Source of the DNA: an uncultured Magnetococcales bacterium
GTDB taxonomy: Bacteria > Pseudomonadota > Alphaproteobacteria > UBA2136
Length of the DNA: 64,000 nucleotides
NCBI GenBank assembly: GCA_963974105.1
Contig: CAXBBG010000001.1
Coordinates: 706,793 to 770,792 of the forward strand
Direction: 5' to 3'
The notes under the pieces were generated by a model, which saw only the letters and a program-made list of their open reading frames with translations, did not search any database and was not told the origin of the DNA. This document shows, piece after piece, positions 1 through 64,000 of this stretch (position 1 is its first letter; the number at the start of each line of letters is the position of its first letter). A program made the translations under genes and the position numbers.

Positions 1-281
1 TACGTGGCGGGCTTGAAAAGGATTCGCTAGATACCACACTTGCTAGTACGGGAACATTAAGTGATGTTGAAAACTTGCTCGACTCAGAACTTGTTACACG
101 TACTGAAGATGAAGATTTAGAAAAGCTGTGGTTTGAGGTTTATAACGACCTTGAAAGAAGCAATGCGCTTAAAAAGCAAAAACATGAAAATGTACTTGCT
201 GCTGATGTATTCGACGCCAAAACAGGGCAAGATGCATGGGAGCGAATGAAAACTGCACATGGCAAACGTGCAAATAAGTAA
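1..281 (+). CDS. 3' end of a CDS that begins upstream of the window; possibly DNA primase given the usual dnaG-rpoD synteny
   Basis: The frame of ORF 75..281 stays open back to position 3 with no stop, so the gene starts upstream of the window. It ends 50 nt before rpoD. Calling it dnaG is inference from synteny only. Confidence 0.4.
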   Translation, partial: RGGLEKDSLDTTLASTGTLSDVENLLDSELVTRTEDEDLEKLWFEVYNDLERSNALKKQKHENVLAADVFDAKTGQDAWERMKTAHGKRANK

Positions 282-350
282 AAAAACAGTTTAGTTTAGT
301 AAATTTTGCAAACTAAAAAATATTAATGTTGAATGACGAGGATAATATAT

Positions 351-2348
351 ATGAGCGACGTAACGTCCCAAACAGTTGTAGAAAACCAAGCTGGAACAAC
401 AGAAGGTGTTTCTAAAAACGTGGTTAATCGTTTTGAAGGAACTTCAGTAGACTCTGATGATGAGGTTTTTGAAGATGATATGTCTGACGATAGCGGTGAT
501 GATGTAACTGACGCTGTTGGAAAACCTGTTTTGTCAACACGTTCTGAAGAAGATGATGATTCTTCATCTTCTTCTTCAAGTGATGTTTTAGGATCTCACC
601 CAGAATTTTTTGGGGCATCTGATGCTAAACCTGCTAAAAAGAAAACAGCTTCTGACGAATATGGTCGCACAGATGACCCTGTACGTATGTACTTGCGTGA
701 AATGGGTAACGTTGAGCTTTTAACACGTGAACAAGAAGTTCTTATCGCGAAGCGTATTGAGTCTGGTAAAGACGTTATGAATGCGGCTCTTTACTCAACA
801 TCATACACTTACGAAACAATTTTAGCTGTATGGGCTGACATTGAATCTGGTGAAAAATCACTCCGTGAATTGATTGACCTGAACATCGCAATGGGTGGGC
901 CAACTGAAGACGAACTTGTTGAAGTTGAAAATGAAGATGAAGATGCTGACGGTGAAACTGTTGAAGCTAAATCTGATAAAGAAGAAGTGAAAACAGAAAC
1001 TTCGACTGAAAATGAAGAAGTAAAAGCTGATGGTGAAAACGCAGAAGCAAAAGCTGCTGGCGAATCTGAAGAAGAGGAAGAGGAAGAAGAAGAGGACGAA
1101 CACTTCTCACTTGCTGAAATGGAAGAATTGTTAATGCCACGCATGACAGAAATCTTCACAGCTATTGCTGCTTCTTACAAAGAACTTAAAGCTGTACGTG
1201 TTAAATTGACTGAAAAATCAGACAAGCGCAACCTAGCTAAAGAAGAATCTATTGTTGAAACGTTGCTTGACTTGATGAAAGAAGTACCTCTTTCAAATGC
1301 AAGTGGTGAGAGACTTGTAAGCAAGTTTTACGATATTTCTCGTAACTTGACAAAAATCGAAGGCTCTCTAATGCGTCAAGCTGTGGCTTGTGGTGTTGAC
1401 CGTAAAGAGTACTTGAAAGCATACATCGGTAACGAAGGTAGTCCAACTTGGGTTGAAGGCGTTAAGTCTAAGGCCGCTGCTTGGGATACATTTAAAACTG
1501 AATACGCTGGCGATATTGTTATGACAGCGTCATCTATCAGTGAAAACGTTTCAGAAGTATTTTTAGATGTTGAAGGCTTTAAAAGAATTGTAGCCCGCTT
1601 GCGTAAAGGTGAACGTGAAGCTTCTATTGCTAAAAAAGAAATGGTTGAAGCAAACTTGCGTTTGGTTATTTCTATCGCGAAGAAATACGTGAACCGTGGA
1701 TTGCAATTCCTTGATTTGATTCAAGAAGGTAACATTGGTTTGATGAAAGCTGTGGATAAATTTGAATACCGTCGTGGTTATAAGTTCTCTACATATGCTA
1801 CATGGTGGATTCGTCAGGCGATTACACGTTCAATTGCTGACCAGGCGCGTACAATTCGTATTCCTGTTCACATGATTGAAACAATCAACAAAATGGCGCG
1901 TACACAACGTACAATGATGAACGAACTTGGTCGCGAGCCAACCGTTGAAGAGCTTTCAGAAGTGCTTCAAATGCCGGTTGAGAAGGTGCGTAAAGTTCAG
2001 AAGATTGCTAAAGAGCCGATTTCTCTTGAAACACCAGTAGGTGATGAAGACGATTCGAACCTTGGTGACTTCATTGAGGATACAAACGCTGTATTGCCAA
2101 TTGATGCTGCTATGCAAAAGAACTTGCGTGATTCAACAACGAAAACGCTTGCAACGTTAACACCACGTGAAGAACGTGTGCTACGTATGCGTTTTGGTAT
2201 TGGTATGTCTTCTGACCACACATTGGAAGAAGTTGGACAGCAGTTTAACGTAACGCGTGAACGTATTCGTCAAATTGAAGCGAAAGCTTTGAAGAAACTA
2301 CGTCACCCAACACGTGCACGTGTTCTAAAAACATACACAGAGAACTAA
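351..2348 (+). CDS. rpoD: RNA polymerase primary sigma factor sigma-70 (RpoD) with a long acidic poly-Glu insert
   Basis: Regions 2-4 of sigma-70 are unmistakable ([27 protein letters not shown]; region 4.2 [39 protein letters not shown]). I chose ATG 351 (GAGGA RBS 8 nt upstream) over the track's 333, which has no RBS. Confidence 0.95.
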
Positions 2349-2362
2349 AAATCTTTGTAAAA

Positions 2363-2388
2363 AAGGCACCCTGCGGGGTGCTTTTTTT
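2363..2388 (+). terminator. Rho-independent terminator after rpoD
   Basis: GGCACCC-TGC-GGGGTGC hairpin followed by a T7 run. Confidence 0.6.
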
Positions 2389-2475
2389 ATGTTTTACACC
2401 ATTGGCTTGTTTGTTTTGTTACGTATTTTAAAATAAAGTGCTAACGTGTCGTAAATTTAAAGAGATTGAATAAAC

Positions 2476-2685
2476 ATGGATATGAAATTTATATACGGTA
2501 CAGTTTTTGGCTTTGCGATAGCCGCTTTTTATTATACAGGTACGGCGGGTGAAACGTATCGTTCGGTAATGCCTGCAAAAACAGTTGAAGAGCAAGCGAC
2601 CGATGTTTGGGAACAAACGCAAGGGCACAGCAAGGTGCGCCGTGAATTTAATTACATTACGAAAAAAATAGGCCTAGATTTTTAA
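2476..2685 (+). CDS. small hypothetical protein with a hydrophobic N-terminus
   Basis: ORF of 69 aa. It looks more protein-like than the overlapping antisense ORF 2428..2628. No recognisable motif. Confidence 0.3.
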   Translation: MDMKFIYGTVFGFAIAAFYYTGTAGETYRSVMPAKTVEEQATDVWEQTQGHSKVRREFNYITKKIGLDF

Positions 2686-2724
2686 ATCCAACGCTTAAAA
2701 AATACATATAAAGGTAAAAGTACG

Positions 2725-3672
2725 ATGGAAGAAATTACAAAACTACCAATTTTAAAAACGGTTTGGGCTGCCAATCGTGAATTCTTTAAACAGCTTTTTA
2801 ATGTAAAAGTGTTTTTGACATTTTTATTGCCAACTATGCTTATTTTTGGTTTTGAAAATATGTTGTCGGATGTTATTTCACATAGCCCAGAAAATGTAAG
2901 TTTTGCTGTTGATAGTATGTTGGTTTTAGGGTTTAGCATTGAAACTTTGGCTGCTATTTATTTATTATTAGTACTGGTTTATTTGTTTTTACTGCCTGTT
3001 TTAACGCTAAACTGGCACCGTCATATGATTTTAAATTCAGATTTAAAATTAAACCCTATTGGCCGGTTTAAATTATTAGGGCGCTTTGTGCGTAAGGTTG
3101 TTTGGATATGGCTTGTGATGATGTGCCTTGCTATACCCATGGTGTTATTGGGATATGCTTTGTTACTTTCTTACGCCACATTTTTAACTTGGGTGGATAA
3201 TTTATGGATTGCAGCACCCATTTGTTTGCTTGTTGCTGTTGTGATTGCATGGATGTGGGTGAAATTGATTTTAACATGGACGCGTATGACCTTGTTATTA
3301 CCAGCAACTGCTGTAAATGTTCAGTTAAATATTCGTGAGATTATGAGTATTTCTAAACTGTGTGCTGGGCGGTTGTTTGTGACACAATTTTTAGCTGTAG
3401 TGGCGCCATTATTATTGATTGTTGCCGTGGTTTCCTTGTTTATTTGGGGGTTAAGTGGTGTAGAGTTTTTAGAGCCGTCGACCTTTATGTTTGTGACTCT
3501 TGTTTTTCTGGGTGGATTAGTGAGCGTGTTCTTTACTGTTGTGCCTATTGGTGTTCTTTCTATCTTTTACATGCATTATATTGTGCCTCAATTGCCTAAA
3601 ATTGAAAAAATGCGTGCTGAAAAAGAAGCTTTAGACGCAATTGAACAAGAAGGGCAGACCCCATCTGAATAA
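2725..3672 (+). CDS. polytopic membrane protein, function unknown
   Basis: 315-aa ORF with many hydrophobic segments. AAAGG RBS lies upstream of the ATG. A terminator follows. Confidence 0.55.
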   Translation: MEEITKLPILKTVWAANREFFKQLFNVKVFLTFLLPTMLIFGFENMLSDVISHSPENVSFAVDSMLVLGFSIETLAAIYLLLVLVYLFLLPVLTLNWHRHMILNSDLKLNPIGRFKLLGRFVRKVVWIWLVMMCLAIPMVLLGYALLLSYATFLTWVDNLWIAAPICLLVAVVIAWMWVKLILTWTRMTLLLPATAVNVQLNIREIMSISKLCAGRLFVTQFLAVVAPLLLIVAVVSLFIWGLSGVEFLEPSTFMFVTLVFLGGLVSVFFTVVPIGVLSIFYMHYIVPQLPKIEKMRAEKEALDAIEQEGQTPSE

Positions 3673-3701
3673 TATCGTTTGTATGATGTTACCGAAATCA
3701 G

Positions 3702-3730
3702 CGCCTTGACTTCTGTCAGGGCGTTTTTTG
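3702..3730 (+). terminator. Rho-independent terminator
   Basis: CGCCTTGAC..GTCAGGGCG hairpin followed by TTTTTTG. Confidence 0.5.
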
Positions 3731-3825
3731 TTGGCAAAGTGTATTTTTTACAAGTTAAAGTTATATTTGAATGTGTGAGACAACTTAAAAAGTGTTTTTC
3801 AGGTAAAGCAATGAAGAGGTGAAAA

Positions 3826-4140
3826 ATGTTAGCAACATTTGCAAATAAATTACAAGAGAAAAAAGTGCCGACCAGCAATGTACCGTTGGTCTATTATACT
3901 CATAATTTTCGCTGCCCTGTTGATGTATGGTTTGAACGTAGTTACAAAAATAAATTTGGGTGGGTTGTGCAATTTAAGGCTAAAAGCAACCGTGTTTTGG
4001 AAGAGTTTAGAGGTGATATTTTTAAACAAGCTATTCATTATATTGAAAGGCGTACAAAACGCCCAGTAACGGAAGTTTCATTTGATGAAATATTGGAATT
4101 GGCTGAGGCGCTTGAAATAAAAAAAGTAACACTCCATTAA
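3826..4140 (+). CDS. hypothetical protein
   Basis: 104-aa ORF with a strong RBS (AAGAGGTGAAAAATG). Confidence 0.5.
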   Translation: MLATFANKLQEKKVPTSNVPLVYYTHNFRCPVDVWFERSYKNKFGWVVQFKAKSNRVLEEFRGDIFKQAIHYIERRTKRPVTEVSFDEILELAEALEIKKVTLH

Positions 4141-4164
4141 AGGTAGGCAAAAGGGATATATAGT

Positions 4165-4563
4165 ATGAATATTAAGTCAGTGCTTGAAGGTAGAAAAAGA
4201 CAAGTATCCAGCATACGGTTATTTGACAAGGTTGACGATACAATAAGGTTCTTCAGCAATACAAATTGCAAAGCAGCAGTTGTTTTAGACGATAAGCAGT
4301 CGCTTTGTGGTATTGTTACAGAACACGATTTGGTGCATTGTTTGGGGGAGCGGGGAAATGCTGCAGCCGATGATACCATTGACGATATTATGTCTCTTGA
4401 CTTGGTTGTTTGCACACCTGAAACAGCGATAAGAGAAGCTATTAAACTTATGTCACAGCATAAAATCCATCACTTACCTGTTGTGAGTGAAGCAGGGCAC
4501 TTGGTTGGCTTTGTGGATATGATGGAAGTAATGGTTAAATACATTGATAGTATGCCAGACTAA
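4165..4563 (+). CDS. CBS-domain pair protein
   Basis: Two CBS-like halves (…AVVLDDKQSLCGIVTEHDLV… and …HKIHHLPVVSEAGHLVGFVDMMEV). Confidence 0.7.
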   Translation: MNIKSVLEGRKRQVSSIRLFDKVDDTIRFFSNTNCKAAVVLDDKQSLCGIVTEHDLVHCLGERGNAAADDTIDDIMSLDLVVCTPETAIREAIKLMSQHKIHHLPVVSEAGHLVGFVDMMEVMVKYIDSMPD

Positions 4564-4597
4564 TATGAATTTTAACTGCTACTAAAACGTCTAATAA

Positions 4598-5563
4598 TTA
4601 TATTATAGCGCTGATATCATCAATTTGAATGCCAAGTTCAATATATAAGTCTGCTTTGCCGTATTGGTAATGTGCATAAGTGTGCTCTCCTATGGTTGTG
4701 TTTTCTTGGATGTTTGCCTTGCTGAGATTTTCAATATGTACGCTGTCACCTATATTACCGTTTACAAAAATTGAATCGGTATCACTTAATTTTACAACAT
4801 CTTTTAGGTCTAAATAAACTTCTTCATTGTTGTCATTATCCATGTCAATTTGTTCTATCCTTTTAAAGGATTTAGTGTTTATGTGAATGACTTCTTGGGG
4901 TTCTATGATGATGGTATCATTACCTCTTCCGCCTTGAATTAGTGTATCTTGTGCGTCAACAATTAGAGTATCATCACCATTTCCGCCTCTCAGCTGGTCT
5001 GCCCCGTCATTGCCACGTAATGTATCGTCACCTTTTCTACCGTATATCTTGTCGTCGCCAGCACCACCTTCTAAGTTATCATTAAATTTGTTTGAACCTT
5101 TAATGACTTGGTTGGTGACAGGAGCTGTTTCCTCTTCTTCTGGCTGAGGAGTAATTATTTCATCTATGGAAGGTATTGACGGCGTCAATGATTCAACCTC
5201 TTGGGTTGGGTTCATAAACCTATCTGCATTTTCCTCAATGTGTGGAAAAATACTTTCTGAAGGCTCGATAAGGTTATGGCTTTTATGGCTGTAATGGGTT
5301 TGCACAGAGGATAAGAGGTTATGAAGAGGCATAACTGACTCTTGTGTGTTGTAGATTGCTGAACCTATATGTGTTGTCAGGGTGTGTATAGGGTATGCTG
5401 GTCCAGCAGAGGGCTCTACTTGCCATAGGGTGTTTGAATTTTCCCACTGTGCAAACTCTTGTGACGTGTTTACGTTTTGTTGTAATTCTTCTGTGTTCTC
5501 GTCAACTTTTTCTAAAATTTCTAGTGTTTCAACTTTGTTAAGTTCTGCTTTTTGATTTGTCAT
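4598..5563 (-). CDS. RTX-type calcium-binding repeat protein, putative T1SS substrate
   Basis: Tandem GGxGxDxUx nonapeptides (GGAGDDKIYGRKGDDTLRGNDGADQLRGGNGDDTLIV…GGRGNDTIII). The N-terminus is acidic and Gln-rich. There is no N-terminal signal peptide. Confidence 0.65.
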   Translation of the reverse strand: MTNQKAELNKVETLEILEKVDENTEELQQNVNTSQEFAQWENSNTLWQVEPSAGPAYPIHTLTTHIGSAIYNTQESVMPLHNLLSSVQTHYSHKSHNLIEPSESIFPHIEENADRFMNPTQEVESLTPSIPSIDEIITPQPEEEETAPVTNQVIKGSNKFNDNLEGGAGDDKIYGRKGDDTLRGNDGADQLRGGNGDDTLIVDAQDTLIQGGRGNDTIIIEPQEVIHINTKSFKRIEQIDMDNDNNEEVYLDLKDVVKLSDTDSIFVNGNIGDSVHIENLSKANIQENTTIGEHTYAHYQYGKADLYIELGIQIDDISAII

Positions 5564-5751
5564 TGTAATTTTCTCCCTATTTATCGTTACATGCTAAGAT
5601 GCAAACTTTATGCCATGTTGTATACATGTTTGTTTTTAGGGAGAGAAGGGGAGAGGTGGAAGGGTGCCTTTATAAGAAATTCACCTTAGCTAGCAGTGTA
5701 AACAGAGCTTCGTAGTTGAGTAAGAAGCTCCACCTACTTTGACGGGTTTAA

Positions 5752-7455
5752 TTACCGTTCCTTATCTTCATACATGCCGTTATCAGCTATTTGTAGAAGG
5801 TCTTTTGCTGTTGTGGCGTCTGTAGGGAAGGTTGCTGTACCAATACTTACACCAATAGCTATATCTGTATCTACGATATTTGTTTTAAATGGCTTATTGA
5901 TGGCGGCCTTGATTTTATCTATGTAGAAGTTAGCTTTGTCTTTATCACATTTTATCAACACAACAAATTCGTCTCCGCCAATACGGGCAATTGTTGATGC
6001 TTTAGGAAGTGTAGCTGTTAAGCGGGTTGCCACTTCTTTTAATATTGCATCACCAGCTTCATGACCGTAAGTGTCATTTACAGGTTTAAATTTATTCAGA
6101 TCAAGGAAGAAGACTGTGAATTTAGCCTTGGATACTGTACCAGCTTTAAGGGCCGCCATGAAGGCTGTGCGGTTATCTAAGCCTGTTAATGCATCACTCA
6201 GGGCAACGTTCTGCCTAAACCTTCTTGAAACTTCTTGCGATATTTCTGAAACAAAAGCATCTCGACCTTTACCATCACGGATAACTTCTATTGCAGCTTC
6301 TGGAACATCTAAAAGTTCTGCAGCTGTTTTGACGCAGCCTTTGCAGTGTTCGATTGAGGCGATGACTGTTTCATAGTCGTCCATTCCGTGAGATACTTGG
6401 CGAATGGTTATATCCTCTTTTTGGATAGACATGGCACGTTTAATGTCATCCCAAAGTGAGCCTGTTCTTTCTTTCTTGACGGCGGTTCGTACGCGTAAAA
6501 AAACAGAAAGAGCAGATCCGAATGTAATAATAAAACATGCAATAAGGAGTTGATACCCACGTTCACCTTCAAACACACTTTCATTCTTAGAAAAAGCAGA
6601 TGTGAAGGATAAGAGCCATTCGGCAGCTAATGTTAATAAGGGTACAAATGCCATTAAAGCAATAATGTTATCCGACTTAATTTTATAACTCGCAGACCAA
6701 AAGAAATATCTATAAATAGATGATAGAAAAACGCCATACAAAAGACCTAACCAAATACTAGAAGGGTGCGCGTAGCGTGCAATGTCTGGGAAAAATGCTA
6801 AATACTCTGATTGCGGTAATACATATTGTTTGAATATTGAACCTATAATGGCAAATAGTAAAAACATCATACTTGTAATAAAGGAGACAAATCCAACAAC
6901 GCGCGCTTTATCACGCATATTACCACTTTCTTGAGCTTGTTCGGACTGTTTATGTGTTTCTGCAAAGATAACTTCTCCAGCCTGTACAATACCAGTTGCT
7001 AACGCTAAATAAAATATAACCCAAATAACGTCTCTGTCTTGAAGTGAGAAAAGGTAAGCTAGCCCAATACCTACAAAAACAAGCCCTATCAAGTCAGTTT
7101 TAGGTTGGGCGCGTTTAAAGAAGAATAAGGATGCAAGAAATGAAACAGGGATAGCAAATCTACCAAACAAGCTCATTTCTGTTGCGCTTACATAGCGCGT
7201 TAAGTAAACATCTAAAACAAATATGCCGATGGATGCAATGCCATAAAACCAAGTTGATGGGTTTTTTAATGTGTTTCCAACCAGTTTGCCTGGGCCAGCA
7301 AAAATTGATAATACAAGAGAGGCTGATACAATCGATATAGCTGCAAAAACAACAGCTTCTATATCAAAGTTCATAGAAGCAAAGCGAATGAGTATATTAA
7401 AGCAACTTGCTAGAATAACAAGTGTAAATGCTTGTAAAATTCCGGTTAAATACAT
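5752..7455 (-). CDS. membrane-anchored diguanylate cyclase (multi-TM N-terminus plus GGDEF domain), paralog 1
   Basis: The C-terminal GGDEF domain carries an intact RxGGDEF motif (ARIGGDEFVVLI) and DLNKFKPVNDTYGH. The N-terminal ~330 aa are hydrophobic. Confidence 0.85.
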   Translation of the reverse strand: MYLTGILQAFTLVILASCFNILIRFASMNFDIEAVVFAAISIVSASLVLSIFAGPGKLVGNTLKNPSTWFYGIASIGIFVLDVYLTRYVSATEMSLFGRFAIPVSFLASLFFFKRAQPKTDLIGLVFVGIGLAYLFSLQDRDVIWVIFYLALATGIVQAGEVIFAETHKQSEQAQESGNMRDKARVVGFVSFITSMMFLLFAIIGSIFKQYVLPQSEYLAFFPDIARYAHPSSIWLGLLYGVFLSSIYRYFFWSASYKIKSDNIIALMAFVPLLTLAAEWLLSFTSAFSKNESVFEGERGYQLLIACFIITFGSALSVFLRVRTAVKKERTGSLWDDIKRAMSIQKEDITIRQVSHGMDDYETVIASIEHCKGCVKTAAELLDVPEAAIEVIRDGKGRDAFVSEISQEVSRRFRQNVALSDALTGLDNRTAFMAALKAGTVSKAKFTVFFLDLNKFKPVNDTYGHEAGDAILKEVATRLTATLPKASTIARIGGDEFVVLIKCDKDKANFYIDKIKAAINKPFKTNIVDTDIAIGVSIGTATFPTDATTAKDLLQIADNGMYEDKER

Positions 7456-7664
7456 TAGCTAACCTTCCCTGTAAAAATGGCGAGCATGATAAAGACAGCT
7501 AAAACACCAACCATAAGTGCAATAGAAGAAGCCCAAGCGTAAATATCTGCCTGTGTGGCAGAGGAGATGATAAGCATGTCTTCACGGCGTTCATTTACAG
7601 TACGACGTTTAGGCTTATTTTTCCTACGTGCCGAGGAGGGGGTTGTTTGTTTTGTTTTTGTCAT
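7455..7664 (-). CDS. small basic N-terminus plus single-TM peptide, partner of DGC paralog 1
   Basis: The start was moved to the ATG that matches the paralog (MTKTKQTTPSSARRKNKPKRR…). The stop overlaps the DGC start, so the two genes are coupled. The paralog sits at 17338..17529. Confidence 0.5.
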   Translation of the reverse strand: MTKTKQTTPSSARRKNKPKRRTVNERREDMLIISSATQADIYAWASSIALMVGVLAVFIMLAIFTGKVS

Positions 7665-7760
7665 TGTTTGCCCTGATATTTGATTTACCATTTATAGTGT
7701 AAGTGTTTAGGTATAAAAATACAATCACAGCTTAACCTCGTTTACATATAAAAATATTGT

Positions 7761-8660
7761 TTATCGGTTTAAAACATCCAATAATAAAATTATCCCGATG
7801 GATATAATGGTCAGTGCGCCAAATAACTCTAGGAGGATATACCAAAAAGACGTGTTACTTTCTTTTGTGAGGCGGTCGATAACTTTTTTCTTGCCATAAA
7901 TGCAAATGGTACCAATGGAAATCATTGTAATGGCCATGCCAAGGGCGATGAATGAAACCATAAAAAGACCAAGCCAAAGCACGTCATATGCCATGGCATA
8001 AACAAGAATCAGTAAGGAACCTGTGCAAGGTACGGCGCCCACAGCCCATGATAAAATTGTTTCCTTTTTACTTTTGTGATGGTGCTGGCTGTTACAATGG
8101 CTGCAACTGTTCGCATGTTTGTCATTTTTTATCCATTGACGCATAGCTTGATAAAACATAAATAAACCGATAAAGCTAATGATGCTATAGCTCAATACTT
8201 TTGCCCAAAATACTTGTTGCTCTGGGTTTGTTAAAACATTTTTAAGGGTTAAATTTGCAATTAACACAATTAAAATGGCGCCGCCTACATGGCTTAAAGC
8301 TACTTGAACACCTACCCAAATACCACGTGAAATATGTGCGCCATTGGTTAAAAAATAACTGGCAACAACCATTTTTCCGTGCCCTGGGCCAAGAGTGTGG
8401 ATTATGCCATAAAGAAAAGCAGCAGCAGCGCTGGCAAAAACAACAGCCCATGAAGGGTTATCCTTTAACACCTTCATGCGTTTTGGTATTTCTCGGTTAA
8501 TAACAATGCTCCACTTGGTAATTTGTTTTTGCACAGAAGTGAAAATGGTATGAGACGAATTTGCTTGAATTTGTGTTTCGCTTGCATGCATAGAAGGCAA
8601 CGCATAGCTTTGCGAAATAGCTATAGCAAGTACAAAAATTAAGGTGGCGATCAATTTCAT
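7761..8660 (-). CDS. RcnA/COG2215-family nickel/cobalt transporter-like membrane protein
   Basis: The motifs HTLGPGHGK and GAVPCTGS parallel E. coli RcnA's HGLEPGHSK and GGLIPCPAA. A His/Cys-rich loop is present (CSHCNSQHHHKSK). Confidence 0.7.
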   Translation of the reverse strand: MKLIATLIFVLAIAISQSYALPSMHASETQIQANSSHTIFTSVQKQITKWSIVINREIPKRMKVLKDNPSWAVVFASAAAAFLYGIIHTLGPGHGKMVVASYFLTNGAHISRGIWVGVQVALSHVGGAILIVLIANLTLKNVLTNPEQQVFWAKVLSYSIISFIGLFMFYQAMRQWIKNDKHANSCSHCNSQHHHKSKKETILSWAVGAVPCTGSLLILVYAMAYDVLWLGLFMVSFIALGMAITMISIGTICIYGKKKVIDRLTKESNTSFWYILLELFGALTIISIGIILLLDVLNR

Positions 8661-9254
8661 TTAAGCTCCTGCGCAGTTGATTTTATATGTTTCAGGGTTA
8701 ACTAAACCACCATAGATCGAAATATTTTTATTTTCTTCTAATTCATATTTGCAAATGGCATGTTGAGGTAAGGTTAAGTCGTAACTTTGTTCAAAAGAAA
8801 TATAAAATTCTGGATCAAAAAAGCCAATATCATGTGTTCCGTTTATAGGTGCAGGTTGGTCGAGTATGATTGAAAATTGATAGTGTAATGTTTCGTCTTC
8901 AGCCATCCAAATTGTGGGGTTTTGGAATTTAAACGTGTGTGTTTTTCCGTTAAAACGCAAATATATAAATGGAAATAAAGATTCTGGATTTTCTTTGAAA
9001 ACAGTTTGAATTGCATATTCGGTTTCAGACTTTTCTAATTTCATGTTTTTGTTGAGGTCGGCGTCTTGTAAAAAAGCGACGCTGTATAATTCGTCAAATT
9101 TCCACAACACCTTTAAGCCTGTTATTTGGTTAGAATCTGTTAAAATTTCGACGTCGGTGTAAGCCCAAATATGTGGGTGTGCCTGCGCTACCTGCGCCGA
9201 AAATGTAAAAAGAAATAGAAATAGAAATTGTGTCGTTATTGACATGACGCGCAT
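8661..9254 (-). CDS. DUF1007-family periplasmic protein, the usual partner of COG2215 transporters
   Basis: A signal peptide is followed by an HPHIW motif at the mature N-terminus. It sits immediately upstream of and abuts the RcnA-like gene. Confidence 0.65.
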   Translation of the reverse strand: MRVMSITTQFLFLFLFTFSAQVAQAHPHIWAYTDVEILTDSNQITGLKVLWKFDELYSVAFLQDADLNKNMKLEKSETEYAIQTVFKENPESLFPFIYLRFNGKTHTFKFQNPTIWMAEDETLHYQFSIILDQPAPINGTHDIGFFDPEFYISFEQSYDLTLPQHAICKYELEENKNISIYGGLVNPETYKINCAGA

Positions 9255-9679
9255 AGCCCTAAAACTTCAATATTTGTTTCTAATGGTTTGAAATTTGATT
9301 TTTTAGCCGAGTTTTCAATGATGGAAGCTTGCTCCGAAAAATCAATTTCTTTAATTTCATGACAATTTGTACAAATTAAAAACTCAGAAATATGAGCTTC
9401 TTTGTGGGCATGGGTACAGGCAATATAAGCATTAATGCTGGAAATATGATGCGCTAAACCAATTTCTGTTAAAAATTCTAACGCACGGTAAGTAATGGGC
9501 GGTTGTTTATTTTCAATAAATTGCATAAGTTCTTTTGCTGTTAAGGCTTTGTGCGACGAAATAAGTGCCTCAAAAACTTGGCGACGGCTTTCTGTAAAGC
9601 GGTGGCTGTGCTTTTCACATAACATTTCTGCTGTTTGAACAGCTTCTATTTCACATTGGTGATGTTGTTGGCAACCCAT
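9236..9679 (-). CDS. Fur-family metalloregulator, Zur-like
   Basis: Fur fold with HxH and CxxC…CxxC elements (CTNCHEIKEIDF). I placed the start at MGCQQHH, where GGAGG sits 5 nt upstream, rather than at the track's longer N-terminus. The gene overlaps the DUF1007 gene start, so they form an operon. Confidence 0.8.
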   Translation of the reverse strand: MGCQQHHQCEIEAVQTAEMLCEKHSHRFTESRRQVFEALISSHKALTAKELMQFIENKQPPITYRALEFLTEIGLAHHISSINAYIACTHAHKEAHISEFLICTNCHEIKEIDFSEQASIIENSAKKSNFKPLETNIEVLGLCASCQ

Positions 9680-9712
9680 AAAAACTCCTCCATATTTCAT
9701 TTGACATCGTAG

Positions 9713-9750
9713 TGTTAATCTGTAACAAATGCAAATGTTAATTTTTAACA
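9713..9750. promoter_or_regulatory. two tandem Zur-box-like palindromes in the divergent promoter region
   Basis: TGTTAATCTGTAACA at 9713-9727 and a perfect 6-3-6 palindrome TGTTAATTTTTAACA at 9736-9750. Both lie between the fur-family gene and the divergent His-rich gene. Confidence 0.4.
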
Positions 9751-9793
9751 GAAACACCTCAATTTTTTACCCTTATTATTTAAGGAGCTCTTT

Positions 9794-10438
9794 ATGAAAA
9801 TAACTCAAATAACACCCGATGGCGTTATTTTATCCACTTTAGCGACTGAAGCATTTCAGAAAATGCGTCAACTGGAAAATAAAAACGACCCCAATCGAAG
9901 AAGTGACTTGTATGGCCCTTATGAAGCTGTATGGCTTGAACGTACTGGAAAATTGCCACCTGAATATTTTGAAAAGGATGACCCCAATCCGTGGAAACTG
10001 CTTGCTGATGAAGCACGCCGTAACATTTTATGGCAAGCGCTTTCGGGTTGCTTGGACATTAATACGCAGTGGGCGCTTGTGTATATTCAGTTGGTTATGG
10101 ATAAAGCTTTGAATGATGATGATTTTGCAAAAGAACTTGCACAGGTGAATAAGCAGTTTTTGCATAGCTTAGATCACATGCATGCAGGGCACAACACACA
10201 GAATCATATGAAGCATCACATTGGTCACATTGACTGCCCCGGCTGCTCTGCAACGGCCGCATTATTGATGATTGATCCTCAAATTCGTGCCCGTTTTGAA
10301 AAAGAGCTTAAAAATTTAAGTAAACTTTCCCCAAGCGATCGTATGGATATTTTAAAGCAAGAAGGTTTAGATAAATATTTAAACAGCACCATACAAAATG
10401 AAAAAAACGGCAAAATTATTTTGCCTGATAGCGTGTAA
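9794..10438 (+). CDS. His-rich putative metal-binding protein
   Basis: Sits divergent from the Zur-like operon. Contains the cluster HMHAGHNTQNHMKHHIGHIDCPGC. No signal peptide. Confidence 0.55.
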   Translation: MKITQITPDGVILSTLATEAFQKMRQLENKNDPNRRSDLYGPYEAVWLERTGKLPPEYFEKDDPNPWKLLADEARRNILWQALSGCLDINTQWALVYIQLVMDKALNDDDFAKELAQVNKQFLHSLDHMHAGHNTQNHMKHHIGHIDCPGCSATAALLMIDPQIRARFEKELKNLSKLSPSDRMDILKQEGLDKYLNSTIQNEKNGKIILPDSV

Positions 10439-10450
10439 TATATTTAAGAA

Positions 10451-10476
10451 GCCCTCAAAAATGAGGGCTTTTTTTA
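10451..10476 (+). terminator. Rho-independent terminator
   Basis: GCCCTCA-AAAA-TGAGGGC hairpin followed by a T7 run. Confidence 0.6.
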
Positions 10477-10492
10477 TGACCTATGGACGAAT

Positions 10493-10507
10493 TGTTAAAT
10501 TTTAACA
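10493..10507. promoter_or_regulatory. Zur-box-like perfect palindrome upstream of the 10571 cluster
   Basis: TGTTAAATTTTAACA, 6-3-6, about 64 nt upstream of the ATG at 10571. It has the same architecture as the boxes at 9713-9750. Confidence 0.4.
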
Positions 10508-10570
10508 TTTACAAATGAATGCGACTTGTTTATATTTTTATTAAATTTAAAATGAAAAGGGTTATCTATT

Positions 10571-11536
10571 ATGCGTGTGGCATTTGTTGCAAAAGGTGGA
10601 AGTGGTAAAACAACGGTGTCATCTCTTTTTGTGCGCTATGCTTTAAGTCAAGGCAAGCAAGTTACAGCAATTGACGGTGATATGAACCAACACTTAAGCA
10701 CAGCATTAGGTTTAAATTTAGATGCTTTGAAAATAAAAGATTTAGGTAACAATGAAGCGCGTTTGCGTGAACTTTTAGGTTCTAATCATGCTTATATTGA
10801 AGATATTAAACAAATGATAGAGTCTACACCTGCAGGTGAAGGGTCTCACTTGTTTACAAGTAATAGCTCAAGCCCTGTTTGGGACGAATTTTCTTACAAG
10901 CAAGAAAACTTACGCTTTTTAACCGCAGGTGCCTTTAAAAATGAAAACATGGCTGAAACTTGTTACCACACATACACAGGCGCTGTAACGATGTTTCTAA
11001 ACCACTTTATTGATCGAAAAGATGAATTGGTTGTGGTGGATATGACGGCAGGTTCTGACCCCTATACATCTGGTATGTTTAGCCGTTTTGATGCTGTTGT
11101 TTTAGTGCTTGAGCCAACATTAAAGTCTATGGCTGTTTATGATCAATGTATGCAATATGGTAAAGACTACGACATTCCGCTTTACGTTGTGGCGAATAAA
11201 ATTGAAGACAATTCTGACCTTGAATTTATAAAAGAAAAAGTAGGGGGTGACCTCATTGCATATATGGTTTCTTCTACCTTTATCCGTCAGCAAGAGCGAG
11301 GTGTGTGGCAAGATATTGATTGCTTAGAAATAGAAAATTTAAAGGCATTACACATAGTGCTTGAAAAAGTGATGGCAACACCAAAAGATTGGGATAAGTA
11401 TCAAAAATTTGGTGAAAAATTCCACCAAATTAAAGCAGAAGGTTGGGGCAATGCAATATATGGTGGAGATCTTATGAAACAAGTTGACCCAAATTTCTCG
11501 TATGCAAAAATAGCTAAAAGTATGGAGGCTTTATAA
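10571..11536 (+). CDS. MinD/ParA-superfamily P-loop ATPase, CooC-like candidate metallochaperone or maturation ATPase
   Basis: Deviant Walker A (KGGSGKTT) at the N-terminus. A DMTAGSD motif resembles the CooC D-x-AG-E motif. Confidence 0.6.
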   Translation: MRVAFVAKGGSGKTTVSSLFVRYALSQGKQVTAIDGDMNQHLSTALGLNLDALKIKDLGNNEARLRELLGSNHAYIEDIKQMIESTPAGEGSHLFTSNSSSPVWDEFSYKQENLRFLTAGAFKNENMAETCYHTYTGAVTMFLNHFIDRKDELVVVDMTAGSDPYTSGMFSRFDAVVLVLEPTLKSMAVYDQCMQYGKDYDIPLYVVANKIEDNSDLEFIKEKVGGDLIAYMVSSTFIRQQERGVWQDIDCLEIENLKALHIVLEKVMATPKDWDKYQKFGEKFHQIKAEGWGNAIYGGDLMKQVDPNFSYAKIAKSMEAL

Positions 11537-13002
11537 TGCTAGCGCACTCGGCAGAAAAGTCTCATCACAATGTGCCTACTTTAACGGCCAAGCAAAGTTT
11601 ACTTGTGCAGTCTTTGTTGCAGCATAAAAATGAACTTTTGCAAGCTATCCAAGTTTTACCAGAAGGGCATGTGCATGTGGTGCTACCACAGCAAATGAAA
11701 CAAAATATCTCTTGGATGCGCCAAGTATTTGGTGCATATGATATTGAGCCGCGTATATTTGTTTCTCACAAACCCAGTAAATCAAACGTGCTCATTAAAC
11801 AAGCCCGTGCTGAAAATACAGGATTAGATGTATCATCTAAAAATGAACTTATTTCTGCGCTTAAAAATGGTTTTTCTGGTCAAAAAATTTGCTGCACAGG
11901 TAGTAAAAACGAAGAATACCTTTCACTTTCCATTCAACAGGGCTGTTTGCATAGTTTAGATTCAATTGAAGAATTGGAACGATATATTGACTTGTGCAAA
12001 CAAATTGCGCCACATGAGCAACACAAAATTCTTTTGCGCATTAACAGTGCTGATGCGCCTTATGGTGGAAAAATGTCTCGCTTTGGTATTCCTGTAAATA
12101 ATTTAGAAACCTGCTTTAATTTACTGAAAGAGAACTCTAATGTGTACTTAGAGGGTTTTCATATGCATTCAGGTGAAAGCTCGGGTGAAATGCGTGCTCA
12201 GGAAGTAACTTTAATACTGCATTATATGCAAAGGGCGCATGCTCTTGGTTTTACACCTCATACTGTGAATATAGGCGGCGGGTTTCCACGTACTTTTTAT
12301 GAATCAAAGAGCGAGACAGAAGCTTTTACAGACTCTTTGATTCAATCATTGTCTACGAAAAAAGATATAACTTGGCGTGGGTATAGTTATGGGTTGTCAC
12401 TGACAGACAAAGGTGCTGTAGTCGGCAGAGCGGGGTTGGAAAGTCTGTTTAAATGTGATGACTTTGAATGCACCTTAAGGCAAATGCTTGATGCTGATTC
12501 TATCAATGCGTCAGTGCATAAAGTTATGGGGGAGTGTGGTTTTGATTTTATGATAGAGCCCGGGGTAAATGCTTATGACGCTTGTGGTGTAACTCTTTTT
12601 AAAGTGGTTGAAGTTCAAGATAAAAATAATCAAACATTAACGGTTTTAGACGGCAATAAGTATAACGTACAATTTGACCAAATTGAATATATGGCCGACC
12701 CAGTTTTGATTTCGGAAGATGAAATTGACAAGAAAAATGAAAGTTTTTCAACCTATCTTGTGGGGAATTTGTGTGCAGAATTTGATGTTATGGTGAAGCG
12801 TAAAGTTGTTTTAAATGGCAAGCCTAAGGCAGGTGATTATTTATGTTTTATGAATACAGCAGGTTATACAGCAGACTTTAACGAAACGTCTGTACATCAA
12901 CACCCAATAGGTCAAAAAATTGTGGCATTAAAAAAAGAAAACGGCTGGAAGTTTATGAGCGAAGACCGTTTTAACCCTTATGATCTTATAGAAAGGTTGT
13001 GA
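11536..13002 (+). CDS. type III PLP-dependent decarboxylase (Orn/DAP/Arg decarboxylase family)
   Basis: TIM-barrel N-domain with a conserved Lys region. The C-terminal beta-domain carries GNLCAEFDVM…MNTAGYTADFN, comparable to the GPxCESxD…AGAY motifs of that family. Confidence 0.65.
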   Translation: MLAHSAEKSHHNVPTLTAKQSLLVQSLLQHKNELLQAIQVLPEGHVHVVLPQQMKQNISWMRQVFGAYDIEPRIFVSHKPSKSNVLIKQARAENTGLDVSSKNELISALKNGFSGQKICCTGSKNEEYLSLSIQQGCLHSLDSIEELERYIDLCKQIAPHEQHKILLRINSADAPYGGKMSRFGIPVNNLETCFNLLKENSNVYLEGFHMHSGESSGEMRAQEVTLILHYMQRAHALGFTPHTVNIGGGFPRTFYESKSETEAFTDSLIQSLSTKKDITWRGYSYGLSLTDKGAVVGRAGLESLFKCDDFECTLRQMLDADSINASVHKVMGECGFDFMIEPGVNAYDACGVTLFKVVEVQDKNNQTLTVLDGNKYNVQFDQIEYMADPVLISEDEIDKKNESFSTYLVGNLCAEFDVMVKRKVVLNGKPKAGDYLCFMNTAGYTADFNETSVHQHPIGQKIVALKKENGWKFMSEDRFNPYDLIERL

Positions 13003-13006
13003 AAAA

Positions 13007-14323
13007 ATGATTTATAATTCTGTTATAGATATGATTGGTCAAACACCTATGTTAAAAATTCCAGCTGAGGTTCATGGATTAAAAAATATTGACGTGTACG
13101 CTAAGCTTGAATATATGAACCCTTATGGGTCGGTAAAAGACCGTATAGCTTACGGTTTGATGAAAGACCATATAGAAGAAATGAAACTAACAGGCAAAAA
13201 ACCTGTGATTGTTTCCAATGCAAACACTGCAAAAGCTGTGAGTTGTTTAAGCCATTATGTTGGTTTACAGCCTTACATTGTGAGCAATAAAATGCCTTAT
13301 AAAGAAGTACGGAATCAGCTTAAATTTCTAGGTGCTGAAATAGAAGAGTTACCAGCTTTAACGCAGTGCCCCAACCCTTTTGACCCAAATGATATGATTC
13401 AATATGCAGAGCGCATGGTTTCACAAAACCCAGAAAAATTTCATTTAATAGATCAGTTTGGTGACCTAAATAACCCTCAAATTCATTTTGAAACGACAGG
13501 TAAAGAAATTTACGAGGACTTAGGCGATGTCGATTATTTTTTTGCTGTTCTTGGTACCTCGGGCACAACGTTAGGTGTCGGGAATTATCTACGTGAACAG
13601 AACCCAAATACCAAAGTATTTGGTGTCATTACTGAAACAGGTCATAGTGCACCAGGGGGAAGATCGAAGAGTGAAATGTGGGAAGTGGGTATTTTTAATC
13701 CAGCCCATTATGACGAAATTATAGCGGGTACCAACCAGCAAGCAACGTTGGGTATGCGCGAACTTAACATGAAATGTGGGGTTATGTGTGGGCCAACAGG
13801 TGGGCTTGGTTATCATCGTATGCTTGAAAAATTGCGTGAAATTGACCCATCACTTGAAGGTGAAAAACGTTCTAAGGCTGTGTTTATCGCCTGTGACCGT
13901 ATGGAGCCTTATATGGATTACGTACAAAAAGCTTGCCCCGAATTTTTTGAAGAAAAACCAATCGAAAAATTACGTGTACAAACGCTGTCCATGCTTAAAG
14001 TGCAATATGCACCAAGTATAGATGCTCAAGGTTTGATGGATATGCTAAAAAGCGATAAACAACCACTCATTATTGATACACGCGGTGCTTTTGCTTACTC
14101 GATTAGTCATATTGAAGGTTCCATTAACATTCAGGACACATTTTTAGAGCAAATGCTAGACAATGGTAAGCCATTCCCTGAAGATCAGGTGATTGTTTTT
14201 GCCTGTATGAGGGGAGATGTTTCTACACGTTTTGCTGCTTTTGCTAAAGAGCTTGGTTACGAAGCTTACTCTTTAAGTTGTGGCGTGGGTGCTTTTGTTC
14301 ATCTGTGTCAGACAAAAACATAG
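13007..14323 (+). CDS. fold-type II PLP enzyme (CysK/SbnA-like) fused to a C-terminal rhodanese domain
   Basis: A PLP-lysine motif SVKDRIA lies near the N-terminus. The C-terminal ~100 aa form a rhodanese fold with active-site Cys (IVFACMRGDVS). Confidence 0.7.
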   Translation: MIYNSVIDMIGQTPMLKIPAEVHGLKNIDVYAKLEYMNPYGSVKDRIAYGLMKDHIEEMKLTGKKPVIVSNANTAKAVSCLSHYVGLQPYIVSNKMPYKEVRNQLKFLGAEIEELPALTQCPNPFDPNDMIQYAERMVSQNPEKFHLIDQFGDLNNPQIHFETTGKEIYEDLGDVDYFFAVLGTSGTTLGVGNYLREQNPNTKVFGVITETGHSAPGGRSKSEMWEVGIFNPAHYDEIIAGTNQQATLGMRELNMKCGVMCGPTGGLGYHRMLEKLREIDPSLEGEKRSKAVFIACDRMEPYMDYVQKACPEFFEEKPIEKLRVQTLSMLKVQYAPSIDAQGLMDMLKSDKQPLIIDTRGAFAYSISHIEGSINIQDTFLEQMLDNGKPFPEDQVIVFACMRGDVSTRFAAFAKELGYEAYSLSCGVGAFVHLCQTKT

Positions 14324-14433
14324 TGACTTAAATTATTTTTTTCTTGTGGGATATAGTGCATTTTGATACTAGTTATTTACTAAATTTCTTTATTTAGAAA
14401 CCATCTTTATCTTTTTCTTTCGAGGAACTTCCT

Positions 14434-15459
14434 ATGTGCGAAAAACACACAACGGGTGTTGGCCCGTATGCAACTCAAATGGGGTTTGACCAAAGTGCGA
14501 TTGATGCTTTGAAAAAACCATTCTTTAACACAGCGGGCGCATGCGCCTATTTTGATCTCGGAACAATTCCTAAAGACATTGCCCGTTGGGTTATACAAAT
14601 TGAAGTCTCTAAATTTGCATGCTATGTGCAAAATGCTCAAGGTGAAAAATCACCTATTCAAATTGAAGAAAATGGTACATCTAAAACTATTCAGCTTGCT
14701 ATGCCTGAAAACGGTGTAGATGCATGGATACATGATACATTACGCGACTACTTACATCTGCAATATGCGCCGTTAGGTGTTATTGCACCTTATTTTAACT
14801 TCGGTTTTCGTTTGTTTAATGAAGACGATAAACGTCATGGTTCTGTGCAGGTATTTGCTTTTGCGCATGCTGAATTGGTGACGCAATACGGTACTAACAG
14901 TCAAGGTTATCCAAATGTCCCTTGGACAGAAAAAGGCGGGTGCTGTGTGAATAAAGGTGTGGAAAAGTTAATGCCGTTTATGCAAAGCTTATCGGCTGAT
15001 AAACTGCGCCAATTGCCACAAAAACTATCGGGATCTATCTTGTATCGTTTCATGCCTATGGACGAAAGTATTGTAAATATATCAGCGTCTGCAAAGGCTG
15101 AAAATTGCATTACGCATTTGATTAAAGACGATGGTTCAAAAGTTGAAATAACAATGAAAAATGATGACGATAAAGACATATCTATTTCTCTTATGCATCC
15201 CATGTCTTGTTATGTTCATCCGCATATTCGTCAAATGTTACAGGTGTCTGATAAACCTTCATCTGCGCTTTTTAGAGAAACGTACGTGTGGGGTTTTGTA
15301 AATCATGACACACTTAAAGGTATGGTTTTTATGTGCTTAGCGCCTGAAAGAAATATACAGCCGGCAGCAGGTGATATGGAAGAATATATCCCTGAACCGC
15401 TTTTAATAGCAACGAATGGGCAGTTAGCAAAAAAACGCTGCCCTGCTTGTAAAAGCTAA
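14434..15459 (+). CDS. Cys-rich hypothetical protein
   Basis: 341 aa with no motif I recognise. It contains GGCCVNKG and a C-terminal CPACKS. It is the last gene of the cluster. Confidence 0.5.
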   Translation: MCEKHTTGVGPYATQMGFDQSAIDALKKPFFNTAGACAYFDLGTIPKDIARWVIQIEVSKFACYVQNAQGEKSPIQIEENGTSKTIQLAMPENGVDAWIHDTLRDYLHLQYAPLGVIAPYFNFGFRLFNEDDKRHGSVQVFAFAHAELVTQYGTNSQGYPNVPWTEKGGCCVNKGVEKLMPFMQSLSADKLRQLPQKLSGSILYRFMPMDESIVNISASAKAENCITHLIKDDGSKVEITMKNDDDKDISISLMHPMSCYVHPHIRQMLQVSDKPSSALFRETYVWGFVNHDTLKGMVFMCLAPERNIQPAAGDMEEYIPEPLLIATNGQLAKKRCPACKS

Positions 15460-15470
15460 TAACGAAAAAA

Positions 15471-15495
15471 AACCTCCGTAAGGAGGTTTTTTTTG
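15471..15495 (+). terminator. Rho-independent terminator
   Basis: CCTCC-GTAA-GGAGG hairpin followed by a T8 run. Confidence 0.6.
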
Positions 15496-15612
15496 GATAA
15501 AAATGTGGGTGAATGACTGTACCACAAGCTTAGAGGAACGGCAGGTATTCAAGAGCGGTAAACGGTAGTAACTTTGCTGTATTGAATGCGGCCATGAAAT
15601 TATGCTAAGAAC

Positions 15613-17325
15613 TCATGAACTGTCCTTGTCTTCATACATATTCCCATCTGCGATTTTTAAAAGGTTTTTAGCTGTGGTGGCATCTGTTGGGTAGGTTGCT
15701 GTGCCAATGCTTACACCAATAGATATATCTGTGTCTACTGCACTTATTTTAAATGGTTTATCTATGGCTGTATTGATTTTATCTATGTATAGGTTAGCCT
15801 TTTCTTCGTCACACTTTATCAGCACAACAAATTCATCGCCGCCAATACGGGCAATAGTTGCTGTGTTAGGCAGCGTAGCTGTTAAGCGGTTTGCCACTTC
15901 TTTTAATATTTCATCACCTGCTTCATGACCGTAAGTATCATTCACAGGTTTGAACTTATCTAAATCAAGGAGAAATGTTGTGAATTTTGTTGCTTGTTTA
16001 CTTAATGATTTTATTTCTGCCATAAGTGAAGGCCTGTTATTTAAACCTGTTAAAGCATCACAGCTTGAAATATTACGTCTAAAACTTCTTGCCATTTCCT
16101 GTGAAGCATCCGCTGTTAGCGCTAAAGACCCTTTTGCTTCATAAAGTACAGTAATGGCATTTTTTGATATGCCAAGTAATTCTGATGCTTTTTCTTTGTC
16201 ATCTTCAGTATATTCTAACGTAGTTTGGATAATTTCATAATCATCCATAGCATTAGATACTTGCTGAATATTTGATTCTCCTCGCTTTACGGTGAGTGAT
16301 TTTTTAATAGTTTTTTTGAATGATTTAAAGTTTGTGATTTTTACGTTTTTTGTCAGCCTTAAATAAGCAGAATACCAAGCACCAGCTGCCATAATGAAAG
16401 TTAAGGCGAATAAGTAGATGCCTCTACTGCCATCGAATGTCATTTGGTTTGATTTGAATAATGGGTGGAAGGAAAGAAGCCACTCACAAGCAAGTGTTGT
16501 CAGGGGAATAATAGCAAGTACAGTTAGGACGTTTTCGGTCTTTATTTTATAGGTAGATGACCATTGGAAATAACGTGTAAACGGCGACAGGCATAGCCCA
16601 AAAATAAAGCCAGCCCAAATTGTTGGTGCATGTGTAAATTTTGATATTTCGGGTATGAATGAAAGTTGCTGCTTTAGTTCGGGTGTTAGCATATTCATTT
16701 TTATAAAACTTAAGCCAAGTGCAAGAATAAAGAATATCATGCTTGTAATAAAAGTTACAAAGCCAACGACACGTGCTCTGTCGCGTAAGTTCCCGGTTTG
16801 TTGGGCATTGACGGATTGCTTGTGTGTTTCTGAAAGCATAAAAACAACAGCCTGTAAAATGGCTGACAAAACACCTAAAATTAACACAGGCTTTAATGTT
16901 TCAATAGGCTGAAGGAATAAAACTCCTGTAAGTCCAACACACAAAGCAGCCACATTGAATAGGTCTGTTTTAACAGGTTTTCTGCTTAATAAAAGAAAGG
17001 CTAAAATAATAGAAACAGGTACAGCTATTCGGCTTAATACACTTAATTCTGTACCAGAAATATATTTAACGAGATAAATATCGACGGTGAATGTGCCCAC
17101 TAAAATGAAACCATAAAACCAAGTGGCAGGTGTTTTTAGAGTATCACTGACAAAGCGACCTGGGCCTGCAAAAATAGACAGTGTGAGCGCCGTCGCAATA
17201 AGATATGTGCAAGCAAATACGATAGGTTCAATATCAAACAATAAAGAGTTTACGCGAATGTAAACATTAAATAATGTTGTGATAACAACAATACCAAAGG
17301 CTTGAAGGACGCCAGTTAAGTACAT
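15613..17325 (-). CDS. membrane-anchored diguanylate cyclase (GGDEF), paralog 2
   Basis: Same architecture as 5752..7455, with colinear similarity along the whole length (ARIGGDEFVVLIKCD, DLDKFKPVNDTYGHEAGD). Confidence 0.85.
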   Translation of the reverse strand: MYLTGVLQAFGIVVITTLFNVYIRVNSLLFDIEPIVFACTYLIATALTLSIFAGPGRFVSDTLKTPATWFYGFILVGTFTVDIYLVKYISGTELSVLSRIAVPVSIILAFLLLSRKPVKTDLFNVAALCVGLTGVLFLQPIETLKPVLILGVLSAILQAVVFMLSETHKQSVNAQQTGNLRDRARVVGFVTFITSMIFFILALGLSFIKMNMLTPELKQQLSFIPEISKFTHAPTIWAGFIFGLCLSPFTRYFQWSSTYKIKTENVLTVLAIIPLTTLACEWLLSFHPLFKSNQMTFDGSRGIYLFALTFIMAAGAWYSAYLRLTKNVKITNFKSFKKTIKKSLTVKRGESNIQQVSNAMDDYEIIQTTLEYTEDDKEKASELLGISKNAITVLYEAKGSLALTADASQEMARSFRRNISSCDALTGLNNRPSLMAEIKSLSKQATKFTTFLLDLDKFKPVNDTYGHEAGDEILKEVANRLTATLPNTATIARIGGDEFVVLIKCDEEKANLYIDKINTAIDKPFKISAVDTDISIGVSIGTATYPTDATTAKNLLKIADGNMYEDKDSS

Positions 17326-17337
17326 GAATTTATCCCT

Positions 17338-17529
17338 TTATATATTCGATAGAATGATAAGTGTTGTTAAAACTGCGACCATAAAGGCAATAGATATAGC
17401 CCAAATGTAAATGTCACTTTGGCTTGCAGAGGAAATAATAAGCATATCCTCACGGCGTTCGTTTATAGGACGTCGGGTAGGTTTGTTTTTCCTACGCGCA
17501 GAGGTAGCTGTTTGTTTTGTTTTTGTCAT
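17338..17529 (-). CDS. small basic single-TM peptide, partner of DGC paralog 2
   Basis: Begins MTKTKQTATSARRKNKPTRRPINERREDMLIISS…, paralogous to 7455..7664. The 5' leader is also conserved between the two. Confidence 0.5.
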   Translation of the reverse strand: MTKTKQTATSARRKNKPTRRPINERREDMLIISSASQSDIYIWAISIAFMVAVLTTLIILSNI

Positions 17530-17675
17530 GATTTGCCCTGATTTTTATTCATCTATATAGTGTAGGTGTTTACAGAGCAGAATTCAATTGATGTTATAGA
17601 TTATTGTTTGATATTTATAGCTTATTACAGAGGCATGTCGCCTAAATTGCACTTTTATAGAAAAGGTTGTGTTTT

Positions 17676-17712
17676 ACGCATAAAAAAACAGCCTGAAGGC
17701 TGTTTTTAAAAA
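17676..17712. terminator. bidirectional hairpin terminator, repeated element copy 1
   Basis: AAAAAAACAGCC-TGAA-GGCTGTTTTT. It terminates the oprM-macB-macA operon. A near-identical copy lies at 41955-41992. Confidence 0.5.
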
Positions 17713-17734
17713 TTTCCTGCTGGATAAGCGTGCT

Positions 17735-19099
17735 CTAAATTTTCCAGCTTCCCCCCATGGCTTTAAAAAGGTCTACAGATGAGGTTAATTTAGAAAGGCG
17801 GGCTTCGGCATAGTTATCTTCTGCAGATAATAGAGATATTTGTGTGTCTAGCAGCGTTGAGAAATCGATTGAACCCGCATCATAAAGTTCTTTAGATAAA
17901 GTGTAAGCACGCAATGATTCTTCCATGGCTGTTTGTAAAAACTCTTCTCGTTCTTGTGCAGATTTGACAGCCGCTAACGCATTCTCTACATCTTGAAAGG
18001 CTGAGTAAACGATTCCTCTATAGTTTTCAATCAATTCTAATTCTTTTGCTGTTGCTTGATCTAATTTACCGTTAAGCTGCCCGCCATTAAAAATAGGTGC
18101 GGTAATATTAGCTGCCAATGTTAAAACATTAGTGCTTAGTGTAGAAAAACTTGCAGCCGAAAATATGTCATCTACTCCAAGGGATATGGAGGGATATAAT
18201 GCTGACCGAGCAACACCAACATTGGCGTTGGCCGCTTTTAAATTAGCTTCGGCAGCTTTAATGTCGGGCCTACGTTTAAGTAAGTCTGACGGTTGAACAA
18301 CAGGAATGTTAGGTATGTTAATGGCAGTTAATTCTTTTTTATGCACATTAAAACCCTGTGGAGCTTTGCCTAACAAAATAGCTAAAGCATTTTTAGTGTT
18401 AATCCTTAATTCGACAATTTTTGAACGGGCAGCTTGGGCGTTTGCTACCAATGTTTTTTGTTGTGCTAATTCTAAATAAGAATCGACACCTTCATCTACA
18501 CGTACCTGTATAATATTTAAAACGTCGAGGCGGCTTAATAAATTTTTATCAGCAATTTCAATCCTTTCATTTAAATTTAACAGTGTGAAATAGTTGTAAG
18601 CAACATCGCCCATAATAACCAATTTAAGCGCTTCTTGTGCGTAGACGCTCGAAAGTAAATTGGCTTGGGCAGCGTTTTTCACCTCTTTATTTCCACCAAA
18701 TAAATCCAATTCGTAAGAAGCGCTTAAACCCGCACTTAAACGTTCATTTGTAAAGCTATCACCGTTATTTGAATTTGTTGAGGCTTGAGATATACCTGCA
18801 TTTATATCTAATGTTGGCCATAAATTACCACCTGCTAGTTTTACAGCCGCGCGTGACTGTGCAACAACTTGCATACCAGCCGTTATATCGGTGTTTTTTA
18901 ACAATGCTTGCTCTATTAATTCATTCAGCGTTGTGTCACCAAAGGTTTCCCACCATGATTGATCAGCGTATGCACCATGCTCTACATTAGAACCTTCCCA
19001 CGTTTTTGGTGTTTCAAAAGATGGTTCTATATAATTTGTTGATAAACTACACGCACTAAGCGTTAAAAAAGTTAAGGTGTTTATTAATATTTTTTCCAT
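17735..19099 (-). CDS. outer-membrane efflux lipoprotein (NodT/OprM/TolC family)
   Basis: Lipoprotein signal (LTLSACS). Two-repeat TolC-like architecture. It is the last gene of the macAB operon. Confidence 0.85.
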   Translation of the reverse strand: MEKILINTLTFLTLSACSLSTNYIEPSFETPKTWEGSNVEHGAYADQSWWETFGDTTLNELIEQALLKNTDITAGMQVVAQSRAAVKLAGGNLWPTLDINAGISQASTNSNNGDSFTNERLSAGLSASYELDLFGGNKEVKNAAQANLLSSVYAQEALKLVIMGDVAYNYFTLLNLNERIEIADKNLLSRLDVLNIIQVRVDEGVDSYLELAQQKTLVANAQAARSKIVELRINTKNALAILLGKAPQGFNVHKKELTAINIPNIPVVQPSDLLKRRPDIKAAEANLKAANANVGVARSALYPSISLGVDDIFSAASFSTLSTNVLTLAANITAPIFNGGQLNGKLDQATAKELELIENYRGIVYSAFQDVENALAAVKSAQEREEFLQTAMEESLRAYTLSKELYDAGSIDFSTLLDTQISLLSAEDNYAEARLSKLTSSVDLFKAMGGSWKI

Positions 19100-19109
19100 A
19101 AAAATTTCC

Positions 19110-21068
19110 TTATTCTGAACTTAATGCAACAACAGGGTCAAGGTGTGCTGCTTTTTTTGCAGGCAAGTAGCCAAATAAAATACCAGTACTAACAGCGCAT
19201 GTAAAAGCAAGCACGGCAGGCATAACTGAGAACATAATATCAACGCCGAAAAGAGATAAAATGTAAGATGAACAGAAACCTAAAACAACACCAATAATAC
19301 CGCCAATTGTACAAACCACAGAAGCTTCTATATTAAATTGCATCATAATGTCACGCCTGCGGGCACCCGTGGCCATGCGTACACCAATTTCTCGAGTACG
19401 TTCCACCACACTTACCAGCATAATGTTCATAACACCAATACCGCCAACCAATAATGATATGGCTGCCACTGCACCTAATAAAATTGTTAACGTGTCTTGT
19501 GTGGCGGTTGCCATTTCTAAAAATGATGCCGAATTTCTAACTCTAAAATCTATCGTTTGGTGACGATTTAATAAAAGTTCATTAATGTCATTTTCTGTTT
19601 GGGTGATTTTACTAACATCGTCAACTTTAATAGTAATACCATTTAAGTAATTTGACCCAAACAAGCGCCCCATACTTGTTGTGTAAGGCACCCATACGTT
19701 ATCATCTTGGTCGTTACCACCCTGGTCACTACCTTTTGTTTCCATAACACCAATAATTTCAAAAGGAATGTTTCCCAGTAAAATAAACTTACCTATAGGA
19801 TTTTGCTTTTCTGAAAAGAAAATATTTGTAACTGTTGTACCTAAAACAGCAACAGAAGCATAGGAATTCACATCTGATTCTGTAAAGAATGTGCCTTGCT
19901 TAAGCGCCCAGTCACGTGCTTGTGGATAACCTTCACCAACACCCTCAATGCTGCTGGAATAGTCAATGTTACCCATGCGCAAAGTTTTAGAACCACTGCG
20001 CTGAGGCACTACAACGCTAATGTTACTAATTTCATTTTTAATTGCTTTAGCATCGGCAGGCACCATGGTGGCTATATTGGAAGACCTTATGCCAGGCGCA
20101 CCAGGTCTAATACTTAAAATATTTGTACCCATAGAACTTATTTGGTCTAGCACATTTTGCTTGCTACCATTACCAACCGCTAGCATTGTAATAACAGCCG
20201 CAACGCCAATAATAATGCCAAGCAAAGTTAAAGCTGTGCGGAATAGGTTTACACGAAGCGCGCTTATAGCTGTTTTTACGGCTTCACTTACTTCAGCTAC
20301 AAGGTTTTCGGATCGGTCAATTTTTGATGATAATTTTTTGTGTGCGTTAGCAATGGCTATGCCTTCTCTGTCAATACCATTATCAGATTCAACTTTTCCG
20401 TCAAGAATGCGGATCATACGGCGTGCATGTTTTGCTACGTCTTCCTCGTGCGTAATTAATATAACAGTACGCCCTTGTTGGTTTAAGTCCTTCAAAAGTG
20501 CCATTACATCACCACTGCTTTGACTATCAAGTGCGCCTGTAGGTTCGTCGGCTAAAATAACAGGAGGGTCGTTAACAAGAGCACGGGCAATGGCAACCCT
20601 TTGCTGCTGACCGCCTGAAAGTTCAGAAGGTATATGATGTCCACGTGCGCCTAAACCAAGGTCGTTCAGTAATTTTTTAGCGCGCAATTCGCGTTCAGGT
20701 GCTGATAAACCTGCATAAATAGCTGGAATTTTAATATTGTCTTCAGCGCTTACTGTATTAAGTAAATTATAGCGCTGGAAGATAAATCCAAATGTATCAC
20801 GGCGCAAAGCTGCTAATTCATCGGCATCTAATGATGCGACATTGCGCCCCTGCACTGTATAAATACCGCCTGTAGAACGATCTAAACATCCTAAAATGTT
20901 CATTAAAGTGGATTTACCTGATCCAGATTGCCCCATAATGGCAACAAACTCACCTGGGTAAATTTCTATATTGACTTCATCAAGCGCCTTAACGACAACA
21001 TCACCTGTTTTGTAATAACGTGAAACATTATCAATTTTTATAAGTGGGGCATTGTTTTCTTTTGTCAT
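19110..21068 (-). CDS. macB: MacB-type ABC transporter, fused ATPase and FtsX-like permease
   Basis: Walker A (GQSGSGKST), ABC signature (LSGGQQQRVAIARAL), Walker B (ILADEPTGALD), then a permease domain with four TM helices. Confidence 0.9.
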   Translation of the reverse strand: MTKENNAPLIKIDNVSRYYKTGDVVVKALDEVNIEIYPGEFVAIMGQSGSGKSTLMNILGCLDRSTGGIYTVQGRNVASLDADELAALRRDTFGFIFQRYNLLNTVSAEDNIKIPAIYAGLSAPERELRAKKLLNDLGLGARGHHIPSELSGGQQQRVAIARALVNDPPVILADEPTGALDSQSSGDVMALLKDLNQQGRTVILITHEEDVAKHARRMIRILDGKVESDNGIDREGIAIANAHKKLSSKIDRSENLVAEVSEAVKTAISALRVNLFRTALTLLGIIIGVAAVITMLAVGNGSKQNVLDQISSMGTNILSIRPGAPGIRSSNIATMVPADAKAIKNEISNISVVVPQRSGSKTLRMGNIDYSSSIEGVGEGYPQARDWALKQGTFFTESDVNSYASVAVLGTTVTNIFFSEKQNPIGKFILLGNIPFEIIGVMETKGSDQGGNDQDDNVWVPYTTSMGRLFGSNYLNGITIKVDDVSKITQTENDINELLLNRHQTIDFRVRNSASFLEMATATQDTLTILLGAVAAISLLVGGIGVMNIMLVSVVERTREIGVRMATGARRRDIMMQFNIEASVVCTIGGIIGVVLGFCSSYILSLFGVDIMFSVMPAVLAFTCAVSTGILFGYLPAKKAAHLDPVVALSSE

Positions 21069-22255
21069 TAGATACGCCCCGCTGCACGATTACTAGGGCC
21101 TTGACGTGGTTTTTCTGCTGTGTTCTTTTGATTAGTCCTGGAGGGCGCTGTTATAATTTTTTCACCCACTGTTAACCCGCTTGAAATTGCAGCATGTGTA
21201 CGGTCGGTAGTGCTTACAATAACCACACGTGATGTTGGAACACCTTCTGCTTCAACTTTTATATAGTAGGCTTTTCCTTCAGCTGTGTCTTTTTCGAACG
21301 CACGGTGTTTTAACACGCTAATAGGAATAACAGGCACATTTTTTGCACTTGATAATACAAAAAACATTTGTGTTGTCATGCCACTCATTAAAACACCATC
21401 GGCGTTATCAACATCAACCATAACATTGTATAAAACAACATCATTTACAATCATAGGTGTGGGCTCAATTTGACGTATAACGCCATGCCACTTACGCTCT
21501 CCTGAGCCTAAAGTGCTAAAATAAACGTTGATATCTCTTTTTAATTTCATAATGTCGGCTTCGGCAACTTCTGCTACCACGGTCATGGTATTTAAACTAG
21601 CAACTTGCACAATAGTTGGGGTTGTTTGCGATGCGTTGATGGTTTGCCCTTCTTGCACTTCCTGAGAAACCACTGTGCCGTCCATAGAGCTATAAATCTT
21701 TGTAAATTTTAAATTTGTTTTAGCAAGGTCTAGGGTTGACTGTGCTTCTTCAATTTGCGCTTTAACACCTAAAAGCTGTGCTTTTGCAATATCTAAAGCG
21801 TTTTCAGAGTCTTGGAAAGTTTCCTTGCTTACAGCTTGAGATTTATACAAACGTACATTGCGATCATATTTTTGTTGAGCTTGCTTTAGATAGGCACTTT
21901 TTTCTGATTTTTGAGCTTGTAAATTCTTAAACTGAGCCTCTTTCGTTAAAACACTGGCTTCATAAATATCAGGTTCTATTTCTGCAATCAAATCACCTTT
22001 TTTTATCTGGTCACCGATTTTAACATGCATTTTTAAAATTTTACCTGAAACTTGCGCCCCTATATCTACATAATTTTTAGGTTCTAAAGTGCCCTGTGAG
22101 GTAACAACAGACTCCAGATCTCCTATTTCAACAGTGATAATATTATTGGATTGATTTGCAATAGATGTATTATACCCAGTATAAATTTGAGATGCTAATA
22201 CCAGCAATAAAATTGCAAGAGATGTTGTTATGACATTTTTTTTATTCAGCTTCAT
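21068..22255 (-). CDS. macA: MacA/HlyD-family periplasmic membrane fusion protein
   Basis: N-terminal TM helix, coiled-coil hairpin region and lipoyl/beta-barrel domains. Its stop overlaps the macB start. Confidence 0.85.
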   Translation of the reverse strand: MKLNKKNVITTSLAILLLVLASQIYTGYNTSIANQSNNIITVEIGDLESVVTSQGTLEPKNYVDIGAQVSGKILKMHVKIGDQIKKGDLIAEIEPDIYEASVLTKEAQFKNLQAQKSEKSAYLKQAQQKYDRNVRLYKSQAVSKETFQDSENALDIAKAQLLGVKAQIEEAQSTLDLAKTNLKFTKIYSSMDGTVVSQEVQEGQTINASQTTPTIVQVASLNTMTVVAEVAEADIMKLKRDINVYFSTLGSGERKWHGVIRQIEPTPMIVNDVVLYNVMVDVDNADGVLMSGMTTQMFFVLSSAKNVPVIPISVLKHRAFEKDTAEGKAYYIKVEAEGVPTSRVVIVSTTDRTHAAISSGLTVGEKIITAPSRTNQKNTAEKPRQGPSNRAAGRI

Positions 22256-22488
22256 ACTGGATTCCTTTTTGAGATGTATAATAATGATACGATGGTTAAA
22301 GACAAAATCCTTCTTTTTTTAACTATAAAAGATTTATTTATTTTTTTACTCAATGTAAAGGAGAGGGATACCGGTAGCGTGAAGGTTGAATTTGTCACTC
22401 AAGGACATGACATTGTTAAATTGGCAGGGCTTGTTTGGGTGACTTTCTGAAATGAAAACTATAAAAATACGATTTATATTTCAGTCTG

Positions 22489-22830
22489 TTAATTTTTATT
22501 TATATGATTTGCCCCCCAGTCGCGCATTGAAACCATGATAGGCTCTAATGAACGTCCGTAAGTTGTAAGTGAATATTCTACACGCGGTGGCACTTCAGCA
22601 TAAACTTTTCTGATGACAATTTTGTCGTCTTCTAATTCACGTAGCTGCTGCGTTAACATGCGTTGTGTTACAGTTTCAATTTCACGCTTAAGTTCACCAA
22701 ATCTTAAAAATTCATTTTGCAATAATTTAAAAATTATTATGGGCTTCCATCGGCCTCCAATAACAGAAAGTGTAGCGCCAACAGCGCATCCATAAGGGCC
22801 ACCACAATTTTTTTTGTCGCTTTTATCCAT
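22489..22830 (-). CDS. HxlR-family transcriptional regulator
   Basis: The N-terminal C-G-x-G region and winged HTH (ATLSVIGGRWKPIIIFKL…FGELKREI…TQRMLTQQLRELE) are typical of HxlR/YodB. Confidence 0.8.
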   Translation of the reverse strand: MDKSDKKNCGGPYGCAVGATLSVIGGRWKPIIIFKLLQNEFLRFGELKREIETVTQRMLTQQLRELEDDKIVIRKVYAEVPPRVEYSLTTYGRSLEPIMVSMRDWGANHINKN

Positions 22831-22952
22831 TGTAAATCCTTAATAGTTACTTTTTTGTGCGTATAGTACAAAAGTGTGCGTACTTGCTAATATATACATC
22901 TTAGGTATAATTTAAATCATAAAGTTTGTCTAGATATAGAAAGAATATTTTT

Positions 22953-23765
22953 TTGAAAAAACATTTACCATTAATAATAGTTTCGTTGTTGTTTTCAGGT
23001 GTTGCTTTGACAGCTGAATCAAAAACCGTGCCATTTAATGACATAACATGGGGGCATTTAAACCCTTTGCGTGGAAGTGCAAGCCCCGATGCGGCTGATT
23101 TGTGGGGCGACCGTACAAGCGCTAGCCCAACAGGCTTTATTGTGAAGTTTAAAGATGGGTTTTCTAGTCCGCCACATATCCACAATGTAAGTTACCGCGG
23201 TATCGTTATTAGCGGCAGTGTTCATAATGATGACCCTGCTGCAAAATCTATGTGGTTAACGCCAGGCTCATTCTGGACTCAGCCTGCTGGAGAAGCTCAT
23301 ATTACGGCTGCAGAAGGCGAAAGTAATATTGCTTATATTGAAATTGATAGTGGGCCTTACTTGGTTCAGCCAGAAAGCGAAGCTTTCGATAATGGCGAAC
23401 GACCTGTCAATATTGAAGGTTCAAATTTGGTTTGGCTAGATGCGGCTGATATTAAATGGGTGGGTGAAAACACTCATGTAAAGCGTGCATTTCTTTGGGG
23501 CAATACGCAACAAGGAAGTCTAAACGGCAGTTTAATTAAATTGCCTGCAAACTTTAATGGGAAAATTACCAGTGAAGGTGACACATTTCATGCTGTTGTT
23601 GTTGCAGGGGAAGTGCAATATTCAAAAGCAGGGAGTACGCAGCTATTAGACGCTGGAAGCTATTTTGGTTCAAGTGAAAATAAATCATATAGCCTTAATA
23701 CAACTGATGAATCTACCTTATACATACGAACTAACGGCAAATTTAATATTAATAAACAAATTTAA
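22953..23765 (+). CDS. secreted cupin-like protein
   Basis: Signal peptide [21 protein letters not shown] starting from TTG at 22953. A His-containing cupin-like segment follows ([18 protein letters not shown]). Confidence 0.45.
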
Positions 23766-23772
23766 AAGGAAT

Positions 23773-24066
23773 ATGATGGAAAAGCTTACTATTATTGCTA
23801 ACATTAAGGCTAAAGAAGGTAAAACAAGCCTTGTGAAAGCAGAACTTGAAAAGTTAATTGATGTGACCCGTGCTGAGAAAGGGTGCATTACTTATGACCT
23901 TCACCAAGATAACGAAAACCCAGCTCATTTTGTCTTTTATGAAAATTGGGAAAGTCGTGAACTATGGCAGATACATATGAACAACCAACATTTAAAAGAT
24001 TATATGAACGCAACACAAGATGCGGTTGAAGAATTTACATTAAACGAAATGAAACAGATAGGATAG
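23773..24066 (+). CDS. ABM-family (YgiN-like) quinol monooxygenase
   Basis: About 97 aa with a ferredoxin-like ABM fold (KLTIIANIKAKEGK…FVFYENWESRELWQIHMNNQHLKDY). The start was moved to the ATG just after the upstream stop. Confidence 0.7.
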   Translation: MMEKLTIIANIKAKEGKTSLVKAELEKLIDVTRAEKGCITYDLHQDNENPAHFVFYENWESRELWQIHMNNQHLKDYMNATQDAVEEFTLNEMKQIG

Positions 24067-24069
24067 AAA

Positions 24070-24732
24070 ATGGAACACGATATTATACATTATGCTAAAA
24101 CACGCCACACCGTGAAAGCTTATGACCCCAATAAAAAAATTTCAGATGAAAATATAGAGAAAATAAAAGAACTTTTACGCTTTAGTGCGTCAAGTACAAA
24201 CGCACAGCCATGGCACTTCGTCCTTGCTTCAAGTGATGCAGCCAAAGCACGTATAGCAAAGGCTAACGAAAGCATGTTCCCATTTAACAACCCGTCTATT
24301 TTAGCTTCATCTCATGTTGTTATTTTTTGTAGCCGACTGACAATAGAAGACGATTTTTTGTCAAAAGTATTGGAGCAAGAAGATGCTGATAACCGCTACC
24401 CATCTAAAGAACATAAAGAGCAAATGGATGCTGCTCGTAAATTTTTCATTAACATCCATAAACATGACTATAAAGACGTTCAGCATTGGATGGATAAGCA
24501 GGTTTATTTGAACATTGGTGCATTTTTGTTAGGTATTTCAACTTTAGGAATTGACGCAACCCCTATGGAAGGTATTGACATTAAATCGATCGATGCAGAA
24601 TTTGGCTTGCGTGAAAAAGGCTATACAAGCCTTGTTGCTGTCACTTTAGGTTATCACGATGAAGAGAAAGATTTTAACGCAAACTTGCCTAAATCTCGTC
24701 TGCCTTATTCTGAAATATTAACCGAAATATAG
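24070..24732 (+). CDS. oxygen-insensitive NAD(P)H nitroreductase (NfsB-like)
   Basis: MEHDIIHYAKTRHTVKAYD…RFSASSTNAQPWHFV is characteristic of the NfsB/FRase I family. Confidence 0.85.
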   Translation: MEHDIIHYAKTRHTVKAYDPNKKISDENIEKIKELLRFSASSTNAQPWHFVLASSDAAKARIAKANESMFPFNNPSILASSHVVIFCSRLTIEDDFLSKVLEQEDADNRYPSKEHKEQMDAARKFFINIHKHDYKDVQHWMDKQVYLNIGAFLLGISTLGIDATPMEGIDIKSIDAEFGLREKGYTSLVAVTLGYHDEEKDFNANLPKSRLPYSEILTEI

Positions 24733-24787
24733 CATAGAATTACCTTAAAGACTGAGGAAGGTTTTTTAAGGAGCTTTTTGTAAAACT

Positions 24788-24828
24788 TATAGTGCGGTGA
24801 TTTGTTAGAACAGTCACCGCACTATACA
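24788..24828. terminator. bidirectional terminator between convergent genes
   Basis: Inverted repeat of 13 bp, TAGTGCGGTGA…TCACCGCACTA, flanked by A and T runs. Confidence 0.55.
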
Positions 24829-24855
24829 TTTTTAATACTATTTCTATTTGGGTTG

Positions 24856-25890
24856 TTACTTAAAATGGTGTTTTGTTTTATTTGCTATTGCGACAAGTGA
24901 TAACATAACAGGCACTTCAACTAAAACGCCCACTACGGTTGCTAAAGCTGCACCTGAATGTAATCCAAATAAACTAATTGCAACAGCGACAGCAAGCTCG
25001 AAAAAATTAGATGTGCCAATAAGAGCTGCAGGTGCGGCGGTTGTGAACGGTACACGCCATATATAGGCCCAAAAATATGTAATAAAAAAAATGCCATAGC
25101 TTTGAATAATTAAAGGGACAGCAATAAGCGCAATAACAAGAGGGTTGTTTAAAATAGTTTGTGCCTGAAAAGCAAATAGTAAAACAACAGTCGCTAAAAG
25201 CCCTATAATAGAAAAAGGTTTTAAATTTGCAGTAAAGCGTTCTATGTGCACATGATTATTGTTTTTGTTTAAATATCTACGTGTTATGTACCCAGCAGTT
25301 AGTGGTATTAAAACATATAAAACAGTAGAAAGAAGTAGTGTTTCCCAAGGTACGATAATGTTTGTCATATCAAGCAAAAAGGCTGCGATAGGTGCGAATG
25401 CAAAAATCATGATAATATCGTTGATAGATACCTGTACAAGAGTATAATTTGCGTCTCCACGTACTAACTGGCTCCAAACAAAAACCATGGCTGTGCAGGG
25501 CGCAACACCTAATAATATAACGCCAGCTATATATTCTTTAGCTGTTTCAGGTGAAATAAGTCCAGAGAATATATGCTCAAAAAATAATATTCCTAATGCT
25601 GCCATTGTAAAAGGTTTGACTAGCCAGTTTATAACAAGAGTGATACACAATCCTTTCGGTTTTTTACCAACATCTTTAATGCTAGAAAAGTCTATATTAA
25701 CCATCATAGGGTAAATCATTATCCAAATAAATATTGCAATAACAAGATTAACGCTAGCATATTCAACTTCTGCAATGGCTTGAAATATAGAGGGCGTTGC
25801 CACTCCAAGCCCGATACCTAAAACAATGCAAAATGAAACCCAGAGTGAAAGGTATTTTTCAAAAATACCAAGAGGTGATGTTTTTTCCAT
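24856..25890 (-). CDS. acr3: ACR3-family arsenite efflux permease
   Basis: [18 protein letters not shown]… with ten TM helices is typical of Acr3. I placed the start at MEK, where GGAAG sits upstream, rather than at the track's earlier Met. Confidence 0.85.
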
Positions 25891-25912
25891 AATATAAAAC
25901 TTCCAATGTTTG

Positions 25913-26644
25913 TTATTTTTGTGTACCAGCGTTTGCAATAGTGGCTATTTCTTTTGCTGTTTTTTCGCAACGTTCCGAGTAACGGTTTACAAGGTTTTGA
26001 GCCTGTGGGCGTAGTAAAATTGTAAAGCGCATAAGCTCCTCCATAACATCTACAATTCGTGCGTAATAATTAGAAGGTAACATACGCCCATCATCGTCAA
26101 ATTCTTTGTATGCCATTGCGACACTTGATTGATTTGGTATGGTAAACATACGCATCCAGCGCCCTAAAATACGCAATGTGTTAATGGTATTGAATGATTG
26201 AGACCCACCACTCACTTGCATAACAGCTAAGGTTTTTCCTTGTGTTGGGCGCACGCCACCCATATTTAAAGGTAAGTGGTCTATTTGTGTTTTCATGATA
26301 CCTGTGACGGTGCCATGACGTTCTGGACTGCACCATACTTGACCTTCTGACCATATGGAAAGTTCTCTAAGGTTTTTTACAGCAGGGTGTTCGCTATCAT
26401 TTTTATCATTGGGAAGTGGAAGGTCGGTTGGGTTGAAAATACGAACTTCTGCCCCAAGGTATGTTAAAATACGTGCAGCTTCTTCAACTGCAAGGCGTGA
26501 ATAAGAGCGTTCACGCAAGGATCCGTAAAGCATTAATATACGCGGAGGGTGGCCTTCAAAATTCATTCTTTGTAACTGCGAAGTATTCAAAGCGGGCATA
26601 TTGTTTATATCGGTTACATTGTGTAGGTATGGGTTCATAGGCAC
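25913..26644 (-). CDS. arsH: ArsH NADPH-dependent FMN reductase
   Basis: Flavodoxin-like NADPH:FMN reductase of ArsH length and pattern ([18 protein letters not shown]…). Confidence 0.85.
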
Positions 26645-26946
26645 TTCCCTTCTGCATTATTTTGCTTACTACAACAGTTTTCTTTTAAATAGTGGATAAG
26701 GTTTTCGATGGATTGGATGTTGGCTGTATAAATAATGGAGCGACCTTTTTTTTGTGATGTAATAAGCCCTGCTTGAGATAGGTGTGTTAAATGAAAAGAA
26801 AGGCTGTTATGCGGCATGTTTAAGGTTTTGCTTATTGTGCCGGCTGCTGTGCCTGTGTGTCCATATTCAACCAATATTTTAAACACCTTAAGGCGTGTTT
26901 CTTGAGAAAGTGCTGTAAAAGCCTCTGTTGCATTTTTTATATCCAT
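26635..26946 (-). CDS. arsR: ArsR/SmtB-family metalloregulator
   Basis: Winged HTH ([13 protein letters not shown]…[29 protein letters not shown]). It overlaps the arsH start. Confidence 0.8.
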
Positions 26947-26992
26947 ATGTCCATTGTAGTCGACATTTGTTATATGTCAATGGCTATGGACA
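26947..26992. promoter_or_regulatory. palindromic candidate ArsR operator
   Basis: ATGTCCAT…ATGGACAT inverted repeat with nested GTCGACAT/ATGTCAAT half-sites, immediately upstream of arsR. Confidence 0.3.
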
Positions 26993-27279
26993 TATAATCG
27001 CTTTACTCCCTTAAAGAGCCCTCAGGGATTTTGGATGCCATAAAGCAGTGTAATATTGCATTTGACCTAAAGTTTTTTATGAGATTTTACCCATAAACCG
27101 CCAACAACCCTATCTATTATTAGGTATATTTCACTGAAATGTGCTCAAAATACATCATAAATATATATACTTATACAGGCAGATCAGAATTTATTTGCTA
27201 TAATATATAACAACTCCTTAAATACCTATATTATAAATATATACTGAATATACTGATTAATTTATGGGGGTTTTTACAC

Positions 27280-28980
27280 GTGATAAATGGTTTTAGGGGG
27301 AGTGTATTTAAAGCAACGTCTTTTGTTGTTTTATTTGCCTGCATAAACCTAGTTATTATATCTGCATTTGCAGCACCTCAGCTTCCAGGCTCTGCTGATG
27401 TAAACCGTGTGAAACCGCTACCCGAAATAAAAATTGAGAAACAAAAGCCCGCAGAAATAAAAATTCCTAAAGAATCTAGTTTTGTTAAAATACCCGAATC
27501 TGCTAAAGCCGTTAGATTCGTATTAAATGATATTTTACTAACAAATGCACATGTTTTTAGCGAAAATGAGCTCGATGACATCTACAGGCCATTTTTGGGT
27601 AAAGAAGTAACTTTAGATTATATTTGGCAATTTGCTGGGCAAATAACCGAACGCTATCGCCAGAAAGGTTTTTTCTTGTCACGCGCCTATGTGCCTTTGC
27701 AAGAAATTAATAATGGTGTGGTAAGTATTAACATTGTAGAAGGTTATATTTCTGATATTGAAATGACAGGTGACAGTGTTGATAGTAAAATTATTAAAAA
27801 TACTTTAGCTAAACTAAAGGCTGAAAAGCCACTTAATTCTAAGGTTTTAGAATCTACCATCCTTAGGCTTAATGAATTGCCTGAACTTACATTTAAGGGT
27901 TACCTTGAACCTGCCGCAGGTAAAACAGATCAGTCGGTTAAACTTACTTTAAACGTCACACGTGAAAAAAGTGAAACGTTTATGCAGGTTAGTAACTATG
28001 GTTCACTTTACTTAGGGCCATGGCAAGCAATGATAAGTAACAATTCAAATCTTATTGAACATCAAAATACATCGCTCACGCTATTAAGCAGCATCCCAGC
28101 TAAAGAACTGAAATATGTTTCTTTAGCACAAACAATACCGCTTAATGACAAATATGACTTCCAAATAAACACTGCCTATGCGACATCAAGCCCTGGTGAA
28201 GAATTAGAAGTTAATGATATCATAAACACCTCAACATCAATTGGGTTTAGCTTCATTTATAAGCCTATTAGACAACGACAAAAGAACTTAACATTGTCGA
28301 TTGAATTTGACTACAAAGACACAAATGGTGACATTTTACAAAACACCCCCTTAACGAAAGATAACATGCGTGCAATAAGGGTTCATGCAAACTTTGATAC
28401 AAATGACCGCTTTAATGGCTATAACTATATTGACCTAGGCTACAACCAAGGTATTGACGTCTTAGGTGCAAGTAACAAGGGTGACTTAAACTTATCGCGT
28501 GCTGAAGCAGAGCCTAACTTTAGTAGCGTTACTGTTCGTTACATTCGCCAACAATGGTTAAGCACGAATTGGCTTACTCTTGCTGGGGTAAGCGGTCAGT
28601 GGGCATCGGGTCCACTATTTTCTTCAGAAGAATTTGGATATGGTGGGCAGTCATTTGGTCGTGCGTATGATTCATCAGAAATTACGGGTGACCATGGCCT
28701 TGCTGGTATGGTTGAATTGAGATACTTTGGTCTTAAACCGTGGAAGGGTATCCAAACAAAGCCATTTGCTTTCTACGATCTTGGTAAAATATGGAATGAA
28801 GACAAAGATAGTAACAGTATTACCGCTTCATCAGCAGGATTTGGCTTCCATAGTGAACACAAGTCAAATACCAGCGCAAGCTTTACCATGGCATGGCCTT
28901 TAACCAAAAAAATTGATAACCCTATTTACGGAAACAACAAATCACCAAGGGCAATGCTACAAATAAGTTATAAACTGTAA
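27280..28980 (+). CDS. TpsB (ShlB/FhaC-family) two-partner secretion outer-membrane transporter
   Basis: POTRA region (…LNDILLTNAHVFSENELDDIYRPFLGK…INIVEGYISDIEMTGD) followed by a C-terminal beta-barrel ending in …QISYKL. Starts with GTG. Confidence 0.8.
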   Translation: MINGFRGSVFKATSFVVLFACINLVIISAFAAPQLPGSADVNRVKPLPEIKIEKQKPAEIKIPKESSFVKIPESAKAVRFVLNDILLTNAHVFSENELDDIYRPFLGKEVTLDYIWQFAGQITERYRQKGFFLSRAYVPLQEINNGVVSINIVEGYISDIEMTGDSVDSKIIKNTLAKLKAEKPLNSKVLESTILRLNELPELTFKGYLEPAAGKTDQSVKLTLNVTREKSETFMQVSNYGSLYLGPWQAMISNNSNLIEHQNTSLTLLSSIPAKELKYVSLAQTIPLNDKYDFQINTAYATSSPGEELEVNDIINTSTSIGFSFIYKPIRQRQKNLTLSIEFDYKDTNGDILQNTPLTKDNMRAIRVHANFDTNDRFNGYNYIDLGYNQGIDVLGASNKGDLNLSRAEAEPNFSSVTVRYIRQQWLSTNWLTLAGVSGQWASGPLFSSEEFGYGGQSFGRAYDSSEITGDHGLAGMVELRYFGLKPWKGIQTKPFAFYDLGKIWNEDKDSNSITASSAGFGFHSEHKSNTSASFTMAWPLTKKIDNPIYGNNKSPRAMLQISYKL

Positions 28981-29046
28981 CAATTTACAGAAACATAAGA
29001 GTCAGAAACAAAAAAGATAAATTATTAAAGGTAATTATAAGTATAT

Positions 29047-32000
29047 ATGTTTGAAAACAAGATGTTAGGGGTGTATTTTCTATGTGGCGTTAGCATGCTA
29101 GCGCTTTCACCTATGTCTTCTGTTTATGCCAACCCAGCAGGTGGTGTTATTTCGGGTGGTGCTGCCACTATAACATCCAATGCAAATAAACTAGATATTC
29201 ACCAACAAACAAACCGAGCTGTCATTGACTGGCGCAGCTTTGATATTGACGTTGGTGAACATACAGAATTTCACCAACCTTCTTCAAGTGCCATTGCTTT
29301 AAACCGTGTGAACAGTGTTGACCCTTCCCAAATAATGGGTAAATTAAGTGCCAATGGTAATGTTGTTCTCATCAACCCAAATGGTTTGTTTTTTGGCGCA
29401 AGTTCACGTATTGACGTAAACGGCCTACTTGCAACTACTGTTGATATTGATACAGACGACTTTATGAATGGGAGCATGCATTTTAACAAGCCAGGTAAAT
29501 CTGGTGCTGGCATTATAAACCAAGGGCTTATTACAGCAAAAGAAGCTGGGTTAGTCGGTCTCGTTGCGCCAAATGTTATAAATAGCGGTATTATAGAAGC
29601 GAAGTACGGGCAGGTACATCTTTCATCAGCTGATAGTATGGTTGTGGATTTTTATGGAGACGGTTTATATCAACTTAAAGTAAGCGACGCAGTTAAATCG
29701 CAAATTGTTCAAAATACAGGTACGCTTATTTCTGAAGGCGGCGTTATTGCTATCACCGCAGCTTCAGGTAAGGACATTGTTAATAGCCTTATCCACATTG
29801 AAGGTGAAGTTTTAGCGCCAACCATTACTCAAAAAGAAGGTCGTATTATTATTGCGGCGGCAGGTTCTAACGCTGTAGAAGGTAACATAACTGCAAGCAA
29901 AGGTGTTAAAAACGGTAAGTCTACCGTTGTTTTATCAAAAGCTTACATAGACGCTTCTGGAGATGAAACAGGCGAAAAAGGTGGTGTGGTGGAAATTACA
30001 GCCGACCAAATATTTTTAACAGATAATTCAGTTCTTAATACAAACGGGCATTCAGTTGAAAATTATAACGAAGCCGCTATAGGAACAGCTACAATGACTG
30101 CAAGCAAAGAAGTGCGCAGTGCCGATGAATTTCTAGCCCATGAAAACCGTGTGGGAGGTAGCATTAAAATAGGTGGCGACTATCTTGGTAAAGGTGACAC
30201 AGCAGCGGCTGAATATGTCTATGTTTCACATGACAGTTACATTATTAATGATACCATTCAAAGTGGTGACGCTGGGCGCACAATTGTTTGGGCCGATAAC
30301 ACCACTGAATTTAGCGGTAACGTCTTTGCCCGTGGTGGTTTAAAAGGAGGTCACGGTGGTTTCCTTGAAACTTCTGGTAAAATCAATTTACTGGCAGGGG
30401 GCTATGCTGACCTTCAGGCAAAAAGTGGATTTAAACAAGGTACATATTTATTAGACCCTTCCGTTATTAATATTTACGGTAACATTGACTCAGCTTTTAC
30501 AACTTCAAACCTTATTAACCACTGGGACTTTGAAGAGGGTTCAGGCGCAACAGTAACTGATCAAATAGGCAGCGATGACGGCGCAATAACGGGTGCCGTA
30601 TATAATGCCGACACACCAAGTATCCTTATGCCAACAAGTAATGACTACAGTCTAGATTTTTCAAATGACACCGTGAATTTTGGTGACATTAACGCCATAG
30701 AACTAGCACCTGTAACTGTTTCATTCTGGGCAAAATCAGACACAACAAATGCAGACCAAGGATTCTTATACAAAGGGATTCATAGTACAAACCAACCACT
30801 GCTTATCTGGCGTGATAATGCTGTAGGTTCTGGTCAACAAGCTGGTAACAGTAATGCCATTTCAGTGCTTGTTTATGACGGCGCAACTCAGGATTGGGTT
30901 TCGACACCAACAAATAGCTTTAATGACACAGACTGGCACCATGTAGCTGCAACACTTGACCCTGTAACAAACAACCAAATAGAAATATTTATTGATGGTG
31001 TCTCAATGCAAACAGGTGCAATGGCAAGCAATGGTATTAGAGCTAACGCAAATAACTTAACAATGGGTAAAGCAACGTCAGGCGGTACAGGTTTAACAGG
31101 TCACATGGACGATATGCGTATTTACAATACAGTACTTGATGCTAAAAACATTGAAGAATTAAGCGGTAATGCCTTTACGGTAAAAGGTTTAGAGCTGATG
31201 TCGCAAACAGCAGATATTATCCTGCAAGCTGATAATACTATCAACCTTGACTTTGACGGCGAGCAATTAGACCTAGCCAATGATAAGAGTATTACCTTGC
31301 AAACAATAAATGGCAACATTACAGACAATTCAGCTGGCACTATACGCACCAATAGAACGGGTGCGGGTGGTAACATCACAATGACTGCTGGTGGTTCTGG
31401 TAGCATTAACCTTGATACGACTAACTTAGAAGCATTAAGTGGCGGTGTTGTTAATCTTTCTGCTGGTGGTAATGTTAACCTTAAGCAAGTAAGCGCTTTA
31501 AACCTTAATAGCGTAACAGGTAATACTGTAACCATACAAACGACAGGTTCAACTGCCGATATAACGCTTAATAATACAATTACAGCTAGCAATAGTGGTA
31601 ACGCCATAATTATGGCTTCAGGTGATGATTTTATTAACAATGTCGGTGCAACTGTATTGAATACGACTGACATGAATGGTAGATGGTTGGTTTATAGCGA
31701 GACACCAACGGCTAATACTCGTAACAGCTTATTACCAGACTCAAGTGACTATGGTTTTACCTATGCGACACTTGCACCAGGGGCTGTTACGGCAGGTAAC
31801 CACTTTATCTATTCAAACGCGACTAGGCCAACCCTTACATATACTGTAAATGATAGTAGCCTCGAATATGGAGATACCTATGGTGGCTCATCAATAAGTT
31901 CTGTTTCTGGTCTATTAACAGGTGATACATTGGCGAACATTGGCTTAACAGGCTCGAACTTTTTCACAACCACCTATACAGCAGGTGATAATGCCGGCGT

Positions 32001-32619
32001 CCATTCAAATGTATTAACATCAACAGCTGGCACATTGGCGAACCAACTTGGTTACTCATATGCCTTCAATGCTGGCGACTTAACAGTTAACAAAGCCGAC
32101 TTAACAGTAACACTTATTGACAATGCACCAACAAAGGTAGAGGGCAATGTCAATCCAATTTTTGACCTTTCGTATACAGGCTTCAAGCTTGCTGACAACG
32201 CATCAGTTGTTGATACAATTAATGTGACAACACTGGCCGATACATCAAGCGGTGCGGGGGTATACAATATTGATATTGCAGGTAGTGATAACAACTACAA
32301 CCTACTTATAACAAATCCATCAGGTAAATTAACTGTCACCGCCAAGCCTGCAAGTAGTATACCTACGAAAGCTCAGATTTCAGCAAAACCTACAATAAGC
32401 GTTATTAATACCGCTACCAATAAGTCTATAAACAACTCAAATATAAACGTTCAATACAACGGTGCTAATAATTTATATGAAGAGGCAACTATTCTTGATG
32501 GGCTTATAAACATACATCCACGTGTTGCAGCCTTGTTCAAATTAAAGGGAGCAGACACACAAGTGACAACTGGTGACAGTAGGTGGAAACGTGACACCGT
32601 ATTACGTGGGCTTGAATAA
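29047..32619 (+). CDS. TpsA exoprotein with an N-terminal TPS domain, an internal LamG-like domain and a C-terminal MBG-like repeat
   Basis: TPS domain (NPAGGVISGGAATIT…IDWRSFDIDVGEHTEF…ANGNVVLINPNGLFFG). LamG-like segment (DWHHVAATLD…IFIDGVSMQTG…DDMRIYNTVL). MBG-like segment (YGDTYGG…GDLTVNKADLTVT). Confidence 0.85.
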   Translation: MFENKMLGVYFLCGVSMLALSPMSSVYANPAGGVISGGAATITSNANKLDIHQQTNRAVIDWRSFDIDVGEHTEFHQPSSSAIALNRVNSVDPSQIMGKLSANGNVVLINPNGLFFGASSRIDVNGLLATTVDIDTDDFMNGSMHFNKPGKSGAGIINQGLITAKEAGLVGLVAPNVINSGIIEAKYGQVHLSSADSMVVDFYGDGLYQLKVSDAVKSQIVQNTGTLISEGGVIAITAASGKDIVNSLIHIEGEVLAPTITQKEGRIIIAAAGSNAVEGNITASKGVKNGKSTVVLSKAYIDASGDETGEKGGVVEITADQIFLTDNSVLNTNGHSVENYNEAAIGTATMTASKEVRSADEFLAHENRVGGSIKIGGDYLGKGDTAAAEYVYVSHDSYIINDTIQSGDAGRTIVWADNTTEFSGNVFARGGLKGGHGGFLETSGKINLLAGGYADLQAKSGFKQGTYLLDPSVINIYGNIDSAFTTSNLINHWDFEEGSGATVTDQIGSDDGAITGAVYNADTPSILMPTSNDYSLDFSNDTVNFGDINAIELAPVTVSFWAKSDTTNADQGFLYKGIHSTNQPLLIWRDNAVGSGQQAGNSNAISVLVYDGATQDWVSTPTNSFNDTDWHHVAATLDPVTNNQIEIFIDGVSMQTGAMASNGIRANANNLTMGKATSGGTGLTGHMDDMRIYNTVLDAKNIEELSGNAFTVKGLELMSQTADIILQADNTINLDFDGEQLDLANDKSITLQTINGNITDNSAGTIRTNRTGAGGNITMTAGGSGSINLDTTNLEALSGGVVNLSAGGNVNLKQVSALNLNSVTGNTVTIQTTGSTADITLNNTITASNSGNAIIMASGDDFINNVGATVLNTTDMNGRWLVYSETPTANTRNSLLPDSSDYGFTYATLAPGAVTAGNHFIYSNATRPTLTYTVNDSSLEYGDTYGGSSISSVSGLLTGDTLANIGLTGSNFFTTTYTAGDNAGVHSNVLTSTAGTLANQLGYSYAFNAGDLTVNKADLTVTLIDNAPTKVEGNVNPIFDLSYTGFKLADNASVVDTINVTTLADTSSGAGVYNIDIAGSDNNYNLLITNPSGKLTVTAKPASSIPTKAQISAKPTISVINTATNKSINNSNINVQYNGANNLYEEATILDGLINIHPRVAALFKLKGADTQVTTGDSRWKRDTVLRGLE

Positions 32620-32801
32620 CTTTCAAAGTCAATTTCAACAAATATATACCCTGCCTCCTTATTCTGAGACCAAAAAAGAAATTAGTCTTTTGAGGCTGAA
32701 GATCAGAAGGGTGATTATTAATATAATTCCAAATGACTTTGGGTTGAAATTCACACCATAAAACCCCATAAAATTATAACACTAAAATTAAAGGCGCTAA
32801 G

Positions 32802-33206
32802 ATGGCGGCAAGACCTATGGTTAAGCCGCTTGCTAAAGTGACGAAGGGTGTGCGTGTAAAAGTTACTACAGTAAAACGTAATAAGTTGGTTGACTCTGTT
32901 AAGTTTGAGCCTAAGCAAATTCAAGCTAAATATAAACATAGCTCTAAAGCTTATGGTTTGGAAGGCAATTATAATAAAGCTAACGCTGCCAAGTTTGAAT
33001 CCTCTATTAAAAGTCATATGAAGAACCTTGATACAAAGGTTATAAAAGGCACGTATCTTAAAAAACCTGCAAAACACTTTTGCAATAAGGAAACAAATGT
33101 TAATGCTGTGACGAAAGAAGGTAAGTTTGTGACTACAAATAAACCTACTGAAAAACAAGTGATGCATTTATTAAAAAGTGGAAATTTAGGTGGAGGTTCA
33201 AATTGA
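32802..33206 (+). CDS. small lysine-rich basic hypothetical protein, candidate toxin
   Basis: 134 aa and very K-rich. RBS AAAGG upstream. Its stop overlaps the next ORF's start by 4 nt (ATGA). Confidence 0.4.
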   Translation: MAARPMVKPLAKVTKGVRVKVTTVKRNKLVDSVKFEPKQIQAKYKHSSKAYGLEGNYNKANAAKFESSIKSHMKNLDTKVIKGTYLKKPAKHFCNKETNVNAVTKEGKFVTTNKPTEKQVMHLLKSGNLGGGSN

Positions 33207-33517
33207 TGGATAAAAAAGCTCTTGAGTTGATATATTTGATAGAGGAAACTCTCACTGGGAAAATGAGACCTAATGACCTTCATGATAAGTTTTGGTCAGA
33301 TTTTTGGCCTAATACTAAAAATGATTGGCCAAACAAATCCTCGGAGGAAATTCAACAGCTAATAGCGTTAGATATTTTTGACGCCTTTGAGTGCTTTGAT
33401 GGTGAACATGCTATAACTGAAGCCAATGATGTACCATATGAACTAACAGAGGATGAATTCCTGAAAAAATGTAAAGAATTCCTGCCTAAGTTAAAAAAAG
33501 CCGTTAAGAAAATATGA
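33203..33517 (+). CDS. small acidic hypothetical protein, candidate immunity partner
   Basis: 104 aa and rich in D/E/W. Translationally coupled to 32802..33206. A terminator follows. Confidence 0.45.
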   Translation: MMDKKALELIYLIEETLTGKMRPNDLHDKFWSDFWPNTKNDWPNKSSEEIQQLIALDIFDAFECFDGEHAITEANDVPYELTEDEFLKKCKEFLPKLKKAVKKI

Positions 33518-33527
33518 CGAACTAAAA

Positions 33528-33552
33528 GCACCTCTTCGGAGGTGTTTTTTTT
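33528..33552 (+). terminator. Rho-independent terminator
   Basis: GCACCTC-TTCG-GAGGTGT hairpin followed by a T8 run. Confidence 0.55.
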
Positions 33553-33676
33553 ACTAAATTTTGGCAACACACAGTTAATAATTTGTTTCAACTCCTGTCT
33601 AAGTGGAGCCTTGATTATGAAAACCCGATTAACAGAACACCGCCTATGCGAAGTAAGTAGGTTTTTTTGTGTGAAT

Positions 33677-34930
33677 TTACCTCACCACCAGCAACTCATC
33701 CCAACAACTGGTATAAGCAGGGCTTTGGTGCTGGCACAGGTTGCGCCATTTGCCGTTGGGGTTGGAAATGCCGAAGCGTAAGGTGTGTTTACCCATGGCG
33801 CTGTTAAGTTTGTCGATAGCGCCCATTAAGCTTTCACTGCGCTTGTTATCAACCACGCTGAATAAACTTGGCTGGTGCGTGCCTTGCTCTTGAATGCCGT
33901 GGAGGCATATGCCCGCTTTTTTGAACTCTACACCCGCTTTGAATATCTCATTGATGCCCTTTATGGCGGCTTTGGTTAGCACGGCGGTGTCACTTGTTGG
34001 GTCATCTAGGGTGATAACTGTAGAGTTTGCGTAATATTCACCTTTAAAGGGGCTAGAGCCTGCGTAAACTGTTATCATGCGTGCTTCTGTGCTTTCGCCC
34101 CGAAGTTTTTCTGCGCCTATGGCGGTGAATGTGCCAACGGCTTCTTTCAGGGTTTTAATATCGCTTACTGGGTTACCAAAAGAACGAGAGCTGATAATCT
34201 GTTTACGGTGTTCTGGCTCTTCACCAAAACTGTAGCAAGGCGTACCTTGTAACTCTAAAACCGTTTTTTCCGATACCACGCTTGTAATGTCACGCACTTG
34301 GGCAGGGTTGCACTGTGATAACTTCCACGCCGTGTTTAGTCCTAAACCTGTAAACTTTTCATTTAAGCACCTGCCAACACCCCACACGTCACCCACATCC
34401 ATACGCTGAAGGACAGAGCGCCTTGCTTGCAAGCTATCCATCAAATAGACACCTTCGGCTTGTTCGTATTTCTTCGCTATATTTGAAGATGCCTTGGCGA
34501 GCGTTTTCGTTGGTGCAATACCGATAGATACAGGAATACCCGTCCATTGTTCAACTTGTTTTCTTATACGCTGACAAAGTGGTTTTAGTTCATGTTCTGG
34601 AATGCCAGAAAGGTCTAGAAAAGCTTCATCCACTGAGTAAACCTCAATAGCAGGGGCCATGTCACGCAAAACGCTCATCACACGACGGCTCATCTCCCCA
34701 TAAAAGGATAAATTACCGCTGATACATTCGACATTATGTTCCGCCACCAGCTTTTTCATTTTAAAAACAGGCGCACCCATTTTAATGCCCAGCGCTTTCG
34801 CTTCGTTAGAGCGAGCCACAGCACAACCATCATTCGATGACAGCACAATAACAGGGCGGTTATTCAGGCTTGGCCTAAACACCCGCTCACAGGATACAAA
34901 AAAATTGTTACAGTCGACTAAGGCGTACAT
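33677..34930 (-). CDS. umuC: Y-family translesion DNA polymerase UmuC
   Basis: The N-terminus MYALVDCNNFFVSCERVFRP…VVLSSNDGCAVARSNEAKALGIKMG is colinear with E. coli UmuC (MFALCDVNAFYASCETVFRP…). Full length, 417 aa. Confidence 0.9.
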   Translation of the reverse strand: MYALVDCNNFFVSCERVFRPSLNNRPVIVLSSNDGCAVARSNEAKALGIKMGAPVFKMKKLVAEHNVECISGNLSFYGEMSRRVMSVLRDMAPAIEVYSVDEAFLDLSGIPEHELKPLCQRIRKQVEQWTGIPVSIGIAPTKTLAKASSNIAKKYEQAEGVYLMDSLQARRSVLQRMDVGDVWGVGRCLNEKFTGLGLNTAWKLSQCNPAQVRDITSVVSEKTVLELQGTPCYSFGEEPEHRKQIISSRSFGNPVSDIKTLKEAVGTFTAIGAEKLRGESTEARMITVYAGSSPFKGEYYANSTVITLDDPTSDTAVLTKAAIKGINEIFKAGVEFKKAGICLHGIQEQGTHQPSLFSVVDNKRSESLMGAIDKLNSAMGKHTLRFGISNPNGKWRNLCQHQSPAYTSCWDELLVVR

Positions 34931-35670
34931 GGATATATTATAATAGGCTTACTATCACTCAATGGAAATGCTGTTACAAAAACTTCTGGAAAGTCAGATA
35001 GGTCCTTCAAGTGTTCTTGTATTAAAGATGAAATTTCATGATCATCTATGCACAGTTTTATTACACCCATAGCATTGTCGTTACAATAAACAATGAGCCT
35101 CACATCATCAGGGTAACCTTTAGCTGATTTCTTTTTATAAGCGCCTTTAAATCGTTGAAAGGCCATATCATCCAAGTCATAATTTGAATTTGCTATGTGT
35201 GCATGTTCCCACGATGATTCTAACTCCAAACTCACACGCTTAAAGTGCTTGATAGACCCTGTACATGAAACATGCCTATGCAATGAAAACTTAAGCATTC
35301 TGAGTCTCGCATCTGTTCCATCAACAGTGCTCACTATTTGATAACCTTTGCCACCAATGTAAATATCAGCTCCATTTTCATCATTTTGATTGATTTGAAA
35401 AATAGCATATTGCTTTTCTAAAGCAATAGAATAGACAGCCTCAAGTTCCTCAAACCATTGCTCTCTTTTGCTAAAATCCCCTGACTGGAAGTATTCATGA
35501 CGTCTATAGGCACTTTCAAACACAGAATTGCGTATTTCATAACCTTTCATCAAGAATTCACACAAATCTTTACCAGTGAACTTTTTCAGCAAATTCTCTT
35601 CGGAAAAATGCTTTTCTAAATCATCAAAAGTGAACACGAGCCTAAACCCCTTTAATAATATTAGTGACAA
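34918..35670 (-). CDS. hypothetical protein encoded between umuD and umuC
   Basis: 250-aa ORF on the same strand. It overlaps the umuD stop by ~29 nt using a TTG start, and overlaps the umuC start by 13 nt. An internal ATG (M41) is an alternative start. No motif I recognise. Confidence 0.55.
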   Translation of the reverse strand: MSLILLKGFRLVFTFDDLEKHFSEENLLKKFTGKDLCEFLMKGYEIRNSVFESAYRRHEYFQSGDFSKREQWFEELEAVYSIALEKQYAIFQINQNDENGADIYIGGKGYQIVSTVDGTDARLRMLKFSLHRHVSCTGSIKHFKRVSLELESSWEHAHIANSNYDLDDMAFQRFKGAYKKKSAKGYPDDVRLIVYCNDNAMGVIKLCIDDHEISSLIQEHLKDLSDFPEVFVTAFPLSDSKPIIIYPCTP

Positions 35671-36199
35671 CGCCCCACATGCCTAGCTCTTCACCTTCGG
35701 TAAGTTCTATGTTGGGAATGTCGTCATTTTCTGCTATGAGCGTTACACGGCCACCGAAACGCTCATAGCGCTTAACTGTTAGGTCCCCATCAACGACAGC
35801 TATGATGATTTTGCCGTTTTTAACTTCTAAGCTTCTATCAACAATTAACAGGTCACCATCGTCGATACCCGCGTTAATCATCGACTTACCACTTGCGCGC
35901 ACGAAGAACGTCGCCGCAGGGTGCTTTATGAGGTGTTCGTTGAGGTCGAGTTTTCTGTCCACATGGTCACTCACCCCGAAAGGTGTACCTGCTGAAACCG
36001 TTCCCTGCATTAAAGGAATATTATAATCAGCCTTACCCGCAAGGAATGACTTTACATCATCCACCTTATGTTCAGGCACGCGCATAACCTTGGTTGCACT
36101 ACCGTACTGCCCCGTCCCCTTCGGGCGACCTGCACCCATTCTTTTTCCACCGTGATTTTTCATAACTTGATTATTGTTACATTTAATTGAAATTATCAA
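35642..36199 (-). CDS. umuD: UmuD-like S24 peptidase with an N-terminal basic AT-hook-like extension
   Basis: The C-terminal domain is colinear with E. coli UmuD ([40 protein letters not shown] vs [40 protein letters not shown]), with the Ser and Lys catalytic dyad present. The N-terminus carries [14 protein letters not shown]. Confidence 0.85.
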   Translation of the reverse strand: [185 protein letters not shown]

Positions 36200-36711
36200 G
36201 ATAATTTTTATTAAGTGCGTAAATTAATATTGAATATATTCCCAGAAGCTTATATTTCTAGTAAATTTTATTAAAAAATTTGCAACTGTAGTGAAGGGCT
36301 ACAATGTATATGATCAACAAATACAAATAGATGTACTATTTTTTAAATAGAACACTACCATGAAAAACGAGGCGTATAACAACAGGGCTGAACAGCATGC
36401 TATATCCATTCAAGAAGTGCTCGTAAAACCATTTATTTTTGAATATAGGGAAATTATCATTGGCGCATCTGTCAGTATTACGTTGATGATAACTTATTTT
36501 GCTGTGTAGTTGTAGTTAGTTTAAATGAGAGTATAATACTTTATATATTAAATATTATGTATTACATGATAAGGCATTGTATCTTGTTAAAAGTGGTGGC
36601 CGTTAGGATGCATTTATCATGGCTGGTATATGGTCGAAATATAAGGTAACTTTCTTTAAAGCAGGAGGGTTGATAAAATTTTGAATTAATTAAAAGGATG
36701 CATGAAATTGT

Positions 36712-38385
36712 ATGTCACACTTTACGCCTAAATTATGGACTTTCATAAAAAACGGATATTCAAAAGAACTGTTACGTGCCGATGGTATTGCGGGGTTAAC
36801 TGTTGCTATTATTGCACTTCCATTGGCAATGGCCATTGCTATTGCCAGTGGTACTTCACCTGAAAAGGGTTTGATTACAGCTGTTATCGGTGGTTTCTTT
36901 ATATCTACTTTTGGTGGGTCGAGGTTTCAGATTGGTGGGCCTACAGGAGCGTTTATTGTTGTCGTTTATAATGTCATATTAAATCATGGATATGATGGGC
37001 TGATTCTTGCCACTTTAATTGCAGGTTTTATATTGTTAATTGCAGGCTATAGTAAGCTTGGTCAGGTTATTAAATATGTGCCTTATTGTGTTATTACAGG
37101 TTTTACTGCAGGGATAGCTGTTATCATTGCATCCTCCCAGGTAAAAGATTTTTTAGGGTTACACCTTGAAGAGGCGCCCGTTAATTTTATTCTTAGATGG
37201 CAGGCATATTTTATGTCGTGGGATACGCTTAATATAAGTGCTTTTTTCGTCGGAATAGCAGCCTTGCTTGTTATCATTGTATTGAAAAAATTTAAGCCTA
37301 AAATGCCTGGCTATTTAATTGCTATTATTATTTGCAGTTTGCTTGTTTCTCTGTTCCAGATTCCTGTTGAGACAATAGGAACAACGTTTCCTGAAATGTC
37401 TACAGGTTTATCAATGCCGCCCTTACCTGTATGGAACTTTGAGAAGATATTAAGTATTATACCCTCTGCCTTTACAATTGCTTTTTTGGCTGGGATAGAA
37501 TCGCTTCTATCTGCTGTAGTGGCTGATGGGATGGTGGGTACTAAGCACCGCCCAAATCAGGAACTTGTAGGGCAGGGTGTTGCTAATATTGCATCGTCAT
37601 TATTTGGTGGAATACCTGTTACGGGCGCAATTGCACGTACAGCAACAAATATTAAAGCGGGTGGGAAAACACCAATGGCGGGTATATTTCATGCCTTCTT
37701 TGTACTTTTGTTTGTGTTGTTTGCGATAAATGTTATGGCCTATATTCCGATGGCAGCCTTGGCGGCTATATTATTTGTTGTAGCATGGAGCATGAGTGAG
37801 GTGCACCACTTTACACATATTTTACGTTTACCAAGCTCTAGCCGAATTGTTATGCTGCTGACTTTTTTCTTAACTATTTTTGTAGATTTAACAGTCGCCA
37901 TTGGCGTTGGTGTTACGTTTGCTTCTCTCTTGTTTATGAAAAATATGACTCAGCTGGTTGATATTAAATCTGAAGGTCGCCGTGGGGAAAACACGTCTGA
38001 AAGTCAACTTTCAGGTGATTCGTTGGGAAATGATGCCCTCCTTGACGATGTCGAGGTTTTTCGTATTATGGGGCCATTGTTCTTCGGTGTTGCAGGTGAC
38101 TTTTTGGATATGCTTAAATCTATAGGCGAAGATCCTAAGGTGTTTATTTTACGGTTACGTTTGGTTCCTTATTTAGATGCAACGGGTACCTTGGCTATAG
38201 AAAATATTGTTAAACACTGCCACGAAAAAAATATATTTGTTATTTTAAGTGGTGTGCAAGAACAGCCTAAAAAAATGTTAGAAAAGACAGGGGTTATTAT
38301 CACTTCTAATCAGGTGTTTTATAGTCCTAACTATAAAGCGTCCTTAAAATTAGCTAAGAATTTAATGACCAAGGATTATAATTGA
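36712..38385 (+). CDS. SulP-family anion (sulfate) permease with a C-terminal STAS domain
   Basis: Polytopic SulP core followed by a STAS-like C-terminal ~130 aa. Confidence 0.85.
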   Translation: MSHFTPKLWTFIKNGYSKELLRADGIAGLTVAIIALPLAMAIAIASGTSPEKGLITAVIGGFFISTFGGSRFQIGGPTGAFIVVVYNVILNHGYDGLILATLIAGFILLIAGYSKLGQVIKYVPYCVITGFTAGIAVIIASSQVKDFLGLHLEEAPVNFILRWQAYFMSWDTLNISAFFVGIAALLVIIVLKKFKPKMPGYLIAIIICSLLVSLFQIPVETIGTTFPEMSTGLSMPPLPVWNFEKILSIIPSAFTIAFLAGIESLLSAVVADGMVGTKHRPNQELVGQGVANIASSLFGGIPVTGAIARTATNIKAGGKTPMAGIFHAFFVLLFVLFAINVMAYIPMAALAAILFVVAWSMSEVHHFTHILRLPSSSRIVMLLTFFLTIFVDLTVAIGVGVTFASLLFMKNMTQLVDIKSEGRRGENTSESQLSGDSLGNDALLDDVEVFRIMGPLFFGVAGDFLDMLKSIGEDPKVFILRLRLVPYLDATGTLAIENIVKHCHEKNIFVILSGVQEQPKKMLEKTGVIITSNQVFYSPNYKASLKLAKNLMTKDYN

Positions 38386-38420
38386 TTTGTTTTTAGGACT
38401 GCGCCTACCTAACCCTCTGA

Positions 38421-38528
38421 TTACATGTAAGCTTCTCTAAGCTCTTTTACGGCAAAGTGTTCGCTGTTATTGGCAATATTAGGAATAGGAAATTCGGCTG
38501 GGTTAAAAATTCTACACAAAACAATCTG
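38421..38528 (-). pseudogene. arsH gene fragment, internal ~35 codons
   Basis: The minus-strand translation QIVLCRIFNPAEFPIPNIANNSEHFAVKELREAYM* aligns to ArsH residues …[31 protein letters not shown]… encoded at 25913..26644. About 60% identity by eye. DNA similarity is also visible. Confidence 0.6.
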
Positions 38529-38591
38529 TTTAATTAATTTACAATAATTTAATGTAGATATATTATATAAAGAAAAGAAGGTTATAAATTT

Positions 38592-39989
38592 ATGTTTCTT
38601 GAATGGCTCGATCCTGTATTGCTTGCACGCATTCAGTTTGCATTTACAATTTCATTTCACATTATTTTCCCAGCGTTTACTATAGGCCTTGCAAGTTGGC
38701 TTGCTGTGGTTGAATATTGTTACCTTAAAACAGGTAATAAAGCTTACGAGCAAATCTATAAAATGTGGGTTAAAATTTTCTCTGTTTGCTTTGGTTTAGG
38801 TGTTGTGTCAGGCGTGGTTATGAGTTACCAATTCGGTACAAACTGGTCTCTTTTTAGCGATAAAGTTGGAAACGTTATTGGCCCTTTATTAGGCTATGAA
38901 GTTCTCACAGCCTTCTTTCTTGAAGCTTCATTCTTAGGTATTATGCTTTTTGGTTGGGGACGTGTTAGCAAAAAAATGCATTTTGTATCTACCTGTATTG
39001 TCGCAATCGGCACGCTTATTTCTGCCTTTTGGATAATATCGGCTAATAGCTGGATGCAAACCCCTCAAGGTTTTGAATGGGGTCCTGACGGTCTGATGTA
39101 CCCAACAAACTGGATTGAAATTATTTTTAACCCTTCCTTTGTTCCAAGGCTATTTCATATGATTACAGCAGCCTATCTTACAACTGCCTTTGTTGTTGGC
39201 GGTGTTTCTTCTTACTACTTATGGAAGAAAATACATACACAACACGCTCGAATTATGCTTTTTATGGCTATGCTGATGGCTATATTTATAGCACCTCTTC
39301 AATTATTTATAGGGCATGAGCACGGCGCCAATACAATGGAGCATCAACCTATAAAAGTAGCAGCTATGGAGGGTAATTGGGAGCGTGGTACAAATAAACC
39401 TCTTTACTTGTTTGGATTACCTAACCAAACAGCTGAAACAACTGATTACGGCATAACTATTCCAAATGGTGCTAGCTGGGTACTAACAGGAAAACCTGAT
39501 GGGGAGATTCCTGGTCTAAAAGATGTATCTGCAGATAAAAGACCGCCAGTCGCAGTTGTTTTTTGGAGCTTTCGCATTATGGTTGGGCTAGGTTTTGCTA
39601 TGATTTTTACAGGTGTTGTCGCTGTTATTTTACTGTGGCGAAAAACGATATTCACTGATAAATGCTTCCATTTATGGTGTATGGCTATGACACCGAGCGG
39701 CTTTATAGCTGTTCTTGCAGGTTGGTTTGTAACAGAGGTGGGCAGGCAGCCTTACACCGTTTATGGTGTATTAAGAACCAGTAATAGCGTTTCACCTGTT
39801 ATTGCTGAACAAGTGTTCTTGTCATTAATTGCCTTCATTATCGTTTACACAGTGTTATTTGGTGCAGGCGTTTACTACATTTCAAAATTGATTGCTAAAG
39901 GCCCTGTAGTTGCTAAGGATGAAGGGATTTATCACGATCATTCTATCGAAGCTGCCTTAACTAAAAAACTTACAGAGAAAGATGACTAA
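38592..39989 (+). CDS. cydA: cytochrome bd ubiquinol oxidase subunit I
   Basis: MFLEWLDPVLLARIQFAFTISFHIIFPAFTIGLASWL… is the canonical CydA N-terminus. Short Q-loop type. Confidence 0.9.
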   Translation: MFLEWLDPVLLARIQFAFTISFHIIFPAFTIGLASWLAVVEYCYLKTGNKAYEQIYKMWVKIFSVCFGLGVVSGVVMSYQFGTNWSLFSDKVGNVIGPLLGYEVLTAFFLEASFLGIMLFGWGRVSKKMHFVSTCIVAIGTLISAFWIISANSWMQTPQGFEWGPDGLMYPTNWIEIIFNPSFVPRLFHMITAAYLTTAFVVGGVSSYYLWKKIHTQHARIMLFMAMLMAIFIAPLQLFIGHEHGANTMEHQPIKVAAMEGNWERGTNKPLYLFGLPNQTAETTDYGITIPNGASWVLTGKPDGEIPGLKDVSADKRPPVAVVFWSFRIMVGLGFAMIFTGVVAVILLWRKTIFTDKCFHLWCMAMTPSGFIAVLAGWFVTEVGRQPYTVYGVLRTSNSVSPVIAEQVFLSLIAFIIVYTVLFGAGVYYISKLIAKGPVVAKDEGIYHDHSIEAALTKKLTEKDD

Positions 39990-39991
39990 AC

Positions 39992-41014
39992 ATGTTTGAT
40001 TTTGCATCTTATATTGACCTGCCGCTTGTATGGTTTGGACTCATTTCAACTGCGGTATTTCTATATGTACTTTTAGACGGCTTTGATCTAGGGTGTGGTA
40101 TTCTTTTCCCATTTGCACCATCTGATAAATGCCGTAATAAAATAATGAACTCCATTGCACCTTTTTGGGATGGTAACGAAACTTGGCTTGTACTAGGAGG
40201 TGGAGGGTTGTTCGCAGCATTCCCATTGGCATATTCAATTATTATGCCGGCTCTTTACTTGCCAATCATCTTAATGCTTTTAGGGCTTATTTTTCGTGGA
40301 GTTGCTTTTGAATTTCGCTTTAAATCGCACAGTGAAAAAGAACAAAAAATTTGGGACACAGCCTTTCATGGTGGTTCCCTTCTTGCTGCATTAATGCAAG
40401 GGATTGTATTAGGGAATATTATTCAAGGTATTGAAGTGACGGAACGAAGTTTTTCTGGTGGCCCTTTAGATTGGGCTAATGGATTTGCATTTTTCACAGG
40501 TATTTCTCTTGTCTTTGGTTATGCGCTTATTGGTGCTGCATGGATGGTTATGAAAACCAATGGACAGACACAGGTATGGGCACGTAAAACAGGGCGTTAT
40601 GTTCTTGTTTTTGTTTTGCTAGCACTTATAATTGTTAGTGTTTCGATGCCTTTTATCGATGAAAGAATTTGGAATATATGGTTCACTACACCAAACATTT
40701 ATTACTTATTTCCATTGCCTTTAACCACTATGTTTTTAATTTATTTGCTAAGGAAAGACTTTGGAACAGACCGTGAAATCCGCCCTTTCTTGCTTAGTAT
40801 AACTATCTTTTTACTTGGGTTTATAGGGTTGGGTATTAGCCTATTCCCTTGGTTGGTACCATTTGAATTTACTATATGGGAAGCTGCCGCGGCAAGCACA
40901 TCACAATCTCTACTACTTGTAGGGACTGTTATCTTTTTACCAATCATTCTCACTTACACAGCTTATAGCTATTATATATTTAGAGGGAAAAGTGGTGACA
41001 AGCCAATGTATTAA
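39992..41014 (+). CDS. cydB: cytochrome bd ubiquinol oxidase subunit II
   Basis: Membrane protein immediately downstream of cydA with a CydB-like pattern (LDGFDLGCGILFPF…WDGNETWLVLGGG). Confidence 0.9.
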   Translation: MFDFASYIDLPLVWFGLISTAVFLYVLLDGFDLGCGILFPFAPSDKCRNKIMNSIAPFWDGNETWLVLGGGGLFAAFPLAYSIIMPALYLPIILMLLGLIFRGVAFEFRFKSHSEKEQKIWDTAFHGGSLLAALMQGIVLGNIIQGIEVTERSFSGGPLDWANGFAFFTGISLVFGYALIGAAWMVMKTNGQTQVWARKTGRYVLVFVLLALIIVSVSMPFIDERIWNIWFTTPNIYYLFPLPLTTMFLIYLLRKDFGTDREIRPFLLSITIFLLGFIGLGISLFPWLVPFEFTIWEAAAASTSQSLLLVGTVIFLPIILTYTAYSYYIFRGKSGDKPMY

Positions 41015-41141
41015 AAAGATTTTATCTCAGCTTAATAAGTCTCAAAAACAGTGGCTATGGTTCATAGCCCTGTGGTGCAGTGGTGCACTAGCCATGACAG
41101 TACTTTCATACGTCATCCGCCTAATTATGAATATAAAATAA
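40992..41141 (+). CDS. putative CydX-like small membrane subunit
   Basis: 49-codon ORF starting at GTG, with AGAGGG 4 nt upstream. It overlaps the last 23 nt of cydB. The hydrophobic core QKQWLWFIALWCSGALAMTVLSYVIRLIM resembles CydX (MWYFAWILGTLLACSFGV…). The start is uncertain. Confidence 0.3.
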   Translation: MVTSQCIKKILSQLNKSQKQWLWFIALWCSGALAMTVLSYVIRLIMNIK

Positions 41142-41212
41142 TTTAAGCGAAGACAGATAGCTCTATTTAAATGAGCCTTTTATTATACAATGCATTTGTG
41201 CAGATATATCAT

Positions 41213-41340
41213 TTAGTTTGGCACAGCCAACTCATTGCATTTTCCTGTAGGGTTTGAAATGCTGTAACGAATTGTGCTTTTACCCATAGCGCTGTAAAAG
41301 CTGTCAAACACAACTTTACTAAATGGTTGCATGGCCTGGC
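41213..41340 (-). pseudogene. umuC 3'-terminal gene fragment, ~40 codons
   Basis: The minus-strand translation MQPFSKVVFDSFYSAMGKSTIRYSISNPTGKCNELAVPN* aligns to the UmuC C-terminus IDKLNSAMGKHTLRFGISNPNGKWRNLCQHQ encoded at 33677..33800. Nucleotide similarity is also visible. Confidence 0.6.
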
Positions 41341-41484
41341 ATAGTGAATTGTCATTGTTTTTGCGTTATTATGAAGGTGTCTTAATTTGTAATGATTATC
41401 AATTGATTTTAAGTAGGGTGCAGGGTAAATTAGTCTTAATAATTATAGAGGGTTAGTGGTGCTGGCTTGTTTAAGGGGAAGAAG

Positions 41485-41823
41485 ATGAAAAATATAATAT
41501 TGGTAATTTTAATGTTTTTAACAACAGCATGTAATGCAAAAAGCGATGAATCTAGGTTTGAGGATTACAAAAATCAAGAAGAATTTGAGGCAAAAATAAA
41601 AGAAATGTTTCCTATCGGTGGTGATTTTGAGGATTTGAAAGGGCAGGTTTCTGAGGTACAGTGGGCAGAGAGTACACATGAGAAAAATTTATATGGCTTT
41701 ATTCATTCCAAAGGTGCTTGGTGGCCATTTTCTGCTCATTATTGGGTTGTGGGTATATCTATTGACCCAAAATCTAAGAAAATTTTAAAAGTTTCAGCAC
41801 AAAATTCAATAACACATTTATAA
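41485..41823 (+). CDS. small lipoprotein
   Basis: MKNIILVILMFLTTAC lipobox signal. GGGGAAG RBS upstream. The start was moved to the second Met. Confidence 0.5.
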   Translation: MKNIILVILMFLTTACNAKSDESRFEDYKNQEEFEAKIKEMFPIGGDFEDLKGQVSEVQWAESTHEKNLYGFIHSKGAWWPFSAHYWVVGISIDPKSKKILKVSAQNSITHL

Positions 41824-41954
41824 CGAAAAAGGTATAAAGGCAATGGCAAAAATTGCAGTTTGAGAGAAAAGGCGTAAATTCCCTGATAAATAAAAATATC
41901 AACCCACTTTTGTGGTGATTGCATGGCCGGAACGGCGCAGAAAGGCGGGGTTTT

Positions 41955-41992
41955 GCACATAAAAAAACAGCCCGAAGGCTGTTTTTAAGAAT
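41955..41992. terminator. bidirectional hairpin terminator, repeated element copy 2
   Basis: CATAAAAAAACAGCC-CGAA-GGCTGTTTTTAAGAAT matches 17676-17712 at about 35 of 38 positions. It lies between the lipoprotein gene and tRNA-Ala. Confidence 0.45.
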
Positions 41993-41993
41993 C

Positions 41994-42069
41994 TGGTGGA
42001 TCCTAACGGGATCGAACCGTTGACCTCCTGCATGCAAAGCAGGCGCTCTCCCATCTGAGCTAAGGACCC
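41994..42069 (-). tRNA. tRNA-Ala (anticodon UGC)
   Basis: The reverse complement is GGGTCCTTAGCTCAGATGGGAGAGCGCCTGCTTTGCATGCAGGAGGTCAACGGTTCGATCCCGTTAGGATCCACCA. It has the G3:U70 identity pair, a TGC anticodon loop, a T-loop GGTTCGATCC and an encoded CCA. Confidence 0.9.
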
Positions 42070-42202
42070 ATCGCTTAGTTGTTTTATCAACTTAACGAGT
42101 GGTTTATACACCGCCGGTATATTGAAATCAAGTGTTTTATTTAATTAATTTGATTTTTTTTGTAGCTCTTGCCTTGGCGTTTATTTAAAACAATGACTTA
42201 TC

Positions 42203-43039
42203 TTATAATATTTGCCCTAAATAATACCATTCACCGCCAGGTTTTGCTTGAATAGAGGGCATAATAATAACACCATCTATAGGGCTGATGAATTTTTTAT
42301 CACCAAGTTTACCTATAACGTCGCCCTTCTTTAATGTATCCATATTACTCCAAACTTTTACAAACTCCGCACCGTCTTCTTTGATAACAGTTTGTATGTA
42401 TTTGGCGCGTATAGGTTTTGGGAAGGGCTTGATGTCGTGCTTAACCATACCGAATGCTGACAATACATTTAATATGTTTTCATAAGCAACGTGAGGCGCT
42501 TCTGAACTTTTGTGTTGGCCACATTCAAGTGTGGCTGCAGCTGTATCGTGAATTTTGGCGTAACCTGTGGTGGACATTTGAGCCGTTTTTTTATATTTAC
42601 TACCCCAATCTGTGTATATGGTGTTTACGTGTAAGCTTCGTATTAAAGTTTTATTATCGTCTGATGGCATTTCTTCAAAAGTTGAAGGTGTGCTTTTTGA
42701 TGTCATTGAATGGATATCTAGTAAAATATCGCAGTTTTCTATCAGAGGGCAAAGGATATTGGCAATTTTTTGTTCGTTTGTTGTTGGTTTGGAATGCGGC
42801 ATTATACAACGGTTCAGATCTTGATCTATATAGCGTATTTCCGCATTATAAGCGGCTTGATTACAAATAGGAATAAAAGTAACCTGACCTTTCAATAGTT
42901 CAATAGAGCCGTCATTTAAGGCCTTCATGATATTGTTAATCGCAACGGTTCCGCATGTTTCGTTGCCGTGAATAGCGCCAAAAATAAGCACGTGCTTACC
43001 TTTTTTACTTGCTTTGTATGTGTAGTTTTTAATTTCCAT
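42203..43039 (-). CDS. succinylglutamate desuccinylase/aspartoacylase-family zinc hydrolase (AstE/AspA)
   Basis: HGNE zinc-binding motif (LIFGAIHGNETCG) and M14-like fold. Confidence 0.75.
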   Translation of the reverse strand: MEIKNYTYKASKKGKHVLIFGAIHGNETCGTVAINNIMKALNDGSIELLKGQVTFIPICNQAAYNAEIRYIDQDLNRCIMPHSKPTTNEQKIANILCPLIENCDILLDIHSMTSKSTPSTFEEMPSDDNKTLIRSLHVNTIYTDWGSKYKKTAQMSTTGYAKIHDTAAATLECGQHKSSEAPHVAYENILNVLSAFGMVKHDIKPFPKPIRAKYIQTVIKEDGAEFVKVWSNMDTLKKGDVIGKLGDKKFISPIDGVIIMPSIQAKPGGEWYYLGQIL

Positions 43040-43169
43040 ATGTAAAATGGTATAAGGGGTTGCTATGTAAGGTCAATGGAAAAGCTAGGCAGACGGTTTA
43101 TAAAATGTTAACCTACGTGCCATTGTAAACACTATTTATGGTATTAAAGAAACAAATTAAGGAAGCTTT

Positions 43170-44174
43170 ATGGCTTTTTATGACGGATTTTTAAAGGCAG
43201 AGTTGTCAGGTATATATACTATTTCAGATATCTGCCAAGGTATGTCATTTCGTACCTATAAGCGCGTTCATTTAAATGATAACACGACATATGTATTGAT
43301 GATTACGCCAACAGATAAACCTTTAGAAGATGGTCAATCCGCATTAGAAGGGGTTATTCGCCCTTTTATAAAAGTGAACCGTTATCTTGCGGATTTAGGG
43401 GTGCATGTACCTGAAATTAAAGCTGTAGATGAAGCTTTAGGCCTTGTTTTGCTTGAAGACTTTGGTCATGATACGTTTTATGACTTGTATCAAAGCCAGC
43501 CTGTTTCACTGTCTCATTACAAATCTGCTGTAGATATTTTAGTTAAACTATATAATAACACTTCCTTAGAAAATTTGCCAGAGTACGGGGAAAATTTGGC
43601 AACTATCCGCGGTGATTTCTTTTTAGATGACTATTTGCCAGCTCTTAGAGGGGGTGTTGCTTCCACACAGGCAGAATATGAAGAACTACATCGTATATTG
43701 AGTGAAATATATAACACTGTGACACAGGTGTCTTGGGGCACTATATTATGGGATTATCATAGCCCTAATCTTATGCCTACAGGGCAAAAAGGCGATAAAA
43801 TGGTGGGTGTTCTAGATTTTCAGGACGCAAAATACGGACCTCTTTCATATGATTTAGCAAGCCTACTTTACGATGCACGTTTCCCATTCCCTGCAAAGGA
43901 AAGGCAGGTTTTGTTTGATTACTTTGTAGAACAGGCAGGCGTAGATGACATTCAAGCTTTTAAAGATAGTTTTGAAATGGCAGGTCTCCTTAGAAATATA
44001 GGTGTTTTAGGACGCTTTGCACGCAGTGCTTACCGTGATGGCCGCCCTGAGTTTTTAAGTAAAATAGATATTTTGTGGCCTTATATCGATGAAGTATTAG
44101 AAAACCCCGTAGCGCTTGATTTGAAGAGTTTTTTAATGCGCGTGATGCCAAAAGAGCGCTTAATAGCAGTATAG
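43170..44174 (+). CDS. APH-fold phosphotransferase-family kinase
   Basis: The catalytic-loop motif HSPNLM and the DFQDAKYGPLSYDLASLLYD (DxxD) segment are typical of the aminoglycoside/anomeric-sugar kinase superfamily. Confidence 0.7.
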   Translation: MAFYDGFLKAELSGIYTISDICQGMSFRTYKRVHLNDNTTYVLMITPTDKPLEDGQSALEGVIRPFIKVNRYLADLGVHVPEIKAVDEALGLVLLEDFGHDTFYDLYQSQPVSLSHYKSAVDILVKLYNNTSLENLPEYGENLATIRGDFFLDDYLPALRGGVASTQAEYEELHRILSEIYNTVTQVSWGTILWDYHSPNLMPTGQKGDKMVGVLDFQDAKYGPLSYDLASLLYDARFPFPAKERQVLFDYFVEQAGVDDIQAFKDSFEMAGLLRNIGVLGRFARSAYRDGRPEFLSKIDILWPYIDEVLENPVALDLKSFLMRVMPKERLIAV

Positions 44175-44181
44175 GTGTTTT

Positions 44182-44532
44182 ATGACAACTGAAAATAAAT
44201 CTCAATTTTGGATAAAATTTGTTTTATTGTTTGGTTTTTTATTGCAATTTTTTATCGCCTTTTTGTTTTTTTATCTCTCAAAAGGTTTTGACCTGTTCTC
44301 TATTATGGGGACAAATATTAACCTGTTGCTACGCTTGTTATTTAGTTTAATGGTTGCAGCTCCGCTTGGGTTTATGGCCGCCAATCTCATTTTTCATCAT
44401 TTACCATTTGTGCGACAAGAAATGAAAAAAGTGGGTGACTATAAGGCTACTCAAATTATTTTGTTAAAGTTACTTTGTGTCAGCCTTTTTTTTGTTGGGG
44501 TGGTGAGCTTGGCGGCTTATTTCTTTATATAA
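44182..44532 (+). CDS. small membrane protein
   Basis: 116 aa with three or four hydrophobic helices. It follows the kinase directly. Confidence 0.4.
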   Translation: MTTENKSQFWIKFVLLFGFLLQFFIAFLFFYLSKGFDLFSIMGTNINLLLRLLFSLMVAAPLGFMAANLIFHHLPFVRQEMKKVGDYKATQIILLKLLCVSLFFVGVVSLAAYFFI

Positions 44533-44608
44533 ATTTATTAAGCCTTCCACTTTCAGAGTTTATGTTAAAATAATCTAACTTATAATTTTAAATTAAAAGG
44601 TAAGTTTT

Positions 44609-45349
44609 ATGTATTTACGTTTAGCAGAAGATAGGGGCTTTGCCCGTATGCATGACGGTGGCATTGAAAGTTTTCATAGTTTCTCCTTTGGGCACTATTG
44701 GGATAAAAATCATATGGGTTATTCTGCCTTGCGTGTTATTAACGACGATGTTTTTAAGCCTCAGCAAGGGTTTGATACCCATGAACATAGTGATATGGAA
44801 ATATTAACCTATGTAACAAAGGGCGCTTTGACGCATGAAGATACTTTAGGGCATAAAGAGGTTATTCAAGCGGGGCATGTCCAGTTGATGCGTGCAGGAA
44901 CAGGGATTGCGCACAGTGAATTTAATGCCAGTAAAACGGATTCGGTTAAATTATTACAAATTTGGATTAAGCCAAATAAAAAAGGTCTTAAACCTGCATA
45001 TGGAACAATGACGGTACCGCCACATGAAGGGTTAAAACTGATAGCGAATAATCAACCCAATGCGCAGCAACAAGGTCATTTGTATATAGCGCAAGACGCT
45101 CAAATTTTTATAGGGCATGAATCAAGAGACGCTGAAATAGTTTATAATATCGCTAAGGGCAGGCAAATCTATATGCACCTTATCAGAGGTGAATTGTGTT
45201 TGAATGAGGCACATTGGTTAGATGAAGAGGTGTATTTAGCCGCAGGTGACGGTCTTGGCCTTAAAAGTGAACATGACAAATTACATATACATGCCTTAAA
45301 GGGTGTAGAATATATTTTGTTTGACTTACCAGAGGATGTTTCTCTTTAA
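44609..45349 (+). CDS. pirin-family cupin protein
   Basis: Metal-binding His pattern HxH…H…E (GFDTHEHSDMEILTYV…GTGIAHSEFN). Confidence 0.85.
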   Translation: MYLRLAEDRGFARMHDGGIESFHSFSFGHYWDKNHMGYSALRVINDDVFKPQQGFDTHEHSDMEILTYVTKGALTHEDTLGHKEVIQAGHVQLMRAGTGIAHSEFNASKTDSVKLLQIWIKPNKKGLKPAYGTMTVPPHEGLKLIANNQPNAQQQGHLYIAQDAQIFIGHESRDAEIVYNIAKGRQIYMHLIRGELCLNEAHWLDEEVYLAAGDGLGLKSEHDKLHIHALKGVEYILFDLPEDVSL

Positions 45350-45356
45350 ATTACAT

Positions 45357-45725
45357 TTAATTAATGTGTTGTGGGTGGCTTGTGTCAGGCAATGCAGCAC
45401 GGCTTTCAAAGGCTTTGTTGATACGACGCATCGCAAACTCATTGGGGGCTTGACCTCCATCTGGATGGTAAATTTTTGTGAGTAGCTTGCGCACGCGGGC
45501 ACATTCTGCGACACCAGCTGTGGGTGATGTCCCTAGAATTTCCCACCAAATTGCTTCTGTCTTTGTATTTTTAGCGTCAGCCAATTCTTTGTCTTTTTTA
45601 ATATTTATGAAAATACCCATTATGTAAAAAACTGCAAAAATATAAACAGCAAATTGCGCAGGCACAAAAATTACAATGGATATAATCATAATATGGGTCA
45701 AAATAGATTCGAGTCGTGTTTGCAT
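45357..45725 (-). CDS. membrane protein with a C-terminal J-domain-like segment
   Basis: N-terminal TM helices. The C-terminal part carries an HPD motif in J-domain context (VRKLLTKIYHPDGGQ…AMRRINKAFE). Confidence 0.5.
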   Translation of the reverse strand: MQTRLESILTHIMIISIVIFVPAQFAVYIFAVFYIMGIFINIKKDKELADAKNTKTEAIWWEILGTSPTAGVAECARVRKLLTKIYHPDGGQAPNEFAMRRINKAFESRAALPDTSHPQHIN

Positions 45726-45847
45726 TTATGCCAAGCCGTTTATAATTAAAAGATATTCGATTGTAAAAGATTTGCTATTTGTTTGCACTTCAAAACCGTA
45801 AATAGTAATATTTTAGATATATTTAATAATAAAAATAAGGTGGTTTT

Positions 45848-46600
45848 ATGAAGGTTTTAGTACCCATTAAACATGCAGTTGATGCATATGTACGCATTCG
45901 CGTTAAGTCTGATAATACAGGGGTTGATACATCAGGCCTGAAACATTCAATAAATCCATTTTGTGAAATTGCTGTCGAAGAAGCTGTACGTTTAAAAGAA
46001 GCGGGTAGTGTCAGTGAAATTATAACGATAACGATTGGCGGTGATACATCACAAGAATCTCTGCGTAAGTCTCTTGCGATGGGGGCTGACCGATCTATCC
46101 ACATCAAAACGGTAGACGCTGTTGAGCCTTTGGCTATTGCGAAAATTTTAAAAGAAATTGTTAGTAAAGAAAACCCCGACATTGTTATGTTGGGCAAACA
46201 AACTATTGATGGTGATAATAACCAAACAGCTCAAATGTTGGCGGCGCTTTTAAATTGGCCCCAAGCAACATTTGCTTCTAAAATTACAGTGGCAGGTGAA
46301 AATTTGACGGTTGAACGTGAGGTAGATGCAGGGGAAGAAACATTGTCAGTTAAACTACCTGCGGTTGTGAGTGTCGATTTGCGACTAAACGAACCACGTA
46401 ACGTGACTTTACCAAACTTGATGAAGGCTAAACAAAAAACAATTGAAGTCATAGATATTGACAGCCTTGGTGTTAACGTGACTGCGCGCACAAAAACCCT
46501 TAAAGTAATGGAACCTGCAAAGCGTAGTGCAGGCGTTATGGTTTCATCTGTTCAAGAATTGGTTGAAAAATTACGAAACGAAGCAAAGGTAATAAGTTAA
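45848..46600 (+). CDS. etfB: electron transfer flavoprotein beta subunit
   Basis: [23 protein letters not shown]…[16 protein letters not shown] is the canonical EtfB pattern. Confidence 0.9.
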
Positions 46601-47535
46601 TGAGTATTTTAGTAATTGCAGAGCATGATCATAAATGTTTAAGCGTTGGTAGCCTTTGTACGTTAACGGCAGCGCAAGAATTAGGCGGGAGTATTACTGT
46701 TTTAGTGGCAGGCGAAAATGCAGATAGTGCAGCAAAGCATGCAGCAAGTTTGCAAGGTGTTTCTAAAGTCATTTATGTCAATGATGCTTTATATGCTCAT
46801 AGTCTTGCAGAAAATATGGCAAACCTTATTGTGGCTCAATCAAAAGGTATGTCTCACATTTTAGCACCGGCTTCAACATTTGGTAAAAATATTTTGCCGC
46901 GGGTTTCAGCCTTGATGGATGTGCAAATGATAAGTGATATTACTAAAATAATTGATGCGGATACATTTGAACGCCCTATTTATGCAGGCAATGCAATTGC
47001 AACGGTGCAAAGCTTAGATAAAGTGAAGCTGTTAACGGTGCGACCTACCGCTTTTGATAAAGCGCAAACGGCAGGCGCAGAAACGGCAATTGAATCGGGA
47101 GCAAAAGCACAAGGCTTTGCCAAAACAGCTTTTGTTTCGCACAAATTAAGTGACAGTGAAAAGCCACAATTAACAAGCGCAAATGTTGTTGTTTCGGGTG
47201 GTCGTGGCATGAAAGAAGCGGCGAACTTTGCTATGCTTGAAGAGTTAGCGGAAAAACTTGGTGGAGGTGCTATTGGTGCCTCACGTGCGGCGGTTGATGT
47301 GGGCTGGGTACCAAATGACTATCAAGTAGGGCAAACAGGTAAGGTTGTTGCACCTGACTTGTATGTCGCGGTTGGTATTTCTGGCGCTATTCAACACCTT
47401 GCAGGTATGAAAGATTCTAAAGTTATTGTGGCGATTAACAAGGATGAAAATGCGCCTATTTTTGAAGTAGCTTCTTACGGGCTTGTAGCTGATTTATTTG
47501 ATGCGGTACCAGAGCTTATTAAAGAGTTAGGATAA
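46600..47535 (+). CDS. etfA: electron transfer flavoprotein alpha subunit
   Basis: FAD-binding C-domain (…[91 protein letters not shown]). Confidence 0.9.
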
Positions 47536-47536
47536 T

Positions 47537-49165
47537 ATGATGCCAAGAGAGTCTATGCCATTTGACGTTATTGTTGTTGGGGCTGGGCCTGCGGGCTTGT
47601 CTGCGGCTATTCGTTTGAAACAAGTCGCAGCTGAAAAACAAATGGATATTTCTGTTTGTGTTGTTGAAAAAGGTGCTGAAGTAGGTGCTCATTTGCTTTC
47701 TGGCGCTGTTTTTGAACCACGTGCCTTAAACGAACTTCTACCAAATTGGGAAGATTTGGGGGCACCCTTAAAAACTAAAGTGACGGCGGATAAGTTTGCT
47801 TGGATGCGTCATCAAAATGCAATGCATGTTTTGCCTACACCACCACAAATGCATAATGCAGGTAATTACATTATAAGCCTTGGTGAATTGGGTAAATGGC
47901 TTGCTGTACAAGCCGAGTCTTTAGGTGTTGAAATTTATCCAGGTTTTGCGGCTTCAGAAGTTCTATATCATGAAGATGGTAGCGTAAAAGGTGTTGCCAC
48001 GGGTGACATGGGCATTGGTAAAAATGGCGAAAAAACTGATAACTATGTACAAGGTGTAGAATTACATGCCAAACAAACTATTTTTAGTGAAGGTTGTCGA
48101 GGTTCACTCACTAAAACGGTTATAGAAAAATTTAACTTAGATGCAGCAAAAGACCCTCAAACCTATGCCTTAGGCATTAAAGAGGTATGGGAAATTAAAC
48201 CTGAAAATCATAAAGAAGGTACTGTGCTACACACAATTGGTTGGCCTTTGAAAAATGACACTTACGGTGGCTCTTTTGTTTACCATATGGCTGACAATAA
48301 AATATCTGTTGGTTTTGTGGTGGGTCTTGATTACACAAATCCAACGCTTTCTCCATTTGAAGAAATGCAACGATATAAACACCACGCAGAGATTTCATCT
48401 TTATTAGAAGGTGGTAAACGCATTGCTTATGGCGCGCGTACCTTGGTTGAAGGTGGTGTTCAATCTATGCCAAAATTGACATTTCCTGGAGGTATGCTTG
48501 TGGGTGATTGTGCTGGAACATTGAATGTGGCTAAAATAAAGGGTAACCATACAGCGATGAAAAGCGGTATGGTGGCAGCAGACGCTATATTAGAACATTT
48601 TAAAGCTGGCGGCACACATGAAGAAGTAGTGGCATACGAAGTGAATTTTAAAGCTTCTTGGGCTTATAAAGAACTTTATAAAGTGCGCAATATTCGCCCT
48701 GGTTTCCAAAAAGGTCTTATACGTGGTTTATTAAACGCAGCTAAGGAAACTTATGTAGGTTCAAGCGGTACTTTAAGTAACCATGCTGACCATAGCCAAC
48801 TTAAACTATCAAGTGCTGTTAAGGCGATTGTATATCCTAAACCTGATGGTGTGATTAGTTTTGATAGGCTTTCTTCAGTATTTTTGTCGAACACGTTCCA
48901 CGAAGAAAATCAGCCAATTCACTTAAAGCTTAAAGATGAGTCTACAGCTGTTGATGTGAACTATAAAAATTTTGCATCACCTGAAACAAAATATTGTCCA
49001 GCAGGGGTTTATGAAATTTTAGAAGCTGCTGATGGTATTGTAACGCTTCAGATAAATGCCGCTAATTGCTTGCACTGTAAGGCTTGCGATATTAAAGATC
49101 CTAAGCAAAATATCACTTGGACAGTGCCTGAAGGTGGCGGTGGTCCTAATTACGGTACAATGTAA
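47537..49165 (+). CDS. electron-transferring-flavoprotein:ubiquinone oxidoreductase
   Basis: N-terminal FAD fold (DVIVVGAGPAGLSAAIRL). C-terminal 4Fe-4S ferredoxin-like Cys cluster (CPAGVYE…CLHCKACDIKDP). Confidence 0.9.
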   Translation: MMPRESMPFDVIVVGAGPAGLSAAIRLKQVAAEKQMDISVCVVEKGAEVGAHLLSGAVFEPRALNELLPNWEDLGAPLKTKVTADKFAWMRHQNAMHVLPTPPQMHNAGNYIISLGELGKWLAVQAESLGVEIYPGFAASEVLYHEDGSVKGVATGDMGIGKNGEKTDNYVQGVELHAKQTIFSEGCRGSLTKTVIEKFNLDAAKDPQTYALGIKEVWEIKPENHKEGTVLHTIGWPLKNDTYGGSFVYHMADNKISVGFVVGLDYTNPTLSPFEEMQRYKHHAEISSLLEGGKRIAYGARTLVEGGVQSMPKLTFPGGMLVGDCAGTLNVAKIKGNHTAMKSGMVAADAILEHFKAGGTHEEVVAYEVNFKASWAYKELYKVRNIRPGFQKGLIRGLLNAAKETYVGSSGTLSNHADHSQLKLSSAVKAIVYPKPDGVISFDRLSSVFLSNTFHEENQPIHLKLKDESTAVDVNYKNFASPETKYCPAGVYEILEAADGIVTLQINAANCLHCKACDIKDPKQNITWTVPEGGGGPNYGTM

Positions 49166-49173
49166 TAAAAAAA

Positions 49174-49198
49174 GCCTCCAAAATGGAGGCTTTTTTTT
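49174..49198. terminator. bidirectional terminator
   Basis: GCCTCCA-AAA-TGGAGGC hairpin flanked by A7 and T8 runs. It can serve both ETF-QO (+) and the convergent protease gene (-). Confidence 0.6.
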
Positions 49199-49973
49199 AA
49201 TGATAATAACCGTAATGTTTTATCAAAGCATCGATAATAATTTTGCTAGGTGTTACCAAACCATACAAAATTGTTGGATTGTGCGGTATATATTCGCCGT
49301 AAAAATATTGGTCATCTTTTTTATAAAAAGCAAATGGAGACTCTGTAGTTGAAAGTTTTCTGTGTGTAACGCCGAGTACATAACCATCTTGGTCTAAAAC
49401 AGGTGCGCCAGACGTGCCATGGATAATTTCTTTGTTTGCGTCTAATATATAGCCTTGAGTATTGTCTGATAAGTAGTGAGAAACATAACGCATAGTGTGC
49501 GGGCAAAACCCTTCTGTGTTTACAATAACTTTATCAGAGTGGTTCACCGATTTTAATGGTAATTCTTTCATGACAAAATGTTCTGGGCAGTCTTCAATTT
49601 CTAAAATGGCAATATCGGTACAGCCTTGAACGAAACTTAATTGTATGCCATCTATAAAAGTATCCCTTAAGTCCTTTTCGTGGATGCATAAAATGTGTTT
49701 TGCTTTAAGGCTTTGATTGTATGTGTTTTGAACGATGAGCTCATCACCGTATATAAATTCACATGTAGGTTTCCAAAATTTAAAGAAAGAGTTTTTCTTA
49801 GTATGTTGTATAACATGTGCGTTGGTCACAAATAATTTTTTACCGTAAGGGTTTTGAATGGCAAAGCAAGTACCGTAATTACATATGTTATCTTTGAATA
49901 TAATTGAATACAATTTCAAGCTGTTTGAAGGGAGCATGATAATGCCCTCCGTAGAAGCAGAGAATAAGATCAC
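49197..49973 (-). CDS. trypsin-like (S1-fold) serine protease, apparently cytoplasmic
   Basis: Catalytic-triad context: His (FVTNAHVI), Asp (TDIAILEI), Ser (HGTSGAPVLD). No signal peptide. Confidence 0.6.
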   Translation of the reverse strand: MILFSASTEGIIMLPSNSLKLYSIIFKDNICNYGTCFAIQNPYGKKLFVTNAHVIQHTKKNSFFKFWKPTCEFIYGDELIVQNTYNQSLKAKHILCIHEKDLRDTFIDGIQLSFVQGCTDIAILEIEDCPEHFVMKELPLKSVNHSDKVIVNTEGFCPHTMRYVSHYLSDNTQGYILDANKEIIHGTSGAPVLDQDGYVLGVTHRKLSTTESPFAFYKKDDQYFYGEYIPHNPTILYGLVTPSKIIIDALIKHYGYYH

Positions 49974-50057
49974 CTTAATAAAAGGCTGTGTGTAAAAGAT
50001 TTAGATGTTTTGTATGCAGTTAAATTACATAGTATACAGAGCTATGGCAAGAAAAAA

Positions 50058-50080
50058 GCCTCAGGAGAGGCTTTAAAGAA
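50058..50080 (-). terminator. terminator for the exonuclease gene
   Basis: GCCTC-AGGA-GAGGC hairpin with a T run on the minus strand. Confidence 0.4.
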
Positions 50081-50093
50081 TAGGCTGTCTTAT

Positions 50094-50708
50094 TTAAATA
50101 AAGTCAGATAGTGACATTTTTTCAGTTTCGACAAAGTGTCTAAAAGTAAGAAGAATAGATAAACTATCAGCGGTTGCGTCATGAATGTGTCCATCAAACG
50201 GTAATCCAAAAAAATTAGCCAAAGAACCGCTGGTGTTGGCTTTCAGGTCTTCTTCTGACATACCTGCAGTATGTAACATTTTGCGCACGTCACGGCAGAG
50301 TTGCGGGTTTAATGGGGTATCTTGTTGCCATAAAAAGCAACTTAGAGAAATTTCACGTTCATCACCTCCATAGCTGTAGCAAAGGTCTTCACCCACAAAG
50401 TTTTTAATTTCTGAAAGTGCTTCAGGAATTTCTTGAGCATTCTCATCAAGTATATCTTGAGTGATATGGGTGAGGTCTGTGAAATATTTTGTAAGGTCAA
50501 TATTGTTACCAAATACATCGACAGGCTGAAGGAAGATATTGCAACGGTCTACTTCTGGTAAACCTTTTTCTAATTTTACCTTGATAGCACTGAATTGTAT
50601 AAGGTAAGGGGGGTGGTCCTTTAAACCATTCCATCCGCGTGCCATGCACCCTTCGTCGCTCCAATATTCTGCGTCGTAGATGACGATAGTTTCAGGTGTA
50701 TTTTGCAT
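50094..50708 (-). CDS. DEDDh-type 3'-5' exonuclease-like protein
   Basis: Motif I D-x-E (IVIYDAEYW), an internal acidic GGDERE, and motif III H-x4-D (HIHDATADS). Confidence 0.55.
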   Translation of the reverse strand: MQNTPETIVIYDAEYWSDEGCMARGWNGLKDHPPYLIQFSAIKVKLEKGLPEVDRCNIFLQPVDVFGNNIDLTKYFTDLTHITQDILDENAQEIPEALSEIKNFVGEDLCYSYGGDEREISLSCFLWQQDTPLNPQLCRDVRKMLHTAGMSEEDLKANTSGSLANFFGLPFDGHIHDATADSLSILLTFRHFVETEKMSLSDFI

Positions 50709-50764
50709 GTTTTTTCTCGTATGTTTAAAAGGGGAGTATATACTAGATTGTTATTTATTAGGTA

Positions 50765-50792
50765 ATAAAAAAAGCCCCCTTGATGGAGGCTT
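50765..50792 (-). terminator. candidate terminator downstream of the giant gene
   Basis: An imperfect hairpin AGCCTCC…GGGGCT followed by a T run on the minus strand. Confidence 0.35.
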
Positions 50793-50807
50793 TTTAAGTT
50801 GTTTAAA

Positions 50808-53800
50808 TTATTGTCTACATATTTGGAACTTGCTTGTTGCTGGGTTCCAGCGCATACGACCAAGGTCACCCGCACCTGAACAAACTTCAGAACCTGTACC
50901 AGCTACCTTCACACTACCAGACACGTCAAGCGCGCTTTCGGTTACGGCTAGTACTGGCACACCGTCTACGTCTACGTTTACAACACCTGTTCCAGCATCA
51001 ATAATGCTTACGCTTGTGTCCGCCACGGCGATATCTGTTCCGCCACCAACACCTGTTAATCCAGAACCGTCACCCACGAAGGCTGTGGCTGTTACTGTAC
51101 CAGAAACATCAAGCTCTGTTGTTGGTGTTACTTTGCCAATACCAATTTTGTCTGTTGCTAAATCACCGTAAATAGTATTACCAATGTTGAGTTCGTCTGA
51201 TGCTGTTGCACTACTTGCGTCAATACCACTACCAATAAGAATGTTACGTGCACCTGTAGTTGTTGTGAAACCAGACTCATGCCCTATAAATGTGTTGTCA
51301 TCAGCTCCACCTTGTAGTGCAGTACCCGACTGAGAACCTATAGCTGTTAGGCGAGTGTATGCTGCATTACCAAACATACCTTTACCTGCTGAATAACCTA
51401 CAGCTGTATTATCACTTCCTCTGCTCATGGCAAGAGCTTGGTCACCTATAGCTGTATTGTTATGAGATGTTCTGTTTTCACTCAAACTGCTTCGACCAAA
51501 TGCAGCGTTTTGATTACCCGTAGTATTTTTGCTCAATGATAGAGAGCCGTATGCACTGTTCCAGCTACCTGTTGTGTTAGCTAGAAGTGCTTGGTAACCT
51601 GTAGAAGCATTGTAATTACCTGTAGTGTTTGCAACTAACGCACTTCCACCTACAGCTGTATTGGCAAATCCTGTGGTCGTCGCTTTTAATGTTTCGTAAC
51701 CAAGTGCAGTATTTTCGCTGCCGCTTGTGTTTGAGGTTAAAGCATTTTTACCTACTGCTACGTTTTTATTACTTGTTCCGTCGTCATTTACACCTGACCC
51801 ATCACCGAGAAATAGGCTTGACCCATAATAAATAGCGTCAGATAGACCATTAATGTTTGTAGCACCGCCAAGTCCGTCAGAAACACTGATACAGTTTGCG
51901 CCAGTTTCGTCGCAAATATCGGCAACGCTTAGCGTACCTGTTAATGAAACCTGTTCAGACCCACTTGCCATAGAACCTTTAATAAGGTTACCAATGTTGA
52001 TTTGGTCGTCACCTGTAATGCTTGCAAGGGTAACATTACTACCAATAGCAATGTTGTTGCTACCCGTTGTAAGGGTGTTACCTGCATATGCACCGACAAG
52101 TGTGTTACTTGTACCTGTTGTTGCGGCAACACCTGCACGATAACCTAACATTGTATTAAAGTCGGCGCCTGTAGCAACGGCATAACCTGCGCCGTAACCT
52201 AAAGCTGTGCCACCAGTAACGCTATAGTTAATGTTGTTACCACCCATAGCTGAACCACCAATGGCAGTATTGAATAGACCTGTTTGGTTTCTATTTAATG
52301 CTGACTCACCTAGAGCTGTGTTATGTGTACCCGTTGTTAGCGAGTTTGATGAACCATAACCTACAGACGTGTTTTGTTTTGCACCTGTTTGTATAAGGTT
52401 ACCTGAAAGACCACCAACGAATACGTTTTCTTCAATACCTGTCATACCACTTGTACCAACACCAGCTCCGCTACCAATGGCAATGTTGTGGTCACCTGCT
52501 CCTGTTTTGTAGTAAAGTGCGCTTCGCCCAATAGCAACGTTATTACCAGAAGTTGTGTTTGAATAAAGTGCTGTACGCCCTAATGCAACGTTACTGTCAC
52601 CGCTTGTATTACTTGAAAGTGAAAACTTACCAAGAGCTGTGTTATAACCACCTGTTGTATTGGCGAGCATAGATTGGTAACCAATTGCTGTGTTATCAAC
52701 ACCAGAAGTATTTGCAGTTAAGGCATCTTTACCAACGGCTGTGGCAAGGTTTGCACCGTCGTCATTTGCACCCGCACCGTTACCAAGGAACACGCTGGAT
52801 CCATCGTAAATACCGTCACTTAGGTCGTTAATTGATGTAACACCAGAAGCAGCAGTTGAAGCTACCCATTCACCTGCGGCATTGTCCCATGTTAGGTATT
52901 GGCCGTCTGTTGGCGCAAGTGAGCTTGAAACGTCGCTCAGCTCTGTTAAAGCACTTGCAGCGGCTGAAGCATCGGTTGTTTTCCAAGTCGAACCATCACA
53001 AAATTCAAGAGCCGATGAACCAGTGCTGTATCGTATAGCACCTTCATGAAGTCCATCACATGTTTCTCCACCATTTGAAAGCATGATTGAACCAGATACT
53101 TCCAAAGCGGCTGAAGGTGCTACGGTTGTGCCAATGGCCAATGTATTTGTTACAGAAATATCTGCAAATTCAACTGCGCTGTCTTTACGTAAGAATTGTT
53201 CAAGTTGGGCAACTATGCTCCATTCTTGGCTTGAAATAGAAGCGCCATCAATTTTAGCTATTTGGCTTAGCTCGCCAACCTGTAAAATGGTGTTAGAAAC
53301 GTTTTGCACACTTGTTGGTATGTTTGTCACGTCGTACCAGTCGGCAGAGCCGGCGGCTACGCCCGTTAAGCCAGAGCCGTCACCAATGAAGGCAGTGGCA
53401 GTTACTGTGCCAGAAACGTCCAATTCCGTTGTTGGGTTTGTTTTACCAATACCAATTTTGTCTGTTGAAAGGTCACCGTATATGGTGTTACCAATGTTCA
53501 GTTCGTCTGAAGCTGTTGGTGCTGTTGTGTCAACATTTGCACCAATTAAAATGTTACGCGCACCTGTTGTGGTGGCTTGACCAGACTGCATACCAACAAA
53601 TGTGTTAGAGTTACCACCAGTGAGTAAGTTATACCCAGATTGTACACCTACCAATGTGTTATTATCAATATCTGAATTACCTGATGAACCAGCACCTGCT
53701 AGGGCACCAATTGCAATGTTGTTACTACCTATAGTGTTATATCTCAATGCATAATGACCACTGGCATTGTTATTTATACCTGTTGTGTTGTTATACAAAG

Positions 53801-56800
53801 AGGCATAACCACTGGCAGTGTTGTTTATACCTGATGTATTTCTATAAAGAGCAGCTTCACCTAGGGCTGTGTTATAACTTCCCCCTGCGTTGCTGTAAAG
53901 AGATGTATAGCCATACCCAGTGTTTGAGCGACCTGTAGTGTTATTGTACAGAGAATGCGTACCGGTGGCAGTGTTATTAAAACCAGTAGTGTTGCTGTTC
54001 AACGTGTACTGACCTGTAGCCGCATTGTTGTAACCTGTTGTATTGCTAGCCAGCGATGAATGACCAACAGCTGAGTTGTAGAAACCTGTTGTGTTTGCAT
54101 TCATTGAATTTGTACCTACAGCCAGGTTGTGGTTATCAGTACCGTCATCAGCAGCACCTGCGCCATTACCAAGGAATAGGCTTGAATAATCATCTGTGTC
54201 GTATTTAGTGTCGGTTAGGTCATTTAAGCCAATAGTTACAGAAGTGGCGGTTACACCTGTAAGTGCTGAACCATCACCAGCAAAAGCTGTGGCAGTTACT
54301 GTACCAGAAACGTCCAATTCCGTTGTTGGGCTTGTTTTACCAATACCAATTTTGTCTGTTGAAAGGTCACCGTATATGGTGTTACCAATGTTCAGTTCGT
54401 CTGAAGCTGTTGGTGCTGTTGTGTCAACATTTGCACCAATTAAAATGTTACGTGCACCAGTTGTTACATTGTCACCTGCCGTGTAGCCTAGGAAAGTGTT
54501 GTTATCTGCCCCAGTTTTTACATCCTGTCCACTTTGGTAACCTATGAATGTGTTGTTTGAAATATTACTTAAACCAGAATCACCTACACCAGCACCATAA
54601 CCGATAGCTGTATTTGAATTACCTGTTTCATTATATCTAAGGGCAAGCATACCCAATGAAGTATTGGTGGTACCGCTTACGTTGCTTGACTGGTTTAAAC
54701 GGCCAATCGCTGTATTGTAAGAACCTGTTGTGGCATTTCCTAAGGACAGAGAACCGAAGGCGGTGTTTTCACTACCTGTTGCATAACGTAAAGAACGGTG
54801 CCCAACAGCTGTGCTATTTGTAGATGTAGTATTTGTTGTAAGAGCTTGATAACCCATAGCAACGTTTGCACCACCCGTTGTGTTTGAGTAAAGTGCACTA
54901 TAACCTATACCAATGTTTTGGTTAGATGTGCCGTCATCAAACTCACCTGCATTGTTACCTAAAAATAGGCTAGATGCATCGTCTGAATCGTGTTTAGCGT
55001 CGCTTAAGTCGTTAATGCCAATAGACATTGAACTTGCGTCAAGGTTTGTAAGGCCAGAACCGTCACCCACAAAAGCTGTGGCAGTTACTGTGGTAGAAAC
55101 GTCCAGTGATCCGTCAATTTCGGTATCACCATTTGCAACGTTAATACGCACAACGCCAGTAGCAGCTGACGCTGAGTCATTACCAAAGCGCATCAAGTTG
55201 TCACCTGGTTTGCCAAATATACGCTTAGAACCGTTAAATTCTACAAAGGCTTGTGATGTACCTCTTGAAGTTACGTAAACACCTGCTGGGCCTGCTGAAG
55301 CTGAAGGTCTGTCAATTGTTAAGTATGGTGAACCTGAACTGTGAATGTGTAAAGTTGTAGAAGGTTCACTTGTGCCTACACCCACCATTTTGGTAGTAAG
55401 GTCACCATAAATGGTATTACCAATGTTGAGTTCGTCAGAAGCTGTTGGTGCTGTTGTGTCAACATTTGAGCCAATTAAAATGTTACGTGCACCAGTTGTG
55501 GTTATGTCACCAGCCTTGTAGCCGAGGAAAGTGTTGTTATCTGCACCTGTTCGTATCAGCGCGCCACTATCGAAACCAACGATAACGTTATTACTAACGT
55601 TTGATGCACCTGAAGCTCCTTCAGCAGAACCAGCACCTAAAATAAGGTTTTCACTACCTGTTTCATTATTTAATAATGAGCGGTCACCGATAGCTAAGTT
55701 ATAATTACCAGTGCTGTTATTGGTTGCGGTTTGTGCACCAATGGCTAAGTTATTTCCACCAGTGCCGTTATTCATCATAGCCTGATGACCAATAGCCATG
55801 TTACTATCACCCGAGTTACCACGAAGTGTTAAATGACCAAGGGCAATGTTACCTGCATTTGTTGTATTATCTTCAAGTGCAAGAAAACCAATTGCAAGGT
55901 TAGAGCTACCCGTTGTTGTGTTTGTGAGGGCATTTCTACCAAAACCATAGTTTTTGTTATCGGTACCGTCATCAGCAGCACCTGCGCCATTACCAAGGAA
56001 TAGGCTCGAATAATCGTCTGTATCATGCTTAGCGTCGCTTAAGTCGTTAATGCCAATAGACATAGCGCTTGCGTCAAGGTTTGTAAGGCCAGAACCGTCA
56101 CCAGTAAAGGTTGTTGCGCTAATGTTACCTGTTGCGGCCATGCCGCCCCCAGCAAAGATAACGCCGTCAATTGTTTGTGTACCACTTACATTTAATGCAC
56201 CTGCAATGGTAAGTGTACCGCCAATAAACCCGTCACCAGAAGCATTTAAAATGTTAAGGTCAGTTGTACCTGCAACAGTTAAGTCGTCTGTAATAGAAAC
56301 ATCGGCCACAGTTAAGTGGTCGGCAATGGTTGCGTCACCTGTTGATGTGAGGCTTGTACCAGAAATAGATGCGCCTGTAATATTTGCAAAAGTGACGCTG
56401 TCAGTTGTGGCAACGCCTTGATCCATAGCGCCAAGGTAACCAAATTGTGTGTTAGAAATGGTTACGGCGTTAATGTTTTGTAATTGAGTTAGCTCGGCTG
56501 TGGTAAGTTCAGTATTTGAAATGGCTGAAATGCCTGTTGGCATATTTGAAATGCTGTACCAATCGGCACTTGAAGCAGTGACACCAGTTAAGCCTGAGCC
56601 GTCACCAATAAAAGCTGTGGCTGAAACTGTACCTGAAACGTCAAGTGCTGCTGCACCATTTACGCTTAGGTTGCCGTCACAAATAATGTCAGTTCCGTCT
56701 GTATAACAGAGGTCGTTGACTGTCAATGTTCCTACTGTTCCAATGTTACCCCAAGTACTGGCCATTGCCGTACCTGCCGAAAGTACAGTAACCAACGTTG

Positions 56801-56822
56801 CTCTAAATATAAGTTTTACCAC
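50808..56822 (-). CDS. giant (~2004 aa) secreted repetitive fibre/adhesin-like protein with phage-tail-fibre-like periodic repeats
   Basis: One uninterrupted ORF. I placed the start at GTG 56822 (AAGGG RBS, signal peptide MVKLIFRATLVTVLSAGTAMA). It is dominated by ~14-15-residue N/T/G/A-rich periods (NTAIGYQALxSNTTGxxN). At least six conserved junction modules recur: ELNIGNTIYGDLSTDKIGIGKTxPTTELDVSGTVTATAFxGDGSGLTGV. Confidence 0.8.
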   Translation of the reverse strand: MVKLIFRATLVTVLSAGTAMASTWGNIGTVGTLTVNDLCYTDGTDIICDGNLSVNGAAALDVSGTVSATAFIGDGSGLTGVTASSADWYSISNMPTGISAISNTELTTAELTQLQNINAVTISNTQFGYLGAMDQGVATTDSVTFANITGASISGTSLTSTGDATIADHLTVADVSITDDLTVAGTTDLNILNASGDGFIGGTLTIAGALNVSGTQTIDGVIFAGGGMAATGNISATTFTGDGSGLTNLDASAMSIGINDLSDAKHDTDDYSSLFLGNGAGAADDGTDNKNYGFGRNALTNTTTGSSNLAIGFLALEDNTTNAGNIALGHLTLRGNSGDSNMAIGHQAMMNNGTGGNNLAIGAQTATNNSTGNYNLAIGDRSLLNNETGSENLILGAGSAEGASGASNVSNNVIVGFDSGALIRTGADNNTFLGYKAGDITTTGARNILIGSNVDTTAPTASDELNIGNTIYGDLTTKMVGVGTSEPSTTLHIHSSGSPYLTIDRPSASAGPAGVYVTSRGTSQAFVEFNGSKRIFGKPGDNLMRFGNDSASAATGVVRINVANGDTEIDGSLDVSTTVTATAFVGDGSGLTNLDASSMSIGINDLSDAKHDSDDASSLFLGNNAGEFDDGTSNQNIGIGYSALYSNTTGGANVAMGYQALTTNTTSTNSTAVGHRSLRYATGSENTAFGSLSLGNATTGSYNTAIGRLNQSSNVSGTTNTSLGMLALRYNETGNSNTAIGYGAGVGDSGLSNISNNTFIGYQSGQDVKTGADNNTFLGYTAGDNVTTGARNILIGANVDTTAPTASDELNIGNTIYGDLSTDKIGIGKTSPTTELDVSGTVTATAFAGDGSALTGVTATSVTIGLNDLTDTKYDTDDYSSLFLGNGAGAADDGTDNHNLAVGTNSMNANTTGFYNSAVGHSSLASNTTGYNNAATGQYTLNSNTTGFNNTATGTHSLYNNTTGRSNTGYGYTSLYSNAGGSYNTALGEAALYRNTSGINNTASGYASLYNNTTGINNNASGHYALRYNTIGSNNIAIGALAGAGSSGNSDIDNNTLVGVQSGYNLLTGGNSNTFVGMQSGQATTTGARNILIGANVDTTAPTASDELNIGNTIYGDLSTDKIGIGKTNPTTELDVSGTVTATAFIGDGSGLTGVAAGSADWYDVTNIPTSVQNVSNTILQVGELSQIAKIDGASISSQEWSIVAQLEQFLRKDSAVEFADISVTNTLAIGTTVAPSAALEVSGSIMLSNGGETCDGLHEGAIRYSTGSSALEFCDGSTWKTTDASAAASALTELSDVSSSLAPTDGQYLTWDNAAGEWVASTAASGVTSINDLSDGIYDGSSVFLGNGAGANDDGANLATAVGKDALTANTSGVDNTAIGYQSMLANTTGGYNTALGKFSLSSNTSGDSNVALGRTALYSNTTSGNNVAIGRSALYYKTGAGDHNIAIGSGAGVGTSGMTGIEENVFVGGLSGNLIQTGAKQNTSVGYGSSNSLTTGTHNTALGESALNRNQTGLFNTAIGGSAMGGNNINYSVTGGTALGYGAGYAVATGADFNTMLGYRAGVAATTGTSNTLVGAYAGNTLTTGSNNIAIGSNVTLASITGDDQINIGNLIKGSMASGSEQVSLTGTLSVADICDETGANCISVSDGLGGATNINGLSDAIYYGSSLFLGDGSGVNDDGTSNKNVAVGKNALTSNTSGSENTALGYETLKATTTGFANTAVGGSALVANTTGNYNASTGYQALLANTTGSWNSAYGSLSLSKNTTGNQNAAFGRSSLSENRTSHNNTAIGDQALAMSRGSDNTAVGYSAGKGMFGNAAYTRLTAIGSQSGTALQGGADDNTFIGHESGFTTTTGARNILIGSGIDASSATASDELNIGNTIYGDLATDKIGIGKVTPTTELDVSGTVTATAFVGDGSGLTGVGGGTDIAVADTSVSIIDAGTGVVNVDVDGVPVLAVTESALDVSGSVKVAGTGSEVCSGAGDLGRMRWNPATSKFQICRQ
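53397..53560. repeat. intragenic near-identical DNA repeat, copy A
   Basis: About 163 bp nearly identical to 54292-54454, encoding the junction module. Diverged copies lie at ~51060-51170 and 55401-55497. Confidence 0.6.
54292..54454. repeat. intragenic near-identical DNA repeat, copy B
   Basis: Matches 53397-53560 with only a few mismatches or indels. Confidence 0.6.
55401..55497. repeat. intragenic repeat, shorter copy C
   Basis: GTCACCATAAATGGTATTACCAATGTTGAGTTCGTC…CCAATTAAAATGTTACGTGCACC shares roughly 90% identity with the corresponding parts of copies A and B. Confidence 0.5.
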
Positions 56823-57002
56823 TTTGTTACCCTTAATATAATAATCATACACACAATATAGCTCGCTATCATACAAGCATACAAACTTATAGGTGTGGAT
56901 GATAATAAAAAAATGACATAAGGCAATGCGTTGTAGATATATAATGTTGGGATGTGACAAAAACTCCCATATTGCTTATGGTAAGCTTATTTATTACATT
57001 TC

Positions 57003-58445
57003 TTAAGCAGTTGCAGCTTGTTCAGAATTTGTCTTATCATTATATTCTTTTAGTTTATTACGAAGTGTGCGAATGGAAATTCCTAAAATGCCAGCGGCAT
57101 GTGTGCGGTTACCTTTGCAATAGTTGAGCGTTGATAGTATGAGCTCTTGTTCCATTTCTTGAACGGTACGACCAACCATATCTGCAGCACTTGGCTCTGT
57201 TCCACCAATACCTTTTTCAAAACCGCCAGACGCATTGGCGTATGCACCTGCGGCAGCAGAGCTAAGCGCGCGCTTTTTGCTGTCGTCAGTAGGGACAGGG
57301 GCTTGGTTTATGGTTGATGCCATATTTTGACTCATAGGAGATATAGTAATGTGTTCAGGACACATTATGTTGTCGTCTCCCATCATTAAAACAGCACGGT
57401 GAACTGTGTTTTCAAGTTCACGTACGTTCCCTTTCCAATAACAGCTTATAAGCTTTTGTTGGGATTCGTCATTGATGGTTATGTTGGTTAAGCCATTTTG
57501 TTCGCCATAAATTTTTGCAAAATATTCAGCCAGAGGAATAATATCACCTGGTCGATCACGCAAGGAAGGTATGTCAAGCATGACAACGTTTAATCTAAAG
57601 TAAAGGTCTTCTCTAAAATTACCTTTTGCAACCTCTTCTTCGAGATTGCGGTTTGTTGTTGCAATGAGCCTAATGTCGACAGGGACTGATTTAGTTGAGC
57701 CTACAGGGTCAATAACACGTTCTTGAATGGCACGTAATAGCTTGGCTTGCAAAAGGACATCCATTTCGCTAATTTCGTCCAAAAGGAGAGTGCCACCATC
57801 AGCCTGTTGAAATTTACCCATTCGGCTGTTGATAGCGCCACTAAAAGCACCTTTTTCGTGGCCAAATAATTCACTTTCAATCAGTGTTTCTGGTATGGCA
57901 GCGCAGTTTAAGCTAACAAATGGTTTGTCTTTGCGTGGGCTGTTGTTATGAATGAAATTTGAAAATACTTCTTTACCTGTCCCACTTTCACCACGTAATA
58001 AAATAGTAGCATTTGAAGATGCAAATTTTTTGGATAAATCAAGAAGGCTTATCGTTGCAGGGTCGCCGTGAACAGGGCCTTTAGTTGTTTTAGATGGCTT
58101 AACGCGTTCAATAAGGGTTTGTGCTAAGTCACCTTCTAAAGGTGTTGACAGGTATTCAATTGCACCAAGGCGTATAGCTTTAACAGCATTTTGAACAGGT
58201 TGAGAAGGCCCAGTTACAACGGTTGGTACATTTATTTTATTTTCATTTAACTTGGTAAAATAAGACGGTAATTCAGAGTTGACGTCTAAAAATACCATAT
58301 CTATTTTTTTTTCACATAAGACTTTAATAGCCATTTCAATATCTGTTGCTTGAATGGTGTTGACGTCTTGTTCTTTTGCGATTTTAGTGAGAGATGATGC
58401 AGCATCTTTTAAAGCGCCAATGAGCAGAATATTTGCTTGCGTCAT
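57003..58445 (-). CDS. flbD: sigma-54-dependent transcriptional activator, FlbD/FleR-like
   Basis: Receiver-like N-domain. AAA+ sigma-54 interaction domain (GESGTGKE…GAFSGA GAFTGA-loop…LLLDEISE). C-terminal Fis-type HTH. Sits at the end of the flagellar operon. Confidence 0.85.
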   Translation of the reverse strand: MTQANILLIGALKDAASSLTKIAKEQDVNTIQATDIEMAIKVLCEKKIDMVFLDVNSELPSYFTKLNENKINVPTVVTGPSQPVQNAVKAIRLGAIEYLSTPLEGDLAQTLIERVKPSKTTKGPVHGDPATISLLDLSKKFASSNATILLRGESGTGKEVFSNFIHNNSPRKDKPFVSLNCAAIPETLIESELFGHEKGAFSGAINSRMGKFQQADGGTLLLDEISEMDVLLQAKLLRAIQERVIDPVGSTKSVPVDIRLIATTNRNLEEEVAKGNFREDLYFRLNVVMLDIPSLRDRPGDIIPLAEYFAKIYGEQNGLTNITINDESQQKLISCYWKGNVRELENTVHRAVLMMGDDNIMCPEHITISPMSQNMASTINQAPVPTDDSKKRALSSAAAGAYANASGGFEKGIGGTEPSAADMVGRTVQEMEQELILSTLNYCKGNRTHAAGILGISIRTLRNKLKEYNDKTNSEQAATA

Positions 58446-58481
58446 CTTGTCATCTCTCCTTTGTGATTGAATTAATTTTAA

Positions 58482-59240
58482 TTAGTCAAACATGCTAATG
58501 CGTTTGCTTGGTGGCAAAATAGTGTTAAGCACTAATTCAAGCTGTCGTGGGTTTTCTTGGCGTACGACACTCAGCACAGAAGACGTGTAAATTTTACGAA
58601 TTTGAGCTTCATTACGGCTATTTAATTCTAATTTTGCGGCAAGCGGGTTGAAGACCATGTTGGCCATTACAGCACCATACATTGTCGTAAGTAGGGCAAT
58701 CGCCATCGCAGGGCCGATAGAGCTTGGGTCGTCGAGTGATCCGAGCATGATAACCAAACCAATTAAAGTACCAACTAAGCCCATTGCAGGAGCGATTTCA
58801 GCACTCTTTTTAAGGACAAGGGCGCCGCTCATGTGGCGTTCTAGCATGCCCGCTGTGTCAGATTTCATGATATTTTCAATAACTTCAGGGTTTGTTCCGT
58901 CGACAGCTAACCCAAATGCTTGTTTTAAAAATTCGTTTGGAATTTGGTCAATATCACCTTGAATGGCTAAAATGCCGTTTGCACGGGCTTTTTGTGCGAG
59001 CTCGATCATGTTTTTAGCTTCATCATCTGCAGCAGGTAGTTTAAATAATACAGTTTTAAGCATAATACCCTGAGCTTTAATGATATCGCTTAAGCTAAAG
59101 CAGACTGTAGTAATAGAAAAGGTGCCGCCAATAACAATAAGAATAGATGGTGGGTCAATAAAGCTTGGCATGTTACTACCAATACCACCTGCTACAAAAC
59201 CAAATCCAAGGAGTAAACCAAGAAGAGTTGCAATATCCAT
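58482..59240 (-). CDS. motA: flagellar stator protein MotA/PomA
   Basis: Four-TM MotA/TolQ/ExbB fold with a conserved C-terminal half (…AIALLTTMYGAVMANMVFNPLA…). Confidence 0.85.
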   Translation of the reverse strand: MDIATLLGLLLGFGFVAGGIGSNMPSFIDPPSILIVIGGTFSITTVCFSLSDIIKAQGIMLKTVLFKLPAADDEAKNMIELAQKARANGILAIQGDIDQIPNEFLKQAFGLAVDGTNPEVIENIMKSDTAGMLERHMSGALVLKKSAEIAPAMGLVGTLIGLVIMLGSLDDPSSIGPAMAIALLTTMYGAVMANMVFNPLAAKLELNSRNEAQIRKIYTSSVLSVVRQENPRQLELVLNTILPPSKRISMFD

Positions 59241-59280
59241 TATTGAGTCACTTTTTTATTATTAACGGTTATTTGTATTA

Positions 59281-59607
59281 TTAACGAGATTTAACAATCT
59301 CAGTCATCGTAATCCCAAGCTTATCTTCAACAATAACAACTTCGCCACGTGCGACAAGGCGGTCATTCACGAATATATCAACAGCTTCGCCAACTTTGCG
59401 GTCCAGTTCAACAACGGCACCACGACCTAGTTTTAAAAGTTGGTGGATTTGCAGGTTACATGTACCAAGGACAGCTGAAACTTTCACAGGTATATCGTAA
59501 ACAGCTTCAAGCCCTGCGTCAGGTTCATCGGCAGTAGCCGCCTCTTTTGGCGCAGCTTCTGATGGTGTAACGCCCTCTAGTTCGTCTAGCTCTAGTTCAT
59601 CGCTCAT
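59281..59607 (-). CDS. fliN: flagellar motor switch protein FliN
   Basis: SpoA domain (IPVKVSAVLGTCNLQIHQLLKLGRGAVVELDRKVGEAVDIFVNDRLVARGEVVIV). Confidence 0.85.
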   Translation of the reverse strand: MSDELELDELEGVTPSEAAPKEAATADEPDAGLEAVYDIPVKVSAVLGTCNLQIHQLLKLGRGAVVELDRKVGEAVDIFVNDRLVARGEVVIVEDKLGITMTEIVKSR

Positions 59608-59692
59608 GAGTTGTCTTTTCCAATAATTTTTATTTGTGCCTTTATTTTAAGCAATGCATTAAGTATGCCATAAACTTTTTCAAAAGAAAATA

Positions 59693-60631
59693 TTAGCCGA
59701 TATCGTTATCATCTTTTTTATGGTCTCTTGTGACATCTTCGCTGCTCTCGTCTAAAATATCTTCTTCGATTTTAGTTTGGTTGCCCTGTTCAGCAGTTCC
59801 TGGTTTTTCTGTGTCAGTTGCTAAAGTCTCGTTTTCAGAGTTATTTTCATCTGCTGATAACGCTTCTTTTCTAGGGCTGACTTCAGGGTCGACCTCTTTT
59901 TCTTCGTCAGCCTTTATGAATTCAAAATCGATATCTTCAGGCTTAATGCTACGCGCAGCTGCGTTTATGGCTTTATCTATTTCACGCGCTATGTTTGAAA
60001 TTCTACCGTCAACACCAGAATTATCCCAGCTTACAATGCAGTCACCTGCGTGTAATTCAGCGTCTTCTTTTAAAGTAACGCTTAAACCTTTAATTAAGTC
60101 TTTGCCATTTTCTTCCAGGTAAAAACGATCACTTGGCGATAACTGAACACAAAGTTTCGCATCTTGAGGCGATTTTTCCAATGCTTGTTTAAGCATAAAA
60201 CTTAAAATTTCTTCACTATAATTTTCTGACGCATGTCCGATAACTGATTTTATAATTTCACGTGTGAAATTTAAAGACGAACTTTGCATCAATGCCATTT
60301 GTTCTTTTATAATTGCCGGTATATCATCCAACTTAGCTTGCATTTGACCTAAATGTTCAGCGAATTCAGCTTTGTAAGTGGTAGCTGCTTCTTCTTTTCC
60401 GGCTATAATGCCCTTTGCGTAAGCCGCTTCTTCAGCTTTTGTCACATCTTCTTCTGTAATTTTAGGAAGCGCTGCAATACGCGCAAGTTCAGCTTCTTCA
60501 GCCTCTTTTTTTTCTAATGCCTCTTTGGCTTTCTGTGCTTCAATGAGTAGCTGTTTTTTACGCTCTAAAGCCAATTCAGCGAAATCAGTTTTATACAGAA
60601 GCTCTGTAAATGTTTTAGATGAAGTCGTCAT
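59693..60631 (-). CDS. FliH/FlbE-like flagellar assembly protein with an extended acidic C-terminal tail
   Basis: Sits between fliG and fliN. Coiled-coil N-terminus and FliH-like C-domain (…AGDCIVSWDNSGVDGRISNI…). The start was moved to MTTSSK (AAGGTGG RBS). It still overlaps fliG's 3' end by 17 nt. Confidence 0.6.
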   Translation of the reverse strand: MTTSSKTFTELLYKTDFAELALERKKQLLIEAQKAKEALEKKEAEEAELARIAALPKITEEDVTKAEEAAYAKGIIAGKEEAATTYKAEFAEHLGQMQAKLDDIPAIIKEQMALMQSSSLNFTREIIKSVIGHASENYSEEILSFMLKQALEKSPQDAKLCVQLSPSDRFYLEENGKDLIKGLSVTLKEDAELHAGDCIVSWDNSGVDGRISNIAREIDKAINAAARSIKPEDIDFEFIKADEEKEVDPEVSPRKEALSADENNSENETLATDTEKPGTAEQGNQTKIEEDILDESSEDVTRDHKKDDNDIG

Positions 60632-61646
60632 CGCCACCTTCTTCCAGCATTGAAATTTGACCTGTATCAGCCAAACGTTTCGCAACTTCTACAATAGCGT
60701 TTTGTGCTTCATCTACATCTTTAACACGTATAGGTCCCATGGCATCCATATCTTCTTTAAGGATTTTAGAAGCACGTTCAGACATATTACGTAGGAACAT
60801 ATCCACAAGTGCATCGTCAGCGCCTTTAAGGGCGATAGGTAGATGGTCTTTCTCAATTTCACGAAGAATTGTTTGGATACCTTTGTCATCTGTTTTCTTG
60901 ATGTCTTCAAATGTAAACATAAGAGAGCGAATGCGTTCAGCGTCATCATGGCTGCGTTTGTCGAGTAGATCCATGAATTTCTGCTCACTTGCACGGTCAA
61001 AGTTGTTGAAGATCTCGGCCATAAGTTCGTGGCTGTCTCGTTTTTGTTTAGCTGCCAAGTTGCGCATAAATTCATTTTTAAGTGAATCTTCAACACTTTC
61101 AATAACCTCGCGTGATACGTTATCCATAATAAGAATACGCTCAATAACTTCGAGTGCTAAATCCTCTGGCAATGCAGCAAGAACGCGAGAGGCGTGCCCT
61201 GGCTTAATACGACTTATAATAACAGCAACAGTTTGAGGGTATTCATTCTTTAAGTAGTTGGCGAGAATGTCTTCGCTGACATTTGCCAGTTTTTCCCACA
61301 TGGTACGACCCGCAGGCCCACGCATTTCATCCATAAGGTCATGCACACGGCTTTCGTCCATAAAGCTTTTAAGGTAACGCTCTGTTGCACCCCAACCACC
61401 AATCAAGCCTGTTGAACCACTACCAATAGCATCTGTGAATTCATTTAAAACAGCTTCTACTTCGCTGCTGTTTACTTGACCTAAATTTGCCATTTCGCGT
61501 GAAATGTCACGGATCTCAAAGTCATCCATACCGCTAAAGATAGTTGTTGCGTTTTCCTCTCCAATGGAAAGCATAAGAATGGCAGCATTTCTTGCACCCT
61601 GTTCTCTTGGTGTACGTCCGCCGTTGCGTTTGTTTATACTCGCCAT
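60615..61646 (-). CDS. fliG: flagellar motor switch protein FliG
   Basis: The middle and C-terminal FliG domains are colinear with known FliG. Confidence 0.9.
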   Translation of the reverse strand: MASINKRNGGRTPREQGARNAAILMLSIGEENATTIFSGMDDFEIRDISREMANLGQVNSSEVEAVLNEFTDAIGSGSTGLIGGWGATERYLKSFMDESRVHDLMDEMRGPAGRTMWEKLANVSEDILANYLKNEYPQTVAVIISRIKPGHASRVLAALPEDLALEVIERILIMDNVSREVIESVEDSLKNEFMRNLAAKQKRDSHELMAEIFNNFDRASEQKFMDLLDKRSHDDAERIRSLMFTFEDIKKTDDKGIQTILREIEKDHLPIALKGADDALVDMFLRNMSERASKILKEDMDAMGPIRVKDVDEAQNAIVEVAKRLADTGQISMLEEGGDDDFI

Positions 61647-61648
61647 CT

Positions 61649-63313
61649 TTAATTACCTTCCTCACCTGTCATCCATCCGCGGATAACGTTAATACTTTCT
61701 TCTGGGTTTTCGCTTACAATCTTCATAACGCGTTTCACGCTAGACTCGCGCACTTTACCTTCAACGCTTTGCAGGTCAATCATAGAACCTTCTTCGCCGA
61801 TTTCATTTTGAGGTAGATCAAGAGGTGTGCCATCTGGTGCGGTTGGTACACCGTTCACCATAATTGCAGGGGTTCCAGGCCCTCCAGCGCCACCAGCACC
61901 TACACCTGCGCCTGCAGTGCCGCTGTTTATAGCATTGTCAACTTCAGACGAAGGTTGAGGTAAAGTTGCTTTTAAAATTGGCTTGATAATCATAAATATA
62001 AGTAAAAATATACCAATACCAATAAGGGCATATTCTGCAATCATGAAGTAATCTTCTTTAGAGAACATTGGTTCTTCGAAGACTTCTTCTTCGACCTGTG
62101 CAAATGGCATATCGATTATTTCTACTTGGTCACCACGCTCATCATTAAAGGCAATACCTGTTTTTACAAGGGTTGTTAGCTTTTCAAGTTCTTTTGTATC
62201 ATAAGGTACATACTTTTGAACGCCATCTTCATTAGAGTAATTACCTTCCACTAACACAGCTACGCTTAGGCGTTTAATAGCCCCGCCAGATTTAATATGC
62301 TTGCGGACTGTTTTTGAAATTTCGTAGTTAATCGTTTCTTCAGCTGTGGTGCGGTCTTCACTACTTCCTGCAGCACTGCCACCCACTTCTTGTCCTGGAA
62401 TGTTCGCACTTGCACCAGCGGCTTGATTTGGTGATGTTTGTTTAGCTGTTAAACGGTCTTCACTGCGTTGTTCACTGCGTACAACTTGTCTTTCAGGATC
62501 AAATATTTCTGACTCTTCTTCAACGCTGTCAAAGTCTACTGCAGCGGTTACTTTAACGTTAGCTTTATTAGGCCCTACAACTTTTTCAAGCATACGCTTA
62601 ATGCTGAATTCATATTCAGACTCAATTTGTCGCTGCACTTTTTGGTGCATGTTCATGACATTTGTTTGAGACTTGTTACCAGAAGAAAGCATGTTGCCAC
62701 GGTTATCCACAACGGTGACGTTGTCAGGTGTTAAGCCTGGAACAGCAGCAGACGTTAGATGTGTAATGCTTTGCACCTGTTCGTCTGTGAGTATGCGGTT
62801 GCCTAGATTTAAGATAACAGAAGCTGTTGGCTCAACACGTTCACGTGAAAATAGTTTCTTTTTAGGCATAACAAGGTGCACACGGCTTGAATTCACAGAG
62901 GGTAGGGACGTAATAGTGCGTGCAAGCTCTCCCTCAAGGGCGCGACGTGCATTGATATTTTGAACCAATGAAGTTGTACCAAATGAAGACTGTTTGTCGA
63001 AAAGTTCATAACCGCTAGAGCTAGAACCTACAATACCTTCGCCTGCAATTTTTAAACGTAATTCAGAAATTTTTGCTTTAGAAACATAAACACCGCCCGC
63101 TTTTACTTGATAATTAACGCCTAAGCCTTCTAGCTTTTCGACAATTTTTGCCGATTCTCTTTCGTCAAGCCCGCCATACATAAGGCCATAGTCAGGCGCG
63201 TTTGCACGCATGGCCACTATAGAAAGGATGCCAATCAACATAAAGGTTGCAACAACAAGCATGGCAATGCGCGCGGCACCCATGCGTCGAAGAATTGTTA
63301 AAATATTTTCCAA
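61649..63313 (-). CDS. fliF: flagellar MS-ring protein FliF
   Basis: N-terminal TM helix, RBM domains (…VHLVMPKKKLFSRERVEPTASVILNL…) and a C-terminal TM helix. 554 aa. Confidence 0.9.
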   Translation of the reverse strand: MENILTILRRMGAARIAMLVVATFMLIGILSIVAMRANAPDYGLMYGGLDERESAKIVEKLEGLGVNYQVKAGGVYVSKAKISELRLKIAGEGIVGSSSSGYELFDKQSSFGTTSLVQNINARRALEGELARTITSLPSVNSSRVHLVMPKKKLFSRERVEPTASVILNLGNRILTDEQVQSITHLTSAAVPGLTPDNVTVVDNRGNMLSSGNKSQTNVMNMHQKVQRQIESEYEFSIKRMLEKVVGPNKANVKVTAAVDFDSVEEESEIFDPERQVVRSEQRSEDRLTAKQTSPNQAAGASANIPGQEVGGSAAGSSEDRTTAEETINYEISKTVRKHIKSGGAIKRLSVAVLVEGNYSNEDGVQKYVPYDTKELEKLTTLVKTGIAFNDERGDQVEIIDMPFAQVEEEVFEEPMFSKEDYFMIAEYALIGIGIFLLIFMIIKPILKATLPQPSSEVDNAINSGTAGAGVGAGGAGGPGTPAIMVNGVPTAPDGTPLDLPQNEIGEEGSMIDLQSVEGKVRESSVKRVMKIVSENPEESINVIRGWMTGEEGN

Positions 63314-63602
63314 ATCTTTGTGCTTTCGAGGTCGTTTTATTATTGTTTACGGTTCTGTTATACTTTTAATAAATATATCTATACGCATTACATGTTAGCA
63401 CAAACTATGCCTAAAAATATCAAGGCGTCTATAAAAGTTGTGTTTTTTCTGCATAGTTTGTGGGGGCAGGCGTTGTAAAAAAACAAGGGCGCAAAAGTAA
63501 GGTGTCAGCTATTGTCAGTTTTTATTTTATATCCTAACCTATAATATAGTTGAGTTCTTGCTGCTTATAAATTTACTAATTTGGAGTATTTATAAGAAAG
63601 GA

Positions 63603-63640
63603 GTGGACTTGGGGCGAATCTATGCCCATAATATAGATTG
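63603..63640 (+). promoter_or_regulatory. weak sigma-54-like -24/-12 element upstream of the flagellin gene
   Basis: TGGGGCGAATCTATGCC has GG-N10-GC spacing (compare TGGCACG-N4-TTGC). It lies ~55 nt upstream of the flagellin ATG, and an FlbD-type activator is encoded nearby. Confidence 0.25.
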
Positions 63641-63694
63641 GGTAGACAAGTAGTCTGCCGAATATAAATATAAATCCATGTAGGAGATAATAAT

Positions 63695-64000
63695 ATGCCT
63701 ATTACAATTAACACAAACATTTCTGCGATGATTTCTCAACGAAACCTCGCGGCTTCTTCTAACCGTAGTGCTTCATCACTTGCTAAACTTAGTTCTGGTT
63801 CTCGTGTTCCAACAGCTAAGGAAGATGCTGCCTCACTAGCGGTTGGTACTGGTTTGAAAATTGACGTAACAGCCCTTAAAGCTGCTCAAGTTAACGCTCA
63901 ACAAGCTACATCTGTACTACAAATTGCCGATGGTGCTTTTGGTCAGATTGGTGACATTCTTAACCGAATGAAATCTCTAGCTACAACAGCTCAATCAGAA
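63695..64000 (+). CDS. flagellin, N-terminal part (truncated by the window end)
   Basis: MPITINTNISAMISQRNLAASSNRSASSLAKLSSGSRV…AQVNAQQATSVLQIADGAFGQIGDILNRMKSLATTAQ is the conserved flagellin D0/D1 N-terminus. AGGAG RBS upstream. Confidence 0.9.
   Translation, partial: MPITINTNISAMISQRNLAASSNRSASSLAKLSSGSRVPTAKEDAASLAVGTGLKIDVTALKAAQVNAQQATSVLQIADGAFGQIGDILNRMKSLATTAQSE

Follow-up and report, generated by a model that had tools for sequence, protein, structure and literature searches.

Two copies of a small gene cassette lie as direct repeats in the window (the whole 64,000-nucleotide stretch of DNA from an uncultured Magnetococcales bacterium that was analyzed), and one of them, cassette A, is a chimera. 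Its sensor-encoding middle belongs to one clade of the family (the A clade), while its promoter and leader region, the tail of its small peptide, and its GGDEF core belong to the clade of the second copy, cassette B. Taken as a whole, we consider it probable that the cassettes are peptide-cyclase operons and that an old recombination made A a mosaic.

Organization of the cassettes

Cassette A spans positions 5752..7664 and cassette B positions 15613..17529, both on the minus strand, and each consists of a small peptide gene followed by a cyclase gene. In A these are a 69-aa small ORF (7455..7664, minus) and a 567-aa cyclase (5752..7455, minus; recognized with Pfam, AF2, and Foldseek), and in B a 63-aa small ORF (17338..17529, minus) and a 570-aa cyclase of the same architecture (15613..17325, minus). 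The ORFs lie where the initial annotation placed them, and its description of two paralogous cassettes of equal order and strand is borne out. On the 5' side, homology between A and B is lost ~65-85 nt before the ATG of the small ORF, and on the 3' side it runs no further than the cyclase stop, so that each repeat unit measures ~2.0 kb; the spacing is 9,865 nt start-to-start, with ~7.9 kb between the cassettes. In A, the small-ORF stop overlaps the cyclase ATG (TAATG), and in B a 12-nt gap with AGGGA precedes the cyclase ATG. Both small ORFs have an AGGG Shine-Dalgarno (SD) sequence, at 7674-7671 in A and 17539-17536 in B. Small ORF A can also be read from an ATG at 7691, giving the 78 aa that are publicly annotated (P0001); alignment with 13 homologues and the position of the SD place its start at 7664. 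We read the cassettes as self-contained two-gene operons in which a peptide gene is coupled to a membrane cyclase gene.

Divergence and mosaic structure

The two peptides share 73% amino acid identity and the two cyclases 50% over 568 aa. The initial annotation had called the cyclases about half identical over their full length, which is right as an average and conceals domain-wise values of 44%, 38%, and 77%. In sliding windows of DNA identity, A and B are ~45-60% identical in the cassette center and 75-83% identical at the 5' end, from about -65 in the leader through small-ORF codon ~45; that the 5' end is better conserved had been noted from the sequence by eye. The leader is not the one outstanding conserved part: conservation is highest, as the first reading overlooked, at the 3' end of the cyclase genes, where ~370 nt that encode the GGDEF core (A 5752-6120 / B 15613-15981, minus) are 82-92% identical. 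At synonymous sites the center is saturated (dS>2, pS 0.71-0.80; 44% aa identity), whereas dS is 0.77 over small-ORF codons 1-48 and 0.70 in the 3' tract (77% aa identity). A two-breakpoint max-chi2 of 110, reached in 0/200 permutations, puts the non-uniformity far beyond chance; each end tract also differs significantly from the center when taken alone (Fisher p = 6e-5, 1e-6, and 6e-23), and does so at third codon positions as well.

Comparison with relatives divides cassette A into three segments, all on the minus strand. The 5' tract (7520..7749) covers the promoter, the leader, and approximately the first 48 small-ORF codons; the center (6131..7507) runs from the peptide TM helix through the complete DMT domain and the linker into GGDEF, of which it includes the first ~25 residues; and the 3' tract (5752..6117) holds the catalytic core of GGDEF, residue ~446 onward to the stop. 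Informative sites in A are B-like at 127/147 positions in the two ends (39/48 in the 5' tract and 88/99 in the 3' tract) vs. 130/369 in the center; counting third codon positions alone, the 48-codon stretch of the small ORF is B type at 9/9 sites vs. 56/117. The center of A is 63-65% identical in amino acids to the relatives L010, L012, L013, and P0013 and only 44% identical to B, while its GGDEF-core tract is 56% identical to L010 and 77% to B. The leader of A is just 35-52% identical to those of its A-clade relatives L010 and L019. The sliding DNA identities covered five cassettes, among which L010 was the one close A-clade relative with DNA usable over the whole cassette. The peptide tail is conserved as protein throughout the family (72% aa identity between A and L010), which explains part of the 5' similarity.

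Cassette B has a full-length orthologue in a sister genome, L007 (cyclase P0022), with 83% DNA identity over 1992 nt and 85-94% identity between the small ORF and its counterpart P0002. Against cassette A, the same L007 sequence gives blastn matches only at 7508-7724 (83.4%) and 5760-6120 (81%). The tract sequences of A, B, and L007 have a roughly star-like relationship. The B-L007 dS is 1.41 in the GGDEF core vs. 0.5-0.9 in the remaining gene, which hints at further, unmodeled exchanges. L007 also carries a second, truncated B-type leader and ORF start, so a second B-type 5' end was once present in the sister lineage too. The ends of A are B-clade and its middle is A-clade, so recombination affected two tracts, and the conserved leader belongs to one of them. 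The initial annotation had left open a conserved promoter or leader, or gene conversion; recombination is favored, a probable promoter lies in the same stretch, and a special constraint on the leader is unlikely.

Leader and candidate promoter

Within the conserved leader, cassette A has a candidate sigma-70 promoter at 7696..7724 (minus), with TTGTAT (7724-7719), a 17-nt spacer, and TACACT (7701-7696). It scores 8/12 and so was not listed by a scan with a threshold of 9/12. The candidate in B lies at 17559..17587 (minus), with TTGAAT (17587-17582), a 17-nt spacer, and TACACT (17564-17559), an arrangement (TTGAAT-N16/17-TACA(C/G)T) that recurs in front of the L007 and L004 cassettes and, in part, of L010. 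Promoter B is preceded by a hairpin and T-run (~17682-17707) that resembles a terminator of the upstream OEP gene, a feature read by eye and not listed by the terminator scan. The leader matched no Rfam family and gave no indication of a riboswitch or other structured RNA. Judged from these motifs, it may comprise little more than a short, weak sigma-70-type candidate promoter and an SD, and would be ~30 nt long should the promoter be correctly called.

Cyclase architecture

Both cyclases end in a GGDEF domain (Pfam E 1e-33 to 1e-35), at residues 419-566 in A (5758-6201, minus), with the motif RIGGDEF and no RxxD I-site, and at residues 422-568 in B. The GGDEF motif is kept and the I-site absent in 15/16 pairs checked, L013 having GGDEY. 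In A, residues 1-329 (6469-7455, minus) form a predicted 10-TM domain of the DMT/EamA fold, followed by a three-helix linker in the AF2 model (residues 357-395; 6271-6387, minus). The Pfam match to EamA is weak in A and B, covering the first repeat only and falling below the cut-off, and it is above the cut-off in the relatives P0024, P0045, and P0066. Likewise, the linker of cyclase B weakly matches the Fis-type HTH_8, which is above the cut-off in P0018. The AF2 models have a pLDDT of 80-82, that of the TM domain a pLDDT of 82 and a pTM of 0.78. The top 36 PDB matches of the TM-domain model in Foldseek are DMT transporters only, with YddG (5i20) best, and the C-terminal domain matches GGDEF structures, including that of YfiN with a TMt of ~0.8. 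SiaD-SiaC appears among the structural matches through the GGDEF domain alone. The 16 fusion-family members that were aligned all carry the same cytoplasmic loop between TM6 and TM7 (ETHKQS..GNxRDKARVVGF), and stand-alone homologues of the DMT domain, of ~320 aa, exist. The motifs and models point to a membrane diguanylate cyclase, presumably active, with a 10-TM transporter-like input and a motif-intact GGDEF output, in which the DMT domain would act as the sensor or input module.

The small membrane peptide

In peptide A, the cytoplasmic tail is basic (RRKNKPKRR...ERREDMLIISSAxQxDIYxW), and a single TM helix (residues ~48-66) lies C-terminal to it. The tail motif RRxDM..S.A...DIY.W is invariant in the family, and 19 residues are invariant over 14 divergent sequences, including positions in the hydrophobic TM helix, RRxDM, and DIYxW. 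Conservation of the amino acid sequence extends down to 46% identity, and the distant homologue at L017 retains RRKEDM and the C-terminal TM. As the initial annotation suspected, the peptide belongs to no recognized family: it has no match in Pfam or NCBIfam, and searches of 5.8 billion proteins gave 11, later 41, clusters, none of them named. At each of the loci inspected (L001-L017), distant relatives included, the next gene directly downstream of the peptide gene encodes an EamA-GGDEF protein. The two genes overlap at the start/stop or are <=12 nt apart in nearly all loci; in L005 ~272 nt separate them. The B/L007 pair of small ORFs has a dN/dS of ~0.06-0.09, indicating purifying selection. 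The constancy of the gene order, the translational coupling, and the strength of purifying selection make it very likely that the peptide is a dedicated and probably obligate subunit or regulator of the cyclase, the single TM helix of the peptide perhaps packing against the DMT domain.

Alternative explanations

The likeness of the leader and small-ORF 5' end could instead reflect functional constraint without recombination, if the cassettes shared an operator, a regulatory RNA, or an element of translational control. Promoter-like hexamers do recur, together with the block AAACAC(C/T)TACACTATA, upstream of A, B, and L007, more weakly in L004, and the peptide tail is conserved family-wide. We consider this explanation unlikely, as the leaders of L010 and L019 match that of A poorly, the third and synonymous positions of the first 48 codons are also B type and unsaturated, the GGDEF core, at the opposite end, shows the same phylogenetic switch, and the leader has no Rfam match and a putative 5' UTR of merely ~30 nt. 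The equal order, strand, and boundaries of the cassettes and their 80-90% identical ends might also suggest that the whole cassette was duplicated recently in this genome and that its sensor part then diverged fast under positive selection while the ends were conserved. Protein-level selection cannot yield the saturated synonymous sites of the center, however; the center of A is nearer to cassettes of other organisms than to B, and B has its own full-length orthologue in L007, which together make this history extremely improbable.

Tight coupling and a constant position before the cyclase would also be expected if the small ORF were a leader ORF that made no partner protein and served only to regulate cyclase expression, by coupling or attenuation. 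This is very unlikely: the amino acid sequence itself is conserved, beyond the presence of an ORF, with its invariant residues and a dN/dS of ~0.06, and a regulatory uORF does not need a conserved membrane anchor. The repeats had also been proposed to allow excision or amplification of the intervening segment, that is, RecA-dependent loss or gain of the ~8-kb metal-homeostasis and biosynthesis region. Their direct orientation and tracts of ~230 and ~370 nt at 80-90% identity suit this idea, but the three longest exact matches measure 21, 20, and 17 nt, which does not exceed the minimal segment that RecA usually processes. No mobility genes or tRNA were found in the interval, its GC is uniform, and in L007, the one sister contig on which conservation of the arrangement was judged, the B orthologue has unrelated surroundings without the Fur-family (Zur-like) regulator locus. 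As poor recombination substrates, and as ancient paralogues whose layout is not conserved in the sister genome, the repeats leave the proposal unsupported, and we regard it as highly improbable.

Relation to known systems

Like YfiN/TpbB/DgcN, AdrA/DgcC, and the MASE- and 5TMR-type cyclases, the cassette enzymes combine an N-terminal polytopic membrane input with a C-terminal cytoplasmic, intact GGDEF domain. The best NCBIfam match at the domain level is DgcN/YfiN, at 148 bits and over the GGDEF part only, and all NCBIfam equivalog cut-offs are missed by a wide margin (148 vs. 325 bits). The input differs in being a full 10-TM DMT/EamA transporter fold and not a PAS, HAMP, or MASE-type sensor, and the cyclase lacks a periplasmic domain and the RxxD I-site. 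The predicted fold is shared with DMT/EamA transporters such as YddG (5i20; the best match, TMq 0.59, TMt 0.70), LicB, and the SLC35 nucleotide-sugar transporters, but here it is fused to a signaling output, so the protein resembles a "transceptor". The cassette is an undescribed but narrow variant among membrane diguanylate cyclases.

Small membrane regulators of sensors (MgrB-PhoQ, SafA-PhoQ) and regulators of diguanylate cyclases (SiaC-SiaD, YfiR-YfiN) offer analogues for the peptide, itself a short single-pass protein encoded beside the membrane signaling enzyme on which it probably acts. It has no sequence relationship to MgrB, SafA, SiaC, or YfiR, and differs from them in lying upstream in the same operon with translational coupling, suggestive of subunit-like stoichiometry, and in having a long, basic cytoplasmic tail and almost no extracytoplasmic part. 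In place of the periplasmic repressor of the YfiR-YfiN system, the cyclase has this dedicated small partner.

We propose that A and B are old paralogues representing two clades of a narrow family in uncultured marine Pseudomonadota. Either a B-type copy may have converted both ends of A by gene conversion, or a B-type duplicate may have had its center replaced; the exchange would be old, of about the age of the split from the L007 lineage. We found no evidence of continuing homogenization of A and B, the tracts being 15-20% diverged. Gene conversion between bacterial paralogues (tuf, rRNA operons, antigen-variation cassettes) likewise leaves segment incongruence, lowered dS in the tracts, and breakpoints in conserved sequence. 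In contrast to those cases, the A/B tracts are old and without ongoing concerted evolution, and the units exchanged are functional modules (promoter and peptide tail; catalytic core), which resembles a sensor-domain swap rather than simple homogenization. The outcome would be two cyclases that share expression signals, a peptide tail, and an output domain and differ in their membrane sensor modules.

Cassette architecture and the cyclase domains

We found two two-gene cassettes on the reverse strand of the window, arranged as the initial annotation described. In cassette A, a small ORF (7455..7664) precedes a cyclase gene (5752..7455), the stop codon of the first overlapping the start codon of the second (TAATG). 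In cassette B, the corresponding genes (17338..17529 and 15613..17325) are separated by a 12-nt gap that holds an SD sequence. Public gene calls place the start of small ORF A at an ATG at 7691 (78 aa), within the -10 region of a candidate promoter; the family alignment favors the start at 7664, and the annotation probably includes nine residues too many. The gene for an RTX-repeat protein (4598-5563) adjoins cassette A, and a MacA/MacB/OEP-type efflux operon (17735-22255, reverse strand) ends just upstream of cassette B.

Both large proteins end in a GGDEF domain, with PF00990 scores of 115 and 120 bits (cut-off 23.8), a TIGR00254 score of 117 bits (cut-off 37.4), and Foldseek matches to GGDEF crystal structures at TMt 0.84-0.87. 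The RIGGDEF motif is intact in A and B, and D452, K457, N460, D461, H465, and G494-F497 are invariant columns over 16 family members; one relative, at locus L013, has GGDEY instead of GGDEF. By domain content and active-site motif, A and B are classed as GGDEF diguanylate cyclases, and their predicted activity is the synthesis of c-di-GMP from GTP. The RxxD I-site is a common, non-defining feature of such enzymes. It is absent from its position five residues before GGDEF in both proteins (KAST in A, NTAT in B) and in all 15 of the family members checked.

The N-terminal 330 residues resemble EamA (PF00892) at 22.8 bits in A and 17.0 bits in B, both below the cut-off of 28.2, which is passed by the related proteins P0024 (37.6 bits), P0045 (45.7 bits), and P0066 (49.1 bits, in two stretches). 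Because a Foldseek search with the full-length model was swamped by GGDEF matches, the TM domain was modelled on its own. The AF2 model of residues 1-340 (pLDDT 82, pTM 0.78) has ten long TM helices, and its best 36 PDB matches in Foldseek are all DMT transporters, led by YddG (5i20, E 2e-5, TMq 0.59, TMt 0.70); at the sequence level the TM domain has no PDB match. The model indicates that this domain is a ten-TM (5+5) DMT fold, which in the cyclases may serve as a sensor only, without solute transport. A profile of the TM domain retrieved 276 representatives among 1.84 billion proteins, the best 150 of which fall into two length classes, and Pfam searches of 10 sampled representatives identified the ~550-aa class as GGDEF fusions and the ~320-aa class as stand-alone EamA proteins. 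Three tandem homologs of the ~320-aa type, lacking GGDEF, occupy L018:1935-4936 next to Peptidase_A24, an 87-aa ORF, and a PolyA_pol gene, neighbors that also lie a few kb downstream of the cassette at L009 and L010.

The DMT and GGDEF domains are joined by a linker that AF2 models as three short helices (residues 357-395, pLDDT about 81-88). A Fis-type HTH_8 domain (PF02954) is detected there at 30.2 bits in the relative P0018 (cut-off 22); B scores a weak 15.8 bits, below that cut-off, and A has no match. By Pfam and AF2, the HTH_8-like three-helix unit corresponds to 6271-6387 in A, to the equivalent segment of B, and to residues 363-390 of P0018. An HTH within a polytopic membrane cyclase is unusual, and its role may be either DNA binding or mere signal transmission.

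A small peptide probably dedicated to the cyclase

The two small peptides are 73% identical. As the initial annotation suspected, they lie outside recognized families, with no match for A or B in Pfam at E<=0.01 or in NCBIfam at E<=1, PilZ and other families included. Each consists of a basic N-terminal tail and a single C-terminal TM helix, a layout that implies a predicted N-in, tail-anchored topology. Homologs formed 11 clusters by single-sequence search and 41 by profile search (5.8 billion proteins), all 41 of them unnamed or 'hypothetical' and drawn from marine MAGs labelled Pseudomonadota, Alphaproteobacteria, or Magnetococcales. Among 14 divergent peptides, 19 residues are invariant, including R13, R14, R21, E25, R26, R27, D29, and M30 in addition to D40, I41, Y42, W44, A45, S47, M51, and L55. 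The membrane-tethered basic tail carries a near-invariant R-R-x-D-M motif, itself an RxxD, which reads K-R-K-D-M in P0200 at L013.

Linkage of this family to GGDEF genes in other genomes, which had been proposed as a check, was found in every locus inspected (L001-L016), the peptide gene lying directly upstream of an EamA-GGDEF gene in otherwise unrelated genomic contexts. Even at L017, which encodes a distant ~550-aa fusion, an upstream small ORF has RRKEDM and a C-terminal TM helix. Peptide B and its ortholog on the sister contig L007 give a dN/dS of 0.06-0.09. The peptide is absent at L018, the sole stand-alone DMT locus inspected, a single case that proves little. Judged from conservation and gene order, the peptide is very probably a real, dedicated partner of the cyclase. 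The peptide called at L013:4001-5861 is only 46 aa long and begins MKEKRKDM, with K for the first invariant R, next to the GGDEY cyclase; this pair may be degenerate, or its start mis-called. L005 and L006 are near-identical, and an insertion of ~270 nt between the peptide and cyclase genes of L005 (L005:6204-6477 versus L006:6186-6187) breaks the usual tight coupling.

Cassette A is a recombinant mosaic

The cyclases are 50% identical overall, in line with the earlier estimate of about one half, but this figure does not extend evenly over their full length. At the DNA level the center is only 45-60% identical, and the last ~370 nt of the genes, at 82-92%, are the most similar part of A and B, a feature missed in the initial annotation. 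The raised identity that it did report at the 5' end (75-83%) was recovered in a global DNA alignment, beginning ~65 nt before the small-ORF ATG and extending ~45 codons into the ORF. Homology between the cassettes stops abruptly upstream of the leader (~65-85 nt before the small-ORF ATG) and at the cyclase stop codon. Mobile-element boundaries were considered at these points and rejected: the cassettes lack flanking repeats, inverted or direct, and the homology merely ends there.

Comparison with relatives accounts for both similar ends. Cassette B has a full-length ortholog on L007 (peptide P0002, cyclase P0022), with 83% DNA identity over 1992 nt, and the matches of this L007 sequence to cassette A are confined to 7508-7724 (83%) and 5760-6120 (81%). 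The N-terminal 417 residues of cyclase A are 62% identical to the related protein P0012 and 58-59% identical to P0013 and P0014, and only 42% identical to B. Sliding identities over A, B, L007, L010, L004, L012, and L019 show the affinity of A switching at both ends. L019, the nearest A-clade relative, was used for the 5' two-thirds only, since it is frameshifted or chimeric after the linker; its cyclase is split at L019:2162-2518, where the sequence switches to an unrelated MnmA-like gene, probably through an assembly chimera or frameshift. At informative sites, defined as those where B equals L007 and differs from the A-clade relative L010, A is B-like at 127 of 147 in the ends versus 130 of 369 in the center, the remaining 239 of the 369 central sites being A-clade-like. 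The best two-breakpoint chi2 (110) was reached in none of 200 permutations and places the breakpoints at ~+145/158 and +1534/1548 from the small-ORF ATG, or ~7507-7520 and ~6117-6131 in the window. Each tract is significant alone by Fisher's test (leader p = 6e-5, ORF 5' p = 1e-6, 3' p = 6e-23), and the signal persists at third codon positions. Between A and B, dS is 0.77 in peptide codons 1-30 and 0.70 in the GGDEF core; over the TM domain and linker it exceeds 2 or is undefined.

The protein segments give the same picture. A is closest to B and L007 in the peptide tail (80%) and GGDEF core (77-80%), to L010 in the peptide TM helix (67%), to L010, L012, L013, and P0013 in the DMT domain (63-65%), and to L004, P0023, and L010 in the linker (60-65%). 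By these comparisons, cassette A is best described as a recombinant mosaic whose segments have significantly different closest relatives, and the differences between segments suggest that modular recombination is recurrent in the peptide-cyclase family. The initial annotation had weighed a specially conserved leader against gene conversion. With the exchange tracts seen against L007 and the B-like ends of A, the matter is one of a chimeric paralog and not of a special leader: the leader is one of two recombination tracts, the GGDEF core is more alike still, and the gene-conversion alternative was essentially right.

The leader itself contains TTG(T/A)AT, a 17-nt spacer, TACACT, ~20 nt, and the SD sequence AGGG, whose spacing to the ATG is 6 nt in A and 6-7 nt in B. 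Both L007 and L004 have the promoter-like hexamers as well, and L010 has them in part. With a score of 8/12 they escaped the promoter scan and constitute a candidate promoter only, whose predicted TSS would lie ~7 nt past TACACT, near 7689 in A and 17552 in B. A riboswitch or structured leader RNA was dropped, as the leader is too short and has no Rfam match, the only one in the whole window being a tRNA at 41997-42069. The leader motif has a third occurrence, with 3 mismatches, at 27219-27237; this lies in AT-rich sequence upstream of a TpsB gene and was put down to chance. That gene belongs to a TpsB/TpsA two-partner secretion pair (27280-32619, forward strand) whose 1190-aa TpsA has a laminin-G-like domain.

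Age and route of the exchange

The three sequences A, B, and L007 are about equally distant from one another inside the tracts, which dates the exchange, as estimated from these distances, to about the split of this genome from that of L007. There is a slight, marginal excess of A=B sites (21/11/9) over the initial ~150 nt of the GGDEF core (A positions 1548-1700), and ongoing homogenization of A and B is not evident in the A/B/L007 tract comparison. The pattern could mean either that a resident A-clade cassette was converted at both ends or that a B-type duplicate had its center replaced. We mildly favor a duplicated B-type cassette with a swapped sensor-encoding center, because the two tracts are similar in age and because L007 has a second, truncated B-type leader and ORF start. 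This copy (L007:17091-17180, forward strand) comprises a leader and roughly 10 initial codons of the small ORF, lies 50 nt past the stop codon of a UmuC/IMS gene, and gives way to unrelated sequence; it resembles what would be left of a second cassette.

The interval between the cassettes

It had also been suggested that the cassettes, as direct repeats, could excise or amplify the segment between them, a proposal for which we found no support. The tracts are 80-90% identical and the center about 55%, and no exact A/B match is longer than 21 nt, the next being 20 and 17 nt; A and B are not long near-identical direct repeats for homologous recombination. The interval contains no mobility genes, and its GC content is uniform. 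In L007, the B ortholog sits among integrase, HipA, UmuDC-like, and toxin genes, without the Fur-family (Zur-like) regulator locus.

The interval (7761-15459) encodes a NicO-like permease, a DUF1007 protein, and a Fur-family regulator on the reverse strand. On the forward strand are a His-rich 214-aa protein of no family, a CobQ/MinD-like ATPase, an Orn/DAP-decarboxylase-like PLP enzyme, a PALP-rhodanese fusion, and a 341-aa protein of no family. This may be a metal-related locus, and together the genes suggest a possible metal-regulated small-molecule (metallophore-like) pathway. Elsewhere, window 32786-36205 and L007 2627-4192 and 14290-17040 have colicin-D-like, S24/UmuD-like, and IMS/UmuC-like genes in common, in rearranged order. 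A ~30-nt sequence at 33518-33553 recurs between small ORFs at L007 2627-2656 and 4158-4192 and could be a cassette-boundary repeat.

Possible function and significance

Each operon pairs a DMT-fold/GGDEF protein that has an intact active site with a strictly co-inherited, tail-anchored peptide, and A is a recombinant that has expression signals, peptide tail, and catalytic core in common with B and differs in its sensor module. In the mechanism we propose, the peptide TM helix would pack against its cognate DMT domain, and the basic RRxDM tail would contact the cytoplasmic face, either at the invariant TM6-TM7 loop or at the GGDEF domain. The ligand or transport state of the DMT domain would then be relayed through the helical linker to GGDEF dimerization. 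As an I-site is missing from all the cyclases and an invariant RxxD is present in the peptide, feedback inhibition in trans can be proposed speculatively. The peptide would be a dedicated regulatory subunit of a novel type, serving cyclases without an I-site, its RxxD forming a c-di-GMP-binding inhibitory site in trans, or it would otherwise couple c-di-GMP or the state of a DMT 'transceptor' to catalysis; even taken jointly, we consider these unlikely. The recombination pattern would fit this reading, with the peptide TM helix staying with its cognate sensor and the tail with its cognate catalytic core.

Cyclases that make c-di-GMP are defined by their input modules. Neither Pfam nor NCBIfam (for the peptide) nor the open-access literature searched was found to describe a full DMT fold that serves as input and is always paired with such a conserved membrane peptide of 60-70 aa; in that literature we likewise found nothing relevant on gene conversion of GGDEF genes. 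As a predicted membrane diguanylate cyclase that comes with a dedicated micro-protein, the module represents an undescribed variant of its class. The family is narrow, confined to uncultured marine Pseudomonadota, and paralog recombination is itself ordinary, so we regard the importance of the module as moderate and not high. It does offer a small, clean system in which to ask how a signaling enzyme is controlled by a transporter-like domain together with a micro-protein. With candidate promoter, tail, and core in common and sensors that differ, A and B are a natural 'domain-swap' pair within one genome and a ready-made design for mapping specificity.

Follow-up and report, generated by a model that had tools for sequence, protein, structure and literature searches.

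A putative zinc-responsive gene module that pairs a CooC-like ATPase with probable sulfur-type PLP enzymes

We analysed a 64-kb stretch of DNA (hereafter the window) and propose that positions 7761-15459 form a Zur-repressed island, at the core of which lies a two-part module: a putative CooC-class zinc chaperone together with enzymes for a sulfur-containing amine, the product of which would stay inside the cell. We assign this functional reading a probability of about one half. The existence of the module beyond the window is well supported, as is the prediction that the cluster is controlled by zinc starvation through a Zur-like repressor. The genes for the ATPase, the fold-III decarboxylase and the CysK/M-rhodanese recur as a trio in one order in ~20 independent lineages, among them gut Clostridiales, CPR, Streptomyces and marine Proteobacteria. 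The module apparently spans many bacterial phyla and is apparently undescribed; no description of it was found in the literature.

Results

Extent of the island and its operator boxes

The initial annotation had drawn a four-gene cluster at 10493-15459. These limits were too narrow, because the 214-aa gene (9794-10438) and zur-DUF1007-NicO (7761-9679) share the boxed unit. The unit comprises more than four genes, since the 214-aa protein is conserved as part of it. The features are as follows.

7761-8660, minus strand: NicO-family metal permease with a His-rich loop (Pfam NicO, 1.5e-13), last gene of the zur-DUF1007-NicO unit
8661-9254, minus strand: DUF1007 protein, NicO partner (Pfam DUF1007, 7e-28)
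9236-9679, minus strand: Zur-like Fur-family regulator, 147 aa (Pfam FUR), start ATG at 9679
9713-9727, no strand: operator box TGTTAATCTGTAACA, one mismatch, in the zur/p214 divergent promoter
9736-9750, no strand: operator box TGTTAATTTTTAACA, perfect, in the zur/p214 divergent promoter
9794-10438, plus strand: conserved 214-aa accessory protein (p214) with DDPxRR..GPYE, ILWQALSG, CPxCS and a His-rich stretch
10451-10475, plus strand: intrinsic-terminator-like hairpin, GCCCTC-AAAAAT-GAGGGC then T7, which on a reading of the sequence closes the p214 transcript
10493-10507, no strand: operator box TGTTAAATTTTAACA, a perfect 6-3-6 palindrome directly adjoining the -35 hexamer
10508-10536, plus strand: best sigma-70-like promoter (TTTACA, 17-nt spacer, TATATT; 10 of 12 consensus positions)
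10571-11536, plus strand: CooC/MinD-class ATPase, 321 aa, CbiA/MinD P-loop with deviant Walker A KGGSGKT (aa 8-14)
11536-13002, plus strand: fold-type III PLP decarboxylase, 488 aa (Pfam Orn_Arg_deC_N and Orn_DAP_Arg_deC), with all catalytic motifs
13007-14323, plus strand: CysK/CysM-fold PLP beta-replacement enzyme fused to a GlpE-type rhodanese (PALP-Rhodanese; Pfam PALP and Rhodanese), SVKDR lysine Lys44
14434-15459, plus strand: Cys/His-rich orphan, 341 aa, with an MCEKHTTG N-terminus, GGCC, HPMSCYVHPH and a C-terminal CPAC

A perfect 6-3-6 palindrome had been reported about 64 nt upstream of the first gene, and it is indeed present at 10493-10507, 63 nt before the ATPase ATG at 10571. Its claimed recurrence at the neighbouring Zur-like regulator also held: the divergent promoter between the Fur-family gene (ATG 9679) and the 214-aa gene (9794) contains a perfect copy at 9736 and a copy with one mismatch at 9713. 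Within the 64-kb window, exact matches to TGTTAA-N3-TTAACA numbered 2 (9736 and 10493) where shuffles gave 0.05 expected; with up to one mismatch there were 4 against 1.06 expected, 9713 being the third relevant site. The palindrome is therefore enriched in the window. In a related locus, L002, TGTTAAATTTTAACA and its flanking TTTACA are the same base for base, both promoter hexamers (TTTACA, TATATT) are kept, and a second box overlaps the -10, both boxes being perfect. The box with its -35 and -10 is the sole stretch of this intergenic region conserved between the window and L002, the flanking DNA having diverged. The 9713 box has its counterpart at L002 position 4894, a box identical to TGTTAATTTTTAACA lies at position 4917, and a hairpin equivalent to the terminator is found there as well.

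The window box is a variant of the canonical TGTTATAnTATAACA box of loci L092 and L094, with one base changed per half-site. Two canonical Zur boxes lie immediately 5' of an operon of ATPase, decarboxylase, PALP-Rhodanese, methyltransferase and desulfurase in L094, where the COG0523 promoter has a box of the same type. In the Zur island L092, canonical boxes stand at cobW, fur, DUF1007 and the ATPase, and the DUF1007-NicO pair is divergent from a CxH ATPase, as in the window. A TGCAAC-N3-GTTGCA palindrome lies 5' of the ATPase in L091, L033, L009 and L088, and the znuA/fur promoter of L091 has a close variant, TTGCAA-N5-TTGCAA. Since the window box is a variant of the canonical form, the L002 footprint is conserved, and Fur-family genes and operators are found with the module in different phyla, the initial suggestion of co-regulation with the Zur-like repressor gains in strength, and we predict that Zur binds the boxes. 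The regulator itself scored 86 bits on the NCBIfam Zur model and 38 bits on Fur, both under cut-off (167 bits for Zur); its ATG at 9679 agrees with the gene call on L001, a duplicate record of the window. The Fur-family regulator of Firmicutes loci is not clearly Zur, the Fur and PerR models scoring higher.

We propose that the three Zur-type boxes govern three units: zur-DUF1007-NicO, the 214-aa gene, and an operon of ATPase, decarboxylase, CysM/rhodanese and orphan. The DUF1007 gene start overlaps the zur stop, which suggests a single operon. Homologues of the 214-aa protein, which had no match in Pfam or NCBIfam and stands outside all known families, are encoded immediately 5' of the ATPase in L002, L024 and L035 and just 5' of the core in L029.

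A CooC-class ATPase with an invariant Cys-x-His

Cys131-Tyr-His133 of the ATPase (10961-10969) is the invariant Cys-x-His of its family, both residues being unchanged in 13 family members (alignment A4) and in 31 sequences (A8). CooC1 of Carboxydothermus hydrogenoformans (PDB 3KJE), the Ni-insertion ATPase for CO dehydrogenase, was the top PDB match by sequence (1.6e-12) and the closest fold (Foldseek 3.5e-12, TM 0.70 on target, model pLDDT 93). The deviant Walker A GKGGxGKT is common to both, and C131/H133 align on CooC1 C112-x-C114 (C-Y-C), which places the ATPase cysteine at the exact position of the metal-binding Cys112. The two differ in that Cys-x-Cys of CooC becomes Cys-x-His in every ATPase family member, and the family adds its own C-terminal helical extension of ~70 aa; identity is just 23-24%. 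Also unlike CooC, the family never lies beside CODH/ACS but adjoins fur, znuA, COG0523, DUF1007-NicO or the PLP enzymes.

The family numbers 972 homologues. Stand-alone ATPases adjoin znuA/fur behind Zur-type operators (Ktedonobacter, CPR and others), and stand-alone copies also neighbour znuA/znuABC. Because this large family also occurs without the PLP enzymes, beside znuA/fur, the ATPase is more likely a metal-handling protein than just a pathway enzyme. We consider it a candidate zinc chaperone of the CooC class, its zinc specificity being predicted from sequence and zinc binding by the Cys-x-His from the alignment to CooC1 alone. The COG0523 (G3E) chaperones (ZigA, ZagA/YciC, YeiR, Zng1) are likewise nucleotide-dependent SIMIBI-class P-loop proteins with a Cys/His metal motif in Zur regulons, and they stand side by side or interchangeably with the CooC-like ATPase next to the decarboxylase/PALP-Rhodanese pair. 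They are G3E GTPases with a CxCC motif, however, whereas the present protein is a MinD/CooC ATPase with a deviant Walker A.

The PLP enzymes and their closest comparisons

The decarboxylase gene, the start of which overlaps the ATPase stop (TAATG), encodes a family-specific insertion and the invariant residues K79, D98, R168, H211, G247-G248, E341, C413, D417 and Y444. All of 12 diverse PALP-Rhodanese members keep K44, the PGxR loop and C400; Cys400 lies in ACMRGDVS, and the CxxGxxS loop is GlpE-like. Beyond catalytic residues, neither enzyme has an obvious conserved Cys/His metal site of its own. All four domain calls of the initial annotation proved correct on profile annotation (Pfam, NCBIfam). 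The genes are not ordinary lysA, cysK and minD, as shown by a specific gene order and by equivalog scores far under cut-off: 96 bits for the decarboxylase on lysA (cut-off 298), 25 bits for the ATPase on archaeal minD (202), and, for PALP-Rhodanese, 120 bits on cysK (351), 124 on SbnA (350) and 139 on CysM (413). Both the CysKM and the CysM model outscored SbnA.

The SbnA/SbnH logic originally put forward holds at superfamily level, since staphyloferrin B synthesis in Staphylococcus aureus likewise joins a CysK-fold beta-replacement enzyme to a fold-III decarboxylase in a metal-starvation operon. A closer likeness does not hold: the SbnA score is far under cut-off, SbnB and NIS synthetases are absent from the window cluster, and the C-terminal half of the PALP domain is nearest CysM. 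Moreover, the fused rhodanese and the associated cysteine desulfurase point to sulfur rather than amine chemistry, and control is of Zur type where that of SbnA/SbnH is Fur. CysM (M. tuberculosis CysM-CysO-MoeZ; E. coli CysM with thiosulfate) accepts bulky sulfur nucleophiles, and its PG(I/G)R loop is kept here. In CysM-CysO-MoeZ the sulfur comes from a rhodanese-containing carrier, MoeZ having a rhodanese domain, while in the window the rhodanese is fused directly, with no CysO, ThiS-like carrier or E1 enzyme, and the CysM score is also under cut-off. PALP-Rhodanese is obligatorily coupled to a decarboxylase, and cysteine is therefore unlikely as the end product. Small Zur-regulated operons derepressed by zinc starvation also include cntKLM/cntOLMI for opine metallophores and aesA-D for [S,S]-EDDS. 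The module resembles them as a small biosynthetic operon under zinc-starvation control, but it has no nicotianamine-synthase-like enzyme, opine dehydrogenase, SbnB-like enzyme or dedicated conserved exporter/importer, and its sulfur-transfer components are unique to it.

Conservation of the module

The decarboxylase lies immediately 5' of PALP-Rhodanese wherever the latter scores ~280 bits or more, in 27 of 29 loci; the ATPase is found 5' in 20 loci, and 15 have a neighbouring cysteine desulfurase. These desulfurases are mostly SufS/CsdA-like, with an IscS/NifS-like one in L016, and the two classes suggest independent recruitment. A SAM methyltransferase (NNMT/PNMT/TEMT-type or other) occurs in L006, L012, L013, L034, L093, L094 and L098. 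As a rule the trio is accompanied by a desulfurase, and often by a methyltransferase; the window cluster contains neither. A Fur-family regulator, COG0523 GTPase, NicO/DUF1007 or HMA protein is nearly always beside the module: Fur-family genes in L003, L010, L032/33, L039, L093 and L094; COG0523 in L013, L022, L028, L037, L039, L042, L094 and L096; an HMA-domain protein in L018-L025; and a NicO-like protein in L039. The module also lies in classic Zur islands, where COG0523 and a gene for a FolE-family GTP cyclohydrolase I are present. The enzymes occur without the ATPase in L006, L012, L023 and L034, and the ATPase often without the enzymes; since each occurs without the other, their coupling is one of association only.

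As the initial annotation had stated for the cluster, NIS synthetase, NRPS and opine dehydrogenase are absent, and this extends to every related locus examined. No SbnB/ornithine-cyclodeaminase partner, exporter or TonB receptor is conserved among about 30 loci, nor is any transporter or ligase conserved with the module, nor CODH, ACS, hydrogenase-maturation or urease genes. The neighbours of L003, desulfoferrodoxin and MarR-GSHPx-thioredoxin reductase, are oxidative-stress genes, and [FeFe]-hydrogenase-like genes adjoin L006.

Discussion

Proposed pathway

The following scheme of substrate, reaction order, product and product role is inferred. The ATPase would form a CooC-class nucleotide-dependent dimer, with its Cys-x-His likely building a Cys2His2 Zn(II) site at the dimer interface, and would serve as a low-zinc metallochaperone beside or in place of COG0523 GTPases. 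Rhodanese Cys400 would be loaded with persulfide sulfur, donated elsewhere by the adjacent cysteine desulfurase and in the window possibly by the orphan or a desulfurase encoded elsewhere. The CysM-like PLP domain would convert an activated serine to aminoacrylate, which would capture a bulky sulfur nucleophile with formation of a C-S bond, and the fold-III decarboxylase would then strip the alpha-carboxylate. The product would be a cysteamine-type aminothiol or persulfide, or a thioether diamine, N- or S-methylated in other lineages. The pathway in the window may differ from theirs, because the window has no desulfurase or methyltransferase. The product would most likely be intracellular, and our guess is that it binds zinc as a ligand or passes it on as a hand-over partner of the chaperone. 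Since the module has no conserved transporter, nothing points to an exported chelator. The unnamed small-molecule route involving sulfur that was first envisaged is strengthened by recurrent desulfurases of two classes and small-molecule-type methyltransferases. A counterpoint is that moving cysteine sulfur into a cysteine-like product would seem wasteful if neither the acceptor nor the product were special.

Alternative explanations

It is possible, though in our judgement unlikely, that the module is not a ligand pathway but a zinc-sparing replacement or a chaperone-client system. The enzymes could carry out, without zinc, a sulfur-transfer step that normally needs zinc proteins, such as thiocarboxylate-dependent cysteine synthesis (ThiF/MoeZ-type E1, JAMM hydrolase Mec+) or SufU-dependent sulfur transfer, or they could themselves be metallated by the ATPase or COG0523 under zinc scarcity. 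Zur regulons typically contain zinc-independent paralogues and chaperone-client pairs (Haas et al. 2009, PMC2770081), a pattern that fits the Zur islands with FolE-family gene and COG0523. With its CysM-like domain joined to a persulfide carrier, the enzyme would circumvent CysO/MoeZ/Mec, and the lack of a conserved exporter agrees with such a role. CPR genomes are small, so that finding the module in one of them (L093) would speak for a core function. However, the supply of sulfur for cysteine or Fe-S has no use for the conserved decarboxylase or the frequent methyltransferase, using sulfur from cysteine to remake cysteine would be futile, and the PLP enzymes have no obvious specific metal site to be filled. 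The first model proposed for the cluster, in which an SbnA/SbnH-like pair makes a diaminopropionate/ethylenediamine-type block for a secreted metallophore (a staphyloferrin B or EDDS analogue), appears improbable. The pairing under Zur-type control is real at superfamily level, SbnA is among the matching models, and the Zur-regulated aes operon of Amycolatopsis japonicum contains SbnA/SbnB-like and DAP-decarboxylase-like enzymes; but the CysKM and CysM models score higher, the partners and transporters of such a pathway are conserved in none of about 30 loci, and the rhodanese fusion and recurrent desulfurases speak for sulfur, not nitrogen, chemistry.

If the module instead answered to iron, nickel/cobalt, peroxide or reactive-sulfur stress via Fur/PerR/Nur-type regulators, it could serve to handle persulfides or to assemble metal-sulfur clusters, and the ATPase would act on a Ni/Fe centre as CooC does. 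Ni/Co transport is the classic function of NicO permeases and CooC is a nickel chaperone, Firmicutes and CPR Fur-family proteins score better on Fur/PerR than on the E. coli-type Zur model, and the neighbours of L003 and L006 would suit this reading. We hold it to be equally improbable, given that the window regulator is best on the Zur model, that the proteobacterial boxes are of canonical Zur type and common to COG0523, FolE-paralogue and DUF1007-NicO promoters, that znuA/znuABC adjoin stand-alone ATPases, that genes for CODH, ACS, hydrogenase maturation or urease are not conserved, and that CxC of CooC is CxH throughout the family. Ordinary housekeeping minD, lysA and cysK beside a chance palindrome can be regarded as effectively refuted. 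The window is AT-rich (GC ~38%), AT-rich palindromes are not rare and the three domains are common; yet the equivalog scores are all far under cut-off, minC/minE and dap/cys neighbours are absent, the gene order is kept across phyla along with metal genes, and the box is kept and duplicated in L002 though the flanking DNA diverged.

The 341-aa orphan

The last gene of the operon encodes a protein with no Pfam or NCBIfam match even at E=10, and only 3-4 relatives were found in sets of 5.8 billion and 1.84 billion proteins. It lies directly 3' of PALP-Rhodanese in all three lineages with context (the window and its duplicate L001, L002 and L095), the L002 orthologue being 64% identical. Other loci have a cysteine desulfurase in this position, in some cases together with a methyltransferase.

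Zur-type operators at the operon promoter

ORF calling together with Pfam and NCBIfam searches returned the four genes and domains that the initial annotation had described, and the palindrome it had placed ahead of them lies 63 nt from the first start codon. The features of this region are as follows.

9236-9679, minus strand: Fur-family (Zur-like) regulator gene
9713 and 9736: boxes between the Fur-family gene (minus strand) and the 214-aa gene (plus strand)
9794-10438, plus strand: 214-aa gene
10493-10507: palindromic box TGTTAAATTTTAACA, 63 nt upstream of the ATG at 10571
10571-11536: ATPase
11536-13002: fold-type III decarboxylase
13007-14323: PALP-Rhodanese fusion
14434-15459: 341-aa orphan

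The window holds two exact copies of TGTTAA-N3-TTAACA, at 9736 and 10493, where dinucleotide shuffles predict 0.05. With one mismatch allowed, four sites were found against 1.06 expected, the third at 9713 and the fourth at 27719; the last falls within an ORF and was taken as chance. The regulator promoter had been said to share the motif, and it does, with the exact copy at 9736 and the one-mismatch copy at 9713. The longest ORF of the regulator starts at GTG 9757 and would include its own boxes. A start at ATG 9679 gives a 147-aa protein, in agreement with the gene call on a duplicate public record of the contig (L001). The regulator scored best on the Zur model (86 bits versus 38 for Fur, neither of which reaches its cut-off), and its stop codon is overlapped by the start of the DUF1007 gene, with a NicO permease gene coming next. 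A terminator consisting of a hairpin and T7 ends the 214-aa gene just upstream of the 10493 box, and the best promoter-like site of the region, TTTACA-17 nt-TATATT, directly abuts that box. An Rfam scan of the region found no riboswitch and no other RNA element.

Only one genome in the species-level collection, a UBA2136 MAG (L002), has a relative of the fourth protein (64% identity). It carries the identical four genes with two perfect boxes ahead of them (6040, 6083), so that quartet and palindrome do co-occur in a relative, as the initial annotation had proposed to check. The promoter of its 214-aa homologue holds a perfect box at 4917 and a two-mismatch box at 4894. When the intergenic regions of the window and L002 were aligned, the conserved blocks were the box with TTTACA, and TATATT, while the remainder had diverged. 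Conservation of the box, -35 and -10 between diverged flanks amounts to a phylogenetic footprint in which operator and promoter overlap. The base composition showed nothing to suggest recent horizontal transfer. GC is uniform across the region.

The window box shares its 6-3-6 layout and five of six bases per half-site with the TGTTATAnTATAACA boxes found in COG0523 and DUF1007 promoters of two other loci, L092 and L094. L094 has a pair of canonical Zur boxes (CGTTATAATATAACA and GGTTATATTATAACA) immediately ahead of an operon encoding ATPase, decarboxylase, PALP-Rhodanese, methyltransferase and desulfurase, and boxes of this type also occur in its COG0523 promoter and ahead of three accessory genes. 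In L092, canonical boxes precede cobW (a perfect TGTTATAGTATAACA), fur/DUF1826 and DUF1007, with one more 50 nt upstream of the ATPase gene. A Zur-type palindromic operator, common to other zinc-homeostasis genes and kept in relatives, thus stands at the operon promoter. Judged by its operator, the operon is a probable member of the Zur regulon, with Zur the putative repressor that would bind the box and release it when zinc is limiting.

Outside the Proteobacteria, the palindrome TGCAAC-N3-GTTGCA was found ahead of the ATPase gene in L091, L033, L009 and L088, and the znuA/fur promoter of L091 holds the close variant TTGCAA-N5-TTGCAA. In CPR, Chloroflexi-like and other lineages this palindrome may serve as a Fur-family (Zur) operator. 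The sites, including close variants, are:

L091: 6954, 14256
L033: 5685
L009: 5568, 5596
L088: 9022

Actinobacterial loci (L097, L099) have AT-rich TGAAA-N-TTTCA-type palindromes just upstream of the ATPase gene; these resemble what we take to be the actinobacterial Zur box consensus. The Streptomyces decarboxylase gene is preceded by a long palindrome. Separately, a perfect TGAAAACCGTTTTCA palindrome is found at the end of the desulfurase gene of strain NBC_01237 (L096 11538).

A conserved gene module

An alignment of the PALP-Rhodanese family was used to retrieve 80 metagenomic loci; these and several genome contexts were analyzed by ORF calling and phmmer. The fusion has many relatives at 35-50% identity. 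Where the fusion scored approximately 280 bits or more, a decarboxylase homologue lay immediately upstream in 27 of 29 loci. In 20 loci the decarboxylase was itself preceded by an ATPase homologue, the stop codon of one gene often overlapping the start of the next, and an Aminotran_5 gene adjoined in 15. More distant PALP-Rhodanese proteins (~30% identity) occurred without these three partners. The Aminotran_5 proteins are cysteine desulfurases, mostly SufS/CsdA-like and in L015-L017 IscS/NifS-like. That two desulfurase classes appear to have been recruited independently argues that the rhodanese needs a source of persulfide. In seven loci (L006, L012, L013, L034, L093, L094, L098) a SAM methyltransferase gene comes after the fusion gene; its product in L093 has its match in the NNMT/PNMT/TEMT family, whose members methylate N or S of small molecules. 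Among the carriers are prevalent metagenomic Clostridiales (a single protein occurs in 140 collection blocks), a CPR Paceibacterota, marine Tara contigs and the cultured Streptomyces sp. NBC_01237 and BHT-5-2.

The 214-aa gene, which the initial annotation omitted, belongs to the module as well, because its homologues adjoin the ATPase or core across loci: in L002, L024 and L035 the homologue immediately precedes the ATPase, and in L029 it lies a little upstream of the core. These proteins share the motifs DDPxRR..GPYE, ILWQALSG and CPxCS, and the window protein gave no Pfam match even at E up to 10.

Known metal-homeostasis genes adjoin the module in many loci. Fur-family genes flank it in L003-L005, L007, L008, L010, L011, L031-L033, L039, L093 and L094. 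Divergent COG0523/CobW GTPase genes lie directly upstream of the ATPase in L013, L022, L028 and L042, and in L037 between ATPase and decarboxylase; L039, L094 and L096 have canonical COG0523 genes, with CobW_C, in the vicinity. A NicO-like membrane protein is also encoded in L039. In L018-L025 (L018, L019, L020; L025 5226-6485), the ATPase is replaced by a 419-aa protein with a C-terminal HMA domain. In these soil metagenomes its gene is placed between desulfurase and decarboxylase, and its N-terminal part is unassigned.

Redox enzymes adjoin the core in the Streptomyces versions. The strain BHT-5-2 encodes an FMN-dependent dehydrogenase fusion ahead of the decarboxylase (L098 5632-7350), and in NBC_01237 a pyridine-nucleotide-disulfide oxidoreductase lies downstream (L096 12387-13667). 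Proteobacterial versions of the module in three loci have proteins starting MC[KR]FHKDVA.AVAT upstream of the ATPase, followed in L094 by a small membrane protein whose tail is rich in His, and preceded in L024 by a DUF2946 protein:

L024 3665-4792
L035 3506-4207
L094 4171-5040

In the gut-metagenome locus L010, a MetRS gene directly follows fur at the module end and a LeuRS gene lies upstream (1983-4400, 10849-12468). It may be that this MetRS is a paralogue, under regulation, of a tRNA synthetase that binds Zn, or that the genes are neighbors by coincidence. The aminoacyl-tRNA synthetases and other L010 neighbors are not conserved alongside the module and were dropped as parts of it. L006 has CysRS and GluRS genes close by on the opposite strand.

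The ATPase family

The ATPase has a deviant Walker A motif of the GKGGxGKT type (KGGSGKT at residues 8-14). CooC1 (3kje) is its best solved relative both by sequence and by fold (AlphaFold2 pLDDT 93; Foldseek E 3.5e-12), and C131-Y-H133 aligns with the metal-binding C-Y-C of CooC1. The Cys and His were invariant in 13 members in a first alignment and in 31 sequences in a second. Homologues number 972 at E <=1e-10, from Chloroflexi, CPR, Acidobacteria, Actinobacteria and others, many labeled 'CO dehydrogenase maturation factor' by JGI. Members of this Cys-x-His (CxH) family also have a family-specific C-terminal helical extension. CODH/ACS genes (cooS/acs) were absent from the window and from ~40 loci carrying the ATPase. 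The ATPase would work as CooC does, yet lies outside the CooC family proper, since it has neither the Cys-x-Cys metal-binding motif of the CooC dimer interface nor linkage to CODH.

Stand-alone ATPase genes, lacking the PLP enzymes, are found in zinc contexts too. In Ktedonobacter robiniae, fur and znuA are divergent from the ATPase; in Doudnabacteria and in L091, fur is, with znuABC-fur 5 kb away in the latter. Nonomuraea gerenzanensis, like K. robiniae a cultured organism, also carries the ATPase. L092 is a Zur island without PLP enzymes, in the order cobW, fur, DUF1826, FolE paralogue, NicO, DUF1007, ATPase. The stand-alone ATPase is regularly followed, directly downstream, by the gene for a small (~130 aa) KH_NucS_shadow-domain protein, which may be an alternative partner or client:

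L087 10105-10494
L088 10082-10474
L090 8031-8426
L091 8037-8420
L097 8004-8414

A further variation is seen in L093 (CPR, Paceibacterota; 4648-6583), where the decarboxylase is preceded by two tandem ATPase paralogues, suggesting that the protein is heterodimeric there.

The PLP enzymes and rhodanese

The decarboxylase matches PF02784 (4e-21) and PF00278 (5e-8) and keeps the whole ODC/DAPDC catalytic set: K79, D98, R168, H211, GGG at 247-249, E341, C413-x3-D417 and Y444. Among 13 members, K79, H211, G247-248, E341, C413, D417 and Y444 are invariant, and the family has a specific insertion containing a conserved Trp.

The fusion protein begins with a fold-type II PLP domain (PALP, 2.7e-44 in Pfam) in which the Schiff-base Lys44 of SVKDR is invariant; the Asn loop reads SSGNTAKA in the family and SNANTAKA in the window. 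This domain scored about equally on CysKM, CysM, SbnA, CysK, CBS and cysteate synthase models, in every case far under the cut-off, and CysM was the best match of its C-terminal half, including the PG(I/G)R loop. The rhodanese domain (1.8e-11 in Pfam, also matched by the GlpE model) has a GlpE-type six-residue loop, C-x-x-G-x-x-S, and Cys400 in ACMRGDVS is invariant in 12 diverse members. By sequence, PALP-Rhodanese is a separate clade defined by the rhodanese fusion. The conserved catalytic, CysM-like and GlpE-type features support a putative beta-replacement in which the nucleophile is a persulfide carried on a protein (or thiosulfate), with decarboxylation as the next step. The fused rhodanese recalls the delivery of sulfur to CysM by MoeZ/CysO.

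PDB entries 8H4H/8H4Q ('Rhodanese domain-containing protein', ~530 aa, PALP then rhodanese) were considered as close relatives and rejected, as they scored no better than ordinary CysK and vanished from the matches when the PALP C-terminal half alone was queried. A literature search found no paper on them; they may show how such fusions are arranged.

The fourth protein

Relatives of the 341-aa orphan number three to four among billions of sequences. An exhaustive HMMER search of 1.84 billion representatives added one true relative, P0124; another hit, P0125, was spurious, being a repeat protein. The orphan and its true relatives all start with MC[ER]KHTTG, end with KKRCPAC and share GGCC and HPMSCYVHPH; an Ntn-hydrolase role for the N-terminal Cys is conceivable. 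The orphan gave no Pfam match even at E up to 10, and AlphaFold2 on a three-sequence alignment returned pLDDT 33, unusable for fold. Despite their like MC..H start, the MC[KR]FHKDVA proteins of L024 and L094 showed no significant similarity to it (hhalign probability <=0.2%), and the link was rejected. The orphan gene directly follows PALP-Rhodanese in all three lineages with known context (the window with its duplicate L001, L002, and L095), occupying the slot taken in other loci by the desulfurase with or without methyltransferase. From this slot and constant position we infer a lineage-specific pathway accessory, possibly a sulfur donor.

Proposed mechanism and alternatives

We propose a low-zinc module under Zur repression with two arms. 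In the first, the CooC-class ATPase, its metal site remodeled to Cys-x-His, would be a candidate Zn(II)-binding dimer acting as metallochaperone. In the second, sulfur would pass from the desulfurase to rhodanese Cys400 and into CysM-like C-S bond formation; decarboxylation and optional methylation would then yield a sulfur-containing amine. Because exporters, importers and ligases are not among the genes conserved with the module in the related loci examined, we favor an intracellular zinc ligand or hand-over role for this product over a secreted chelator. That this is a conserved, Zur-controlled, zinc-linked module with a metal-handling ATPase we consider probable; the specific chemistry and role are put forward tentatively. 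For the composite of the two we estimate a probability of about 0.5.

The most ordinary account, housekeeping genes beside a chance palindrome, is barely credible. The decarboxylase reached 95.7 bits on the lysA model (TIGR01048; cut-off 298), the PALP domain 144, 139 and 120 bits on cysKM, CysM and cysK (cut-offs 344, 413 and 351), and the ATPase 25 bits on minD_arch and 20 on ParA (cut-offs 202 and 180), with no minC/minE or parB neighbors in the window. The initial annotation had read the enzyme pair as SbnA/SbnH logic leading to a metallophore precursor. The resemblance holds at the superfamily level only: the SbnA model (TIGR03945) gave 123.7 bits against a cut-off of 350, and neither the window nor any examined locus has an SbnB/ornithine-cyclodeaminase-like gene. 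Its remark that NIS synthetase, NRPS and opine dehydrogenase are missing stands for the window and extends to the related loci examined, where IucA/IucC synthetases, NRPS modules, CntL/CntM-type enzymes and a dedicated transporter are likewise absent. We consider such a route improbable. Zur-regulated metallophore operons such as Cnt have the regulatory logic in common with the module but none of its sulfur-transfer parts; the EDDS operon is alike in this respect.

If the module were not zinc-specific, it could be a Fur, PerR or Nur response to persulfide or cluster stress. An attempt to assign the regulators of Firmicutes loci gave no clear call among Zur, Fur and PerR, while the window operator is of the type found at zinc-homeostasis genes; we judge this reading to have a low chance of being right. 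A zinc-sparing replacement or a chaperone-client system is the likeliest of the alternatives, yet still unlikely.

Implications

The intracellular routing of scarce zinc in bacteria is still largely unresolved. To our knowledge, COG0523 GTPases are the only established class of zinc chaperone, and few of their clients are known. The module parallels them in regulation and neighborhood, but its ATPase comes from a different P-loop family, so the locus points to a second widespread, nucleotide-dependent candidate zinc chaperone with a CooC fold and a Cys-x-His site. A conserved pathway of sulfur transfer and decarboxylation is indicated as well, which accompanies zinc regulators in at least six phyla, among them CPR bacteria, prevalent gut Clostridiales and cultivable Streptomyces. 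Our literature search found no description of the module, and Haas et al. 2009 (PMC2770081) name CooC as an outgroup only.

Zur-regulon chaperones and biosynthetic operons are known kinds of system, and it is possible, at less than even odds, that both a new chaperone class and a new metabolite are present here. Put jointly, the CxH ATPases would give the MinD/CooC class its first metallochaperones dedicated to zinc, and the enzymes would make a previously undescribed persulfide-derived aminothiol as zinc hand-over partner, a proposal we advance as speculative. If it is true, a family of ~1000 CxH ATPases would serve Zur regulons from CPR to Streptomyces in parallel to COG0523. Decarboxylase, CysM-rhodanese and desulfurase, with or without methyltransferase, would form a cysteamine-like N,S ligand by a direct enzymatic route, the aminothiol being a small-molecule partner in intracellular zinc mobilization or hand-over during zinc starvation, and abundant human-gut Clostridiales would be among the carriers. 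A zinc-binding aminothiol would add a new type to the metabolites of metal homeostasis, and its synthesis would put the rhodanese-fused cysteine-synthase fold to a new biosynthetic use. Whatever the product, the module is well defined and experimentally tractable, with clear cis-elements and cultured hosts.

Surroundings of the zinc island

Elsewhere in the window, a ShlB/FhaC-type two-partner-secretion transporter followed by a 1190-aa ORF (27280-32619), a 2050-aa ORF (50808-56960) and an RTX-repeat protein (4598-5563) showed no relation to the zinc module. Two paralogous gene pairs flank the Zur island, one on each side, and efflux genes follow beyond the second:

5752-7691, minus strand: first GGDEF pair
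15613-17529, minus strand: second GGDEF pair
17735-22255, minus strand: MacA-MacB-TolC-type tripartite efflux genes (HlyD-family adaptor, ABC/MacB_PCD/FtsX, OEP)

The efflux genes lie just past the second GGDEF gene; with no associated box and no conservation alongside the module, the pump was rejected as a part of it. In each pair a GGDEF protein with several membrane passes comes first (567 aa in one pair and 570 aa in the other, at 50% identity), then a small protein (78 and 63 aa) with a similar basic N-terminus. The pairs may reflect an old duplication into which the island was inserted, or around which it was assembled.

Follow-up and report, generated by a model that had tools for sequence, protein, structure and literature searches.

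Introduction

Colicin D and its immunity protein ImmD, encoded by plasmid pColD of E. coli (PDB 1V74, 1TFO and 5ZNM), belong to a toxin and an immunity family that are both well known. The Colicin_D family is characterized by the motifs [KH]K, Hxx[ED], [ST] and [TS]xxK, with K607/K608, H611, D614 and S677 in colicin D (Zhang et al. 2012, PMC3482391), and His611 is the general base (PMC9990079). Members of the ColD family cut either the anticodon loop of tRNA-Arg or the acceptor stem.

Related domains occur in several other settings. The genuine CdiA proteins EC3006 and Kp342 use Colicin_D-family domains (PMC9990079). A CdiA has long FHA-1/FHA-2 repeats and a PT-VENN domain before its variable C-terminal region (CT), and is followed by cdiI; orphan modules of CDI systems were described by Poole et al. 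(2011). In Bacteroidota, Myxococcota and others (L007-L017), a ColD domain forms the tip of Rhs/YD-repeat toxins of 780-2626 aa and is followed by a small immunity gene, which encodes a different family, of ~80 aa; this family matches nothing in Pfam, and hhalign shows no relationship with ImmD. Finally, other uncultured bacteria carry short ColD/ImmD pairs (L006, 195 aa; L015, 276 aa), in which an overlapping Colicin_immun gene of ~100 aa comes directly next.

Here we describe a locus from a marine uncultured bacterium, a diderm flagellate represented by a Tara Oceans MAG contig with ~39% GC. The locus is located in a 64-kb window (the whole stretch of DNA that was analysed). Four ORFs were confirmed in it, namely those of TpsB, TpsA, ORF3 and ORF4, all on the + strand. 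We consider, with a probability of about 0.78, that they make up two separate things, an adhesin two-partner secretion (TPS) pair and a self-contained cassette of the ColD/ImmD type that is independent of it. The main value of the analysis lies in the correct annotation of a previously unannotated pair. It also warns that a small toxin pair 3' of a TpsA need not be a CDI orphan module.

An adhesin-type TPS pair

The first gene (27280..28980) encodes a 566-aa outer-membrane transporter, TpsB, with a signal peptide, a POTRA_2 domain at aa 80-155 (Pfam, E 1.6e-19) and a ShlB barrel (E 1.4e-17). The adjoining gene (29047..32619) encodes TpsA, an exoprotein of 1190 aa which also has a signal peptide. 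Its TPS domain covers aa 37-275 (nt 29155-29871; Pfam E 1.3e-30, TIGR01901 E 2.7e-21) and bears an NPNG motif at aa 110. This domain is followed by a Laminin_G_3 domain at aa 540-702 (nt 30664-31152; Pfam E 6.5e-20) and by MBG_2, matched in two stretches, at aa ~1019-1096 (nt 32101-32334; Pfam E 1.9e-13). No domain could be assigned to the C-terminal tail of ~95 aa after MBG_2. Among PDB sequences, the best relatives of TpsA are EtpA, which is the closest (E 1.3e-52), HxuA and the HMW1 adhesin.

An Omp85-type TpsB with POTRA and a ShlB/FhaC barrel, next to a TpsA with a signal peptide and a TPS domain, is the composition of a T5bSS pair, and by their domains tpsB-tpsA are an adhesin-type TPS pair. 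TpsB would thus export a beta-helical TpsA of 1190 aa that displays a lectin-like LamG domain together with MBG domains. The sequence-only reading had already named TpsB and TpsA, and had described the latter as short, adhesin-like, equipped with LamG and MBG and without obvious FHA repeats; the Pfam matches and the EtpA, HxuA and HMW1 relatives bear this out.

The 1190-aa TpsA is not organized as a CdiA. At E<=1, Pfam gave no Fil_haemagg or PT-VENN family, the VENN string is absent, FHA-1/FHA-2 repeats are missing and the protein lacks its own cdiI. No TpsA relatives were found when GTDB genomes were scanned and, therefore, synteny is testable from the side of the downstream cassette only.

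This cassette, of 0.76 kb, lies directly 3' of tpsA, between tpsA and a convergent umuC. The adjoining umuDC genes are a common cargo of mobile elements. The 182-nt tpsA-ORF3 intergenic region (32620..32801, + strand) has a weak sigma-70-like site at 32750-32777, although the count of promoter-like sites in this gap is not above chance, and an SD-like AAAGG at 32790-32794, 7 nt before the ATG of ORF3. The terminator search found none in it, so that tpsA and ORF3 may be co-transcribed and, in this genome, functionally coupled to some degree.

ORF3 encodes a putative toxin of the colicin D family

ORF3 (32802..33206) potentially encodes a 134-aa tRNase toxin of the ColD family, with a pI of 10.2 and 26 lysines. 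It has its own start (ATG at 32802, with the SD-like AAAGG upstream), and an in-frame stop lies 10 codons upstream. The predicted product consists of a basic leader, disordered in the AF2 model at aa 1-18 (32802-32855) and ~18-23 aa long as a whole, a linker at aa 19-38, and the Colicin_D domain at aa 39-120 (32916-33161). The ~20 residues of the linker have their homologue in the stretch of colicin D that directly precedes the tRNase domain, and no Pfam or NCBIfam domain was found in aa 1-38.

The match to the Pfam family Colicin_D (PF11429) reached 48 bits, for a cut-off of 25 (E 1.6e-12), and covered profile positions 1-81 of 84. With phmmer, ORF3 retrieved the colicin D chains 1v74_A and 5znm_A (E 1.5e-7), its KYKH being aligned to K608-H611. 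The catalytic equivalents are K43, K45 and H46 for K608, K610 and His611 of colicin D, T111-T112 for S677, and K114 for K680, and in an alignment the K/K/H and S/T..K motif is kept across 17 family members. ORF3 nevertheless departs from colicin D at some positions: the K607 equivalent is Ala, Asn stands for Trp679, and Leu replaces the Arg that GTYR has in most members. Asp614 has no equivalent either (HSSKAYG, with a one-residue insertion), but this Asp is also missing in the ImmD-paired toxins of L006, L015 and L016. An insertion, 'xxF', ahead of the KQ(I/L)Q motif is common to ORF3, colicin D and the ImmD-paired toxins, and is absent from the Rhs-linked group, whose tRNase domains are 35-40% identical.

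Structure prediction, which the sequence-only reading had put forward for both small proteins, agrees with this assignment. In the AF2 model of ORF3 (pLDDT 63), N-terminal helices lead into a four-stranded antiparallel sheet, and the model can be superposed on colicin D. The top 5 PDB matches given by Foldseek are all colicin D tRNase (E 2.7e-5 to 5.8e-4, probability 1.0), and the domain-only entries align with TM 0.74-0.81 and rmsd 2.3-3.3. As judged from sequence and model, ORF3 belongs to the Colicin_D tRNase family with its BECR fold. The same evidence suggests that it cleaves tRNA, i.e. that it would act as a BECR-fold tRNase.

ORF3 has only a leader, a linker and a catalytic domain and, for this reason, is closer to the fragment of colicin D that is processed and imported than to a full bacteriocin; it approximates what FtsH processing yields (PMC4026351). 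The basic N-terminal leader is novel with respect to colicin D. The short pairs of L006 and L015 have N-terminal regions unrelated to that of ORF3, and the L015 toxin bears a Sec signal where ORF3 has a Lys-rich, non-hydrophobic leader.

ORF4 encodes a divergent ImmD-type protein

ORF4 (33203..33517) follows immediately, its start overlapping the ORF3 stop, which is the placement of an immunity gene behind a ColD-family toxin. Its product has a pI of 4.8, as expected from the succession of a Lys-rich basic and an acidic ORF noted in the sequence-only reading. The junction reads TTGATG, with the TGA stop of ORF3 at 33204-33206. Two starts can be considered: TTG at 33203, which gives a TTGA overlap of 4 nt and a protein of 104 aa and is homologous in position to the ATG of the paralogue in L002 (see below), or ATG at 33206, which gives a 1-nt overlap and 103 aa. 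The 4-nt overlap originally proposed is thus retained if the TTG start is used, but not as ATGA, a sequence that the paralogue in L002 truly has. A GGAGG Shine-Dalgarno (33192..33196, + strand) lies inside the end of ORF3, 6-9 nt upstream of the start, and points to translational coupling.

ORF3 and its paralogue differ with a dN/dS of 0.16 (dS 0.71), and ORF4 and its own with a dN/dS of 0.19 (dS 1.23). This purifying selection indicates that both are real genes and speaks against untranslated ORFs, an outcome that the sequence-only reading had allowed for.

The ORF4 protein had no match in Pfam even at E<=10, BLASTP against a canonical ImmD-family neighbour gave nothing, and a search of PDB sequences with the ORF4 profile did not reach ImmD. 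Modelled by AF2 from the single sequence (pLDDT 75), the protein forms a helical bundle, for which Foldseek returned generic helical bundles, with no significant PDB match and ImmD unlisted. The assignment of ORF4 rests, therefore, on its homologues and on profile-profile comparison. Two homologues, P0005 (19.1 bits, E 0.002) and P0008 (16.8 bits, E 0.011), align with PF09204 over the full length, just under the 22-bit cut-off. When the ORF4 family was compared by hhalign with four bona fide PF09204 proteins, each matching PF09204 at E 3e-8 to 5e-17 as well as the ImmD chains 1tfk_B and 1v74_B, a probability of 96.1% was obtained (E 2.8e-9, 85 columns), while negative controls gave 0.1-0.4%, the unrelated immunity family among them 0.1%. 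With the ORF4 profile as query, an exhaustive HMM search across 1.84 billion representatives retrieved only three real relatives; a further candidate, P0007, was rejected as a low-complexity repeat artefact.

The genomic arrangement is also in line with this assignment. Toxin followed by immunity gene, as in the window, is found in L002, L004, L006, L015 and L016, and a canonical PF09204 gene follows a 42%-identical relative of the toxin. From these comparisons, ORF4 is a very divergent ImmD-family (Colicin_immun) immunity protein, so divergent that it does not reach the Pfam threshold, and it extends the family beyond the reach of the Pfam model. Fold and family of the toxin, its Lys-x-Lys-His and S/T..K motifs, the gene order and the superfamily of the immunity protein are thus the same as in colicin D/ImmD. 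ORF4 would neutralize ORF3 and, by homology, may do so by binding the toxin and occluding its active site. The pair had been proposed as a possible nuclease-type toxin with its immunity protein, which is confirmed here at the level of families, and neither ORF had been placed in a known family, which no longer holds: ORF3 is a Pfam Colicin_D protein and ORF4 effectively a remote ImmD.

Limits of the cassette and its paralogous locus

The cassette (32790..33551, + strand) is the sole stretch of the locus homologous by blastn to L002, with 78.8% nucleotide identity over 763 nt. It ends at a strong, bidirectional intrinsic terminator (33524..33552), AAAAG-CACCTC-TTCG-GAGGTG-T8, which would stop transcription there and which is conserved as the 3' boundary of every L002 cassette. 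A 19-nt imperfect inverted repeat brackets the cassette, with its left arm at 32747..32765 and its right arm, with 2 mismatches, at 33660..33678, abutting the umuC stop codon; 0.01 such partner matches are expected by chance in the window. The repeat was looked for in L002 and is absent. Comparison of tpsA with 32620-33700 by blastn gave chance 10-11-mers only, with no shared stretch that could serve as a recombination handle.

L002 holds the nearest relative pair, 83% (toxin) and 63% (immunity) identical. No TpsA was found within 10 kb on either side of it; instead, its neighbourhood includes an integrase, Fic and HipA/HTH genes. It is a tandem array. Its units have a conserved 5' junction and are set apart by the terminator that also ends the window cassette, and their conserved spacer contains GTTAAAC/GTTAAGC (fitting GTTRRRY). 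Its toxin ORFs have TTG only, without ATG or SD. The cassette-0 toxin matches the solved CDI toxin 8ey4 (E 3e-9).

The leader, SKGxKATARxxxKPLAKxTKGVR (~23 aa, Lys-rich), is carried by the ColD toxins of the window and of L002 cassette 1. The same leader is found in L002 cassette 2 on an unrelated toxin body of 138 aa with a different partner gene. Its copies differ by synonymous changes (e.g. Arg CGT versus AGA), a sign that the protein sequence is under constraint. No other leader-bearing protein was found when 5.8 billion protein clusters were searched by word index (45-48 aa queries), a search of limited power for a 23-aa motif, and the DNA patterns of leader and terminator were absent from viral contigs.

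A conserved N-terminal part combined with alternative toxins, each with a cognate immunity gene, is the organization of polymorphic toxins, here observed in three cassettes at two loci. A recognizable secretion or trafficking domain (Sec signal, TPS, PAAR, LXG, MuF etc.), as polymorphic toxins have, is not present in ORF3. These features suggest a small, rare, lineage-specific family of short polymorphic-toxin cassettes.

Probable independence from the adhesin, and alternative explanations

Since the same cassette occurs elsewhere, in L002, without TpsA, it is considered independent of the adhesin. It would then be a small mobile module, serving as a weapon or for addiction, and not a part of the adhesin system. 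Its biological role may be that of an antibacterial effector, for which we see about even odds, with the leader as a tag and export by a route yet to be found. A largely silent reservoir is an unlikely role.

The strongest competitor is an intracellular type II toxin-antitoxin (TA) or abortive-infection module, in which ORF3 would never be exported and ORF4 would be a labile antitoxin, serving to stabilize an island or to cleave tRNA upon phage infection. The absence from ORF3 of a signal peptide, of a hydrophobic segment (maximum 19-aa hydropathy 0.45) and of any recognized trafficking domain is what would be expected of such a module, as are the compact operon with its own terminator and the company of both copies: HipA/HTH, Fic and an integrase around the paralogue, umuDC beside the window cassette. 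BECR RNases, moreover, include the RelE-type TA toxins (PMC3482391). Like ORF3 and ORF4, RelE-type systems combine a small basic BECR RNase and a small acidic partner in a bicistronic operon, but they belong to a different BECR clade, usually have the antitoxin gene first and a DNA-binding domain in the antitoxin, and show no shared-leader polymorphism. In the window the toxin gene comes first and ORF4 has no DNA-binding domain. ORF3 and ORF4 had no meaningful match in PADLOC or PHROG, and the lack of any such match or of a Pfam match for ORF4 speaks against an antitoxin. The Colicin_D/ImmD members that have been characterized are all antibacterial toxins destined for export, and for colicin-like BECR proteins a main association with exported effectors has been reported (bioRxiv 10.64898/2026.08.28.747851). 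Finally, the re-use in tandem of one leader on toxin bodies that differ, each with its cognate partner, is a polymorphic-toxin hallmark. An intracellular module is thus somewhat unlikely, yet deserves serious attention; if true, a colicin-type nuclease/immunity pair would clearly have been recruited as a TA module.

The pair had been likened, as one example, to orphan CdiA-CT/CdiI modules. On this reading it would belong to the adjacent TPS as a displaced toxin tip with its immunity gene, forming a reservoir that could recombine onto the TpsA C-terminus for contact-dependent delivery. As in the orphan modules of Poole et al. (2011), small toxin and immunity ORFs lie close to TpsB/TpsA, here directly 3' of tpsBA with no terminator in between, and the Colicin_D fold is that of some CdiA-CTs. 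L002 is also orphan-like, being a tandem array with a conserved 5' junction and no ATG/SD, one unit of which matches a PT-VENN CDI toxin. In the window, however, ORF3 has no VENN, no retained cdiA sequence and nothing derived from tpsA, and it does have initiation signals, unlike the L002 paralogues. Its nearest relatives are not beside any TpsA; association with TpsA in relatives, on which the proposal had been made to depend, is thus lacking at the nearest pair, as seen from the cassette side only. The TpsA is of the adhesin type and devoid of FHA repeats, PT-VENN and cdiI. No parent gene carrying the leader was found at either leader-bearing locus, and the cluster search, with its limited power, found no other protein sharing it. 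We regard this origin as improbable.

A gene cassette of the integron or another site-specific type, with the conserved inter-cassette element as an attC-like recombination site, was also considered. It would account for the tandem, promoterless-looking cassettes of L002, their GTTRRRY-fitting spacer, the tyrosine recombinase gene that lies, in opposite orientation, 2.4 kb upstream of this array, and the 19-nt inverted repeat around the window cassette. The recombinase, however, scores only 42 bits on the integron-integrase model TIGR02249 (cut-off 265), looks like a generic Xer or phage integrase and is separated from the array by unrelated genes. The spacers fold only as the short terminator hairpin, with ends unpaired, unlike attC R''/R', and L002 lacks the inverted repeat. 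The integrase score and the folding of the spacers largely refute this explanation, which is very improbable.

A classical diffusible bacteriocin of the colicin D, klebicin D or pyocin type shares the cytotoxic and immunity families and the gene order, but is refuted on architecture and hardly credible, given a chromosomal 134-aa ORF3 without receptor-binding, translocation or central domains, no lysis gene, no SOS (LexA) box (CTGT-N8-ACAG) visible in the 182 nt upstream of ORF3, and no tblastn match of ORF3 in plasmid and phage collections.

Possible function of the leader

What is less ordinary about the cassette is its format: a 134-aa toxin comparable to the imported fragment of colicin D, with a short basic leader that is re-used on another body. 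The ~23-aa leader might be a previously undescribed trafficking tag, and the cassettes a new class of very small polymorphic toxins, with interchangeable bodies and their cognate immunity genes in terminator-delimited units, exported or loaded by an apparatus so far not tied to cargo of this sort. This proposal is speculative and rather doubtful. If true, it would provide a new minimal architecture for interbacterial toxins and a short tag for protein delivery. The 64-kb window holds no T6SS, eCIS or T4SS genes, nor was any machinery for the export of a leader-tagged toxin seen there. One conceivable apparatus in this genome is the co-transcribed TpsB/TpsA adhesin, in the role of a non-covalent carrier; type Vb secretion would then have a 'cargo effector' mode for the first time.

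Otherwise the window is ordinary chromosomal DNA and includes rpoD, ETF genes, flagellar genes, MacB/TolC and ars genes.

ORF3 encodes a putative colicin D-type tRNase

The sequence-only reading had proposed four ORFs at this locus and all of them are present on the + strand: tpsB (27280-28980), tpsA (29047-32619), ORF3 (32802-33206) and ORF4 (33203-33517). As had been stated, the product of ORF3 is strongly basic, with 26 Lys among its 134 aa and a pI of 10.2. It scores 48 bits on the Pfam profile Colicin_D (PF11429), whose cut-off is 25, with an E-value of 1.6e-12 and coverage of positions 1-81 out of 84, and it also matches the colicin D (ColD) chains of the PDB (E 1.5e-7). In the alignment, K43-Y-K45-H46 of ORF3 corresponds to K608-Y-K610-His611 of colicin D, whose general base is His611 (PMC9990079), while T111/T112 and K114 correspond to S677 and K680. 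The ORF3 positions aligned to the catalytic motif are conserved across 17 family members, and they agree with the greater part of the Tox-ColD motif (Zhang et al. 2012, PMC3482391). ORF3 has Leu for the Arg of GTYR and Asn for Trp679, and it lacks an equivalent of Asp614, its sequence there being HSSKAYG with one residue inserted. Since this Asp is also absent in three relatives paired with genes of the ImmD (colicin D immunity protein) type, its loss is treated, with a lasting caveat, as probable subgroup variation and not as a sign of inactivity.

The structure prediction called for in the earlier reading gave an AlphaFold model (pLDDT 63, three input sequences) in which a disordered N-terminus (residues 1-20, pLDDT <50) is followed by three helices, a meander of four strands and a last helix at the C-terminus. 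The best five PDB matches of this model were all entries of the colicin D tRNase domain (E 2.7e-5 to 5.8e-4, probability 1.0), with TM values of 0.74-0.81 against the domain-only entries. Ahead of its KQ(I/L)Q motif, ORF3 has an insertion that colicin D and the ImmD-paired toxins also have and the Rhs-linked toxins lack.

ORF4 encodes a putative divergent immunity protein

The 4-nt ATGA overlap reported between the two small ORFs was confirmed as an overlap, but the sequence at the junction is TTGATG. The ORF3 stop codon TGA lies at 33204-33206, and ORF4 starts either at the TTG at 33203 (4-nt overlap, homologous to the ATG of its paralogue) or at the ATG at 33206 (1-nt overlap), with GGAGG at 33192-33196 ahead of both candidates. 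Compared with their paralogues on the Tara Oceans scaffold L002, both ORFs are under purifying selection (ORF3: dN/dS 0.16, dS 0.71; ORF4: dN/dS 0.19, dS 1.23), which identifies them as genuine genes.

The ORF4 product is acidic (pI 4.8), in agreement with the earlier description. Its sequence has no match of its own in Pfam or the PDB, and when 1.84 billion representatives were searched exhaustively with a profile, only three real relatives turned up, two of which match Colicin_immun (PF09204) over their full length just under threshold (E 0.002 and 0.011). A profile of the ORF4 family (n=4) was compared by hhalign with a reference profile made of four proteins, each passing PF09204 at E 3e-8 to 5e-17; the result was a probability of 96.1% (E 2.8e-9, 85 columns), and an unrelated immunity family of about 80 aa, used as a control in the same test, gave 0.1% and 0.4%. 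The best PDB hit of the reference profile was ImmD itself (1tfk_B, 1v74_B). A canonical PF09204 gene comes after a 42%-identical relative of ORF3. Taken with the insertion shared by the toxins, the hhalign result, the subthreshold relatives and this pairing indicate that ORF4 is most probably a strongly diverged ImmD-type immunity protein. Its own AlphaFold model, a helical bundle built from the single sequence, did not match any PDB entry significantly. The proposed toxin-immunity pair is thus supported by profile and model matches, as a tRNase of the ColD family and a divergent ImmD-type partner. Neither family had been recognised in the sequence-only reading, and both could be identified, that of ORF4 remotely.

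The TPS pair and its relation to the cassette

The 566-aa TpsB has a signal peptide, a POTRA_2 domain (E 1.6e-19) and a ShlB/FhaC barrel (E 1.4e-17). The 1190-aa TpsA carries a TPS domain (E 1.3e-30; TIGR01901, E 2.7e-21) with NPNG at residue 110, a Laminin_G_3 domain at residues 540-702 (E 6.5e-20) and, when its C-terminal third was scanned alone, two MBG_2 stretches (E 1.9e-13, the best at about residues 1019-1096). Among solved structures, the adhesin EtpA is closest to the TPS domain (E 1.3e-52), followed by HxuA and the HMW1 adhesin. These matches bear out the claim of a two-partner secretion pair with an adhesin-like TpsA. Filamentous-haemagglutinin repeat and PT-VENN families were sought in TpsA and none was found at E<=1, which for the repeats agrees with the earlier reading; the VENN string is absent too.

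The nearest relative pair, adjacent and overlapping on L002 (also L003 and L005), has a toxin 83% and a partner 63% identical to those of the window. No TpsA or TpsB occurs within 10 kb on either side of it, so the expected association with TpsA in relatives was not found there; its neighbours encode a tyrosine recombinase, Fic, HipA with an HTH protein, NUDIX enzymes and acetyltransferases. At this locus, the window and L002 share homologous DNA only over 32790-33551 (78.8% over 763 nt), from 12 nt before the ORF3 ATG to the end of the terminator. No resemblance of this cassette to the tpsA gene was found, and the ORF3 frame meets a stop codon 10 codons before its ATG. Orphan modules as described by Poole et al. 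(2011, PMC3150448) lie downstream of cdiBAI, carry VENN or retained cdiA sequence and lack initiation signals. The cassette shares their position alone, and TpsA itself does not qualify as a CdiA. Because the L002 pair lacks TpsA, the homology is bounded to the cassette and the orphan features are otherwise wanting, the suggested orphan CdiA-CT/CdiI tie to TpsA is not supported; by this cassette-side comparison, the ORF3-ORF4 pair is apparently an autonomous cassette, which happens to be situated between tpsA and the convergent umuC. No terminator was found in the tpsA-ORF3 interval, and read-through transcription is therefore possible. The interval also has a weak promoter-like site at 32750-32777, although such sites are no more frequent there than chance predicts.

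An imperfect 19-nt inverted repeat (arms 32747-32765 and 33660-33678, 2 mismatches, chance expectation 0.01 matches in the window) flanks the cassette. Its left arm overlaps a -35-like hexamer upstream of ORF3, and the right one lies directly against the stop codon of umuC. The repeat is not present in L002, and may be left over from a mobile insertion cassette or have arisen by chance.

A family of leader-tagged cassettes

On L002 the ColD/ImmD pair is the middle unit (cassette 1) of a tandem array of three toxin-partner units (L002:8880-11075), and the same array occurs in L003 and L005. Cassette 0 encodes a toxin of 119 aa with homology to a CDI toxin of solved structure (8ey4_A, E 3e-9) and then a 95-aa Cys-rich partner, and cassette 2 a 138-aa basic protein and then a 75-aa acidic partner; no family was found for the cassette 2 toxin or for any of the three partners. 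The cassette 0 toxin also matches the C-terminal extension of the phage portal family phrog_15528 (E 1e-4). A terminator hairpin, CACCTC-TTCG-GAGGTG with flanking A and T runs, ends every L002 unit and the window cassette.

A leader of about 23 residues, SKGxKATARxxxKPLAKxTKGVR, opens ORF3 and the toxins of L002 cassettes 1 and 2, the latter being unrelated in sequence past the leader. Leader differences include synonymous changes (e.g. Arg CGT versus AGA) and the leader's dN/dS is about 0.4, so that the peptide, and not DNA alone, is conserved. Polymorphic toxin systems are defined by one N-terminal part that is combined with interchangeable toxin bodies, each with its cognate partner (PMC3482391); this leader, however, is much shorter than the trafficking domains described so far, and it is not hydrophobic and is predicted to be disordered. 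It was found in no other protein of the window or of any fetched locus, in no viral contig, and in no other protein by a word-indexed search, of limited power, of 5.8 billion clusters. The novelty is modest: both families are already known, and it is the minimal leader-tagged format, so far limited to three cassettes, that is unusual.

Most of the toxin domain's other relatives, with 35-40% identity, form the tips of Rhs-like proteins of 780-2626 aa with a different immunity family, and a few are short proteins followed by an ImmD-type gene (195 aa at locus L006; 276 aa, with a signal peptide, at L015). Directly downstream of the ColD-tipped Rhs-like toxins, at loci L007-L018, lies a conserved putative immunity family of about 80 aa (consensus ..EEALVLLEWL..FQDQAEERVLWDLEA..), with no Pfam match and, according to hhalign (0.4%), no relationship to ImmD. 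In Bacteroidota and other phyla, this family seems to be what Rhs-linked ColD domains are mainly paired with.

Window segments 15608-17597 and 5760-6120, in GGDEF-domain genes, show 81-83% nucleotide identity to a gene of the same kind at L002:1780-3769, and contigs bearing the two paralogous cassettes are also found together in one ENA assembly, with matching coverage (2.2x and 2.3x). For these reasons, the two cassettes may come from one genome or from very close relatives.

Possible mechanism and role

By homology, ORF3 would be a metal-independent tRNA endonuclease with His46 in the role of general base. Colicin D itself cuts tRNA in the anticodon loop, and CdiA-CT EC3006 cuts it in the acceptor stem. 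ORF4, whose translation would be coupled to that of ORF3 on one transcript, would bind and block ORF3 as ImmD does colicin D. During import, nuclease colicins are cut in an FtsH-dependent manner some 30 residues ahead of the catalytic domain (PMC4026351). As ORF3 residues 19-38 align to colicin D residues ~581-603, a stretch that directly precedes the tRNase domain, ORF3 resembles the processed, cytoplasm-entering fragment and not the whole colicin.

The polymorphic format and the export of all characterised members of the family favour an exported antibacterial effector, with a probability of about 0.5. Tentatively, the absence of a secretion signal and the island-like context could instead point to an intracellular addiction or abortive-infection module. 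A mostly silent reservoir, suggested by L002 copies that have TTG starts only and no SD, is rather improbable.

ALTERNATIVES tested were integron cassettes, a classical bacteriocin, a defence system or phage family, and plasmid or phage relatives. No meaningful match to a defence system or phage family and no plasmid or phage relative was found. A classical bacteriocin was ruled out on architecture. Integron cassettes were rejected: on the integron-integrase model the L002 recombinase reaches 42 bits against a cut-off of 265, and the only fold found for the spacers is a terminator hairpin.

Genomic surroundings

The 64-kb window is ordinary chromosome; it carries rpoD, ETF genes, flagellar genes, a sigma-54 activator, MacB/TolC, GGDEF proteins, ars genes and umuDC, and it contains no T6SS, eCIS or T4SS genes. 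A 2050-aa ORF (50808-56960, - strand) with no match in Pfam (E<=1e-5) or NCBIfam adjoins the sigma-54 activator and flagellar genes. Between the umuC-like (IMS, 33677-34930) and umuD-like (Peptidase_S24, 35642-36199) genes, and overlapping both, lies a 250-aa ORF (34918-35670, - strand) that belongs to no family in Pfam, NCBIfam, PADLOC or PHROG; a three-gene order umuD-X-umuC of this kind is unusual. With 47% GC, umuC lies well above its surroundings. An arsenic-resistance-like cluster (24856-26946, - strand) adjoins the TPS pair on its upstream side, in divergent orientation, and encodes an ArsR-type HTH protein, an ArsH-like FMN reductase and an ACR3/SBF permease. Together with umuDC downstream, this cluster suggests a variable, island-like region.
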